A stretch of DNA of 63,978 nt, filler included, from Stramenopiles sp. TOSAG23-3 (lineage: Eukaryota), in NCBI GenBank assembly GCA_900128585.1. It is 5 parts of 5 records of this genome, joined end to end, with 100 filler letters (N's around TTAATTAATTAA, not from the genome) between each part and the next. Parts side by side here need not be neighbours in the genome. Positions count along the whole stretch, not along the records: positions 51,290 to 63,978 come from LT642668.1; 4 more parts are not named here. The stretch is one strand, 5' to 3'. Both the position numbers and the translations under genes were made by a program. Positions 1-63,978 of the stretch are shown in pieces (the stretch's first letter is position 1; each line of letters starts with the position of its first letter). The notes beneath the pieces were generated by a model that searched no databases, was not told the DNA's origin, and was given only the letters and a program-made list of their open reading frames with translations.

Positions 1-11040: not shown

Positions 11041-12699
11041 TCACCGGGAGAGATGGACCAGGTGAAAATGGTGGAGCTGGTTCCCCCCGCTGGAACCACC
11101 GCACACGGCCCCCAGGCTCCCTTCCTCGTTTGCATCGAACCAAAGGGCGGGGTAGTCTCTATTCGGCAGCTTTGGGGTCAGGTTCCCGTTCGAAAAGTAC
11201 TCGCTCCCCGCGCCGCCGCTGGAGGACGAGGTGTTCCACGTTCGCACCGCCCCGTCCGCCCCCCAGGAAAAGAGCCCGTTGCCGCCCTTTCGCTGCCGCA
11301 CGAATGCCGCCCCGTAGGACGCCCCGCGGTGGCCCGCAAAGGTCGCGCTCTCCCGCTCGCACCCCTCGTTCTCCCTGTTCTGTCGAACGTCCCACAGCTT
11401 CACCGTCCCGTCCCCGCCGGCCGACGCCAAACGGTTGCTGTCGTGCGCGGAGTAGGAGACGTTGCTGACAAAGGTGCCCCGGTGGGCTTGGAACGACTGC
11501 ACCGTCCCGCCCGTGCGAGGGTCCACGATGCGCACGCTGCCGTCCGAGAGGCCGGCGGCGACGGTGCACGTCCGCGCGCACGTTCCCGCGCCGTACACGA
11601 AGCAGACGTCGCCGTCGTTCCGCCCGGGCGTCCCGCCGGCGGGGACGGACTGGACAGAGAGGCGGGGCTGAAACTGCCACCGGCCCACGACGAGCCCGCG
11701 CTCGACGTCCCACATGGAGAGAAGGTCCTCGTGCCCCGTCAGCAACGCGGACCCGTCCTCCGGGAAAAACTGGCACACGTACACTTGGTGCTTCTCGCCC
11801 TGGTAAAAGACCCCGACCTGCTGCGAAGATTTTAGGTCCCACAGGATGACGTTCCCCGACGCGCCGGCAGTGGCCAAAAACGGAGACGCGACCCCGACCC
11901 CCCACGACAGCCGCAAGCACTCATCGTGGTGGCCGTGGAGCCGGGAGACCCACCGGATCCGGTACACGCTACCATCGTCGCAAAAAATCGTGCGGGGATG
12001 ATCCTCACGGTGACGCTGGCCGTGGCCGCCCTTCCCTGCCCCCCCCCGCCCCCCCTCCTGTTCCCGAAGCCACGCGCCTTTGTACCAGGTGGACTCCCCC
12101 TGGCTGGAGAAGTGGTCCGGCGACGAGGCCACTTTATGTTCAAACTCTTCCTTCCCGCTCTCCCCCCGGCCGGCGACCCTCGCCGCGGGGACCTTGATGA
12201 CTTCCCAGACGCACGCGCTCCCGTCCTGGGACGCCGTGGCCAGCATGTTCATGTTTTGCACCCGCTGCGGGGCGAACTTGCAGTGGAAGATCCTGTCCGT
12301 GTGCCCCCCGAGCACCCGCATCGAGGGCATCTCGAACTTCGCCTGCGCGGGCGGCCGTTGGACCGGGGTCGCCGGGGACGACGGGCTAGCCGGGCGGCGA
12401 AGGCACGGGGGCGGCGACGACGACGAGGACGCGAGGGGCGCCCCCTCGGCCCCGGGACTGGGGGCGTTGCCCACGAGCGTGGCGCCCCGCGGCGTCGAGA
12501 GCGTCGGGAGGGGCGGGGTGGACGCCTGCGGGGACGCGGGCGGCGGCGGCGGCGACTGCTGCGGCGCCAGGTCCGGCCTCCTTCGGATCACTGGGGCTGG
12601 GACATCAAAGACGACATAGGGCACGAGCTTGGGCTTCTCTTCGGAGAGGGCCGGACTCGAAAAGACGGGCAGGGTATTGCTGCTGCCGCCCCCGTCCAT
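11041..12699 (-). CDS. WD40-repeat protein with Pro/Ser-rich N-terminus (5' end abuts contig end)
   Basis: GHTDRIFHCKF..LATASQDGSACVW, LASAGGDGTVKLWD and FSWGADGAVRTW. The true start may lie beyond the poly-C run and contig edge. Confidence 0.8.
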   Translation of the reverse strand: MDGGGSSNTLPVFSSPALSEEKPKLVPYVVFDVPAPVIRRRPDLAPQQSPPPPPASPQASTPPLPTLSTPRGATLVGNAPSPGAEGAPLASSSSSPPPCLRRPASPSSPATPVQRPPAQAKFEMPSMRVLGGHTDRIFHCKFAPQRVQNMNMLATASQDGSACVWEVIKVPAARVAGRGESGKEEFEHKVASSPDHFSSQGESTWYKGAWLREQEGGRGGAGKGGHGQRHREDHPRTIFCDDGSVYRIRWVSRLHGHHDECLRLSWGVGVASPFLATAGASGNVILWDLKSSQQVGVFYQGEKHQVYVCQFFPEDGSALLTGHEDLLSMWDVERGLVVGRWQFQPRLSVQSVPAGGTPGRNDGDVCFVYGAGTCARTCTVAAGLSDGSVRIVDPRTGGTVQSFQAHRGTFVSNVSYSAHDSNRLASAGGDGTVKLWDVRQNRENEGCERESATFAGHRGASYGAAFVRQRKGGNGLFSWGADGAVRTWNTSSSSGGAGSEYFSNGNLTPKLPNRDYPALWFDANEEGSLGAVCGGSSGGNQLHHFHLVHLSR

Positions 12700-12734
12700 G
12701 TCTACGTGCCCCCCCCCCCCCCCCCCCCCCCCCC

Positions 12735-12834
12735 NNNNNNNNNNNNNNNNNNNNNNNNNNNNNNNNNNNNNNNNNNNNTTAATTAATTAANNNNNNNNNN
12801 NNNNNNNNNNNNNNNNNNNNNNNNNNNNNNNNNN
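12735..12834. other. Artificial contig linker
   Basis: N44-TTAATTAATTAA-N44, which has stops in all six frames. Confidence 0.97.
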
Positions 12835-13308
12835 AGCGTACTAAAATAAAATATAATCCTATCATTACTTTACACTACTCAATCTTATACTAATCATCAC
12901 TGTGTGAGAGAGCCAGCGAAAAAATGAAGTGGTAAATTTAATTGTAATTTTGTAATAAAAAAAAAGGGGGGGGGGGCACTTCGTAGGTTATATTTAATTA
13001 TATAACTAAACTTAGGACTGGAGAGACGAAATAAGCCTAGATCTTCATAGTCTCTAAACAAAATTTAATATTGTGGCGTATTTTGTCACTTCAGCACTGT
13101 GTGAGCTCACTTATAATCTACACCACTGAAAAAACAAAGAAGATATCGTCTTTCTACTTGAAGTTCAGAGACGAAGGTATTGAAAGACATATGTGTGAGT
13201 GTGTGGAAAAGAGAAAGAAAGGTAGGTTTGGTTGAGGGGTTTTATAAATACAGAAAAGAAAAAGTATCCCACGTATAATAACCATTGGCATATAACGGAT
13301 TTTACAAC

Positions 13309-15399
13309 ATGAAACTAAAAGCAACTGCATTGGCTCTCTGCGTCGCTTCGTCGTCTTTGACGGCAGTAGCAACAAACTCTATCTGCAAAGAACCGATCAC
13401 GTTCTACAACGACTGCGAGTTCAAGGAGAAGAGTTCCGCGGTCAGCATTGACAAGGATAACACCCTGACGACTATTGCGAAGGCACCAAAAGCTGTGAAT
13501 GTCCCTGCTGGATGCAGGGTAACGTTGTTCTCGGCCACGTCTACAATTCACTCAGCAAACAAACCCTCGCATGGAATGTTTATCAAAGGCCCAAAGAAGC
13601 TTTGTGTGGCCAAGCATCACATGGTTCCTGTTGCCCTGGAAATCAAGCACGACACAGACTCCGCCGTGATTGTAAATGATATCGAAACATTGCAAGGCAG
13701 AAACAGCGCACTGCAGGACAAGCTCAATTCCCTCGAGTCGGCGCTGGGCTCGTTGCAAACGCAAGTCGAAAGTGGTGCATTGAGGGGTCCTACTGGAGCC
13801 CAAGGTTTACCAGGAATCGAAGGAAGACAGGGCATCAGAGGTGCCACAGGAAAAGGAGAACCCGGTAAAGATGGAGTGGGAGCTACTGGTAGCCCAGGCC
13901 GCCCTGGCAAAGACGGGAGGGATGGACGCCCGGGGAAAGACGGGATTGGTGCCATTGGAAAGGCAGGACCGAAAGGAGAGCGGGGAGAAACTGGAAGACC
14001 AGGGTTGCGTGGACCAACCGGAATGCAGGGAGCGCAAGGAGAGCAAGGCGCTGCAGGATTAGGGCTTCACTTGAAGATCTTCAAGATTGGCAACTCCTAC
14101 AAGAAAGGCGACTATGTGTTTGTTAAGGGCACCACCCAGGACGTTATGTACGTTGCTGAACGAGACTTTGTTGCGAAGAAAGCTCCTGCCGATGAGTCTG
14201 CAAATTGGGTTTCTTTCAAAGCACCAGCTGGGCCTAAGGGAGCACGCGGCGATAATGGTGCTGCCGGAAAAGATGGGGAAAACGGCGCGCGAGGAGATAA
14301 AGGAGCTCCTGGCACGCCTGGTTCTAATGGAAAAGCCGGCGAAAACGGGAAGAACGGGGAAAACGGAATTGATGGAGCCCCGGGAAAACCAGGCAAAGCC
14401 TCCAAGGGCGAAAAAGGGGACCAGGGTCCCCCTGGAAAGAAAGGTCCGACCGGTCCAGCGGGAAAGGATGCGCCGACGCCCCCGAAGTGCCCAACGTTCA
14501 CGCCTCCACGATGCAAGGAAGGCGAGGACCTTTCGACAAAACCGCATCCGGATATTCCTAATTGTAAATTGGCGTTTTGCAAGCCAGCGCCAAAGCCCGA
14601 ACCGAAGGAACCAGTGCACAAAAAACTTACAACTTGTGGAAAGAAGTGGTCCACAGAGTTGGACTACCCGACCGTACTGAAGTTTGAGTTGATGGGAGCC
14701 GGGGGTTCAGAAGGCGGGGATCGTTCCCAGGGTAACAACGTTGGCGGATCTGGTGCAAAAGTTTCCGGTTCCGTTTACGTTCCAAGTGGAAAGACGGTGG
14801 ACGTTTATGTTGGTTGCCGTGGTACTACTCGCCGTGGCCGCATCGGCGGTGGCGGGGGTGGTAGTTCGGCCATCGTTGTCGATGGGAAGGTCGTCGTTAT
14901 TAGCGGCGGTGGTGGGGGAGGTGCTGGTGTTGGCAGTGCTCCTGGAGGCAATGCCGGCCGAGTTGGTTCAAGTGGTGGACGTGATCAATGCAGGGGCAGC
15001 CATGGAGGAGGAGGTGGCTCACAGACTTCCGGTGGCAACGGTGGGGGCGGCAATAGGGGCAAACCAAATGGGAGAAAAGGAGGCGACGATGGCACTGGTG
15101 GAAATGCTGGCCAAACGAATGGAGCACCGGGCGGATGGGGCTTCAAAAACGGTGGACACTCTGCCAATAACCCGGGAGACGGAGGCGGTGGCGGCGGCGG
15201 CGCTGGTTACCGCGGTGGTGGCGGCGGCGGTACGGGATGCCATGGAAGTGCGGGAGGGGGTGGTTCATCCTTTACAGCCAACAATGTACAAAAAGCCATG
15301 TTCACAGTAGCAAACAATAAAAATGGCAACGGAAAAGCTGATTTAACGTTTGAGCATTTCTTGGAGCTGAGGGACATTCCCCACGTCATGAGATTGTAA
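13309..15399 (+). CDS. Secreted modular collagen-like protein with C-terminal glycine-rich domain
   Basis: Signal peptide MKLKATALALCVASS, a beta/gamma-crystallin-like segment, a coiled coil, two Gly-X-Y blocks split by a CBM5/12-like module, a small Cys module, and a Gly-rich domain (GAGG..GGSGAKVSG..VYVG). Confidence 0.85.
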   Translation: MKLKATALALCVASSSLTAVATNSICKEPITFYNDCEFKEKSSAVSIDKDNTLTTIAKAPKAVNVPAGCRVTLFSATSTIHSANKPSHGMFIKGPKKLCVAKHHMVPVALEIKHDTDSAVIVNDIETLQGRNSALQDKLNSLESALGSLQTQVESGALRGPTGAQGLPGIEGRQGIRGATGKGEPGKDGVGATGSPGRPGKDGRDGRPGKDGIGAIGKAGPKGERGETGRPGLRGPTGMQGAQGEQGAAGLGLHLKIFKIGNSYKKGDYVFVKGTTQDVMYVAERDFVAKKAPADESANWVSFKAPAGPKGARGDNGAAGKDGENGARGDKGAPGTPGSNGKAGENGKNGENGIDGAPGKPGKASKGEKGDQGPPGKKGPTGPAGKDAPTPPKCPTFTPPRCKEGEDLSTKPHPDIPNCKLAFCKPAPKPEPKEPVHKKLTTCGKKWSTELDYPTVLKFELMGAGGSEGGDRSQGNNVGGSGAKVSGSVYVPSGKTVDVYVGCRGTTRRGRIGGGGGGSSAIVVDGKVVVISGGGGGGAGVGSAPGGNAGRVGSSGGRDQCRGSHGGGGGSQTSGGNGGGGNRGKPNGRKGGDDGTGGNAGQTNGAPGGWGFKNGGHSANNPGDGGGGGGGAGYRGGGGGGTGCHGSAGGGGSSFTANNVQKAMFTVANNKNGNGKADLTFEHFLELRDIPHVMRL

Positions 15400-15434
15400 A
15401 AATTGAAACATGAGTGAAGTGAAGATAAAGTTTT

Positions 15435-15462
15435 AATTAAAAACACAAAATTGGCTGTTATT
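15435..15462 (+). promoter_or_regulatory. Conserved 3'-flank element, copy A
   Basis: AATTAAAAACACAAAATTGGCTGTTATT, preceded by the second module in reverse (GAAGATAAAGTTTT). Confidence 0.7.
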
Positions 15463-15567
15463 GGAATATAAAATGAGAGTCTTAAAGCATACTATATATA
15501 TTTATATATGATAAAAAAAAAAGTAAATTAAAATTAATGTGTATCATACTGCATTTATTTGCCTACG

Positions 15568-15630
15568 AACAGCCAATATTTTATATAATTGTTTTTTTTT
15601 TTTAAATAACAGCCAGCCAATGTTTTGTTC
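15568..15630 (-). promoter_or_regulatory. Conserved 3'-flank element, copies B and C (reverse strand, degenerate)
   Basis: Reverse-strand AAAATATTGGCTGTT (15568-15582) and AACAAAACATTGGCTGGCTGTTATT (15605-15629). Confidence 0.6.
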
Positions 15631-15646
15631 AAAAATCAATAATTTA

Positions 15647-17182
15647 CTACACTTTGCCTGCTTCATCGGTCAACTCAGGAGGGATGTACTGGCTCCCGGA
15701 AGACGTTAGTTCGGCAATACGGCTTTGACGGGCAGGGTTCAGCATTTCGTTTTGCTCCAGAGGACGGAACGTTCTGCTATGATTATTCTGAACTTTTCTA
15801 CTTCGTAGACCATACATACCATCGTAGACCATCCATACCAACGACAAAACAAGGACAAAGCCAATGGCAACATACCAACCTGCGTGGATTACCGACCGTT
15901 GGATTGTAACGTTACCATGCCGTTCATCACACTTGTCGTCCGCGCACCTCGCGCCGTGGGTCGATCCACTCACGGTAAAGACGGTCGAGCAGTTTTCGCT
16001 GCCCTGGGACGAGACCAGCGCTCGGACCGCGGCGTTCACCATCGCAAGGTCCGGGTCGCCCGAGCGACTTGCCCCGTTGGTGAAGACTGAGAACGCGCGG
16101 TCGATGCCGAACGCCAGAAACGTCGTAAACAAGTTGAAAGTGTTCGAGCCGTCGTGGGTGACCACCAGATTGCCGCTGCCCCCGGCCCACGGAAATGATT
16201 TGCAGAACCACCCGTAGCCGTAAGTCGATACCGAGCTGTTCACGGGTTGGTGGAGCGCCACGCACGCCGCTTGGGTCAACGGCGACGACGCGCCTGCCGC
16301 GCCGTTGTGGCAGCGGAGGTGCCAGCCCAAATAGGCGTTCACCGCGGCCACGGGGCCCGAGAAGGTTCCTGCGGGGCCCAACACGGGCGCGTTGTCGCAT
16401 GTGCTCGTGGCGGGATTGCACGGCGTCTGCGCGTCGCCGCTGTGACCCCAGGGCAGGCCGTCGCCGCCGTCGCCGCCGTAGCTCGCGCCTGTGTACGATT
16501 CCGGATCGGTGCCCAGGGAGATCCCCAACTTTGCGAACAGTCGGGTCCGCAACAGTTCCTCCCAGGATTTCCCCGTCAGCTTCTCCATCACGTGCCCGGC
16601 CACAATGTACGCCCAGTTGCTGTAAGTGAAGCCCGTCCCGGGCGACTGCACGGGCGTCGAGGCCATGGCGTCCGCGGCGCATGCGGCACGCTGCGCCACG
16701 ATGTCGCCGGGGTGCTGGCGGGCGTACGCCCCCATGTCTGGCGGATTTGTTGCTATGCCCGCGGCCATGCCGCACAGCTGCCTCAGCGTGGTGCTGGCGT
16801 AGGGGGTGCCGGCAGCCACCTCCGGCAGGAGGGCGCCGAGGGTGGCGTCCCAGCCGGGCGCGGGCACGTCGCCGTCCTGGATCAGGATCGCCAGGAGGGT
16901 CGCCGTCATGCTTTTGGTGTCGCTGCCGATGTGGTAGCGCGCCGGGCCGGAGAAGACCAGCGGACGCCCGGAGTTCTTGACGCTCTCACCGCTCACGCCC
17001 GCCGCGCAGACGGCAGCGTCGGCGCCGCGCACGCTCCAGGCGGCCAAGCCGACGCCGCCGCGGTCCGCCCTGATCGCGGCGACCTGGGCGGTGAGGTTGG
17101 CGTACACCGCCTGGGCGGAGCCGGCGAGGCGGAGGAGGAGGAGCACGAGCGGCAGGAGGAGACCCGTCATAGTTGTTCGCAT
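15647..17182 (-). CDS. Beta-lactamase-family (class C-like) serine hydrolase with signal peptide and C-terminal TM helix
   Basis: SxxK (IGSDTKS), YxN (FTYSN) and HDGS motifs, a hydrophobic leader LLLPLVLLLL, and TM WYVAIGFVLVLSLVWMVY. Start is uncertain (17170, 17182 or 17224). Confidence 0.85.
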   Translation of the reverse strand: MRTTMTGLLLPLVLLLLRLAGSAQAVYANLTAQVAAIRADRGGVGLAAWSVRGADAAVCAAGVSGESVKNSGRPLVFSGPARYHIGSDTKSMTATLLAILIQDGDVPAPGWDATLGALLPEVAAGTPYASTTLRQLCGMAAGIATNPPDMGAYARQHPGDIVAQRAACAADAMASTPVQSPGTGFTYSNWAYIVAGHVMEKLTGKSWEELLRTRLFAKLGISLGTDPESYTGASYGGDGGDGLPWGHSGDAQTPCNPATSTCDNAPVLGPAGTFSGPVAAVNAYLGWHLRCHNGAAGASSPLTQAACVALHQPVNSSVSTYGYGWFCKSFPWAGGSGNLVVTHDGSNTFNLFTTFLAFGIDRAFSVFTNGASRSGDPDLAMVNAAVRALVSSQGSENCSTVFTVSGSTHGARCADDKCDERHGNVTIQRSVIHAGWYVAIGFVLVLSLVWMVYDGMYGLRSRKVQNNHSRTFRPLEQNEMLNPARQSRIAELTSSGSQYIPPELTDEAGKV

Positions 17183-17569
17183 GTATGTGTGTTTTGTGCC
17201 TTGGCGTACCATGACCTCGGGCATTTTGTTCGACGGTAAACGGGTGGAGGAACATCGGACAAAATCTCGTGGAGTTGCTCGCTCTTTATTGAAAAAAGTA
17301 ATAATTAATTTTCGATAATACATTGAATAGCACTAAATAGTAAATAATTTTATTTTTGAGCTGACTTCATGTTATTGTTAGAATTTAGTAGTAGGGTAAT
17401 TTCCTCCCCTTTTCTATAGTACTTCTCTTTATTTATTTATTTTTTTTCCTTCCCCTTTATTTTTTTTTTATTTAGATAATTAATTATTAATAATATATAT
17501 TGTTGCTCTCCTCATTTTTTTTTCAAGGCTTTTTTTTTAATGTTGTTGCTGTTGATGGCCAAGGTAAAA

Positions 17570-18880
17570 TTAGTCCTTTGAAAGGCGCAAAAGCTTTGTA
17601 GAGTGTGGCGCAACCTTAACAGTGCCAGATGTTGGATATTTTCCTTGATACTTGCCGAGAGATGTGCCCGCCCATAAATCTTGGATCTGCGCTTGCGTCT
17701 CACTGCTCCAGCTCTTGTTGGGGTCGATAGGGTCTCCCGAGCCAACGCTCAAAGTTTCAAATTCAAACGAGAACTCTTTGGTCGTGTCATCTTCGTTGTA
17801 CAGTGCAACCACAACATCACCACCCGTCAGCATTCGGGCCCATATGCTTATATCCCCCACAACAACTGGTCTACCTTGTGGGGTAACGTCTTGGTTGATG
17901 GCAAGGATGTCAGTGTTCAACAGAATTTCTTTTTGCAACTCGGTTATCCGTGGTGTACACACGACGCCCTTGTCATTGATCGATGCAGAGGAACACTTCA
18001 TGATCGGAGTAGTAACCACCAACGGCGACGCTGCGATTGCCCACATGCTAAATTCAGTTTTGTATTCATCCGCAGTCATATTACTTTCTTTGCCATTCGC
18101 ATGCGCTGCTTGTGCATAATTCCCTGTTTCCAGCATATCCATGTCGTTCCAACCATACGCTTTGCCCGTGCCACTTGCTGGGATTTTAGCCGTCTCGCTG
18201 ATAATCCTCTTTGTCGAGGACCACACGCCTTCGTGGTCTTCTGTAGACCGCCATGATTGGGCAATATCGAAGCCCCATTCCCACGGTTGGTTCACTCCCC
18301 ACTCGCACATGTTCAAATGGATAGAACGCCCTGTCTTATTGAGGGCTTTTGACATTAGTGGGTACGTCGTTTGTGGAACCAGGCCTTCCGTATTGCACCA
18401 ATCCATTTTTACCCAGTCCACATTCCATTCCGCCCATACAGCAGCGTCTTTGTCCCAGTGGTCTTTTGAGCCAGGGCGGCCGCCTACGCACGTTTTAGTT
18501 CCCGCGCATGTGTATAATCCAAACACGACGCCCCGAGAATGCGCATAATCAACAACAGGCTTCATCCCGTTTGGGAAATGATCCTTCTCTGGAAACAAAA
18601 ACCCGCTTTCGTTTCTTCCGCCAGCCCAACAGTCGTCAAGGTGAAAGTGTCGATAACCGGCCTTGTACAAACCCAGGTCAGGTGAGACGAACGCATCTAT
18701 TGCTGCTTTTACTGACGCTTCGTCACAATAGTCAAATATTGGATGGGCGTCGCCAGGGCCGAGCGCAACCCAACTGGACCACCCCAAGGGCGGAAGTTTG
18801 GAATGCGGGGCATTGTTGTCATAGCTTAGAGCCGGGGCAGCAAAGATTGCCACCAGGACGAACGCATGGATAAGTTTCAT
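17570..18880 (-). CDS. Glycoside hydrolase family 27 (alpha-galactosidase / alpha-N-acetylgalactosaminidase), secreted
   Basis: PPLGWSSW, LDDCW, GLYTCAGTKTC, DWVKMDWC (nucleophile region) and WNDMDMLETGN, plus a signal peptide. Confidence 0.93.
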   Translation of the reverse strand: MKLIHAFVLVAIFAAPALSYDNNAPHSKLPPLGWSSWVALGPGDAHPIFDYCDEASVKAAIDAFVSPDLGLYKAGYRHFHLDDCWAGGRNESGFLFPEKDHFPNGMKPVVDYAHSRGVVFGLYTCAGTKTCVGGRPGSKDHWDKDAAVWAEWNVDWVKMDWCNTEGLVPQTTYPLMSKALNKTGRSIHLNMCEWGVNQPWEWGFDIAQSWRSTEDHEGVWSSTKRIISETAKIPASGTGKAYGWNDMDMLETGNYAQAAHANGKESNMTADEYKTEFSMWAIAASPLVVTTPIMKCSSASINDKGVVCTPRITELQKEILLNTDILAINQDVTPQGRPVVVGDISIWARMLTGGDVVVALYNEDDTTKEFSFEFETLSVGSGDPIDPNKSWSSETQAQIQDLWAGTSLGKYQGKYPTSGTVKVAPHSTKLLRLSKD

Positions 18881-19110
18881 TTTGGAATTTGTGTCCCTGT
18901 GAATACGTTGGTGGGGGGAATTGTCGGGTGTTGTGCGAAATAATTCCTTATGGGAATATCTAACATTTAAAATTATTTATTTTGTTTGTTTCTCTATCTG
19001 CTTTACTAGATGATAGACTAAGACCGACGACCAAAACAGAAAACAATTTTTATTATATATATTATTATTATTATTAATTAAAATATTGTGGTGGTGGTTG
19101 GTGGTGTTGT

Positions 19111-19145
<35 letters not shown>

Positions 19146-19190
19146 TTAATTTTTTTTTTTTNNNNNNNNNNNNNGGGGGGGGGGGGGGGG
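19111..19190. repeat. Poly-G tracts around a 12-N internal gap
   Basis: G runs at 19111-19142 and 19174-19190, with Ns at 19162-19173. Confidence 0.85.
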
Positions 19191-19227
19191 TGTGGGGTGT
19201 GGTGTGAACATTAATTTATTATTTTTT

Positions 19228-19328
19228 AAGTAATTAAATTTAGCTTCCTCATCATACAAATAATACTAAAAACAAGAAAATTGGCTGTTATTATTTTAGT
19301 AAGTATAATTAAATTTAGCTTCCTCATA
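19228..19328 (+). promoter_or_regulatory. Conserved 3'-flank element, copy D, with two copies of the second module
   Basis: TAAAAACAAGAAAATTGGCTGTTATT (19267-19292) with AATTAAATTTAGCTTCCTCAT on both sides. Confidence 0.75.
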
Positions 19329-19450
19329 TACCCTAATCATATAAATTGGATAGTAGAGTACTACAGGTAATTCAGTATTTCTTATTAATTCGATTCTTCG
19401 TATCCGACCATGATACGGGAACTGGTATAATACCTGGTACCGTAATGGGT

Positions 19451-22294
19451 TTAATGACCGCAGGGCATCCCCAAGGATTCGCAGGTAAACTGGCCGGAGA
19501 CCTCATGCCCGCTTCGGCACGATGAAGTAATTTTCTTGTGTGACACCGTGCATCGTCCATTGACGAATTCTGTTCCCTCGGCGCAGCAGCCACCATTCGA
19601 ACAACCATGGGAAATCGGGGTGTGAGTGTCAGAACCATCGTCATCCCCTTCAACATTCTCCGTGATAGGTTCGTCGGATTCACACTTGGAGTCTCCAACG
19701 CCACATTCCGAAACAGCTTGTGATGCATAAGCGTCCACCACAGTTGAGCTCAAGAGAGAACGGCGCTGTCCTACGAACGTTTTCCCCTCTGACAAAGCAA
19801 CAATACGATCACTATCGTCTTCGATCGTGGTTTCTGATGTGGTGCCCACTGTGGTGATAATTTCTACATTCCCGTCGACAATACGGCAACGTGGCTCCTT
19901 GAACCCCCGCAATGTACGAATTTCCTTGATTACTGCCTTCAGGTGGGTCTTAATTTTTTGCAACAACGCGTGTGTGCATTTAGGACTTCCGATTAACAGA
20001 GCCGTGCGAATCTTTTTCTTGTACGAGTAGCGTGTAGCATTCCCACTTGCCATGAGGGTTCCCAGGCGCTGCAATTTTTCTCGTACCTCTTGTTGCTGGG
20101 TATCTGAATGGTTCGTGACGCCGGATACCTGGGTGTACTTTTCCATGCCTTGAATCATGCAGTCGTCCCACTGATTACCCGCTTTGGTACACGCTGCAAA
20201 CGTGTCTGATGCGCCCTTGATGGACGCCATTTCTTTCGTCTGGCCGTACTTTCGCTTGTTCAATCCAGTACTGAGGGCTTCCTCCTTCGCTTTTGCTCTG
20301 CACTCCTCCATGTTGTTTGGTTCACAACTTTCCCCAGGAGATTTGATCAGAGTGACGTAAGCCTTCTTCTTTATATCTGACGCAGACACGGTAGTCTCCA
20401 ACGCCATCATGCTTTTGATTTTTTCTTTCTCTTCACGAAGAACAGTTTCGCACTGGGCCCGTTTTGTGGCGTCCTTCCCTGCAATTTTCATGCACAAACG
20501 AAAGTTCTCGCCAACTGCCTTGATCGCGGTGTCTCGCTCCATTTTGTCTTGCTGATCTTTGATCGTGGATTCGTCTTCGCGGGGAAGCAGGTGTTTCATC
20601 AGCCTGTTGATTTCGGCCCTTGCTGCGTTCACGCACAGCGATTGCTCTTCTCTCTCTTTCTTTATGCACACACGGTGTGCTTTAGAAAATTCTCTCGACA
20701 AAATAGTTTTGACAAAGCGTTCTTGGTGTGTTCTCAGGACACGCTTTCCGTGCTCCTCGCACGCCAGGCAGGAGGGGATCAAAGCTTTGCAGCACATGAC
20801 TTTTGGGTAGCCCCCGAAATCCATGAACGTACTAAACGAGTCTCTGCAAGTCGCGGTATACTTGTCTTCTTTTGCCCTGATACAAGCTTTGACATCTTCA
20901 AGGGCTTCCTCGAGGGCAGCCTCTTGCATGATGCGTTTCTTTTCCAGTTGAGATACCTTGTCATTTCCCATAGATATTTCAATGTTCTCGGACGCCTTGT
21001 TGTCGCACTCGGCACTGGACCTCTGTCCATCCTCGCACTGGCTAAGCGCTTCCTTGGCAGCTTGGATGGCGGCTTGCTCCTTTAAGCGCTCCACCTCTTC
21101 CTCCGAAACATCTCTGTTGTCTTTCACCAACTTGGATTCTTTCAGTGCATTTACAAAACTGTTGTGGCACATCTTCATTTTATCAGTGTCTTCTCCCGCT
21201 TCCAATCGGCATGCATGCATGCGTTCGTGAATAAATTTAGCCCTTACCTGCTCTTGGCGCGTTTCAAGCTCATATTTGGTAATTTTTGAAGGGTCTCTCC
21301 CTTCTGCTTCGGATATCGCCTTCTTTATTTGATCCTCGCATTGCTCTTTCTGTGCGTCCGTTTTAGCTTCGCATGATTTCAAGGCTACCATTATGTTTTC
21401 GTTCCCACCGCGACGAATGGCTTTGTGCACCGACGAGTCTTTGGCATCGTTAGGGTCCTTTCCGTTTATGTCAGCGATGGTTTTCTTCAGCTCTTGCTCC
21501 TGGGAATTTCGGCACTCTTTCTTCTCAGCTTCGTTCGTTGCTTCGGACGTGCACGCTTTCATCATTTCTTGTATTCGCGTGTTGGTGTACTTTTCACGCG
21601 CATGAGAGATGAACTGGGGCGAGCATTGTACGTCACCCCTGGCCGCTTTGCACGCTTCAAGAATTTCACCTGTCATTCCACAACTGTCTTTCTCAGAGGC
21701 TTCGGAATTGACTATGCATTCATACAATAATTCCCCGATCTCTTCTAACGCGCCGTTGTCAATTTCTTGCCTCACTTCAGGTTGACTTAAGGTTCGGTTG
21801 TACAACAATCGAAGCTTTTCGCTGGCGTCCTTGTGGCATTGGTGTATTTTCATTCGGTCATGCTCCGCTGCTTTTGTGCACTCGCTAATGAATTGGGAGA
21901 CAATTCGTTCTGATGTAGAATACACTTGTTTTTTTTGCTGGGTGACGGTGGGCTGAGACGCCCCCTTTGCCCTCAAAATTTGGTACATATGGGCACACTT
22001 CTCAGGGCTATCCCTTCGTATGCGACAGGCTCCGACGTGCATTTCGACCGCCTTATTTTGCATTTGCGTAACGCTGTGATGGTTTGTGGCTATGCCACAA
22101 GATTGCATTTGCAGGGAGAGTTTCCCACGGCATGCGTCCGTGGCACCGTTTGCGTGTGGAGAGTTAGCGGCCAACATACATTTCGTATAGTCTTTCACTG
22201 CAGCATCTAGACAATGTTTTCCCCGGGTATACGCGGAGTGCGTTGGCACCGAGAGCACACAGAGGCCTACTAGGAGGAGGATTACGAGTTTCAT
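19451..22294 (-). CDS. Large secreted protein made of helical Cys-pair repeats
   Basis: 947 aa with a signal peptide and many C-x(8-13)-C charged units (e.g. ACTSEATNEAEKKEC). Also has CCKALIPSCLAC, RRSLL and a Cys-rich C-terminus. Confidence 0.8.
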   Translation of the reverse strand: MKLVILLLVGLCVLSVPTHSAYTRGKHCLDAAVKDYTKCMLAANSPHANGATDACRGKLSLQMQSCGIATNHHSVTQMQNKAVEMHVGACRIRRDSPEKCAHMYQILRAKGASQPTVTQQKKQVYSTSERIVSQFISECTKAAEHDRMKIHQCHKDASEKLRLLYNRTLSQPEVRQEIDNGALEEIGELLYECIVNSEASEKDSCGMTGEILEACKAARGDVQCSPQFISHAREKYTNTRIQEMMKACTSEATNEAEKKECRNSQEQELKKTIADINGKDPNDAKDSSVHKAIRRGGNENIMVALKSCEAKTDAQKEQCEDQIKKAISEAEGRDPSKITKYELETRQEQVRAKFIHERMHACRLEAGEDTDKMKMCHNSFVNALKESKLVKDNRDVSEEEVERLKEQAAIQAAKEALSQCEDGQRSSAECDNKASENIEISMGNDKVSQLEKKRIMQEAALEEALEDVKACIRAKEDKYTATCRDSFSTFMDFGGYPKVMCCKALIPSCLACEEHGKRVLRTHQERFVKTILSREFSKAHRVCIKKEREEQSLCVNAARAEINRLMKHLLPREDESTIKDQQDKMERDTAIKAVGENFRLCMKIAGKDATKRAQCETVLREEKEKIKSMMALETTVSASDIKKKAYVTLIKSPGESCEPNNMEECRAKAKEEALSTGLNKRKYGQTKEMASIKGASDTFAACTKAGNQWDDCMIQGMEKYTQVSGVTNHSDTQQQEVREKLQRLGTLMASGNATRYSYKKKIRTALLIGSPKCTHALLQKIKTHLKAVIKEIRTLRGFKEPRCRIVDGNVEIITTVGTTSETTIEDDSDRIVALSEGKTFVGQRRSLLSSTVVDAYASQAVSECGVGDSKCESDEPITENVEGDDDGSDTHTPISHGCSNGGCCAEGTEFVNGRCTVSHKKITSSCRSGHEVSGQFTCESLGMPCGH

Positions 22295-23180
22295 ACTGGT
22301 TCACGAGATAGAGTATATTTAATACGTTGCTCAGCAAACCTTGGAGAGAGATTTTTCGTTGTTGGAAATATGTGGAAACATGTTAAAATGAAACTTTTAT
22401 GTTCCTAAATATTAATAAGTACACTCGTATATGGTTCATGCATAAGATGTATACTAATATAATTTGTTTTTAAATATATTAATAATTAATTTTTAAAATT
22501 ATTATTATTTTATTTGTGTTCTTCCTTCCTGTTGTTGTGTTGTTAGAAGAAAGACATTTTTATGCCGTCATATTTTGTAATAACCTTTAAGGGCAATATT
22601 GTATATGAATATGTACATGCATTTAATATATAAATAAATGTGAATGATTTATATATGAGATGGGATGGTTTTATTCAATAACGGGAAAAAGGAATATTGT
22701 TAGAATCCTTACTTCATACTGTATCCAACATAAAAGTTATTTTTAGTTCTAAAAAAAGATCGATCTTTTCATATAGTGGAGGACCAATCAAAATTCTAAA
22801 CTCAAAAAATACACTAGGACTACGAGGATCACACAACTGAAACCGAAAATAATTAATTAGGGGAAACAGCCCAAAAAAATTGAAACATTCATTCTTCAGT
22901 TCTTCAGACGGTCTGGTCGTCTGGTCGTCTGGTCTGGTCTGTCTCTATTTTGAAAAGGTTATCATCGGCTGCTGTGAGTTGTGAGTTCTGTGAGCAAAAC
23001 TAAAAGAAAAGGAAAAAAAAGGGGAAACAAGGAAACTGGAATAATATAATAAACGAAAAAATAATATTGTAAAAATTACTACAACACATTTTAGTAATTT
23101 TAATGGAATCTTAAAATTCATTTAAAAAATCAAAAAAAAATAATTATTTATTTGTTGGCTGGCTGGTTGTTACTTTTTAA

Positions 23181-23226
23181 AAGTAATTAAAAAACAAGAA
23201 AATTGGCTGTTATTTTTTAAGTAATT
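23181..23226 (+). promoter_or_regulatory. Conserved 3'-flank element, copy E
   Basis: AAGTAATTAAAAAACAAGAAAATTGGCTGTTATTTTTTAAGTAATT. Confidence 0.75.
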
Positions 23227-23336
23227 TAAAAATATTTTAAAAAATATTTACAAAGACGTATTCGGATTTATTGACCGGTTGTGTTTTTGACAATGTCTAC
23301 ATAAGAAAAGCACCCCCAATTTCATAGGTCAACCGA

Positions 23337-25544
23337 TTATACACTTTTGTTGGCGTCAGTGGAATAGGCAAAAACGGCAATAATATATCGCACCCCTTTG
23401 AACAAGGGGAACCCCCCATGTTCAGTGCTACCAGTAAAGCACACAACCCCCCCACTATCCACATTGTGCACCGTTTGGGACTGTGCTAAATACAACCCCC
23501 CACCTTCATATTCACGCCGGTCATTCAGTGCAACGGTGAAGGAGAACTGGCTCTGGTCGCAATGGACGGGCAACGCACGTTGCTTGCTGGCGTTGTATTT
23601 TACAATAAAGGCATCGACGATCCTCAAAGTCTCGGGGGGTGCGTGAAATAAATGCGCCAAAGCAGGAAACAAAAACGTTTGAAGCAGGCTGTTGAAAAGG
23701 GGCAAAATAGGAGCCACATCCCTAACCGGGACGTCCGTTGTGGGAACGGCGTAATGGCGGCTTGTGGCCCATCTCCCTTTCATTGAGGTCTCCACCGTCT
23801 CAATAATTAAAGCGCACAGATCTGGGGGTATCAATGGCCTGTTTTCTTTGCTTATAAAAACATTCCCCTCAACTACAGTGTCAAACATGGAATCTAATGG
23901 GGGCATCCCACCGCTCTTTTCCACACCATGGGCTGTCCCGTTGTAAGGGTAGTACGACAGCGCTTCGCCACACTTTCCTGAGATGGTTTTATCCCCCGGC
24001 GCCAACTTTAAGGCATTCATTAGAAATTCGTGACCATCGTTCCACTTATCATCCCACGATAAGACGCGGGACAAACCGTACAGGCACTCTGCGTCGTTTG
24101 GAATCATGGTCAAAATTTCGCGAAAAATTGATATTGCGTCTGCGTGCCGGCCATCTTCTTGGGCTAATACTGCTAGATCTTTCATTGTACCAATCTTCAG
24201 CATGTGGGTAGACTCCGCTTCCCCTTTCTTACCTTCGTAAGTGCACAAGGGGCATTTGCAGTCCAAAATTCCTAATTCCGCTAAATAATATGTTCGCGTT
24301 TCAAACGGTAAGTTTCGGGGTATAAACGACAGGGTTGTCCCAGAAGCATCGCAGGGATTGCTGTGCTTCAATCTCCATTTCAACGTCATTCCAAGGGAGG
24401 TGGTTTCTCCGGCGGTAAAAACAACTTCGGAGTTCGGAAGACAGCTGTGTTTGACCGAACGCATGTCGATGTTTTCCACATACCATGCAATCCCATTGAC
24501 GCCCGGGAAATACTTTGCTGGGTCAACTAAAATCTGGTTGAGCGATGGCGTTGCTTCCACCCGTATTTCCCCGTCAGAGGGTGAAGTGTTGGATTCCTCG
24601 GTATGCTCTGAAACGTCGTCTTCGATTTCGTCGTCCGCGCCACCGTGAAGCGTTCTTGCAGCATTTAGCAACAGTTCACTTATCTGAACACCGTGCTGCC
24701 TATCCGTGCCCATTATACTGGGGAATTGGTGCCGACAATATTCCGCGAGAACCGACGTTGTCGCCGGGGCATTGCTGTTATTGGTATCCCCACCGCCAAA
24801 CCGAAAGCTATGCTGACTCAAAAAAGTCAAAAGTTTGGCAAAATACTCCACGCTATCCCTTTCTTTTCCAAGGGTGTTGGAAAGGCCAACAATGGCCTGG
24901 GCCAACAGTTCGTATGCTTCAAGAAGCATGTCTCTACACATATCGACATAATCTTCTGTATCGTCTGCAATTTCGTCGGAATCTTCTATTGACTGTATAA
25001 TTTTCGAAATATCCCACCACGGCGACGCGTCTCTCACGGCAGAAAACGTTGGCAGCAACGGGGGTTCGGAGGAGGGGGCACCCATCATTTCGCTCCCGTT
25101 GCGCTCTCGTTCCTCTCTCGCAACGCTGTACGCGAACATCTGGGCCGCAAGACACATTTCCATCTGTATTTCTTCTGGCGCCTGCATTGTTAATAAACGG
25201 AATTTGTACAAAGGGTGATCCTCATTGACGGGGCCGACACACAAGAGATTGTGACCGTCCCGCACCGCGCGCTCCCGGCAGACTCTACTGCAATAAATAT
25301 TTCCACATCCATTATCGCAACGGCAGGGTCCATTGTCGTTACCTTTCGAAACCGGGGGCCACGATAGTTTTGGATTGTGGGGTACAGGCGCAACATATAT
25401 TTCCCCAAGAAACGACGGGTCGTTGACAACAGCCAGTTGATAGTCTACGGACGGAAGTTGCGCCCCACACTTTGAACAGACAACATTTATGAACTTATCT
25501 TCGAAGCGCTGCTCGAAAAGCACGGGTTTTCCTATGTTTTCCAT
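23337..25544 (-). CDS. SMYD-like (MYND/SET/post-SET) - TPR - 2OG-Fe(II) dioxygenase fusion, probably 5'-truncated
   Basis: MYND-like CSKC..CDNGCGNIYCSRVC..H..LC, SET-like KHSCLPN, post-SET CKCPLC, TPR helices, and a dioxygenase with HxD (LPVHCD), HGG and RY. The ORF runs to the contig edge. Confidence 0.8.
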   Translation of the reverse strand: MENIGKPVLFEQRFEDKFINVVCSKCGAQLPSVDYQLAVVNDPSFLGEIYVAPVPHNPKLSWPPVSKGNDNGPCRCDNGCGNIYCSRVCRERAVRDGHNLLCVGPVNEDHPLYKFRLLTMQAPEEIQMEMCLAAQMFAYSVAREERERNGSEMMGAPSSEPPLLPTFSAVRDASPWWDISKIIQSIEDSDEIADDTEDYVDMCRDMLLEAYELLAQAIVGLSNTLGKERDSVEYFAKLLTFLSQHSFRFGGGDTNNSNAPATTSVLAEYCRHQFPSIMGTDRQHGVQISELLLNAARTLHGGADDEIEDDVSEHTEESNTSPSDGEIRVEATPSLNQILVDPAKYFPGVNGIAWYVENIDMRSVKHSCLPNSEVVFTAGETTSLGMTLKWRLKHSNPCDASGTTLSFIPRNLPFETRTYYLAELGILDCKCPLCTYEGKKGEAESTHMLKIGTMKDLAVLAQEDGRHADAISIFREILTMIPNDAECLYGLSRVLSWDDKWNDGHEFLMNALKLAPGDKTISGKCGEALSYYPYNGTAHGVEKSGGMPPLDSMFDTVVEGNVFISKENRPLIPPDLCALIIETVETSMKGRWATSRHYAVPTTDVPVRDVAPILPLFNSLLQTFLFPALAHLFHAPPETLRIVDAFIVKYNASKQRALPVHCDQSQFSFTVALNDRREYEGGGLYLAQSQTVHNVDSGGVVCFTGSTEHGGFPLFKGVRYIIAVFAYSTDANKSV

Positions 25545-25558
25545 GTTGGCATTGGGAA

Positions 25559-25658
25559 NNNNNNNNNNNNNNNNNNNNNNNNNNNNNNNNNNNNNNNNNN
25601 NNTTAATTAATTAANNNNNNNNNNNNNNNNNNNNNNNNNNNNNNNNNNNNNNNNNNNN
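25559..25658. other. Artificial contig linker
   Basis: N44-TTAATTAATTAA-N44. Confidence 0.97.
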
Positions 25659-25875
25659 TTTTTTTGTTATTATTTGTTTATACGTCCTCGTACCCCATCA
25701 TCATTTGTTGATCCTTATTTATTATTTTTTTATTCGTATGTGGTCGATTTACTAATTAACAAGAAATGCTCGAGCATTGTACCGAAACGATAACAAAATA
25801 AAAAGCAGTTTTGAAACCCAGAAACCACGCCTATTGAAAACCACCTCCTGAGAATTATTGCCAGTACAGTTCAGC

Positions 25876-26775
25876 ATGAGTGCGTTGACTTTCGAATCGT
25901 GCCCGGAGAACCCTAGCGCCAGTGAGGTCACGCGGCAGGAGCTTGCGCAGGAAAAGGCGCAGGCGGTGAGTTTTACCGGCAAGAGTGAAACAGGATTACA
26001 TACAATCAATGGGCATGGAAATAGTGACCCAAAAGTGGACAATGCAAAAGTGATGGAGAAACCTGCACTTTACGCCTGCAGTGACCTGAAGGGCTGGTTG
26101 AACAAAGACGGTTTTGAGTACAAAGGTCTACTTTTACGACGGTCGTTTGGGGGCAAATGGAATAAGTTTAGTGCTGTGGTTGACGAAGCCCTCAACCGAC
26201 TTAGCAATAGATATGAACTGGCAGTTAACGTTGAGGTTGTCGACGATCAAGAGCAGCTTTCAAGTCAACTGATTGCTGCCATCGATGGAATTCTTAGTAA
26301 AGCACAGCTCCCGGAATTGCTCTCCGAACAGATCCGTCTCGACGCCTCTCAGATCGGGTGCACGATCGCTTCCCTCTGTCCATCATCGAAGCATCTCACG
26401 GTGAAACTGGAAATTTTTGGAAAAAATAGCTGTAGTCGGTGGCACATAGACCACTACGTAGGGCGTGCCATTGTGAGCTACACGGGGGAGGTTGGTACTG
26501 AGTACACCAGAGATACAAACGTAGACTTTTGGGAGTTGAAGCACTGCGGAAACAATGATTGTGTTATAAAAAACAAGGAACTGGTAAAGAATGTGGAGGT
26601 TGGGGACATTCTTTTCATGAAGGGCGCAAAGTTCTCTCCCGGTGCAGCTGGGTTGGTTCACAAATCGCCGGCAAAACGATTCCACAAGGATGGAAGAATA
26701 GTCAATCGGCTGGTGCTCAAGGTTGATGTGCCACCGCTTGGTGGCATGGACCATATAAATAACGTGTTATCGTGA
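25876..26775 (+). CDS. DUF1826 family protein
   Basis: CSRWHIDHYVGRAIVSYTG..GTEY, GDILFMKG, GLVHKSP and RLVLKVD match the DUF1826 pattern (CP.FH.D, GTEW, GLVHRSP, RLLL.LD). First ATG at 25876. Confidence 0.85.
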   Translation: MSALTFESCPENPSASEVTRQELAQEKAQAVSFTGKSETGLHTINGHGNSDPKVDNAKVMEKPALYACSDLKGWLNKDGFEYKGLLLRRSFGGKWNKFSAVVDEALNRLSNRYELAVNVEVVDDQEQLSSQLIAAIDGILSKAQLPELLSEQIRLDASQIGCTIASLCPSSKHLTVKLEIFGKNSCSRWHIDHYVGRAIVSYTGEVGTEYTRDTNVDFWELKHCGNNDCVIKNKELVKNVEVGDILFMKGAKFSPGAAGLVHKSPAKRFHKDGRIVNRLVLKVDVPPLGGMDHINNVLS

Positions 26776-26874
26776 GTGGCCGCCTGGGTTTACACCGACG
26801 ACCTGCACGTCGCATGGAAGATTTTTACATTCAGTCGTACCCTGGCACGAAATAGTGAGAAGTTATCATAGTGA

Positions 26875-26928
26875 TTAAAAACAAAAAATTAGCCTTTATT
26901 TAAGTAATTAAAAGTTTATCTTCCTCAT
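26875..26928 (+). promoter_or_regulatory. Conserved 3'-flank element, copy F (both modules)
   Basis: TTAAAAACAAAAAATTAGCCTTTATTTAAGTAATTAAAAGTTTATCTTCCTCAT. Confidence 0.65.
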
Positions 26929-27049
26929 GTACCGCGAAAATGAATGTCGAGAACTTATATCTCTGCTCCTGAGATTAAAGTTCGAAATCTTTAATTTTCT
27001 GTTCTTTTATAATTCAACTTTTACTTCTACGTTCTTTTCAGCCCCGCAC

Positions 27050-28792
27050 TTATGGTTCTTTTCTTCCCAGTTGTTCCCCATTTTCTTTGCCCTCTTCGTC
27101 AGGTATAATGATCTCCCACATTTCTTTTGCCCTCCCATTAAAGAAGTGGTCTGGAAATTTCTTCCAGGGGTGATCTTTGACATCCTTGTTAAACGCGTCC
27201 TTCCCAGCGGCCATCTCCGCGTCTGTCAGAAGCGCACCGTTTAAAGCGTCGATGATTAGTTTTTTGCGCTCTGCGGTCAATCCAACGCCAATAATTACCA
27301 GAACAGAAGCACGGTCGCCAAAGCCACGGATGCTTCCGTGCCAAAGCCCTGCTTGTGTATGAGACATATACTGCCTCCAAGCACCCTCGTTCCACTTTTT
27401 GCGGGGGATGGCAGCAAGAAACGGCATCGCACTTTGCAAGCCAGCGTGACGGCCCACTGAGTGGAACTCAATTTGTATTGCGTTGCAATTTGCAAGCCAT
27501 AACTGACCTTTCGAGCGAACCACGCCCTGAAACACGCCCTCTGGCGGTTTTGTTCCGTCCTCTGGAAGCAGATGCCCAAAGCCCTTCAGACTGAGTGCGA
27601 GCCGTGTGGGATGAAAGGGTCGCGGATCGGCTTTGTCAGTTCGCCACACAAACGAGCCAATGCCATACTCTTCTGTCTCTGGGGTGTGACCGACGCCGCT
27701 CAAGTCCATTTGTAACTCTCGGATCCAGCCTGCGCTCAATTGAGCTTTCTGCATGTCGAAAAGATGGGTGTTGATTATTTGTGCCACATCAAAGTCTTTG
27801 AACTTGCTGACGGTCAGGCGGCCAGTTGTTGGCTTATCCGGAGAGGAAAGTTCAGAAGAATTTGCAAAATCGAACTTGTACCCAGGCACCAGAACCTTTG
27901 CGTCAGGATTAAATTTGCGCACTAAGCGCCCCACCTGCATTACCCTTCGATGGCGGGCCTCTGCATTTTCTGGGTGAACCAAATCAACCTTATTCAATAG
28001 GATTACGTTTGCAAACTCCAGTTGGTCGACGAGCAGCTTGTACAGCGAGGTAGGCTTTTTGTCTCCATTATCTTTTTCGTCACCGACGAGGCGTTCGCGC
28101 TCTCCTGGGGCTGACTGATCCCCTCCTAGGATGTGTAGAACGTTGTACAGATCGACAACCGTGACCAGTGTGTCCAATTGGGCATACTTGCTAAGAGGCT
28201 CAAAATCCTTGGCTGTGACAGAAGTAGAGTCGGACGCAGACTCTGACTCCGTCGCAACTGTTTCAACGCTTCCGTCCCTATCTGTCGAACTTGGGGTGGG
28301 AGAGGTAGAGGTGGGGGCGGCAGAATCTTCACCACTCGTAGTAGGTGGGGGCATGGGGCCACAGGACGATACGTCCATCACAAAGGTTTGTGCAACGGGC
28401 AGAGGTTCTGAGATTCCGGTGGACTCAATCACTACGTAATCCCAAGTCGGGGTACCACCATCGTCTGCCTCTTCACTGAGCTGTTTTATAGTCTTAAGCA
28501 GGTCGCCGCGGAGCGTACAGCAGATGCAACCGTTATGGAATTCCACCATCTGTGCCTCCTCTTGAACGAGCTTATGCCGCTTAATCTCGTCGGCATCGAT
28601 GTTCAAAGCACCCATATCGTTCACCACAACGGCTATCTTCATCTTGTGCCCGCGGTCTTGCAGTACTCGCTTCAGCAACGTTGTTTTCCCCGCCCCAAGA
28701 AACCCCGATAGAAGTGTAACTGGGATTGGTTGCGATGGACTCCGCCGAGGTAGTTGCCCAAGGAGGCCGGAATTGCTGCTCAATGCGCTCAT
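27050..28792 (-). CDS. COG0523 / CobW-family G3E GTPase (ZigA/YciC-like metallochaperone)
   Basis: Walker A SGFLGAGKTT, VVVNDMGALNID, GCICC metal motif, IESTGISEPLPVAQTF, NKVD, and CobW_C (RPFHP.RL, RSKGQLWLA). First ATG at 28792. Confidence 0.95.
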   Translation of the reverse strand: MSALSSNSGLLGQLPRRSPSQPIPVTLLSGFLGAGKTTLLKRVLQDRGHKMKIAVVVNDMGALNIDADEIKRHKLVQEEAQMVEFHNGCICCTLRGDLLKTIKQLSEEADDGGTPTWDYVVIESTGISEPLPVAQTFVMDVSSCGPMPPPTTSGEDSAAPTSTSPTPSSTDRDGSVETVATESESASDSTSVTAKDFEPLSKYAQLDTLVTVVDLYNVLHILGGDQSAPGERERLVGDEKDNGDKKPTSLYKLLVDQLEFANVILLNKVDLVHPENAEARHRRVMQVGRLVRKFNPDAKVLVPGYKFDFANSSELSSPDKPTTGRLTVSKFKDFDVAQIINTHLFDMQKAQLSAGWIRELQMDLSGVGHTPETEEYGIGSFVWRTDKADPRPFHPTRLALSLKGFGHLLPEDGTKPPEGVFQGVVRSKGQLWLANCNAIQIEFHSVGRHAGLQSAMPFLAAIPRKKWNEGAWRQYMSHTQAGLWHGSIRGFGDRASVLVIIGVGLTAERKKLIIDALNGALLTDAEMAAGKDAFNKDVKDHPWKKFPDHFFNGRAKEMWEIIIPDEEGKENGEQLGRKEP

Positions 28793-29494
28793 ATTTCTCT
28801 CTTTTATTAAAAACCCGTTTTTGGTAATGTTGTATTTGTATGTGCGATCTTGTGTTGTCCACTGTTTGTTGTGATCAACACATTTTAATTCCGAAAAGTA
28901 AACAGTTGATATTCCTGTAAACAAATAAATACAGGACTTTTATTTACGGAATCACCAAGGTATTAATACAGTGTAGTAACCAAACAGGAATAAAAAAACG
29001 AAGGAGGAGGAATCGAATATATAATACTTGTAAATTTGCGCACTTTTTTCTATGAGTGCTGTGTGCCTGTATTTAGAATGATGAAAATCGATCTGTGGCG
29101 GAGGAGGTCATTTCTTTTATAATGATGTTGGTGTAGTCCTATAAGAAAAAATCACCAATTTTGCTTTTTTTGGTGATGAACAAAAAACCGACTCTACACT
29201 ATAAAGAGAAGAAGGAATCTGCACTAATTATTACTAGACTAATAAAATATATAAAATATAGCCGTGCGTTATTATTAAGTACAAAAAAGGTAAACTTTAT
29301 TTACAGGAACATACTAAGTCCTCCTGGTATTGCGTTCAAGAAATTATTTATTTTCCTCCTCCTTGTTCTTCGTTGTTTGTTGAACAGCGCAGGAAGAATT
29401 TCTAGAAAGAAAAAATAATATAATAGTTTGGAAATCTTACTTCGCTTATATACATTTAATAGCATTACGGTATTTAACAAACGATAGACATCAT

Positions 29495-29740
29495 ACGCGC
29501 TCAGAAAAATCGGAACCCACATTTTTCAATAATTGGGTTTTAACATAAATACAGCATTAGTGATATTACAATGTATATTTTAATCGCCTTAAAACAGTGC
29601 TAGGATAATGTATTTATATGTATTCTTATACTATATAAGAAAGACTAAAAATTCTTCTTTTTTCTCCATGTTTTAAGGAGTTTTATATAAAATACTCTAT
29701 TTATAAAATGGGGGATTATTTCCGATTTTTCTGAGCGCGT
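29495..29740. mobile_element. MITE-like element with perfect 21-bp terminal inverted repeats
   Basis: ACGCGCTCAGAAAAATCGGAA (29495-29515) and its exact reverse complement (29720-29740) enclose an AT-rich non-coding interior. No clean TSD. Confidence 0.7.
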
Positions 29741-30048
29741 CTTAACTATGACAACACGCGTCCATCATCATTCAACACATATAGTGTCTAACAACACAAT
29801 GTAAAAAAAAATAATTATTAAAAAAATATTATTATTATTATTTAATAATATATTCCAAGAAGATTATACTTATATCTGTCTTTAGTTTTTTCGTTACATC
29901 ATATGATTAAAATCGATCTAAATGAATACAAAAACAAAAATGCAATTAGAGATGCCTTCTTTTTTCTGCACTGGCAAGACAAGGTGTAAGCGTAATTCTA
30001 AAAACATGGAAAACGCATGGAAAAATGCGGAACCATGGCAGCGGTTAA

Positions 30049-30660
30049 AGATCCAGGATTAAAGTTTGGGGTGACCACTTCCAGGCCCTTCACTTGTGGA
30101 AAGGGCGTAATGGCTATGATTATGACCCACCCCGATCTTGTGTCGTACACCGCGGCGAAGGGAAGAAGCCCCTGAACTTAGGTATATGGTGTAAGAAGCA
30201 AAGACAAAAATATAAAAATACACACACTGGTTCTTACGGAAACATTGGAGTACTAAGCACGGACCAGATTGAACGTCTTGAAAGTATTAATTTTCAGTGG
30301 GATCTATATGCAAAAGTTTGGGAAATGAATTTCACGGCACTTGTTCTATGGAAAGAACAGCATGGTTTTGATAAAGACCCTTTAAAGCGTTGTGCCGTGC
30401 CACAAGGTGTAGGGAGGAAGCCTCTCAACTTAGGAAATTGGTGCAATGCACAAAGAAAAAAATATAGAAATGCCAAAGAGACCCCCGGCGAAAAGAAAAA
30501 ATACATTGGAACGCTAAGTGCAGAACAGATTAAGCGGCTTAAAAGCGTTGGGTTTGGCTTTGGTCGTTTTGGGAGACTAATCGAAAAGAAAAAGCGGGCG
30601 CTTCCGCAACAACCGGGGCAAGATGAGCAACCCGGACAACGGCGCAAAATAGCAGTTTGA
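30049..30660 (+). CDS. Helicase-associated (HA) domain repeat protein; 5' end unresolved (intron or relic)
   Basis: Two repeats of KVW..F.AL.LWK..G..DP..LG.WC..QR.KY..LS.(D/E)QI.RL.S. The frame opens after a TAA at 30046, with no in-frame ATG before repeat 1. Confidence 0.7.
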   Translation, partial: RSRIKVWGDHFQALHLWKGRNGYDYDPPRSCVVHRGEGKKPLNLGIWCKKQRQKYKNTHTGSYGNIGVLSTDQIERLESINFQWDLYAKVWEMNFTALVLWKEQHGFDKDPLKRCAVPQGVGRKPLNLGNWCNAQRKKYRNAKETPGEKKKYIGTLSAEQIKRLKSVGFGFGRFGRLIEKKKRALPQQPGQDEQPGQRRKIAV

Positions 30661-30884
30661 TTGACCCTAAACTATTATAAGATCTCATAATATGATTAAG
30701 TGTTTTAAATAATTAACTACCGCCAGTAATTTTTAACCCGTGCGCTCAAAAGGAATCAAAAATAAAAAGTATGAGAACAATTTATTTAGAGAGAAAAGAA
30801 ACATTGGTGTAATAATAAAATGACTTAAACTACGAACTTTAACACAAACAATCTGATAAATGACTTTCGATTTAAAGCATGTGT

Positions 30885-33697
30885 TTAGGACGCCCCTTGG
30901 TGCATGATTTCGTGGAGGGCTACTTTCTTTTCCAACTTTTTAATCCTTCTCTGCAACGTTTCTTGAGCTTGCGCCCAATCTGAAGTTCGGTCCCGATGAG
31001 CTTCCCCCGATACGGTGTACGAATTCCTCAAGAATAAGAATTTAACCGCCAGTCCCATAGCAATCGTCCACACCATCAGTGCATTCGTCGTAACTAAATT
31101 CAACGCCACTGTGGTAAACTCGTACCGCTTTAGCACTGTTTCCACCGGTTCGTACATTGACTGAAGATGGTAAAATAGAAAACATATGGGTTAGAAAAGA
31201 ATGGCAGCGAGTTTATTCGGAGTTTACTTACCGTGCTGTTAACGTATGGCCCACATGGTCTAGCACAACTGCACCAGTGGACTGGGTAAGCCTCTGAAAT
31301 CATTATTTCGTTGCCACTAACCATTATAACGCCGCTTGGATTTGCTGCTGCAAATTTCAGGCAATCGGCAGACGCCTGGTATGCTTCAGGGAACAACGTG
31401 TACTCATCGAGCGGGATAGTAGCAATTTGTTTCTCGCACAGTTTGGGCTGGGTTTGGTTTCGCAAAATGGAATGGTTGAGAAAAAGTGACAACCCAATAG
31501 AAAATATATAAAATTTCAAGAAAAAGGCGCCGGCATCTTTCGCCGACCACGGTTTCTTCGGTTTGGATTGCGTTTTTCTCAGCACGAATATATCGAACTT
31601 GAAGTTAATATAGAACAAGAGCAAGGAAAGGATCCCACTGATCGGTAAAAACACGGGAGACATGAGCACCAGCTGCTGAAAGTACAAAAGCCCTATCATT
31701 TTCAGCGCAACGTCGAATTCTGCTTTCTTGAATTTCTTTTTTCTCACTTTCGCCACCAAATATTTGGCAAACGGGACACCGAGCGCTAGTATCTTGCCCA
31801 TGACAAACTCGGTAGCAACTAAACCAAATATCTGGCTCCCTGCCTGATCTGCTCTGCACTGAAAGCTGCCCGGTGTAAATTGTTTTTCCGTGTTCTCTCT
31901 AATCAAGGTTTGCTTCAACCCAAACACTTCCTCGTCCTGGGTGTACATGTACGGGTCTATCAGTTCGGCATAAGAAAACAACTGAATAATAACGTTGAAG
32001 GTTTTCGCCATAAAAATTTTCGTCGTTTTTTGTTTGATAAAATCGCCTTGTGATTCCCATCCCTCTAGCTCGGTCAGTTTTGTGATGACCGCCGGGAGGA
32101 CAGCGTTAATTACAGACACGGCAATTGGCACTATGTCCAGCGGAATTTCTTGGCCGACCAGCGCTGTAATTTGCCCCGAGACCGCTCTACTGTTTGCCGT
32201 CAAGTAAATGATTACACTCCAGCCTGAGACTTGAACAATCATGTAAAGGAGGAACAGGACGAATCTTTTTGCATACAGTATGTATGTATCTCGCTTGCTT
32301 CTTTCTTGGGCGGCCCCCTTGGTTGCATCTTCGTGAAGCTTTACGGTAATGTGCTCGGCTACTTGGTACATCTGGTCGGAAAATGCGGACCGGTCCGTGT
32401 ACGAATGGTCCCAGCCATTCAGTGTCAGCTTTGTCCATTGTTTTGAGTTTCCTGTCACCTGTTCAAAGACCTTTTTTTTTCGATCTTCGGCTACCGTCTT
32501 TTGAATGGTAAACACGAGTAGGATTATCTGGGAGCCGAACAAAACGCCCGTGTACTGTACCGCTTCTTCTTGACTGTAATTGGAAAACAAAGCCCACGAC
32601 GGCACGATGCCTTCAAATTTTGACCATTGGACGGGCTCCATCGTGACAGGCGCTGTCCCGTTCAGAATGTTTTGCACCCCGTACAAGTAGAGGTTCCCTA
32701 CGTGATAAAACATAAACACGCCTTGAATCGCAAAGAGAATCATAGCATTCACGAACAGCCATCGAAAAAAAATAAAATATGCGCCGACGCTATTTCCGTA
32801 TCGGCTTTCTACCATCAGTAAGTCCCTCCCAAATGGTTGGTGCCTTTTCCACCACCGTTTTAAAAGCACGATGAAGCGCTTTATTGGGTTTATGGACTCG
32901 TCGGTGCCAAAATTCAGCAGCTCATCTTCATCCTCCGCAAGCCCAGAAAACATTTTCCGGCGTTCTTCTTCTCTTTTTTGCCTTGCCAGCGCGGCTTGTT
33001 GGGCGGCGTTTGCGTTGCCCCCTGTGGTATTCAAACGTCTTCTCCAGTCATCGCCCCCCTGGCCTGACACCATTTTCGCAACGTCAAGCTCATTTTTCGT
33101 CGATTCTAGTTCATCCTCCAGTTTCTTCTTTGCGGCAAGTGCTTCATTTAACTTATCGCTTAATTTGTCTATCGCCCCCCGGTACTTTCCCGCCTTCTGC
33201 ATCAACCCTATCATTCGTTCTTCGACCTTTGGTGCGAGCGGCGTGCCCCCTGCCCCCTGATATCTTGCAAAATATACTGGCCCTTGCTGCGCCGCCTCAT
33301 CGTCTGAGAATTGTTCGGCGAACTCTATTTTTGCTTCCTTCCTTTTCTTCTTGCTTTCGCCCGGAACTTCACTGAGGACTTCTTCGATTTGCCTGTCTAA
33401 CTGGTGAAGGCTGCGCCTGGCCCTTTCTTCCCCGAACGTCCCGATGTCAAACCCATTGATCTCTGTCGGCACCTCTGTGACATTGTAGTATGGATCATTC
33501 CTCCGTCCAATCCTCGACTCCTCGACAGCTTCTGCCGTTTCGACATATTGATCATCGACTTCCTCTACTTCTATTACATAACTATTGGTGGATGTAGACT
33601 GGGGGCCAAATCCACTGAATCCAGTCCCACCCTCTGGAGCGGCATTTAAACCAGAAAAGTTGGAGAACGGATTGCCCGAATCGCTTCTTCGAAACAT
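30885..33697 (-). CDS. Transmembrane channel-like (TMC) protein; 2 exons (33697-31232, 31160-30885)
   Basis: VESRYGNSVGAYFIFFRWLF, multiple TM helices and CARPCGPY. A phase-0 71-nt intron joins the two ORFs in frame (PYVNST|SMYEPV). Confidence 0.88.
31161..31231 (-). other. Spliceosomal intron in TMC gene
   Basis: GTAAGT donor, CTAAC branch site and TTCAG acceptor; splicing restores the frame. Confidence 0.85.
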
Positions 33698-34111
33698 TCC
33701 TTACGCTGTGTATCGTACACTTGCTGTTAAAGGGGTCTTTAAATGTGCCTCTTTTCTTACGCACGGGCAGACACGTATTAGAAAAGAACGAAATTTGTTC
33801 GTTCGTTCAAATCTTTCCGTTACATTATTACATTCACTCACATCATAAAATAGAAGAAAGGGGGAGGAGGAGGTTATAATATATATATTCTTCTATACTA
33901 ATTACAAGAAAAGAAGAAAAATTTAAATTTAATATTAATAACGGCACAACGGCACCACGCACCACCAGCAAATCAATATTCTTTCTTCAACATTCCAACA
34001 CTATTTAGATTAATATTTAATTATACACAGTAGATATTCTACGACGGTACCTGTAATACCGTACGGTACCACCAGGTAATAAAACATTGTCATCTTGTTG
34101 TTGTTCTTTCT

Positions 34112-34144
<33 letters not shown>

Positions 34145-34576
34145 TTTCTTTCTTTCTTCTTCTTCTATTTTTAGATTTAAAAAAATATTTTTTTATACTT
34201 TTTTATTATATTATTAAATATTATATTATGCAATTATTACTACTACCCGTACCGGTATGTTGTACCGTACCACCAATTTAATACCAGTAGTAGTATTATT
34301 AATACGAATACGACGACACGAACGTACGAAGAAGTTTGTATGTTTTAAGACTCAGAAGTTTGATTTATTTTATTAGCTTTGATGAAGGCGAAACTACGAC
34401 ACTAAAAGACAAAAAGTTTTGAATTCAAATTTACAAGGCTATCATAAATGGCGGCTAGTACAAAAAGCAGAAAATCTTTAGATTGAAGAAGAATTGCATG
34501 ATTGCTCTTTCTTGCTTGCTATGATATTTCTTTTTCTTTCTTCTTTACAGGATATCGTTCACTCGTTGCAACTTCA

Positions 34577-35455
34577 TTACTGTGGTTGCTGGGATGGGAT
34601 GATTAATTTTGTGGTTTGAACAAAATTTTTGGTAGAACGTTTTGAACCAACGATCCAGTCGCCTGCTCCAGAGAGTTCGTTTTCCATTTGGTCTTGGGCA
34701 AGAGAAGCAGTGGCAGTGCCGCCGTCCCCTTCCACTTCGCCCTGCTGGCCTCCGCGTGCGAAAGAAAACATTTTTTTCGATACATCGCGTCGCGTCTTCG
34801 CGTACGCCTTGGAGGATTTCTTCAAGATAAACCGTTCGCGGTTGACAAACGTATTTTCTTGGCCCACTACTTCCACAAGGGTTTCTAATGTGCGGGATGC
34901 TAGATCAAAGTCATCGCCCAATCGATACAACTGTGCCAGATGATACAGGGCCTTGACGTTCTTTGGCTCATACTGCAACGCCTGTGTCACGTGAATCAAT
35001 GCTTTCGGGCGCTGCTTTAACCGTTTCATACACAACGAAAAGTTTAAATGTGTCTTGAAACGGGAAGTGTTATATTCGCCTTCTTCTTCGTCTGTGTCTG
35101 GCACACAATATTCTAAGTAAGTAAGCGCCATGTGGTAGCTCCGTGCTGCCCTGGAGAACTGGGCTTCTCGAAAAAAGTAGTTCCCCTCCGTCCGAAAGTC
35201 AAAAATGGACTCCATTTTCTTTGGCCACGGCATCTCCCATATTTTACGTTCCGCGCTGTGGTCGTGGTTGCAAGCTAATGGCTGTCGTGCACGTTCCTCC
35301 TCTTTTTTCTGTTTTTCCCGCCGGGCATTTTCTTCATCTTGACATGGTTCGTCCCATGCATCAAATTTTCTATAACTAGCACTCCAATCGTACGATTGCG
35401 ACTCTCCTTGCTCCGTCTCTAACGCACTATCACTGGGGGAGGTTTCCAAAGACAT
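34577..35455 (-). CDS. TPR-repeat protein (FKBP/AIP-type TPR cluster)
   Basis: FRTEGNYFF..A...Y..AL, HLNFSLC and ALQYEPKNVKALY, preceded by CNHDH. Confidence 0.8.
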   Translation of the reverse strand: MSLETSPSDSALETEQGESQSYDWSASYRKFDAWDEPCQDEENARREKQKKEEERARQPLACNHDHSAERKIWEMPWPKKMESIFDFRTEGNYFFREAQFSRAARSYHMALTYLEYCVPDTDEEEGEYNTSRFKTHLNFSLCMKRLKQRPKALIHVTQALQYEPKNVKALYHLAQLYRLGDDFDLASRTLETLVEVVGQENTFVNRERFILKKSSKAYAKTRRDVSKKMFSFARGGQQGEVEGDGGTATASLAQDQMENELSGAGDWIVGSKRSTKNFVQTTKLIIPSQQPQ

Positions 35456-35898
35456 TACCACCCTCGCTTAGACCGAACTGAAATAGATTGAACTACCGTT
35501 GTGATAAAAAGGCAGCGGGATTTGCCTATGCTCCAACGCGGCGAAAACACGCTGGGACAAACTGTAGAGAAATTCCCGATAACGTGATCCTTCGGGAATT
35601 ACTCGTTTTATAAAATATTTTATTCATAATCTAAAGAGTCTCGTCTATATCTCATCACATCAAAACATTTTGCCTCCTCCCCCGCCGGCGAGAAGAGAGA
35701 GAAGAGAGTATTCATTCTCAATAATCAATCAATCATCATCATAATAATAATTGAGGAATAACCCTAGTAACTATTAATATTAATGCTATGTACTTCTTGC
35801 TATGATGATGTTATTATATAATAAATATAATAATAAAATTCAATAATAATAATAATTGTTGTCGTCTCCTCTTTTTTTCTTCTTCTAATAAATTTAAA

Positions 35899-37512
35899 TT
35901 ATACCGTAGGTTGATCATCATTCTCCTCCTTTCTTCCACCACCACCTTCCTGTCTCATTCTTCTCATTCGTCTTTGGATCCGAACTATGGCAATCATTCG
36001 TTGCAGGAATTCCGACGGGGGCAGCCTTAATTCATTGTTTTCAATGCTCCGAACCCGCATCTGCTCGTTCCGTTCTACTATTTGCCCCAAAGTTTCTTGC
36101 ACGATAGGAGCACTGCTAAATTCCGTTGCCGACACTGGTTGAACATGCAGCGCGTCAATGCCGCCGCCGACAGGGTGTGTTGGTTTGGAATTATTGGGTT
36201 CCCACAACTTTACAGAATAGTCTATTCCTGACGATGCTAGGAGCAAAGGAGGGCAACGGTTGTTGTGCGTTGGTGGAGTTTGAACACAATTGACAACACG
36301 GTGGTCTGCATTCAAAGCCTGGATAAGCCGTCCGGTGCCACTTTCCCAGAAGTAAATCCGGCCATCATCAGAGCCACTGACAACACACTCATCGTTGTAG
36401 CCAAAGTAGTTGCATTGCTTTATGACAGTTCTCCCGTTCCTGTGCCCTTTAAACACCCGTGCAGGTGCATTAATACCCTCTACGTCGTATCCTTCCTCAC
36501 CCACCAAATTAGACGCTGACCCACCCGCCCCCTCGTCGCCTGACCCAGCTGCTTCGTCTTTCCTACAGCCGCCCACAACGCGACTGAGCGGACCAGTGTC
36601 CTCCCAGCGCGAACCCCAAATAACCTTGGGTTCTGCATCGGAAGATTTTGGTATCCTGATTTTTGCAATGCCGTCCATGTCGCTCCGTTCTTTAAACGTG
36701 TCAAAGCTGTAAATATAATCGTTAGCATAACTCGCGATAAAACTGTCCCCAGACGACGAGAATTTCACACAAGTAACGCGGCCCAGTTTTCTGCTGCCGA
36801 CATTTTTCGCAGACTGTGAAAGCAAATGGTACGGAGCATATTTTAAAAGCGGCGATCGAGTCATGCGCTGATCATAGAGCATTATTACTGGGTCAGAGGA
36901 ACAGCCCACTAACATAAGCTCCTCCCGGCGAGGGTGCAATGCAAAGGTATTGTAACCGGTAGTCTCTGATTCCAAAACATTGCCTTGATCCAACCCCCCA
37001 ACTCCGCGCAAATCGAACCGACGAACTGTTTTATCTTCTGAACAGCTAAAGAAAACGTTTGGGTCGAACGTTGAGCCAACCACGTTGTAACACGTTCGTG
37101 CATGCTGGTACGCCACTGCCGAAGTGTTCCTGGCCACGTGCGTCAGTCGAACCTCGCCATCTCTCGAGCAACTGGCGGCATACGTCAAACCGCGAAGAAA
37201 AATCGCACTAAAGATGTTTCTTCTGTGTCCAGTTTCCCGCCTCACTAACTCTTTGTGACGTTGAACGTCCCAAACGTGCAGGCGCTTCGAGTCACCACCT
37301 GCAAGCAAGAGTTTACCCGTGGAATCAAAGTGAATCGTATTGACACACCCTTCGTGCCCATCATATATTTGGGACAGCCTCATCCTTCTCACCAAACCCT
37401 CCGTTATTCCCCTACCCCTATATATTTGCTTCCTTGACCCAAGTGTCTGCCTTCGCAGTAGCTCGTGAAGCAAAGGGGAAGGGTTGGGGAGGGAGGGGTC
37501 ACTTGTTGCCAT
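35899..37512 (-). CDS. DCAF8/WDR42-like WD40 protein (CUL4-DDB1 substrate receptor family)
   Basis: GHEGCVNTIHF, TGHRRNIFSA, FKGHRN.RTVIK, SGSDDGRIYFW and ASSGIDYSVKLW. Confidence 0.85.
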   Translation of the reverse strand: MATSDPSLPNPSPLLHELLRRQTLGSRKQIYRGRGITEGLVRRMRLSQIYDGHEGCVNTIHFDSTGKLLLAGGDSKRLHVWDVQRHKELVRRETGHRRNIFSAIFLRGLTYAASCSRDGEVRLTHVARNTSAVAYQHARTCYNVVGSTFDPNVFFSCSEDKTVRRFDLRGVGGLDQGNVLESETTGYNTFALHPRREELMLVGCSSDPVIMLYDQRMTRSPLLKYAPYHLLSQSAKNVGSRKLGRVTCVKFSSSGDSFIASYANDYIYSFDTFKERSDMDGIAKIRIPKSSDAEPKVIWGSRWEDTGPLSRVVGGCRKDEAAGSGDEGAGGSASNLVGEEGYDVEGINAPARVFKGHRNGRTVIKQCNYFGYNDECVVSGSDDGRIYFWESGTGRLIQALNADHRVVNCVQTPPTHNNRCPPLLLASSGIDYSVKLWEPNNSKPTHPVGGGIDALHVQPVSATEFSSAPIVQETLGQIVERNEQMRVRSIENNELRLPPSEFLQRMIAIVRIQRRMRRMRQEGGGGRKEENDDQPTV

Positions 37513-37699
37513 GCTCCGGCATACTATTGTATAATATACATATGTGTCCTATTCTCTACATATTATTTAAAAAATGCTTTCTTATTCTGCTGGGACGATC
37601 TCAACTCTTTTATCCTCACAAAAAAAAATCTAACAGTAATACTAATTATTATTAACCCACTCCTTTTCATCACCGACGAACTCGTCTCGGTGATAATAT

Positions 37700-37885
37700 G
37701 AAAAGAAGAAAGAGAAGAAGAGAAGAAGAAGAAGAAGAAGAAGAAGAAGAAGAAAAGAAGAAAATAAAAAGAACGAAACAACAAAAAAAAACAACAACAA
37801 CAGAGGAGATGGATGGAAGGAACGGAAGGAACGAAGGAACGAAGGGAACGAAGAAGAAGAAGGGGAAGAAGAAGGAAGAAAAGGA
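37700..37885. repeat. (GAA)n-rich simple repeat
   Basis: GAA/GAAC/CAA arrays. Confidence 0.85.
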
Positions 37886-38282
37886 TTATAATAAATATTG
37901 AGAATTTTGATGAGGATCGATCCATCCATCATAAAATAATAATAATAAAAATAAAGCTTCTTTCTTCTTCCTTCGTTCTCTTTCTTCTTCGCTTGTACTC
38001 TTGTACTTAGCTTCTCTTATTATTTATTATAGCTGAATCACTTGATGATTAAGGTACTCTCTGTATTATAATATATTATTTGTTTTATGAATTATATTAT
38101 TATTGTATATGTAATGATGAAATGTATAATTTAAATAACTAAGAAGTGATTGTTTATTTATTCCTTAACATATAACATATTTGTGCTCTCCCCGACGAAG
38201 GACAGAAAAGAAAGGAAGGAAGGAAGGAAGGATAGGATAGGAGATAGGAGGGAGAGTTGGTGAGTGAGTATAGTGATCTTCT

Positions 38283-38331
<49 letters not shown>

Positions 38332-38380
38332 TTCCTCCAACAAAAAAACACATTTCTTCCTTCTTCGTTGTTGTTGTTCA

Positions 38381-38480
38381 NNNNNNNNNNNNNNNNNNNN
38401 NNNNNNNNNNNNNNNNNNNNNNNNTTAATTAATTAANNNNNNNNNNNNNNNNNNNNNNNNNNNNNNNNNNNNNNNNNNNN
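38381..38480. other. Artificial contig linker
   Basis: N44-TTAATTAATTAA-N44. Confidence 0.97.
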
Positions 38481-38620
38481 AGAAGAAGAAAGAAGAAAGA
38501 AGAAGAAAGAAGAAGAAGAAGAAGAAGAAGAAGAAGAAGAAGAAGAAGAAGAAGAAGAAAGAAGAAAGCAGAAGAAAGAAGAAGAAGAAGAAAGAAGAAG
38601 AAGAAGAAGAAGAAAGAAGA
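38481..38620. repeat. (GAA)n microsatellite at contig start
   Basis: Long GAA tandem array. Confidence 0.92.
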
Positions 38621-38939
38621 GACCTTCTTTTGTGTTTTTGTTTTTGTTTTTTTTTGTTTTGTGATTTTTTTTTATTGAAGAAATGATATCTATTAATTAT
38701 ATATTATTTAATGTCTTAAAAAATATAATACACCACCACCAGTATTCAATATCCATCCCATTTATTACTATTTATGTGATGAAGGTAGTTTAAATTTGAA
38801 AGCACAGGATCAAACGCAGGCACTAAAAACTGAACACGACAAGTTGTGACTGTGTTGTTGTTATTGCATACGGTTTTATTGCACCCTATAGAGTTTAGAA
38901 GGAAAACACGCGCTGAACGTTATTTCTCTCCGGAAACAA

Positions 38940-41900
38940 ATGAACCCCGTGGGAGATGCGAAGATTGGTCTGGCCCCGGCCCCGGCTCTGGCTGCTGCTG
39001 CTGGGGCGAAAGGGGGGAGGCTGACCGCCCAGGACTATATTCATCGTTTGATTGTGCGAGACTTTGGCGCTCCGCATGGGAGGTTTGTCGGTTGGATCGA
39101 CCGCTACTTTGACGAATCGCAGACGGCAACTCGGGAGCAACTGTGGCAAGTCGTGTACGAAGACGGCGACAAAGAAGACTTGAATCAAACTGAACTTTCC
39201 AAGTACTTGCAGCCAAAAGATAACACCGACATCGGCGAGTTCGTCGCCGTTACTTTCCCAGAGGGGCCGTTGGGCCTCACCATAGGGCCTGCGGAAGAAG
39301 CGGCGGCGCTGGGCCAGTTCGACCCCAAGGATGTTTTCTTTTACAGACAGGGCAATACCGCGGAAGACCGAGTGAAGGTGACTCGGACTTGGGTGATCAG
39401 CACCAAACACAGTTGCTCTGGGCGCGGCTTACTGTCCCACTCCGACAGCGTGGTCTTGATGGGGTGGCAATCCAACACCAGGAACTTAGACTTCGATTCG
39501 TGCTGCAAAGCACTGCGAACGCTGCCGCGGCCGCTCACTGTCATATTCGTAAGTAACCAACACATACCCACACACGTCCCTTCTGTACACATCGCGCTGA
39601 CATTCGTCCCTCACAATAGAAACGCTCGCAACAAACCATTCTGCAGCGCAAGGAAAGAAAGGAAAAGTGTCTAGAACTATTTCGTCGGGCAGCTGACATA
39701 TGGTCCAGCGCTACGGAGCCCCAACGAAAACTCGCCTTTACCGTCTTACGAAGCGAAAACATGGCTAAATTCTCCGCGAAAACGAAAGAAGAACAGGACA
39801 GCGACCGGCTAAGTATGGCCAGCTTAGAAAACGAGTTTTCGGTCGAATTCATCGATGCCTTTTTGAGAAAAGACATGAGGGCGCTTCACTGGCACCATAC
39901 GGGTGTTCACTCGGTAGACAGGACATCCGACGTAAGGCGTTTTAAGCGTATGGCCGAAGTCATCGGTCGAGCCAACAGTGGCCACGACGAGAACGCCAAT
40001 ACCACTGCATTGCCCAACCATGCAATTCAAGTAGAACCGGTGGCAAATCCGAAGAAACGTCGGCGGGACAAAGCAAGCCTAGCTGCGAACCACCCGCCCG
40101 CCGCTCCGGGAACCATAGCACCAAGAGAGGCGCTAAAAAAGCAAAAAACTGAACCGAAGGTTTCGCGAGTGCCCAGCGTAAACCATGCTCATATTGTACA
40201 GAGTAACATTGCGCGCCCCCCGGAAAAATTTCCAATGGACTCCTACACGAATGCGGCCGACAGCCAGAGTCCCAAACCAGAGGTACAAAGGTTTTATAAC
40301 GCCCGGTTAGATTACATTAAAAGTCCATCAAACCCCCTGCAAACTGAACAGAGCGCGCGGACAGAACCGGTTCTTACGCAAGCGCTGTCGATCGGCACCA
40401 TCCCCGTAATTCTTCCCCAGCGGGGCCTCCACGTTTGGGCGTTTTTGAATTCGCAAACAGCGAGGGCGCTAGGGGTAGGTAGTAAAGCTGGGCATTATAG
40501 AGCCACCATTTTGAGCGTCAAGAATGCGGGTCAAAGTGTGAAGCTTTGTTGGTACAGGCGTTGGGCCAAAACCAAATTCTTAGGGGAGAACTCAAACCCA
40601 TACGTGTCGGCCGCAGCCCTGCATATGTGGGCCCCTGCACCTAGTGCAACGGCCTTGTACATATATTTGTCGACGTGCGGAAAACACTTGGTTTGTTTGG
40701 AACCTGTTTCCCAAAATGCCGCGCATCACAATTTCGCGAAACTACGAGATGCCATCCAGACTAGATTCGGCCATGCTGTGCGCGTTGCACACCAAGAGTT
40801 TACTGTCATGGGCATGCCACACGTGCCGTTGCAGGGACCATATTTCGGTGGGCCGGGTGGTGAGCAAGACGACATTGAGTGGTCTTACAAAATTGATTTT
40901 GTGAACCAACGGCTCGGCATTGGAATCGACCAATTGCACGGGGATAGGGGAATTCAGTGCACCAGTGTTCGAGACAATTACTCTCCGTTACTCCAGCAAA
41001 TCCAAGCTAATGTTGACTACGTCGTTGCTGCGGGCGCCTATCGCGCCATTAATGGTGGGTTGGAGGAGCTTATACACCATATTAATGTCAGTGGGCGACC
41101 GCTCACTTTGTTTTTTCTACGTGGAAGCGACCACCCAAAGTTCAAGGTCCTCCATAATTTAAGAAGCCAGGGTAGTATGAGGTTCCCCAAGGGCAACCGA
41201 GGACCACAAGACCCTCGCCGAATGCAAATGGTTGGGATGCAGAACGTCCAGGAGGCAATTAATCGCTCGAACATTCCGGTGAATAACGCCAGTTATGCTG
41301 GAAGGCAGGGCGCTTCTTCTGCTATCCAGTTAGTTCCAAGGCGAGGAGAATTTTCAGGGTCTGTCCAAGCTGGATCCAGTGCCTTGTCTGGACATTCCAA
41401 GTTTGCGCAAAGCATGAGCAATGTAAGGTCAGGAACAAGTAACTTTCCTAAACCTTTTGAAAACGGTAAGCATTCAGGGGCACCTCTCTCTAATCGCCAA
41501 CGTGGTCCCTTGAAGGTCTCGGCGAGCTCTTCTAAACGCAGTGGGCGCACTATTTCAGAGTCGGACTATCGCGATCTAAAAAATGCATTGGGCACAGTGA
41601 ACAAGATGTCCAAAAAGAGTGCCGATTTGGAGAAAAAATTAGAAGCGTCCAAAGAAGTAATAGCTCATCTACGCCATGAGCTAAATGGTCTAAATGGAAC
41701 GGCGAAGTACCTTTTTACTGGGGAGACTAAACATTTTTTGTTGGACTTCAAGAATCGGTTCCCACCAAATGCTATACCCATTGCTCTTCAGAAAATGAGC
41801 CCTCAGGAAATGCAAGACTACAAACTTCGTTTTGTTGAACCTTATTTGAACTACGATGACTCAGCGGCTTCAAATCAGGGCACACCCGCAATCCTGGACA

Positions 41901-41995
41901 CTGCTGTGCCGACCGAAGAAGTAGGCCAGCCGCATGCTAAGGACCCTCCACAAATAGTCGATATCAGTGTCACGGATAGCCAATCCCTAAAGTAA
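38940..41995 (+). CDS. Tudor-like + PDZ-like multidomain protein; 2 exons (38940-39548, 39647-41995)
   Basis: Tudor-like RDFG..GRFVGWI..WQVVYEDGDKEDL, PDZ-like VTFPEGPLGLTI..RPLTVIF, and a second PDZ-like IDF...LGIGI..RPLTLFF. A phase-0 98-nt intron joins the ORFs in frame. Confidence 0.7.
39549..39646 (+). other. Spliceosomal intron
   Basis: GTAAGT donor, CTGAC and CTGCAG acceptor; exon 2 is in frame with the ATG at 39761. Confidence 0.8.
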
Positions 41996-42068
41996 AGTAG
42001 GCAAAGAGCAAGAAGTGTAAGAATTAGTGTGTGTGTAGATAAAAGATTAATGTATCATAATGTGATAA

Positions 42069-42249
42069 AATTAAAAACAAGAAAATTGGCTGTTATTTAA
42101 GTAAAATTAAATTAATTACTTGAAATTGATTCTGTAATTTTGTTTCGTTGTTGGTTGTCAATCACCGAGGGGATGATATAATTTCAAATGAACAATTTGA
42201 TTCCATTTGTCCGTTGTGATAAAATTAACAGCCAATTTTTTGTTTTTAA
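42069..42249. promoter_or_regulatory. Conserved 3'-flank element, inverted pair (copy G on +, copy H on -) between convergent genes
   Basis: AATTAAAAACAAGAAAATTGGCTGTTATT starting at 42069, and reverse-strand TTAAAAACAAAAAATTGGCTGTTA at 42226-42249. Confidence 0.75.
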
Positions 42250-42388
42250 AAATTTAAAAGTTTTACTTCTTAAAACAAAACAAAAAAAGTTCATAAGATA
42301 AATATTAAAAGAGCACACAGCATTATATTTTGGTCTTTTTTAATGTTTTTTTTTTGAAAAAGCCTGCGCTTGGTGTTCCGGACTAAAT

Positions 42389-45300
42389 CTACACCAAAAC
42401 CAGCTGCTTCATAGACAGACATTTCAATACCCAGCTGAGGGGCACTTTGCGGCGCCGAAGCATGCTGTCGACTGCCGCATCGTCCTTAATTTTGCTCGAA
42501 TATCCGGTTCCACTTCTGGTTTCCTCACCACCATTATCAGGAGTGACTATATGGGTAATGCCTCTGTCAGTAGGATCGGTCGAAATATTTCCCCCAACCA
42601 TCTCGATATTTACCAAGGTACACGATTCCATCATTTTCAAGTCTTCAAAGAAGAACACAAATTTTGCAAAGAAATACTGGCCAAGAAATGAACCGCTCGT
42701 TCCTCTGTGCAACAAGTCGAAGGCGGTGGGGTCATCGCCCAACGCTTGGTATAGGGAAGTCCATTGTTGCGCATTGCTCGTTCGCTCGTGGGGGATGAAA
42801 ATCCCATCGCTTATCTTTTCATCTTCTCCACAAGGAATGCTTTTTGCGCCGTCCATTTGTGCAAACACTGTCTTCAATTCCTCCGCATTACCCTCGTGGT
42901 AGTATAGATCTCCATAAGCATCTTTGTACAGACGCTCCTTGTCTCTTCTCATGGAAAGCAACCAGTCACGGGGAGAAGCGTATGGATTTATCCACAATGA
43001 CCTCCGCTCCACTTCATCCAACCACGCCAATGTCAGAATGTCGCACTTCCCACCACTTGCAAAGTTTTTTATTTTCGCAGAATCAATCTGGGCCGCAATA
43101 GAGAAGAAATTTTGGGGGCACTGTTCCGGGGGATTTGCTTGAGTTTTTCCTCCGAGGGCGCACACACGATGCGCGACTTCCTTTGCAGCGTTTGCGTTTA
43201 GGGTGGCTTTTGAAATGAACACAATAAACGTTTTGCCGGATAAGGGGGCGTTGGATGGTACGCTTAACATGTCGTGTTCATCTCCATCGAAATTAAGAAT
43301 AGAACTTGAAACTGTCAAACTGGACGGTGGAGTTCGTCCAGCGTCTGCCGCTGGCAATGACTGGCTCATTTCTCCCTGGCTATTGCTATGGCTTAGCTTT
43401 GTGTGACGCCGAGACAACTCCGGAGTCGTCATTGCATCGTACCAATTTTTGTCCAGCCGCTTTGTTTTTACACGAGGAAACCTAACAGTTATGCCAGCAT
43501 TGAACTGATCTGTATTGTGCAATTCTGCCCCACAAATCTCAACCACGAATGATTTTGTTGGTTGAAACCACACGTCTGGAACGTCATCTTTTTTCTTCGG
43601 AATCCACCCAGAAAAGTGAGGGGGGATAATTGGTTTCCCAGATGCTGCATGCTCGGTTTTGAAGGTGGCTTTCTTGAGCAACTGGTTCCAATCTTGGAGC
43701 TCGCTCACGGAATACCCAGTACCAACTTTGCAAACTGTGTGAAAAAACTGTCCGTCCTCAAGCGAATCATTACACACTGACGTGTTGATCCTTGTACCTA
43801 GCAAAAAGTGAGAAATAAGAGTCGACCTTCTTCTTCCACTAGCATAGTATCCCCCTAGTACAAGTAAGTCCAAGGAGTCGGACAGCTCGCCCAAGTATTC
43901 TGGTTTGAGCTTAACCCAGTAACCCTCTGAAGTTTCAGTTAACATGTGCGTTAGTTGAAATGAAAACAAAATTATTAAATTGATCGCTTGTACTTACTTT
44001 TTCGGGACGACTCGCCTAGGATGTAAGGTGATCCAAAATTTTTCAATACCAGCCCCTCTTTTTTTTCGAGATGAACACTCTCCATGCATTCCAATATTAT
44101 ATCCTGCCACGAATTGGGTTGACTCGACAATAGCGTCTTGTATGGGACAGTGTAAAATACATTTGGAATGGGCCGTATTAGCTTGCTCAACAAATCTTTT
44201 CTCGTTGCTAATGCCTCGTTCATTACATTTCCATTAATGTGAGATTTTCCCCCGTCATGCTGCACGTAAAGAATGTCAAAAACAACGTAGCATGGCCACA
44301 TTTCTGACATGTCATTCGTCAAAACTCCATTTCTCTGTATTTGTTTATCTTCCGCTTTGGACTTATTTTCCGTAGATTTTCTTTTGTGTTCAATGAATGA
44401 AGACAAGAAGCCAAACTCGTTAAATCGCTGGTTTCTGTCGTCCCATAGCAGCATTTCACCGTCCAGTATGCATTCTTTGCAGGACACGTTCTTTATTGCA
44501 GGCCCTCCCATATACTTCAAATACCTATTCGTATAATCAATGCAATTTCGAGTGAAAAGTTTGACAGCATCGCCCTTTTTGTGCAGTAAGATCCTATCAC
44601 CATCTAATTTATCTTCGATGCATAAGCTAGCGTTTCCATTATACAGCGGGGTGGTTGCTGTTTTCTTCCTTCTCTTCAAAGATGATTTGCACAAGGAGAA
44701 CCAGTTCCATACTTCTTTCCATGAATTAAGCCGTTTTGCTAACATGGGGCTGCACCCCTGAAAAACCCTCAAACTAGCACAAAACCGTTCGTTCGGATTC
44801 CGCAGCTTTGAGCAAACCAATTTGAGGTTTCTGCAATGATCGTAAAAGCTCGGCGCATCTGGATGAAATTTGCTGAAAAAGCGTTCTTTTCCCAGTCCCA
44901 TCTTCATGTCTTTGAATATAATACGACAAATCCATTTATGTTCCCTCGCACTGCAAGATTTTATAAACCTGCTTATTACTTGTTGCTTTTCTGCTTCTGA
45001 ATGGGCCGCTGCGAGTTTGTCTAACTCTGCATTAACATCGCCGACGGTAAAGCCGTCACGGGACCTTTTCCTGCATCGGGGGGCTAATACGTCTTCTAGG
45101 ATAGTAGAAAAATCTCCCACTACAACACCTAACCCGCTTGAAGCATGCAGCGTTGGATCTCGGAAGTTCTTCAAACGTTTTTCGGGAAGCCCACTAAGAC
45201 CTAATTCTTTTATGTACAAGGTGGCCAATTTCTTAACTTTTAGTCCATAATTGTAGCGTGATTTATCAGCGTCAGGAATAACCAATCTTATAATACTGTA

Positions 45301-45498
45301 AGCACTCTCGTTCTTTTCATGCAGTTCCTGGTACAATTCAGGGCTTAAAATGAACCCAAGTTTTTCTTCAACTATACCTGTCTTTGAAATCTTCTCGAGC
45401 TTATCGGTCAGATCAGCGAACAAGAGAGAATCGCAGTATGTGTGCGGCGTGCGAAGGCACTCCTCCCTTTCGATATCCTCAAGATCTGCAATATCCAT
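42389..45498 (-). CDS. LIG4: DNA ligase IV; 2 exons (45498-43998, 43926-42389)
   Basis: DNA-binding domain, EDKLDGDR (KxDG), ILDGEM, EGLVLK, WVKLKPEY, RFPR and two BRCT-like C-terminal regions. A 71-nt intron restores the frame. Confidence 0.92.
43927..43997 (-). other. Spliceosomal intron in LIG4
   Basis: GTAAGT donor, CTAAC branch site and TTCAG acceptor; phase 1. Confidence 0.85.
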
Positions 45499-46201
45499 CT
45501 TTCACTGTCTTAATAGTGGTGTATTGCTTCATTCATTTGTTTGCATTCTTTACTCTTGGTTCTTATACATCATTTTACTATACGGTATACGATGTCGTTT
45601 TACCAAGAACAATTATCAAATGAATTCAGAGTGAAAAGAAGAATATGAAGAAGAATGAAGAAAGAAGAAGAAGAACGAAGAACGAAGAACGACGAAGAAG
45701 AAGAAAGAAGAAAATGAGTTGATTTTGTACTACTATTATTATATCTCTAAAAATAAAACCACCCACTACCCCCCCATCATCCACTCTAATACTAATAATT
45801 TATTAGGTACTAAAATAAGAAAGGGAAGCAAGATCAAGAAAGAAAGAAAAAATCCATACAATCAATAACAAAAGTGTCACAGTGTCACACTATTACAGTA
45901 CATTAAAAAAAACAAAATCATTTTGCCGCGAAACGACAAGCTCCTTCCTCCATATTTTTTTTTTTTTTAAATCGGTGGATGATCGATAATGACTAGTAAG
46001 ATCGATTCAGCGCAAAAAACAACAACAACAAAAATATGTTTCTTTCTTCTTCTTTTTTTTTTGATTAAATTATTAATTATTTAGTATAATGAACACACAT
46101 CTTCAAAAATGCAAATACAAATGCCCAGATAAAATTTTATTTGTCTACCTTTTGAAGACCCAATTGCGACATCGCAAATCAGGTATAGAGGATTTTGAAT
46201 A

Positions 46202-47992
46202 ATGATAAGGGGTTTCTTGTTTTTTTTGCTGGCGGCCAGTGCTGCCGCAGGAGTTGCAACTGAAAGCCCAAACATTGTCTTTCTAGTCGTCGAGTCAACT
46301 GATGGGCGTACTTGGAGACGAGGTTACCAGAATAATGTTTTTAACGATACGAATTTGAAGAATTTGAGGACATTGGAAGACCTAGGAGGCACCAGTTTTC
46401 ACACTCACTACTCCAATACTCCCGTGTAAGTTACCAAGACTTGCCCCCCCCCCACACACACACACACATAAGAACCCCTTCTAACAATTCACCGCTTTTG
46501 TTAAAAAAAAAAAAGATGCTGCCCTTCTCGCGCTACGTTTTGGTCGGGAAGGCACGCGCATCACATACCGCATATGCATAATGATATCAAAGTAGGTGGG
46601 GCATGGAATAATTACGAAGGGTTGCCGACAGGGTATACAGATCGCATGGACCAAGTGTTACAACGGAACGGTTATGCCACATTGCAAACAGGAAAATATG
46701 ATTGGGAAAGCGGGTCGCACTCCTTAAATGTTCGGTTGAACGCGTGGACAATGTATACTCGGTTTCCCTACAATATCAACCAATCTGGTGGGTGGCGCGA
46801 TGAAACGGATGAATGCAGGAGTGAAGGTACCGTTGAGCCTGGAAATACGACCATCCACCCTGAAGATTGGGCAACCGTCAAGAAAACGACGGCTTGGATA
46901 CGAAACTACAAAGGAGAGAAGCCTTTCTTCGTGTACTCTGGCATGAATATTGTGCACCCACCCTACGTGACAAACGAGCATTATTTTAATAAAATTGACC
47001 CAAAGAAGGTCGATGTTCCTGCCTGGCCGGCATTAGAGGATTTGCACCCTTGCGACCTGCAAAGCTCCATGCTCAAAGGATGCACGCCCTCCCACGAAGA
47101 GGAAGAAAGCTTCTATTCCGTCGATCGCAGACGGCGAATCCGTCGAATCTATCTCGCTATGATCAGTGAATGGGATGATATGGTTGGCGAATATATGAAA
47201 GCGGTCAAAGACAGCGGAAAGTGGGACAACACCGTGTTTATCGTAACTAGTGATCATGGAGACCAACAAATGGAGCACCAACAACATTACAAGATGGTCC
47301 CGTATGATGCTTCTGCTTCCGTTCCAATGATCATATTTGACGGACGGCGCGCGAATAAGGGCAACAAAGTCATCACCAGCCCGACGCAATTGATCGATAT
47401 CTATCCAACCGTGATGGAATATGCAAATGTACATCCAGAAAATATACCAAGTGGCCTGGATGGTAAAAGTTTGGTCAAGCTGGTTGAGGCATCCTCCCCC
47501 GACGGTCGTCCAGATTTTGTTGTGTCGCAATTTCACGGCTGTAACATAGCAATGTCTTGGTTTGCCATCGTGCAGAGAGTGGCGTGCTATGGTAGACAAA
47601 AGTGTTTGGTCAAATACATTCGCTGGGGCACTGGGAAGGAAGTTGAAGACCAGCTTTTCAATCTGACAAACGATCCAGATGAAAGAAAAAATATTGCCCG
47701 CGATCCAGAATTTGCGTCTCTGATTGAGCAGTTGGACCAAAACTTAAAAAGTGTGGTCAACTACGAGGAGGTGGCAGAGGAGGTTGCCTTGTACAACAAG
47801 GAGGGTTTAAAGTGGTGGATCAGCAACAATACAGATTGGAGAGAGAAGATTCACAAAAAAGATTTGAGGTGGACAAGCAGCTGGGATGCTGCCGGAAACA
47901 AGGCAGCCTTTGCAGCCCTTGAAGAATGGTTGAATAGTGACATAAAAGTTATGCCGTGTAGGACAACCTTGGAATGGCCTTCGGGCAGTTAA
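46202..47992 (+). CDS. Formylglycine-dependent sulfatase (arylsulfatase K-like), secreted; 2 exons (46202-46425, 46516-47992)
   Basis: Signal peptide and PNIVFLVVES.DGR. Splicing gives TPVCCPSRATFWSG (CxPxR). Also AWNNYEGL, GKYDW.SGSHS, HPPY and SDHG. Confidence 0.9.
46426..46515 (+). other. Spliceosomal intron in sulfatase gene
   Basis: GTAAGT donor, CTAAC branch site and AAG acceptor after a poly-A run; splicing joins the signal-peptide exon to the CxPxR exon in frame. Confidence 0.85.
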
Positions 47993-48145
47993 GTCGCGGT
48001 GTTCAATTGCTCTGTTCACTCGCACATAAGAAAAATAAATGTACGAAGTACGATTACAAAGACACAGACGGTTATTTTTTTTTATACATTTTGCGTACGA
48101 ATTAACTTATACTTTAAGAGTTGTTGTAACACGTAAATGTCAGAA

Positions 48146-49195
48146 CTAAAAACGAATAAATTCGGCAAGAAGACCAAAATGGTCCGATGGGAATATCCCA
48201 GATTCCCCTTTCAAAGGATCCGTCCCAAGAAGGTGTATCGAAGCTGGGGACACAAACTGCGAAGACGGTGGCAAATGGTTGCCCCCGCTACCATCTACTC
48301 CGGTCTTAATAAGCACCACGCGATCAAAGCGAACCTGCTTGTGCTTCCTTTTAATATTGAATCGCATCACGTTTATCTTGGTATCCTCTGTCCACCCTAC
48401 TTCATCAGGGTGGAGGTGTGCCCAAACGTCACACAATCTATTGTCCGTAGAAATCATCAGATTTTCGCTCCACGTTCCACACAAATTGAAGTCTCCCGCG
48501 AGAATCACTCCGTGAAGAGCAAGGGGTAACGCTGGAGTGGCGCTTTCACTTTCGGGAATATTCGCTTTAACTTGAGCATTCGCTTCGTGCGATAACGTAT
48601 TTTCGCCACCGTCAAACAGCTTTTTTTTCGCTAGCTGGAGCGATGATCGAATTGAGGTCTTTCCTCGTTGATGTACCTCTTCAAGATTCTTGAAATAAGC
48701 GAACGGGTCGCCTCTTTTCAAATGTGGTAGCAGTGTTGCAAGCTGGGCCTCTCGTCTGGAGGCATTCTGTTTCATGCTCTCAAGATGAACGGTACAAACC
48801 CGAATGCGCGATTTATCTTGCAGCAGAACATCCGCGATGAGCGCCCGTCGACCAAGCTTGGTCGGGAGACGAACCGTCCAAGTGCCAAGGACATCGACAC
48901 CTCCAGCAACCCAAACCGCAACATCATAGCCACAGTGAAGTCTCGGCAGTCCCGCACATTTGTATCCGCCTGCCAATATTGCAGGGTGAATTATGCATTG
49001 CGCATGAAACTCTGCCGTGACCTCTTGGAAGCAAACTATAGCCGGCTTAGAGGCCAGACTCTCCGTCAACAGTGCATCCCACCTTGCCTCCGCTTCGAAA
49101 GAATCGAACCAAACGTTCCAGGTCACAAACTGAAAGCGTCGAGGGACTCGAGCATCACTCTTCTTTAATGACACGTCAGACGCAAGAGTAGCCAT
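48146..49195 (-). CDS. TDP2: Tyrosyl-DNA phosphodiesterase 2-like EEP-family enzyme
   Basis: VTWNVWF, CFQEVT, HLES, AGDFNL, RFDRV and PSDHFGL. Confidence 0.8.
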   Translation of the reverse strand: MATLASDVSLKKSDARVPRRFQFVTWNVWFDSFEAEARWDALLTESLASKPAIVCFQEVTAEFHAQCIIHPAILAGGYKCAGLPRLHCGYDVAVWVAGGVDVLGTWTVRLPTKLGRRALIADVLLQDKSRIRVCTVHLESMKQNASRREAQLATLLPHLKRGDPFAYFKNLEEVHQRGKTSIRSSLQLAKKKLFDGGENTLSHEANAQVKANIPESESATPALPLALHGVILAGDFNLCGTWSENLMISTDNRLCDVWAHLHPDEVGWTEDTKINVMRFNIKRKHKQVRFDRVVLIKTGVDGSGGNHLPPSSQFVSPASIHLLGTDPLKGESGIFPSDHFGLLAEFIRF

Positions 49196-50049
49196 CCAAA
49201 ACTTACAACTTCTAATCTAAAAGATTTGTTTATAATTTTCGTTATAAAATAATTTAAATAACCACTAATATTTAGACTAGTAACACAAATATCTCGCCGT
49301 TCACATGAATACTACCTCCTCTGTCCTCTGCTAATTTATTTTTTTTAAATAAAATAATTGTCCTACTACGAGTAGTCTTCTAGACTAATGTAATAAATTT
49401 TAATTCTTTTGTGTTCGTTGTTTTCTTGTTGTGTTTTTAGTGTGTGGTATTTTATACGTATAATACCATCCAACTCCGAATCACGTTAAAAGTTTAATAA
49501 TATCTTTGAATCACGTACTTAACGTAGTTAGTAAATATTAAATATTGGTCTATCATTACATTAGTTTTACTCGATTAAAATTGTTACGTGATTTGGATAT
49601 CTTTTTTACTTTTGGTAGGTCAAGCGTCAAGCGTCAAGCGGGACGGGAAAAAACATTTTAAAGGCGACAGCATGAACCATAGAATTTTGGAAAATATTTT
49701 TGTAGTCAGCAGTACTACAGGCAACAGGCAACAGGAAAAATTCTTTTGATATAAAGAATTGAAGAATGATTATTTCTGTGGTGTGTGTTGTTGTTACACC
49801 TGGTAGTATTATTGTAGACGACTGTGTGTATATGTATTTGATGATTTAACTCACATTATTTGTGTCATTTTTGAATCTGGATAAACTGATACTCCATGAA
49901 TTGGAAGGCGAAATAACAAGCGAGAGAATATAAATCCGTTTCTTCTATCACTAGTTGTGAAAAATTTATGTTAAAACTTTGTACCAGTTCTCTGTTGAAC
50001 CTTTGCACAAATTCTCTCATCAACTTTACCCTCTTCAAAATCCATTGTC

Positions 50050-50556
50050 ATGGCTCAAGAGCCAACTACCATTTACCAGCCGGCTGTTTCTGCTCCACAA
50101 CAAGGCGTCAGAGTGGCGGTGGGGATAGATCAATCACACGCGCAAACATGGGCAGAGCAAAACACAAGACATAAACCTCTGTGTTGTTCGAACAAATCAG
50201 CATTTATTTGCATAGGCATTTCCTACGCTCTTGCTTTTATATGTGAGCAGCTCACAATGGAAGATAGAATACTTGGTCTCGTGTTAGGCATTGCGGCCTT
50301 TCTTATTGGATTCCCAGCACCTATATTTATTTTATACCCAACAATTAAACATTTTGGTCGCCCAGGAGCTCCCAAAAAAAGCGGGGTTGCAACACGATTG
50401 GTTATTGGAACATTCTGCTATGTTATCACGATTATTGTTACAACGATATTAATTATGAATGCGGTTCATAAAACCTCGTCCATGCAAGGGCTTGCTATTG
50501 TTTGTAGCAGTATGCTTGGTTTTTCTGGGCTTATTTTTTATATTGATCAACCATAG
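50050..50556 (+). CDS. Small hypothetical membrane protein (about 4 TM helices)
   Basis: 168-aa ATG-started ORF with four hydrophobic segments; low GC. Confidence 0.6.
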   Translation: MAQEPTTIYQPAVSAPQQGVRVAVGIDQSHAQTWAEQNTRHKPLCCSNKSAFICIGISYALAFICEQLTMEDRILGLVLGIAAFLIGFPAPIFILYPTIKHFGRPGAPKKSGVATRLVIGTFCYVITIIVTTILIMNAVHKTSSMQGLAIVCSSMLGFSGLIFYIDQP

Positions 50557-50789
50557 ATGATCAATGCTGTTATCTTTAAATCGAACAAAGGGGGTAAGCG
50601 TCAATTCCAGAGAGCGAAGAAAGTCTCTAAGAATTCAATAATATTAGAGGGTGTAGAGATACATATTAATATGTACAAAACATTTTTTGTAAAAGACATT
50701 ATGTGTTATTTTTTATGTCTCGCTTACCCGTAAATTAAAAACATTTTAAATTTCCTTCACGGAGGACACTTTGTTTTTGGACTCGTAAA

Positions 50790-51189
50790 TTAGTCGCTCA
50801 AAAGGTAAAGTATAGAGATTTGATCCAACTTTGTCTTCACTTGAATTTCAGTATGCCATTTCTCCTCGATTAACGGCCCTAAATATATCCCATTTGTCCC
50901 AGTGGCAACAAACGCAGGCGATAGTCTTTCGGTTTCGTTTCCCAAACTCTTGGATGGCGGCAAAACCCTCCCTTTCCAGCTTTGTACAGGGCAAAATATA
51001 GCTTCTGGGGGTGGTTTGAAAGATTGCCGGTCAACTGCATATAGTCTTGTTGAGGGAACCGCAGAAATTTGGAAGCCTCTGTCAGGACCCATTAGCTTGC
51101 ATTCGCCACGTGAAGTGATGTCTGCACCCATGCAAAATAAACCTTCAAAAACACCACTGAAACTTTTGTTCTTCAACTGCATTTTCTCC
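50790..51189 (-). CDS. 3' fragment of hypothetical protein, cut by contig end
   Basis: Open frame of coding-like composition running from the contig edge to the stop at 50790. Confidence 0.4.
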
Positions 51190-51289
51190 NNNNNNNNNNN
51201 NNNNNNNNNNNNNNNNNNNNNNNNNNNNNNNNNTTAATTAATTAANNNNNNNNNNNNNNNNNNNNNNNNNNNNNNNNNNNNNNNNNNNN
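51190..51289. other. Artificial contig linker
   Basis: N44-TTAATTAATTAA-N44. Confidence 0.97.
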
Positions 51290-51570
51290 GAAGAAGAAGG
51301 AAGAAGAAGGAAGAAAGAAAAATAACAAAGAAGCGGTCCGACGACGATGATCATTTCGAGCATTATTCTTGCAGCAGGCACGTAGCATTCAAAAGACACC
51401 CACTGTAATGATTCAGACGTCTACTAATTGATCTTACTTCTATGCTGTATTGATGTAATTTCGGTGAGTGTGTATCAAATAGTTGTAATTTAATAAGTTT
51501 TTATAGGTGATATTGCAATTGCTATCAAATTTTTATAGTAGACGACTTCATAGGAACATTTTATACTAAA

Positions 51571-54500
51571 TTAAACTTTCTCTTCGCCATTATTACTATT
51601 ATTATTGGCGCTGTCACCAGCAGTGTTGATCAGGTTTTCTCTGTACCTCAACACTCTGTACGTTTCCATGATGAGTTTGGCCGCATAGACATGTTCCGTC
51701 GTAAATCCAGTGCGCATTTTTGAGGTGTGACCTACCGAAAATCGGGTCAAAAACTTTACCAATTGCTTGTGCTGATCAGGCAGCGTGAGGTCTTCAATCT
51801 GGTAACCTCGGCTGCGATGAAGCATGTCCTTCGCCATGGCGGTTGCAACGTCCGTGTAACATGCGTAGTTCCCGGCGTAGTGGGGAAGTCCGAGGGAGAG
51901 GACGGCATTGCCTAGGGCATATTGGTCCTTGCGGATGTGCTCTGGGAACCCAAATGGTTCGGGAACTTTTTTCAGCAATTCTATTAGTTGGTCTTTCCTG
52001 ATGTAAAGGGTTGCGTGGGGATCAAACAATTGCCACCTGCTGGTGAATTCCATAAAGTTTTGGGCCGACAACACAGAACTTTCCCCGTTTGTGATTTCAC
52101 TGAAACCGTCGCAAATGATACCAATGAACATGTTCAGCATGATAAACGTCACCAACAGTGTAAACGACACAAAAAAAGGAAACGCGACAGGAGTTCCACA
52201 ACCGTCTACTGGGACGCAACCTTCTGCATTCCCATTAAAGGCGCAAATGCTCGGGTCATAAGCAGGGTCTTCGTTGCAATTCTCCGACGCCGAAGACAGG
52301 TCCCACATGATCGTGTTCCACGCCTCTCCGGTCGAGCATCGTATCAATGTCATCATTGCATTTCCCAGGGTCTGAAAGTTCGCGTGGTCGTCCAACAGCC
52401 CTACTAGTTTCGCTTTCGCAAATATCTGCACACCCATTATCGCGTATATAAAAAGGAACAGGAACAGGAGACTGCCAACGTTCGCCAAGCCTGGGAGCGT
52501 GAGCAGCAGCGTGTTAAACAGCATCCTCAAGCTCTTTGCGCGTTTTACCAAGCGTACGATTCGGCAAATGCGGAAGGTACGGATTATCATTGCAATCATG
52601 GTCACATTTCCGCCCGCGGTGCCGCCGGTGCTCGTCCATTGAAAAAATAGCCCCACCAGTGTGCCCACAACGATGGTAAAGTCAAAGATGTTCCACAAGT
52701 TGTAGACGTGCCGAACTTCTGGGACAGTCGGCTCAGATTCTTTCTCGTAGTGATCCTTCTGAATTTTTTTCTTGAACCCTTTGTCGTTATGGATCGCGTT
52801 CAGCTCCGACATTGGGATTTTGGCAAATGATTTTCTTCGTTTGATTGTTTTATGATGGTGATGCGTTTCGGGTGGTGATTTTTTCCCATCATTTGTTGTC
52901 TTTTTCTCTTCTTTGTGGTACAATGTCTTCAAGCTTGCCAACTTTTTCAGCTGCAGCATTGCAGAAATTTTCAAGTTTTTCAGAGGCGGTCGAACCCCAT
53001 GAACGGGCTGCACCTTGTGCTGTGTGATCGATGGTATTCCTCCAAAATAAACATCGTCGCAGAAGTACCCTGTTCCAAGCGCTAGGAGTTTAAGCACCGC
53101 CTCGACCGTGAAAATGAAGGCAAAGACGTAATTACAAACCTGCAAGAATATCACCCACGTTTCTGGGGCACCGATGTGGACGAGCGCCATCGTGATGGTG
53201 TTGACGCCAATGCAGCCCATTATGAATTCGTCAAAGGATGGGTTTTGTGTTATCTCCCAGCATTTCTTTCTGATGCCGGAGTCCGGGGGCGGAACTTTCG
53301 GGAGCGGGAGGGTTTTGCTTATGACTTTAATGGACCGCACCCATTCCAACTGAGCCTCCGTTAGTAGTCCGTTTTCCCCCAGTTCATTTTTAATCCGTTC
53401 AAAGTTGTCCAGCAGCACACCAACGAACAGGTTCATTACAAAGAAACATCCGACCAGCATAAACCCAAGGTAAAAGAGGACGGGGCCTGTGACGGTGCTA
53501 TTTTCAATTGGCTGCATGCCAATCCCTGTTGCGTCGACCGAATTGTACATCACGTCCACCCAACCCTCCGTCGTGGAAATCTCCAAAAGCGTTAACAGCC
53601 CGTTGCCAACATTGTCAAACGTTTGTGGGATCGTGGGGCCCCATTCCCCGCACATCCATTCGCAGACCAGCTGTGATGTTGCGGCTGCTGCAGTCGTTGT
53701 GTTCATGTACGAATATGTGGCGTTTGAACATGCCCACCCTTGCTCCAATGCAGTCAGTTCGAAGTACGGCTTTGGGTACTGCAGCAAATGCACTTGCTCG
53801 GCTGAAAACCCCTCAAACAGGGCGCCTTGACATGCGTAAAACCGGCCCTTGAAATTGTTGACCCCTACAATCGCAAAAATTAGAAAGATAAGAATGCAGA
53901 CCAGGACTACGTTTACCATTTCTGGCATTGCTGCCAGCATGGCTTGCACGACCAATTTCATCCCCGGAGCACGGGAAATCATGCGCAAAGGCCGGAGGGC
54001 GCGAAAGGTGCGCAGCGATTTCAACCATTTGTACTTGGACGCGTTTCCACTTTTGCTGAGGACCGATATAATTACAATAAGAAAGTCTAGCATATTCCAC
54101 GAGTTTCGTAGGTACGAACCCCGGTGCAAGACGAACCCGCTAGCAACTATTTTGAGCATCATTTCCAAAAAGAAAATAATTGTTAAAATCCAGTCTAACA
54201 CCTCGAGCACTCGGGAGAACGTGTTGCCGCCCTCAAGCAATGGCGAGTCGACGGCAAGGGCCAGGCTACTGATGATGATCATGACGAGGATCGTGTTGTC
54301 AAATAATGACGAGCGCACAAAGTCTGACAACTTTATTCGAAACGGGGAACCTGCGCCAAACATGTACAGTGAAGTCGAATAAAGGCTGACCATCCGTAGG
54401 GTGGCGCCGTCTTCGAGGCCCAGCTCCAAAGGATGCTCGTCGTCTCTCAATTCTCGAGCTTTCCCTTCGAGAAAAAGGCTCTGGACGTTAGGTGGAATGT

Positions 54501-57363
54501 TTGTTGCAGACTCGATTTTGCCTTTAATCCTTCGCACCGTGGCCCCCGTGTCGCTGACGTTCACACGAATTGTCAACGTTTGCCCAGACATCATCTTTAT
54601 GAGAAAGCTAGGCTTGGGTTTCAAAGAAATATCTCTGCACATTTTTAGCCGTTGGTCGAACTTCCGTAGGAGCCTCAACTTGGTCCATTTATTCATTTTC
54701 TTCTTTTCCGGCACGGCCCCGTCAATTCCAACTGCGGATTTCAAGGAATTGATGACATTTTTTCCCATCTCTTTCTCGGCCACCCCTATGGTGCTACCGC
54801 GCCTCTTCTTGTCTATGATGCGACAGCAAAATACTTTGAAAGACTTCAGCAGCCGACCGCAAGCCCCCAATTTCTTTTCTTTCACCTTGATCCCCAGGCG
54901 CACAAGTTCATCTTCCTCGTCGTCGTCTATGTTGGTATTCTCAAAATTACCAAGCAAAATGGCCAGGAACAAGTTCAAAACGATAAAGTTGCCGAGGACG
55001 ACAAGGGTTATAAAGTATGCGGCCCCTCCCGCTCCAGCAACACGCATCCCATCGTACATAATGGTGTTCCAATTCTCCCCCGTCAGGACTTGAAACACGG
55101 TCGCCACCGCCCAAATAAACGTGTCAAAATTTGCCCTGGGGACCTGCCCGCTCTCGTACCCGTTTTCCAACATGCTCAACGGTTCGTTTGTTTCCGGGTC
55201 AAACCGAAATTTGTTTGCGAAGAGCTGCATGCCGATTAGAGCAAAAATATAAATAAAAAGAAACAAGACAACGGTAAAGTTGGCAATATCTACGAGGGTC
55301 CTGGCAATAGTCTGCAACAGTTTTCGCAACGACACCCAGGAGCGGGCCAATTTAAAGACGCGGAAGAGTCGAAACGACCGCAGCGCGGAGACAGCAGATC
55401 CGTCACTTTCATCTTGCCAAGGGGGGGCAAAGATCAACTCGACCGTGCCAGAAATAACTATGAACGCATCGAACACATTGAAAAAGTCTTTGATGTACTC
55501 TCTAATCCCCACACCAAGCAGTTTGATGACCATTTCCATTGCAAAAACGATCGACAACGAGAAATTGACCCACTCCATAGTTTGTTCTTCCTGTTTGTCA
55601 AGAGGAAACCGGTCCAAGGACAGAATTACAGTGTTTGCAACGATCATGAATACGATAAATATGTTGAAAAATGAATTTGTCGCAATTTTGTAGCACACTT
55701 TTATGCAGCATATAGGGCTATTCTGGTCGTCGGGCCAGAGGTACTTGTAGCAACGTTTCAATGCAGACATTACGGACGTTTTTGTCAACGTCGTCAGCCG
55801 CTTGTTCAGCTTGCCAAGGGTCGATAAGCGTCGGATTTTCCCGTGCTTCTTTATCATCTCCATCTCCACCCGTGACTTTCGTTGGTTTTCTTCCTCTTGC
55901 GTGCGATCAAACTGCTCCCAAAGGACCGCCAGCGTCAGGTTTAGGAGAAAAAATGAACCAAACAAGATGAGGAACGTAAAGTACACGGCTGCAAATACCC
56001 CATTGTGACCATCCATTAGCTGGTACATGACGTCTACCCAGCCTTCCATGGTGATGCATTGGAAAATTGTTACAAAGGCGTTTATAAAGTTGTCAAAGTT
56101 GGTGAAACCGAAGTTCCTCCCTTCCACAAAATCGGCTTGTCGCATGGCCCTGGGGTCGCGGAATCTAGGGTTTCCAAACGAGTCGTACGCCGAGCCACAC
56201 GCCAGGTGGTTGGGGCACTCGTAGTCTCCGCTGCTATCCGGGAGACTGCAGACCCGCTCGTCGCTGGCATCCGATGGCCAGAAGCACGGTTGGCTTTCTA
56301 TCCATGGCGAATCTTTCATATCGACCCAGTTGGGATTTTCAACGGGTATAGGGACGCCAGGTCGATCGCTCATGTTGCACCTGTACATGCCTGGATTCAA
56401 CAGCACCCGTTCCAGAAACGGCACGCCAATGTCGGCTGACAACGGCATGAGGTTATCAGGGGGCATGACAATGGGAAACGGTGTCAGGCGGCAACGGTTG
56501 TGCTGTATCCCACTCCATATTTGAACCCCCAAAATTCCAAACATGAAAAACATAAACATCAGCAGGGCGACGACGTTGAGCAGCTGTGGTATTGCAGACA
56601 GCAACGAGACGATCAAGACTTTCATCCCCGGGACAATAGTCAGGCTCCGCAGGGGCCGAAGGACTCGAATGGCCCTAAACGCACTAACGTTAGGGAAATC
56701 AAAAAGTGTCAAAACGCCGGCGACGACGACGATAAAATCCAACCAGTTCCACCCATTGCGCAAGTACGCACCTTTTCCGGAAACAAATCCCATCGCCACA
56801 ATCTTCAGGGCGCACTCGAAGAAAAATATCCATGTAAAAAAGGGCTCACTCTGCTCTACGACGGCGTTCCTCCACGACCCCTCTGCCGTCGGCTCCAGCG
56901 TCGCCGGGTCGACCACCGAGTAATCCTGCAGTGCAAGAATAATAGAGTTTAGCACAATCATTAACAGGATGGTGTTGTCAAAGCGGGGATGGACGGCCAG
57001 CCATATAGCATACTGCCGAACCTTGCTGGATTCGTCGAACACACAACAGGACACAGGGGCGAACAAAAGCTCCTTGCCATGCACTTTGAAGTTGGCGGGC
57101 AGCTCCTCCGAACGAATCATGGCATCCATCGAAGACATCGTTTCCGGCTCGTGGTCTGCCGCCGCAGCAGCAGCATGGTTCTGCAACGACGATTTCCCTT
57201 CAGACAACGGATGAACGGCTGCCTTTGACATTCCCCGCTTCGACGAACTTTTCAATATGTTTGACGCTTCCGCAAACCCGCTCGACTTCTTCTTCTCTCC
57301 CCCCCCACCATACTTATCCTTGTCGCCCTGCCGTTTAAGCGATAGTATTTTAGAAAGGTCCAT
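51571..57363 (-). CDS. Four-domain voltage-gated Ca2+ channel alpha subunit (EEEE filter) with internal ubiquitin-like domain
   Basis: Four 6-TM repeats with R-x-x-R S4 helices. Pore motifs TMEGW, TGENW, TTEGW and TGEAW. EF-hand-like and IQ-like C-terminus. One 1930-aa ORF. Confidence 0.95.
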   Translation of the reverse strand: MDLSKILSLKRQGDKDKYGGGGEKKKSSGFAEASNILKSSSKRGMSKAAVHPLSEGKSSLQNHAAAAAADHEPETMSSMDAMIRSEELPANFKVHGKELLFAPVSCCVFDESSKVRQYAIWLAVHPRFDNTILLMIVLNSIILALQDYSVVDPATLEPTAEGSWRNAVVEQSEPFFTWIFFFECALKIVAMGFVSGKGAYLRNGWNWLDFIVVVAGVLTLFDFPNVSAFRAIRVLRPLRSLTIVPGMKVLIVSLLSAIPQLLNVVALLMFMFFMFGILGVQIWSGIQHNRCRLTPFPIVMPPDNLMPLSADIGVPFLERVLLNPGMYRCNMSDRPGVPIPVENPNWVDMKDSPWIESQPCFWPSDASDERVCSLPDSSGDYECPNHLACGSAYDSFGNPRFRDPRAMRQADFVEGRNFGFTNFDNFINAFVTIFQCITMEGWVDVMYQLMDGHNGVFAAVYFTFLILFGSFFLLNLTLAVLWEQFDRTQEEENQRKSRVEMEMIKKHGKIRRLSTLGKLNKRLTTLTKTSVMSALKRCYKYLWPDDQNSPICCIKVCYKIATNSFFNIFIVFMIVANTVILSLDRFPLDKQEEQTMEWVNFSLSIVFAMEMVIKLLGVGIREYIKDFFNVFDAFIVISGTVELIFAPPWQDESDGSAVSALRSFRLFRVFKLARSWVSLRKLLQTIARTLVDIANFTVVLFLFIYIFALIGMQLFANKFRFDPETNEPLSMLENGYESGQVPRANFDTFIWAVATVFQVLTGENWNTIMYDGMRVAGAGGAAYFITLVVLGNFIVLNLFLAILLGNFENTNIDDDEEDELVRLGIKVKEKKLGACGRLLKSFKVFCCRIIDKKRRGSTIGVAEKEMGKNVINSLKSAVGIDGAVPEKKKMNKWTKLRLLRKFDQRLKMCRDISLKPKPSFLIKMMSGQTLTIRVNVSDTGATVRRIKGKIESATNIPPNVQSLFLEGKARELRDDEHPLELGLEDGATLRMVSLYSTSLYMFGAGSPFRIKLSDFVRSSLFDNTILVMIIISSLALAVDSPLLEGGNTFSRVLEVLDWILTIIFFLEMMLKIVASGFVLHRGSYLRNSWNMLDFLIVIISVLSKSGNASKYKWLKSLRTFRALRPLRMISRAPGMKLVVQAMLAAMPEMVNVVLVCILIFLIFAIVGVNNFKGRFYACQGALFEGFSAEQVHLLQYPKPYFELTALEQGWACSNATYSYMNTTTAAAATSQLVCEWMCGEWGPTIPQTFDNVGNGLLTLLEISTTEGWVDVMYNSVDATGIGMQPIENSTVTGPVLFYLGFMLVGCFFVMNLFVGVLLDNFERIKNELGENGLLTEAQLEWVRSIKVISKTLPLPKVPPPDSGIRKKCWEITQNPSFDEFIMGCIGVNTITMALVHIGAPETWVIFLQVCNYVFAFIFTVEAVLKLLALGTGYFCDDVYFGGIPSITQHKVQPVHGVRPPLKNLKISAMLQLKKLASLKTLYHKEEKKTTNDGKKSPPETHHHHKTIKRRKSFAKIPMSELNAIHNDKGFKKKIQKDHYEKESEPTVPEVRHVYNLWNIFDFTIVVGTLVGLFFQWTSTGGTAGGNVTMIAMIIRTFRICRIVRLVKRAKSLRMLFNTLLLTLPGLANVGSLLFLFLFIYAIMGVQIFAKAKLVGLLDDHANFQTLGNAMMTLIRCSTGEAWNTIMWDLSSASENCNEDPAYDPSICAFNGNAEGCVPVDGCGTPVAFPFFVSFTLLVTFIMLNMFIGIICDGFSEITNGESSVLSAQNFMEFTSRWQLFDPHATLYIRKDQLIELLKKVPEPFGFPEHIRKDQYALGNAVLSLGLPHYAGNYACYTDVATAMAKDMLHRSRGYQIEDLTLPDQHKQLVKFLTRFSVGHTSKMRTGFTTEHVYAAKLIMETYRVLRYRENLINTAGDSANNNSNNGEEKV

Positions 57364-58081
57364 CTATATGTGTGCGCTGGCCGTTAATACGAACGAAGCC
57401 CAGTCACGGACTCTCTCACGCACGCGGAAAGAGCGAGAGAGAAATTCTAATCCGATATTTGTTCACACCCGAAAAAGTTTGTTCAATGATGATAATAAAT
57501 CAGGAATATTTGAGACATTTGATATATATATTTACATTCTACTTCTCCAATTCTCAACTCACTCCTCTCTCACATTAAAAATTAGTATTACTATTTCATA
57601 TACTACTCTACTAAAATACGTAATTATTATTTAATATTTAATTATAATATTTAATATTTAATAATAATATTCTCCCCTCTTTTCTTTTTGTGGTGTAACA
57701 TTTAGTATTAAATATAGTAACGATGTAATAAAAATATTATAATATATTATAACGAGATACATCACTATTATTTATATATTTTATTATTATTACGAATCAT
57801 GATAAATAATATATATACAATTAATATAAAATCATCATCCGGATTCTATTGAGATGAGGAAAACGGGATCAGTTATTAATTTTTTAACGGACGATCTGAC
57901 GATTTGATTTGCCTTAATGTACAGGTATCATTGGTATTATAGGTATTACTATACGGGTACCCCGTACTGGTATTTTACTTTTAGGTACCGTATACTTAAA
58001 TGATATATACTCTACAGCTATACCACTATGAAAAATATACCCAAATCACCACAGACGATCGACTGAGAAAAACTCTTTTTT

Positions 58082-61000
58082 TTACAGCGGCTCCAAGGTT
58101 GCTACATAAACCCATGCGGAGATGACGCCACATGGGTAACCAATGCATTTCACACCAAAGGCGAACTTTGTCGATGGGATCTGCGTTTCGTGTATGTCAA
58201 GCCCCTTTATTTGTTCCAGGATCGATTTGATGTCCGTGAACGACGAGTTAAATGGGAACCCATACAGTTTGCTGGTCTTCTGGTACTTAGCGAACATGCG
58301 CGTGTGCTCGTAATCGGAAAACGGGATGTCTGACTCGAGGCCGCACCTTTCGTACTCCATTGCCAGCAGTGTTTGCTGCAACTCTCGCTCCAGGACGGTT
58401 TGCTGTGTCATAGGCTTGTTGCCGCGCCATTCACGAAACTCTTCCTTGATTGTTTGGTGGATCTGGCGCTCCAAACGTTCCAGGAACTCCGTGTCTGGTG
58501 GGGTGTACTCTAGATTTGGAATCTGGCAAGTTTCCCCGTGCGGTAATGGGTATTTGGCGCTGAAAAATGGTCTCCAGCTATTTGGGTCGTTCAAGTTGAA
58601 ATTCATCTCGTACGGAAAGTCTGACTCTTGAATATTTGCGTAGATATTGTCCTGGCTGGCGATAGTGCCAACACGAAGAGGACAGCCGTGGTCATCATGC
58701 GCGTACCCTTCGCCGGTGCTTGCGTTCCAAAACACAATGTCCCGTTCGGGGTCGGTATTGCTCACGCGCATGACGTACTTCGTTTTCCCTTCTGGTATTC
58801 CCGTCCCGATCACCAAATATGATTTGTAGTCGTTCCCGTCGATGTAATTGAAGTAGTTGCACAGCAAAACTGCGTGCTCTTCCCAGTCCCCTGCGCAGAT
58901 CTGAAGAAAGTCGTGAGAGTAATTCCACGCCTCCGCTTGCCCTTGGTTGATTTGAAAGTCCTCCAAAAAGGGTATCAAGGACACGAAACGAACAACCTGC
59001 GACACGGTGTTCATGCGTTGCCCTGTCAGGCCGATCGGAGGCGCTTGGGGGCATAGGAATTTCGTGATAAGCAGCATGTCCCCTTCTAGCGTTGGCGCGA
59101 GCACCATCACCTCGCGGTCCTTAAACATTTTCTTCCCCTTCATTCTCGAGATGAATAACCTCGCTTGCTTTTGCGTCGCGTTGTCCTCGCCGCCTCGTAT
59201 TTCGGGAACGTCGTCGTGCGGAAGAACCAATGGCGTCTCCAACGTCGCCATGAGGTGCAGGGTCGTGGCATTTGCTGCTCGGTCTTTCACCGTGCCCAAT
59301 GCCGACGTATCTCGCCCCGTCCCTTCGTTCTGCACGGTCTGGTAGCCCAATTTGATGAGCGGCGTGTTGACACGAAAGTGCCCGTGGACACGCTGTTGCA
59401 AATAAATCGTAGTAAATGGGATACTGAAGGATCCAAGGTACCGCTTCGAAACAATCGTGGTCAGCTTGCGCTTGTCCTTTCCAACCCCCCGTTGCTGGCT
59501 CTCCGTCAGGTCGAACAACGTTACCGTGACGTCGTCCCGCTCTAGTAACAAGTTATCTGGTGTCCATGAGTTCGCGCCAGCGTTCTTATTGGGCTGAAAC
59601 GGCAAGTAAATTGCTTCCCCCCAGCTTGGCGTGGTCCCTTGCTGCGAGGTCGTCGCCACCGAATGTCCTTGGAAGGAGCACTCCACCATAATGTTCGGTT
59701 GGAGTCGATCGACCTTGTCCTCGCTGTCGTTTTGCGGCTCTTCGCGCTGGCGCCGTCTTGGGCTAGGCGACCTGCGGCTCGGGCTCCCGTCCCGCCTGCC
59801 ACCCACGCTGCTGCTGTTATCCCTTCGGGTGGGAATGTTGTTGGCACGGACGACTTGCAGAAACAAACGGCATGTTCGAACAATTGCTTCGGGCTTCCTC
59901 GTCTGCGGTTGTGGTCGTAGTCGCCGTCGTGGGGCGAACAGGCCAGCCAGAAACGAAAGGTCCAGCTTGAACTCGGGCATAAGGCCTTGCTTCACAAACG
60001 CAGAGGCTTCATGGCTATGCCTCCTGCGAACCACCCCAGACGATGCACCTTGAATCTTTTCTACAAACCCTTGAATTCGCCGTTGCCTTTGCAGGATGAT
60101 TTGCTCGTCAAAGTCGGCCCCTTCGATGTCATCCTCTTGAGTGTCCGCCTTATCGGAAGGTTTGAGCAACGAACGCCAGTGGTGGTCTCTTTTAATTTCT
60201 GCATCCGAGAATGGAATCGGTCCGCTTCCAGAGAACATGTGGGGGACCGCGGACCGCATTTTCAAAAGGTTTTCCCGCGCCGACGATTTGAATAACCGCC
60301 GATCGGACGTAGAAAATTCAACCCCGTGCTGCTTTCGGGAGAGTCGAAACATCAAGTTTTTTTTGGTTTCCGTGTCCGACGCATCCGTTTTTTTGCCGAG
60401 CACATCCTCTAAGCTTGGGTCATTCGGATCATGCCATGCATTGCCTTTCAACACCTTCGATAATTTTCCCGATGTACCAAGGCCCAAGGGGCTGCCCGCA
60501 ATAATCTCGTCGCCTATCAGCCGCGATTTAGCGTGTCGGAAGTCCTTTTCAGGAAGCAACGATATTAACTCCCCTGTCTCGGTCGGCGTCTTCGCCCCTA
60601 GGGACGCAAGCCAGTTCACGGTGCAGCAGACCGCCCCGGACGTGTAATGTTCAACAAAATCGGTGTTTCGCTTGTCCTCGTTCATTAGTGCGGTGCCGAC
60701 GGACTCTGCCACAAACTTACCCTCTTTGGGGCGGGCATTGCGCGCGCCCGGGCCTTGCACCCCTACGCTCTTGTCTTTCCTAAAAAGGGTGGGCTGCTCG
60801 GCGGAAAATTGGTGGTAAGAATCGACCGGGGTAAGCGCGGTGGCACTAACGTTGTCGCTATCGCCCCCTGGGATCGATATCGGAATGGTTGCGATCTTTT
60901 TGTTCATGCCCGGCAGCATGCTTTTCTTCCACAGTTCCATGTGTATTCTGTGGGGCCGCCGCGTCACTTGAATAGTGAAGGATTGGTTGAAGTTGATGTG

Positions 61001-62674
61001 GAACAGGGGCCAGGTTAACATTCGGTCCTTCGTTCGCTCTATAAACTGGTCGTTAACAAACAGTTTTAAAAAGTAGGTTTCCGCGTTGATCTGGCGCCGC
61101 CTTTGGGACTCCGACTTTTCGACTTTTTCATCGTTGGTTTTCCCTAACAGAACTTCCTCGCCGTCGATGTTTCCCTGCGAAATCCTAAATATATTGTCCA
61201 CTTTGCTTTGCCTCGCTTTGATTTCTTCCCTCACCTCGTCGTACACGCGGTCCAAATTGCCCTTGATCGTCTCCAAATCGTATGCCTGGGCCTGAAACTT
61301 CTCCGGCATAAAGTCAACAATTTCTCGCACCAGTTTGATCATTTTTTCCACTACCTTGTACTTTTGGGACAACGAGGCTATCTGGTGGGCTTGCAACATC
61401 GACGGCGTGCTCTGGTAGCGCTGCTTCTTTCGCTGCAACTTCAACGCCGACCAAGCGGCGTAGACGTTCTTCCGGTACTGGGCCCCCGCCCGCTTGTTGG
61501 AGATTGCCTCGGACAGAAAGTTGATCTGCTGCATGGTTAAGTTCACTAGCTCGTCGCCGTGTTCGTTGTCTTTCAATCCGTGCTCCCTAACGTCTTCGAA
61601 CAAATTTTTCACGGAACCGTAAAAGCTTCCGAGGCGGTTCAAAGAGTAAGAAAGGGAGTCGGCACTCATATGTCGCCAGTACTGGTGATATTCCGCAAGC
61701 AATGCTGCGTTGAAAAAGTCCTCAATATCGAACCGTGGGTGTTTGGAAAACATCATTTTCTTCACACCGACTTCTAAACACACCGGCGCCCGGCTCCGTA
61801 GGCGCCCATTGCTGTCCACCTGGGTCCGCCGGCGGACGGCCCGGTACTGTGGGTTTTTTATTTCGTCCTCTTCAGGCAGCGTTGGGCCCCGCCTTGTGGG
61901 CGCTAACGGGTTCGGCAGCAGACGAACATTGCCCTCAAAAAACTGTTCCTCGATGGGGTCCCCTGTCCGCACGGAAGTCAGCAACGCTTTTGATGGGTTG
62001 TCCTGTAGGGAATCCAGGTTTGCACGAAGGACGTCTTTGTCGACGGTATCCCCGGGTTTTAAATTTCTCAGGTTCCGGTCGGCATCAGCGGTTCGTTTCA
62101 ACCTATCGCTCACGGCCAGTACGTTTACCGGGGTCGCGTTGACGAGTTTCGGCGCAAAGAACCCTTGCTGTTGCATCACCTCCCTTCCTTTTCCAAAATC
62201 GGTCGATGCTTGGGAAGCGCTCCGCTTGGGCACAACAACCTCTTTTATCGCTTCCGTGCTTGGCAGCACGGTGAATTGAAACGCTTTTTGGGCCATTTTG
62301 GCGACCGTCATCTCTTTTTGGAACTTGATCTTTCTGCCGTTTGCGGCACGGGGCGTCTCCACATCGGAGTACTCGGAGTCGGAGGTGTCGCTTGGCCGAG
62401 GGCTGTTCGACCTGGACCGGGGGCTGTTCGACCTGGACCTGGGGGATTGGTCCGTGTCCAACTTGAAGCCTTTCGCGTTTCCAAACCGAGAATTCTTCTT
62501 CTTTATCCGCGTCCCACCGTCTTCGGTTTCGTCTGATCCATTCTCAGCTTGCATTTTCTTCCGTGCCACCTTCCTCGCTTTCGCACGTTGCAAAGCGCTC
62601 ATCGGCTTCTTCTTTTCTCTATCCCTTCCCCGGCGGCTACGCACGCTTCGTGGTTCGTCGTCTTCGTCCGACAT
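58082..62674 (-). CDS. CC2D2A: Coiled-coil and C2 domain-containing protein 2A (MKS6), ciliary transition zone
   Basis: C2 domain (LQVVRANNIPTR..RYLGSFSIPFTTIY), RFVSLIPF, AGDWEEHAVLLCNYF, GFPFN and terminal SAWVYVA. Confidence 0.9.
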   Translation of the reverse strand: MSDEDDEPRSVRSRRGRDREKKKPMSALQRAKARKVARKKMQAENGSDETEDGGTRIKKKNSRFGNAKGFKLDTDQSPRSRSNSPRSRSNSPRPSDTSDSEYSDVETPRAANGRKIKFQKEMTVAKMAQKAFQFTVLPSTEAIKEVVVPKRSASQASTDFGKGREVMQQQGFFAPKLVNATPVNVLAVSDRLKRTADADRNLRNLKPGDTVDKDVLRANLDSLQDNPSKALLTSVRTGDPIEEQFFEGNVRLLPNPLAPTRRGPTLPEEDEIKNPQYRAVRRRTQVDSNGRLRSRAPVCLEVGVKKMMFSKHPRFDIEDFFNAALLAEYHQYWRHMSADSLSYSLNRLGSFYGSVKNLFEDVREHGLKDNEHGDELVNLTMQQINFLSEAISNKRAGAQYRKNVYAAWSALKLQRKKQRYQSTPSMLQAHQIASLSQKYKVVEKMIKLVREIVDFMPEKFQAQAYDLETIKGNLDRVYDEVREEIKARQSKVDNIFRISQGNIDGEEVLLGKTNDEKVEKSESQRRRQINAETYFLKLFVNDQFIERTKDRMLTWPLFHINFNQSFTIQVTRRPHRIHMELWKKSMLPGMNKKIATIPISIPGGDSDNVSATALTPVDSYHQFSAEQPTLFRKDKSVGVQGPGARNARPKEGKFVAESVGTALMNEDKRNTDFVEHYTSGAVCCTVNWLASLGAKTPTETGELISLLPEKDFRHAKSRLIGDEIIAGSPLGLGTSGKLSKVLKGNAWHDPNDPSLEDVLGKKTDASDTETKKNLMFRLSRKQHGVEFSTSDRRLFKSSARENLLKMRSAVPHMFSGSGPIPFSDAEIKRDHHWRSLLKPSDKADTQEDDIEGADFDEQIILQRQRRIQGFVEKIQGASSGVVRRRHSHEASAFVKQGLMPEFKLDLSFLAGLFAPRRRLRPQPQTRKPEAIVRTCRLFLQVVRANNIPTRRDNSSSVGGRRDGSPSRRSPSPRRRQREEPQNDSEDKVDRLQPNIMVECSFQGHSVATTSQQGTTPSWGEAIYLPFQPNKNAGANSWTPDNLLLERDDVTVTLFDLTESQQRGVGKDKRKLTTIVSKRYLGSFSIPFTTIYLQQRVHGHFRVNTPLIKLGYQTVQNEGTGRDTSALGTVKDRAANATTLHLMATLETPLVLPHDDVPEIRGGEDNATQKQARLFISRMKGKKMFKDREVMVLAPTLEGDMLLITKFLCPQAPPIGLTGQRMNTVSQVVRFVSLIPFLEDFQINQGQAEAWNYSHDFLQICAGDWEEHAVLLCNYFNYIDGNDYKSYLVIGTGIPEGKTKYVMRVSNTDPERDIVFWNASTGEGYAHDDHGCPLRVGTIASQDNIYANIQESDFPYEMNFNLNDPNSWRPFFSAKYPLPHGETCQIPNLEYTPPDTEFLERLERQIHQTIKEEFREWRGNKPMTQQTVLERELQQTLLAMEYERCGLESDIPFSDYEHTRMFAKYQKTSKLYGFPFNSSFTDIKSILEQIKGLDIHETQIPSTKFAFGVKCIGYPCGVISAWVYVATLEPL

Positions 62675-63978
62675 GCTTCGTTTGATATGAATCTACGGCT
62701 TTCCCCAGTAAATTCAACACACTAATTGAGAACTCTGATACGAAACAAACAACGTAGGACAAGTACAATTTTTTTCCCTCCGATCGAAACACCCCGAGTT
62801 GAACCGCACGACACGAACACAGGTACAAAAACACTTTGGCGCGACAGCCAATTCAATATTTTTTTTATTATTTGTTTTTGTTTTGTTGTGGTGGTGGTGT
62901 GGTACACGCTCTATTATACATCACTATACCATTAGCTTTGGTTGAGCTTCTTTTATTTTTTGGAAGAAGAACTATTTTTATTACGTACTGTAGTTAATAA
63001 TAGTCGTCTATTATTTTTTAATTATTATATTTTATTTTAATTATTATTATACAAAAGATTGAACTGCTTCTACACCATCATCATCAATCATCCAAAGCAA
63101 CAACAGAGTTTTTTTATTTTTGAATTGATTCAATTAGAATACATTATTATATACTTATAAATTGGTATAAATACAAAGTACACAGTACTAACAATAGTAT
63201 TTTACCTATCAATGTACAACCGCAGACTCGACAGCTACACAGGAAAGGAATGTCGTTAATTTTTCAAATTTCCAGTCTATTGCCCAACCATATCATTTAT
63301 AATCAATTGGATGCATTGGCTTAAGCTTATACAAAATAAACGAGACCAACCACTATATCATATATGTGATATGTATTTTATTCTACGATTCATTACATTT
63401 ATTACCCACAAGATACTAAATTTTCAAATGTTGTATATAGTTTTAACAATATCCTTCTATTACCCGTGAAGGATGTAGTAAGTAATATACCATGTATCAA
63501 TACCTTCACTACCCTAATTTTTCAAAATTTTCATTCCTTAATTCTACAAAAACCTCGGATAACGGCCCAAGTGTATAATGTTATTAATTGAAAGAATGCT
63601 TTGCATTTCCATATCTTAATACTATATATCTTTGTCTTTTTAGTTTTACTTACATTGATTTTATATGATTTAACGGTAGAGAGAGAAGCTGTGTGGCTTG
63701 TACTACATTGAATATTATATAAACACGGGATTCTTCTCTCTATTCTTCCTTTTTTTTATTCTAAATTATATTATATATATTTACTACTACAGAAAAAAGA
63801 GATGTTGTTGATCGGTACGGTACGGTATGGAATGGTATTATACGTAGTACGTACGGTGTAGAAATTATTTGTTCTTTTTTTCTATTCTTCTTTCTTCTTC
63901 TTCTTCTTCTGAATTCTGATTCAATAAATATAATAAATAATCATCCACCACCACCACGGGAGGATAATAATGTAATAA

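Follow-up and report, generated by a model that had tools for sequence, protein, structure and literature searches.

In voltage-gated calcium and sodium channels, the loops that join domains II and III are regarded as disordered hubs, and in animal Cav1 and Cav2 channels this loop is a site of interaction with other proteins, holding the synprint site and the excitation-contraction coupling region. To our knowledge, animal II-III loops operate through short linear or disordered motifs and contain no folded ubiquitin-like domain (UBL), and the only form in which we know ubiquitin to regulate voltage-gated calcium and sodium channels is reversible modification by ligases and deubiquitinases. Non-conjugatable UBLs are used as docking surfaces by the type-2 UBL proteins Rad23, ubiquilin, parkin, HERP and TMUB1; such domains are usually N-terminal, are found on soluble or single- to few-pass proteins, and bind the proteasome or UIM-bearing partners. 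Among four-domain channels, NALCN has structured elements in this linker: excerpts of two reports describe a helix there that binds its C-terminal domain (PMC7712781) and helps to seal the gate (PMC7672056). The sequence-only reading of the locus studied here knew of no characterised channel of the four-domain type with a UBL built in, which agrees with the literature searched: no such report turned up in the full texts, and the surveys of protist four-domain channels that were examined do not once contain the word 'ubiquitin'.

On the minus strand of the window – the whole 63,978-nucleotide stretch of DNA analysed, from Stramenopiles sp. TOSAG23-3 – positions 51571–57363 form a single uninterrupted, intronless open reading frame of 1930 amino acids, stop codon included in the coordinates, whose product is the pore-forming subunit of a four-domain voltage-gated channel of the Cav-like type (all features below are on the minus strand). 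The assignment is carried by the translation, by Pfam, by RNA and DNA contigs and by end-to-end colinearity with two orthologues. Ion_trans is matched with an E-value of 2e-227 (the match being divided into 5 stretches), all four repeats match the solved structure of Cav3.2, and the S4 segments are charged, with Arg/Lys-every-third motifs readable in the translation: four Ion_trans repeats on one chain with charged S4 segments place the protein in the Cav/Nav/NALCN superfamily. Its transmembrane domains are 66–78% identical to the two orthologues, to which the paired percentages below refer, and the nearest named relatives are stramenopile channels that are only ~35–45% identical.

Domain I (55909–57006, approximately residues 120–485; 75% and 69% identity) and domain II (54928–55683, residues 561–812, with the best Pfam Ion_trans stretch at 564–811; 78% and 75%) are followed, beyond the II-III linker, by domain III (53401–54375, residues 997–1321), which is homologous to solved Cav3.2, Cav3.3, Cav1.1 and Nav chains, and by domain IV (52099–53247, residues 1373–1755), delimited by translation and Pfam Ion_trans stretches. 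The last of these contains an insert of ~120 residues between S2 and S3 (52699–53061, residues 1435–1555; 44% and 40%), which is confined to this subfamily. All four pore loops carry T-x-E-x-W, with E440, E763, E1266 and E1680 invariant across three orthologues. The acidic residue at the pore-loop selectivity position determines Ca2+ selectivity, and with glutamate at each of the four positions the pore is, by sequence, of the EEEE type. As regards the GPHH/IQ module, we would not file the channel as an animal high-voltage-activated Cav1/Cav2, because the GPHH match in its C-terminal cytoplasmic domain (51574–52098, residues 1756–1930) is sub-threshold (23.3 bits against a Pfam cut-off of 26.8), the same domain offers just an IQ-like motif (residue 1898, found by regex in 3/3 orthologues), and the I-II linker (32% and 25% conserved), which in Cav1/Cav2 holds the beta-subunit binding site, has no block in common with channels outside the subfamily. 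The channel gene is adjoined by a CC2D2A-like gene, from which we read the source organism as ciliated.

The II-III linker is a mosaic. It opens after IIS6 with a conserved acidic/basic block (54844–54927, residues 813–840; 68% and 54% identity), continues with a variable, gapped part (54709–54843, residues 841–885; 13% and 18%) and then with a conserved basic amphipathic stretch (54613–54708, residues 886–917; 69% and 72%, in three orthologues only), which leads directly into the segment 54388–54612. It is here that the sequence-only reading had placed a UBL, and translation of the minus strand yields exactly the 75 residues that it quoted (918–992); the plus strand is ruled out, as its translation contains stops. 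Taken alone, the segment matches the Pfam ubiquitin family PF00240 with 47.6 bits (E 1.4e-12) and, within the whole protein, with 39.8 bits (E 3.9e-10), the cut-off being 25.4 bits; in a phmmer comparison with the PDB, its residues 4–73 align to residues 4–68 of ubiquitin (28.6 bits, E ~1e-5). The AlphaFold2 (AF2) model is a beta-grasp fold (pLDDT 84.1, pTM 0.75) that runs strand-strand-helix-strand-strand (E5-9, E15-19, H29-40, E47-51, E74-79), and a Foldseek search with this model returns ubiquitin chains at a target TM of 0.86–0.90 and an rmsd of 1.5–1.6 Å over 74–77 columns, with ~30% identity.

The domain is fused to the channel rather than carried on a flexible loop. From its last strand onwards the sequence runs ...RMV-SLYS-TSLYMF. 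The connector SLYS (54376–54387, residues 993–996; invariant in three orthologues) is a tether, four residues long, between V992 and domain III, where homology to solved Cav3, Cav1 and Nav chains begins (residues 996–998). The position given in the sequence-only reading, in frame and immediately N-terminal of domain III, is thereby confirmed, as is the missing C-terminal Gly-Gly: a regex for RGG finds none in the three orthologues. The conjugatable modifiers ubiquitin, NEDD8 and SUMO end in a processed C-terminal Gly-Gly, which the channel UBL lacks. Because the last strand passes through SLYS into domain III and RGG is absent, we regard the UBL as an integral domain and not as a modifier. The same tether would suit an intramolecular or gating role as well.

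Ubiquitin-ribosomal fusions are processed by cleavage after ubiquitin, and the closest sequence relatives of the channel UBL are indeed ubiquitin and polyubiquitins, as would be expected if the protein were a precursor cleaved after the UBL to release a modifier or two channel halves. We give this almost no credence: neither Gly-Gly nor RGG is present at the domain end in any of the 10 UBL sequences that we collected (see below), and the conserved pre-S1 segment begins right where the domain ends. The UBL would thus be neither releasable nor conjugatable, since it has no Gly-Gly and enters pre-S1 of domain III after four residues, and, being fixed in this way, would sit beneath voltage sensor III, on the cytoplasmic side, as a rigid beta-grasp knob.

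The UBL is not an assembly artefact, since an independent DNA contig, an RNA contig across the junction and conserved orthologues all contain it. A DNA contig of an independent metagenome (run X4) covers 54274–54887, and thus the whole UBL, with 0 differences over 614 bases, and gene calls on two further contigs, 28,452 and 10,745 bases long, give identical full-length proteins. Of the 24 listed runs, 14 contain half or more of the words sampled from 53800–55200. An oligo-dT RNA contig (run X15; 54262–54533, 272 bases, 0 differences) runs without a joint from the middle of the UBL into IIIS1, although this RNA support is thin, with contigs at depth 2–3 and RNA libraries that possibly contain DNA. 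Read mapping, which the sequence-only reading had named as the check on exon status and assembly, therefore bears out contiguity in DNA for the whole domain and in RNA from mid-UBL to domain III, and leaves the N-terminal junction, 54534–54612, covered by no RNA contig in these depth 2–3 sets. Beyond the few contigs the gene has no RNA cover either, which at such depth carries no weight. That first third of the domain, together with the small introns of this genome (such as the 71-nt GTAAGT...CAG intron at 43927–43997 in a DNA ligase gene), is what speaks for a chimeric assembly or for an intronic or alternatively spliced segment missing from the mature protein. We consider either highly improbable, given the same contiguous DNA in independent metagenomes, the identical proteins on other contigs, a segment that is in frame and conserved at the protein level in orthologues, and the absence of joints in RNA or DNA contigs from any of the four runs compared with the gene.

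The UBL is conserved to a similar degree as the transmembrane domains: it is 77% and 62% identical to its two orthologous counterparts, against 13% and 18% for the adjacent variable linker. The architecture of four Ion_trans repeats plus ubiquitin, for which the sequence-only reading knew no precedent, recurs in other protist channels and is rare among them. Pfam flags ubiquitin in only 3 of the 120 closest channels, namely this channel and its two orthologues; profiles and a second fold add seven channels with a Pfam-invisible UBL at the same junction, two of which (P0028 and P0029) combine a PDZ domain with a divergent UBL in the II-III linker. In total, UBL channels number 10 of the 249 examined, belong to three deeply separated subfamilies (a, b and c), and without exception share the connector [SD][LIV][YF][GS] and its spacing (10/10). 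An AU test under LG+G4 does not reject a single origin for them (p = 0.6). With seven of the ten carriers below the Pfam threshold, architecture surveys based on Pfam undercount such channels.

A profile built from the 10 UBLs was searched against 8000 candidates of 196–2000 residues, a bounded set rather than an exhaustive census. It recovered P0100, P0072, P0093, P0053, P0070, P0001 and P0003, along with two new fragments (P0277 and P0278) and two generic UBL proteins; P0004 was missed, and P0028 and P0029 exceed the length limit. The alignment of the ten UBLs has no stretch of sufficient conservation to seed a search for related loci. Such a search with a single protein gave 2 loci from 287 pattern matches, neither of which was used: L001 matches domain III only, and L002 is a chance match on a high-GC, bacterial-looking contig.

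How much the linker itself tolerates is evident from its length among relatives, ~40 to >1000 residues. Linkers this long, variable and open to insertion could have captured a ubiquitin unit and tolerated it as a neutral passenger without function. Such a history appears very improbable for a domain that is as conserved as the membrane-spanning parts while the neighbouring linker is 13–18% identical, and that three deeply separated subfamilies have all kept at this junction.

The sequence-only reading proposed that the UBL serves to dock proteasome/p97, trafficking or ciliary-targeting partners. The hydrophobic recognition patch of ubiquitin consists of L8, I44 and V70. The equivalents here, by alignment of the ten UBLs and with ubiquitin, are M925, F964 and V992, and the two orthologues have M/Y/V and M/Y/T. 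In subfamilies b and c the three positions hold Q or M, then R/K/T, then S/V/N/R: the patch is charged or polar, which weakens canonical ubiquitin-receptor docking as a shared function, and, judging from these alignments, such binding cannot be the function common to all UBL channels. The columns invariant in 10/10 UBLs (G13, T28, I36, Q47, L49 and G68) appear, by our reading, to match the structural core of ubiquitin and not a surface. A regex search found no UIM-like motif within the channel itself.

It is against this pattern that an intramolecular role has to be weighed, in which the UBL would act as a structural or gating module by packing onto cytoplasmic regions of the same channel (candidate contacts are the extension of IIS6, the III-IV linker and the EF-hand-like domain at the C-terminus) and would tune voltage sensor III or the gate with no outside recruitment. 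Retention of the four-residue tether in all three subfamilies, invariance limited to core residues with the patch lost in b and c, the conserved basic stretch directly before the UBL in this subfamily, and the II-III-linker elements of NALCN, with the C-terminal-domain binding and gate sealing described in the excerpts cited above, all agree with it. We nevertheless consider it somewhat unlikely, since no cytoplasmic block was found across the three subfamilies that is common to all UBL channels and absent from others: the pre-UBL stretch, the post-S6 block and the domain IV insert occur in subfamily a only, and the distal C-terminal block also occurs in channels without a UBL.

We tentatively favour the reading that a captured ubiquitin now forms a permanent domain within the channel, offering a fixed docking surface; it would most likely serve protein-protein contacts that set channel trafficking, turnover or regulation. 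Precedents are the NALCN linker helix and the PDZ or EF-hand domains that other protist channels have in this linker. We infer both the binding of partners by the UBL and their identity. In subfamily a, the most likely clients would be proteins with ubiquitin-binding domains, for example endocytic or sorting adaptors, because M925, F964 and V992 remain hydrophobic at the patch; the UBL would then imitate a mono-ubiquitin tag as a fixed part of the channel. A bolder version, which we offer as speculation and consider unlikely, is that in an ancient clade of protist Cav-like channels the UBL is an enzyme-independent mono-ubiquitin tag, read by the sorting machinery and controlling residence in the plasma or ciliary membrane, and that the patch-less subfamilies re-use it for gating of voltage sensor III. 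Engineered in-frame ubiquitin fusions have been used to drive receptor sorting, and tag reading of this kind, if true, would be their natural counterpart.

What sets the locus apart is a folded ubiquitin-type domain that is hard-wired into a pore subunit, no less conserved than the membrane domains, and recurrent in three channel subfamilies. The uncultured marine protists to which these belong are widespread across ocean metagenomes. These channels may point to an undescribed mode of channel control, for which the channel with and without its UBL provides a compact testable construct.

In comparison with known systems, the channel resembles animal Cav1/Cav2 in its four Ion_trans repeats, one glutamate per pore loop, charged S4 segments and cytoplasmic II-III linker, with domain III matching solved Cav chains at E ~1e-76 to 1e-93, and differs from them in its folded UBL and in the lack of an above-threshold GPHH. 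With NALCN it shares a structured II-III linker element in a four-domain channel; as far as the excerpts of those reports go, the NALCN elements have been shown within the cytoplasmic architecture and consist of one helix each, close to IIS6 or midway along the linker, whereas here a 75-residue beta-grasp domain is predicted, joined to the N-terminal end of domain III. Other protist channels have accessory domains in the same linker, such as the PDZ domain of P0028 and P0029 and the EF-hand pair of P0229, but these domains are different ones. From ubiquitin and polyubiquitin, to which the UBL is ~30% identical across the fold with the same order of secondary structure and an rmsd of ~1.5 Å, it differs by a three-residue insert before helix 1, a two-residue insert after strand 3 and the lack of a Gly-Gly tail, and it is not a free modifier. 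Finally, as in type-2 UBL proteins, the ubiquitin fold is built into a larger protein and has no processed Gly-Gly end; unlike theirs, the channel UBL is internal and lies, on a four-residue tether, between two membrane domains of six helices each in a channel of 24 helices.

The interval 54388–54612 translates on the minus strand into exactly the 75 residues quoted in the sequence-only reading, that is, residues 918–992 of an uninterrupted 1930-aa channel ORF (51571–57363, minus strand; Ion_trans repeats with a Pfam E-value of 2e-227); the plus-strand reading of the interval contains stops and was discarded. Pfam places a ubiquitin-family domain (PF00240) at residues 921–992, scoring 47.6 bits for the ubiquitin-like domain (UBL) alone and 39.8 bits in whole-protein context against a curated cut-off of 25.4 bits. 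In a phmmer search of the PDB, UBL residues 4–73 matched ubiquitin 4–68 (28.6 bits, E ~1e-5) with two inserts, one of three residues and one of two. The AlphaFold2 model, computed with a 10-sequence alignment as input (pLDDT 84.1, pTM 0.75), has the order strand-strand-helix-strand-strand, and Foldseek returned at least 500 PDB matches to it, the top ones all being ubiquitin or ubiquitin variants (target TM 0.86–0.90, rmsd 1.5–1.6 Å, 74–77 columns, ~30% identity). With the proposed HMM and structure-prediction check run, the profile score, the phmmer match and the predicted ubiquitin-type fold thus bear out the claim of a ubiquitin-like domain. The translation and a regex search also confirm that the UBL end has no Gly-Gly; it is very improbable that the domain is a processing product.

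Domain III homology to the solved Cav3.2, Cav3.3, Cav1.1 and Nav chains starts at residues 996–998, which agrees with the proposed in-frame position just before domain III. Since this homology begins four residues (the connector SLYS) past V992, which corresponds to V70 of ubiquitin, the UBL is fused directly onto the segment preceding S1 of domain III rather than hung on a flexible loop.

The chance that the UBL is an artefact or a splicing product is slight. The source genome does have small spliceosomal introns, as shown by the two-ORF ATP-dependent DNA ligase gene (42389–45498, minus strand), which is interrupted by a 71-nt AT-rich GTAAGT...CAG intron (43927–43997) whose excision restores the frame; the channel ORF requires no intron. 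Half or more of the sampled words from 53800–55200 were present in 14 of the 24 listed sequencing runs, in rows that come from 14 studies and three of which may be the source itself. Mapping of contigs from four runs, three of RNA and one of DNA, the check suggested earlier, revealed no joints, indels or loose ends on the channel gene. A 614-base contig of DNA run X4 (54274–54887) covers the whole UBL and both flanks with no differences, and a 272-base contig of oligo-dT RNA run X15 (54262–54533), likewise with no differences, is colinear from mid-UBL into IIIS1. RNA runs X16 and X17 contribute six more small contigs within the channel ORF; contig depths are 2–3, RNA libraries may contain DNA, and at these depths the three RNA runs provide no contig cover over 54534–54612. 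Other contigs, 28,452 and 10,745 bases long, also carry predicted full-length proteins identical to the channel.

All four pore loops carry T-x-E-x-W (E440, E763, E1266 and E1680), invariant in the orthologues, a pattern established as the calcium-channel type of filter; the Pfam GPHH domain was detected at sub-threshold level only. By regex, the C-terminal domain contains an IQ-like motif (residues 1898–1910, about 51634–51672, minus strand) and an LPxY motif (residues 1826–1829, about 51880–51888, minus strand), both conserved in all three orthologues. The latter is PY-like and a possible WW-domain site, and the block containing it is also present in channels lacking the UBL. Among the best 120 of 1311 relatives, the nearest named ones come from oomycetes, brown algae, raphidophytes and diatoms (~35–47% identity), from which we infer a marine stramenopile-like protist as the source. 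The organism is presumably flagellated, since the next gene upstream of the channel (58082–62674, minus strand) encodes a CC2D2A-like 1530-aa ORF with a CC2D2A N-terminal C2 and a CEP76 peptidase-like domain, a family of the ciliary transition zone. The window also holds an 855-aa TMC-domain ORF (31130–33697, minus strand; 31.3 bits), a candidate mechanosensitive-channel-like protein. The window is gene-dense with patchy G+C (0.27–0.61 per 2 kb), and a 704-aa ORF (13285–15399, plus strand) contains collagen triple-helix repeats (61.8 bits).

Orthologues P0003 (1966 aa) and P0004 (1887 aa), which together with the window channel form subfamily a, share its architecture and are 68% and 65% identical to it overall, respectively. 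Identity is 77% and 62% in the UBL, 78% and 75% in domain II and 73% and 66% in domain III; in linker residues 841–885 it is 13% and 18%. The UBL is a ubiquitin fold that can be neither cleaved off nor conjugated; it is fixed at a distance of four residues from domain III and is under purifying selection. We consider it improbable that it is a mere passenger. Directly before it lies a conserved basic amphipathic stretch (residues 886–917, 54613–54708, minus strand; 69% and 72% identity), restricted to subfamily a among the channels examined, which may be a helix that binds calmodulin or the C-terminal domain, in the manner of the CIH of NALCN. Domain IV has a ~120-residue S2–S3 insert (residues 1435–1555, 52699–53061, minus strand; 44% and 40% identity) with an RRKS site (residues 1509–1512) invariant in the three orthologues; it is missing from all channels examined outside subfamily a, and its size is unusual for a voltage-sensor loop.

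Of the 1311 relatives at E ≤ 1e-10, the best 120 were examined for domains, and only three of these carry precomputed PF00240. When residues 872–1121 were searched against 1.84 billion representatives, the only whole-length match among those listed was the window's own cluster; the other listed ones covered nothing but domain III, apart from five polyubiquitin-like proteins whose match is to the UBL part. An HMM built from the three UBLs matched at the same junction, weakly in P0028 (domain E 4e-4) and P0029 (0.019) and very weakly in P0072, P0093, P0100 and P0053 (E 0.4–3.5). Re-seeded with the weak matches, the profile found the UBL in 10 of 249 distinct channels and nothing else in this set below E = 2. 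These comprise subfamily a, subfamily b (P0028 and P0029, channels that have PDZ and EF-hand domains as well) and subfamily c (P0053, P0070, P0072, P0093 and P0100). The Pfam ubiquitin model scores below threshold in P0028 (14.7 bits), P0029 (17.0) and P0093 (12.7), and has no match at E ≤ 1 in P0072, P0100, P0053 or P0070. In the PDB, a subfamily-c-only profile matched designed ubiquitin variants over its full length (E 3e-6 to 7e-5), with natural ubiquitin not within E ≤ 1; hhalign gave 51% probability for c against a (E 1.5e-4) and 89% for b against c (E 2e-6). The P0100 segment was modelled as a beta-grasp by AF2 (pLDDT 89.0) in the one confident model of five, the others scoring 41–46, and this model superimposes on ubiquitin with target TM 0.83–0.87 and rmsd 1.3–1.9 Å. 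The connector [SD][LIV][YF][GS] and equal spacing to domain III are common to all ten UBL channels.

The number of changes of UBL label was three in FastTree (102 rows), three in the site-heterogeneous IQ-TREE quick tree, where well-supported branches force only one, and two under LG+G4 (both 42 rows × 1188 columns). Under LG+G4, the poorer of the two models, the best tree constraining the ten together has a log-likelihood 7.69 above the free quick tree (p-AU 0.6, for a group named after a tree was seen and with long stems that may attract); a single origin is neither rejected nor shown. In the II–III linkers of other protist four-domain channels there are folded domains of other kinds, namely a PDZ domain (P0028, 26.1 bits against a 23.2 cut-off), an EF-hand pair (P0229, residues 704–758, 44.9 bits) and a sub-threshold DEP domain (P0267, 21.5 bits); such linkers seem especially prone to capturing domains.

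The statement that no characterised four-domain channel with an integral UBL was known is consistent with full-text searches of openly readable articles, which returned no such report; a term search for 'ubiquitin' gave no occurrence in three surveys of protist four-domain channels (PMC5824947, PMC11085791 and PMC6259924). Databases already 'know' the architecture, as it is visible in precomputed Pfam tables, while the searchable papers do not describe it.

The UBL is a real feature, and we infer for it a docking or regulatory role. Docking has somewhat under an even chance of being correct. M925, F964 and V992 (M/Y/V and M/Y/T in the orthologues) take the places of L8, I44 and V70 in ubiquitin, which favours ubiquitin-receptor docking in subfamily a; the residues of subfamilies b and c at the I44 position (R/K/T) and the V70 position (S/V/N/R), and the fact that columns invariant in all ten UBLs are core positions, count against it as the common function. 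A less probable, though still tenable, alternative is that the UBL acts within the channel as an intramolecular or gating module. No block of the channel accompanies the UBL across the subfamilies, which speaks against this, whereas the rigid tether to domain III speaks for it, as do precedents in NALCN, in which one II–III linker helix binds the C-terminal domain (PMC7712781) and another helps to seal the gate (PMC7672056).
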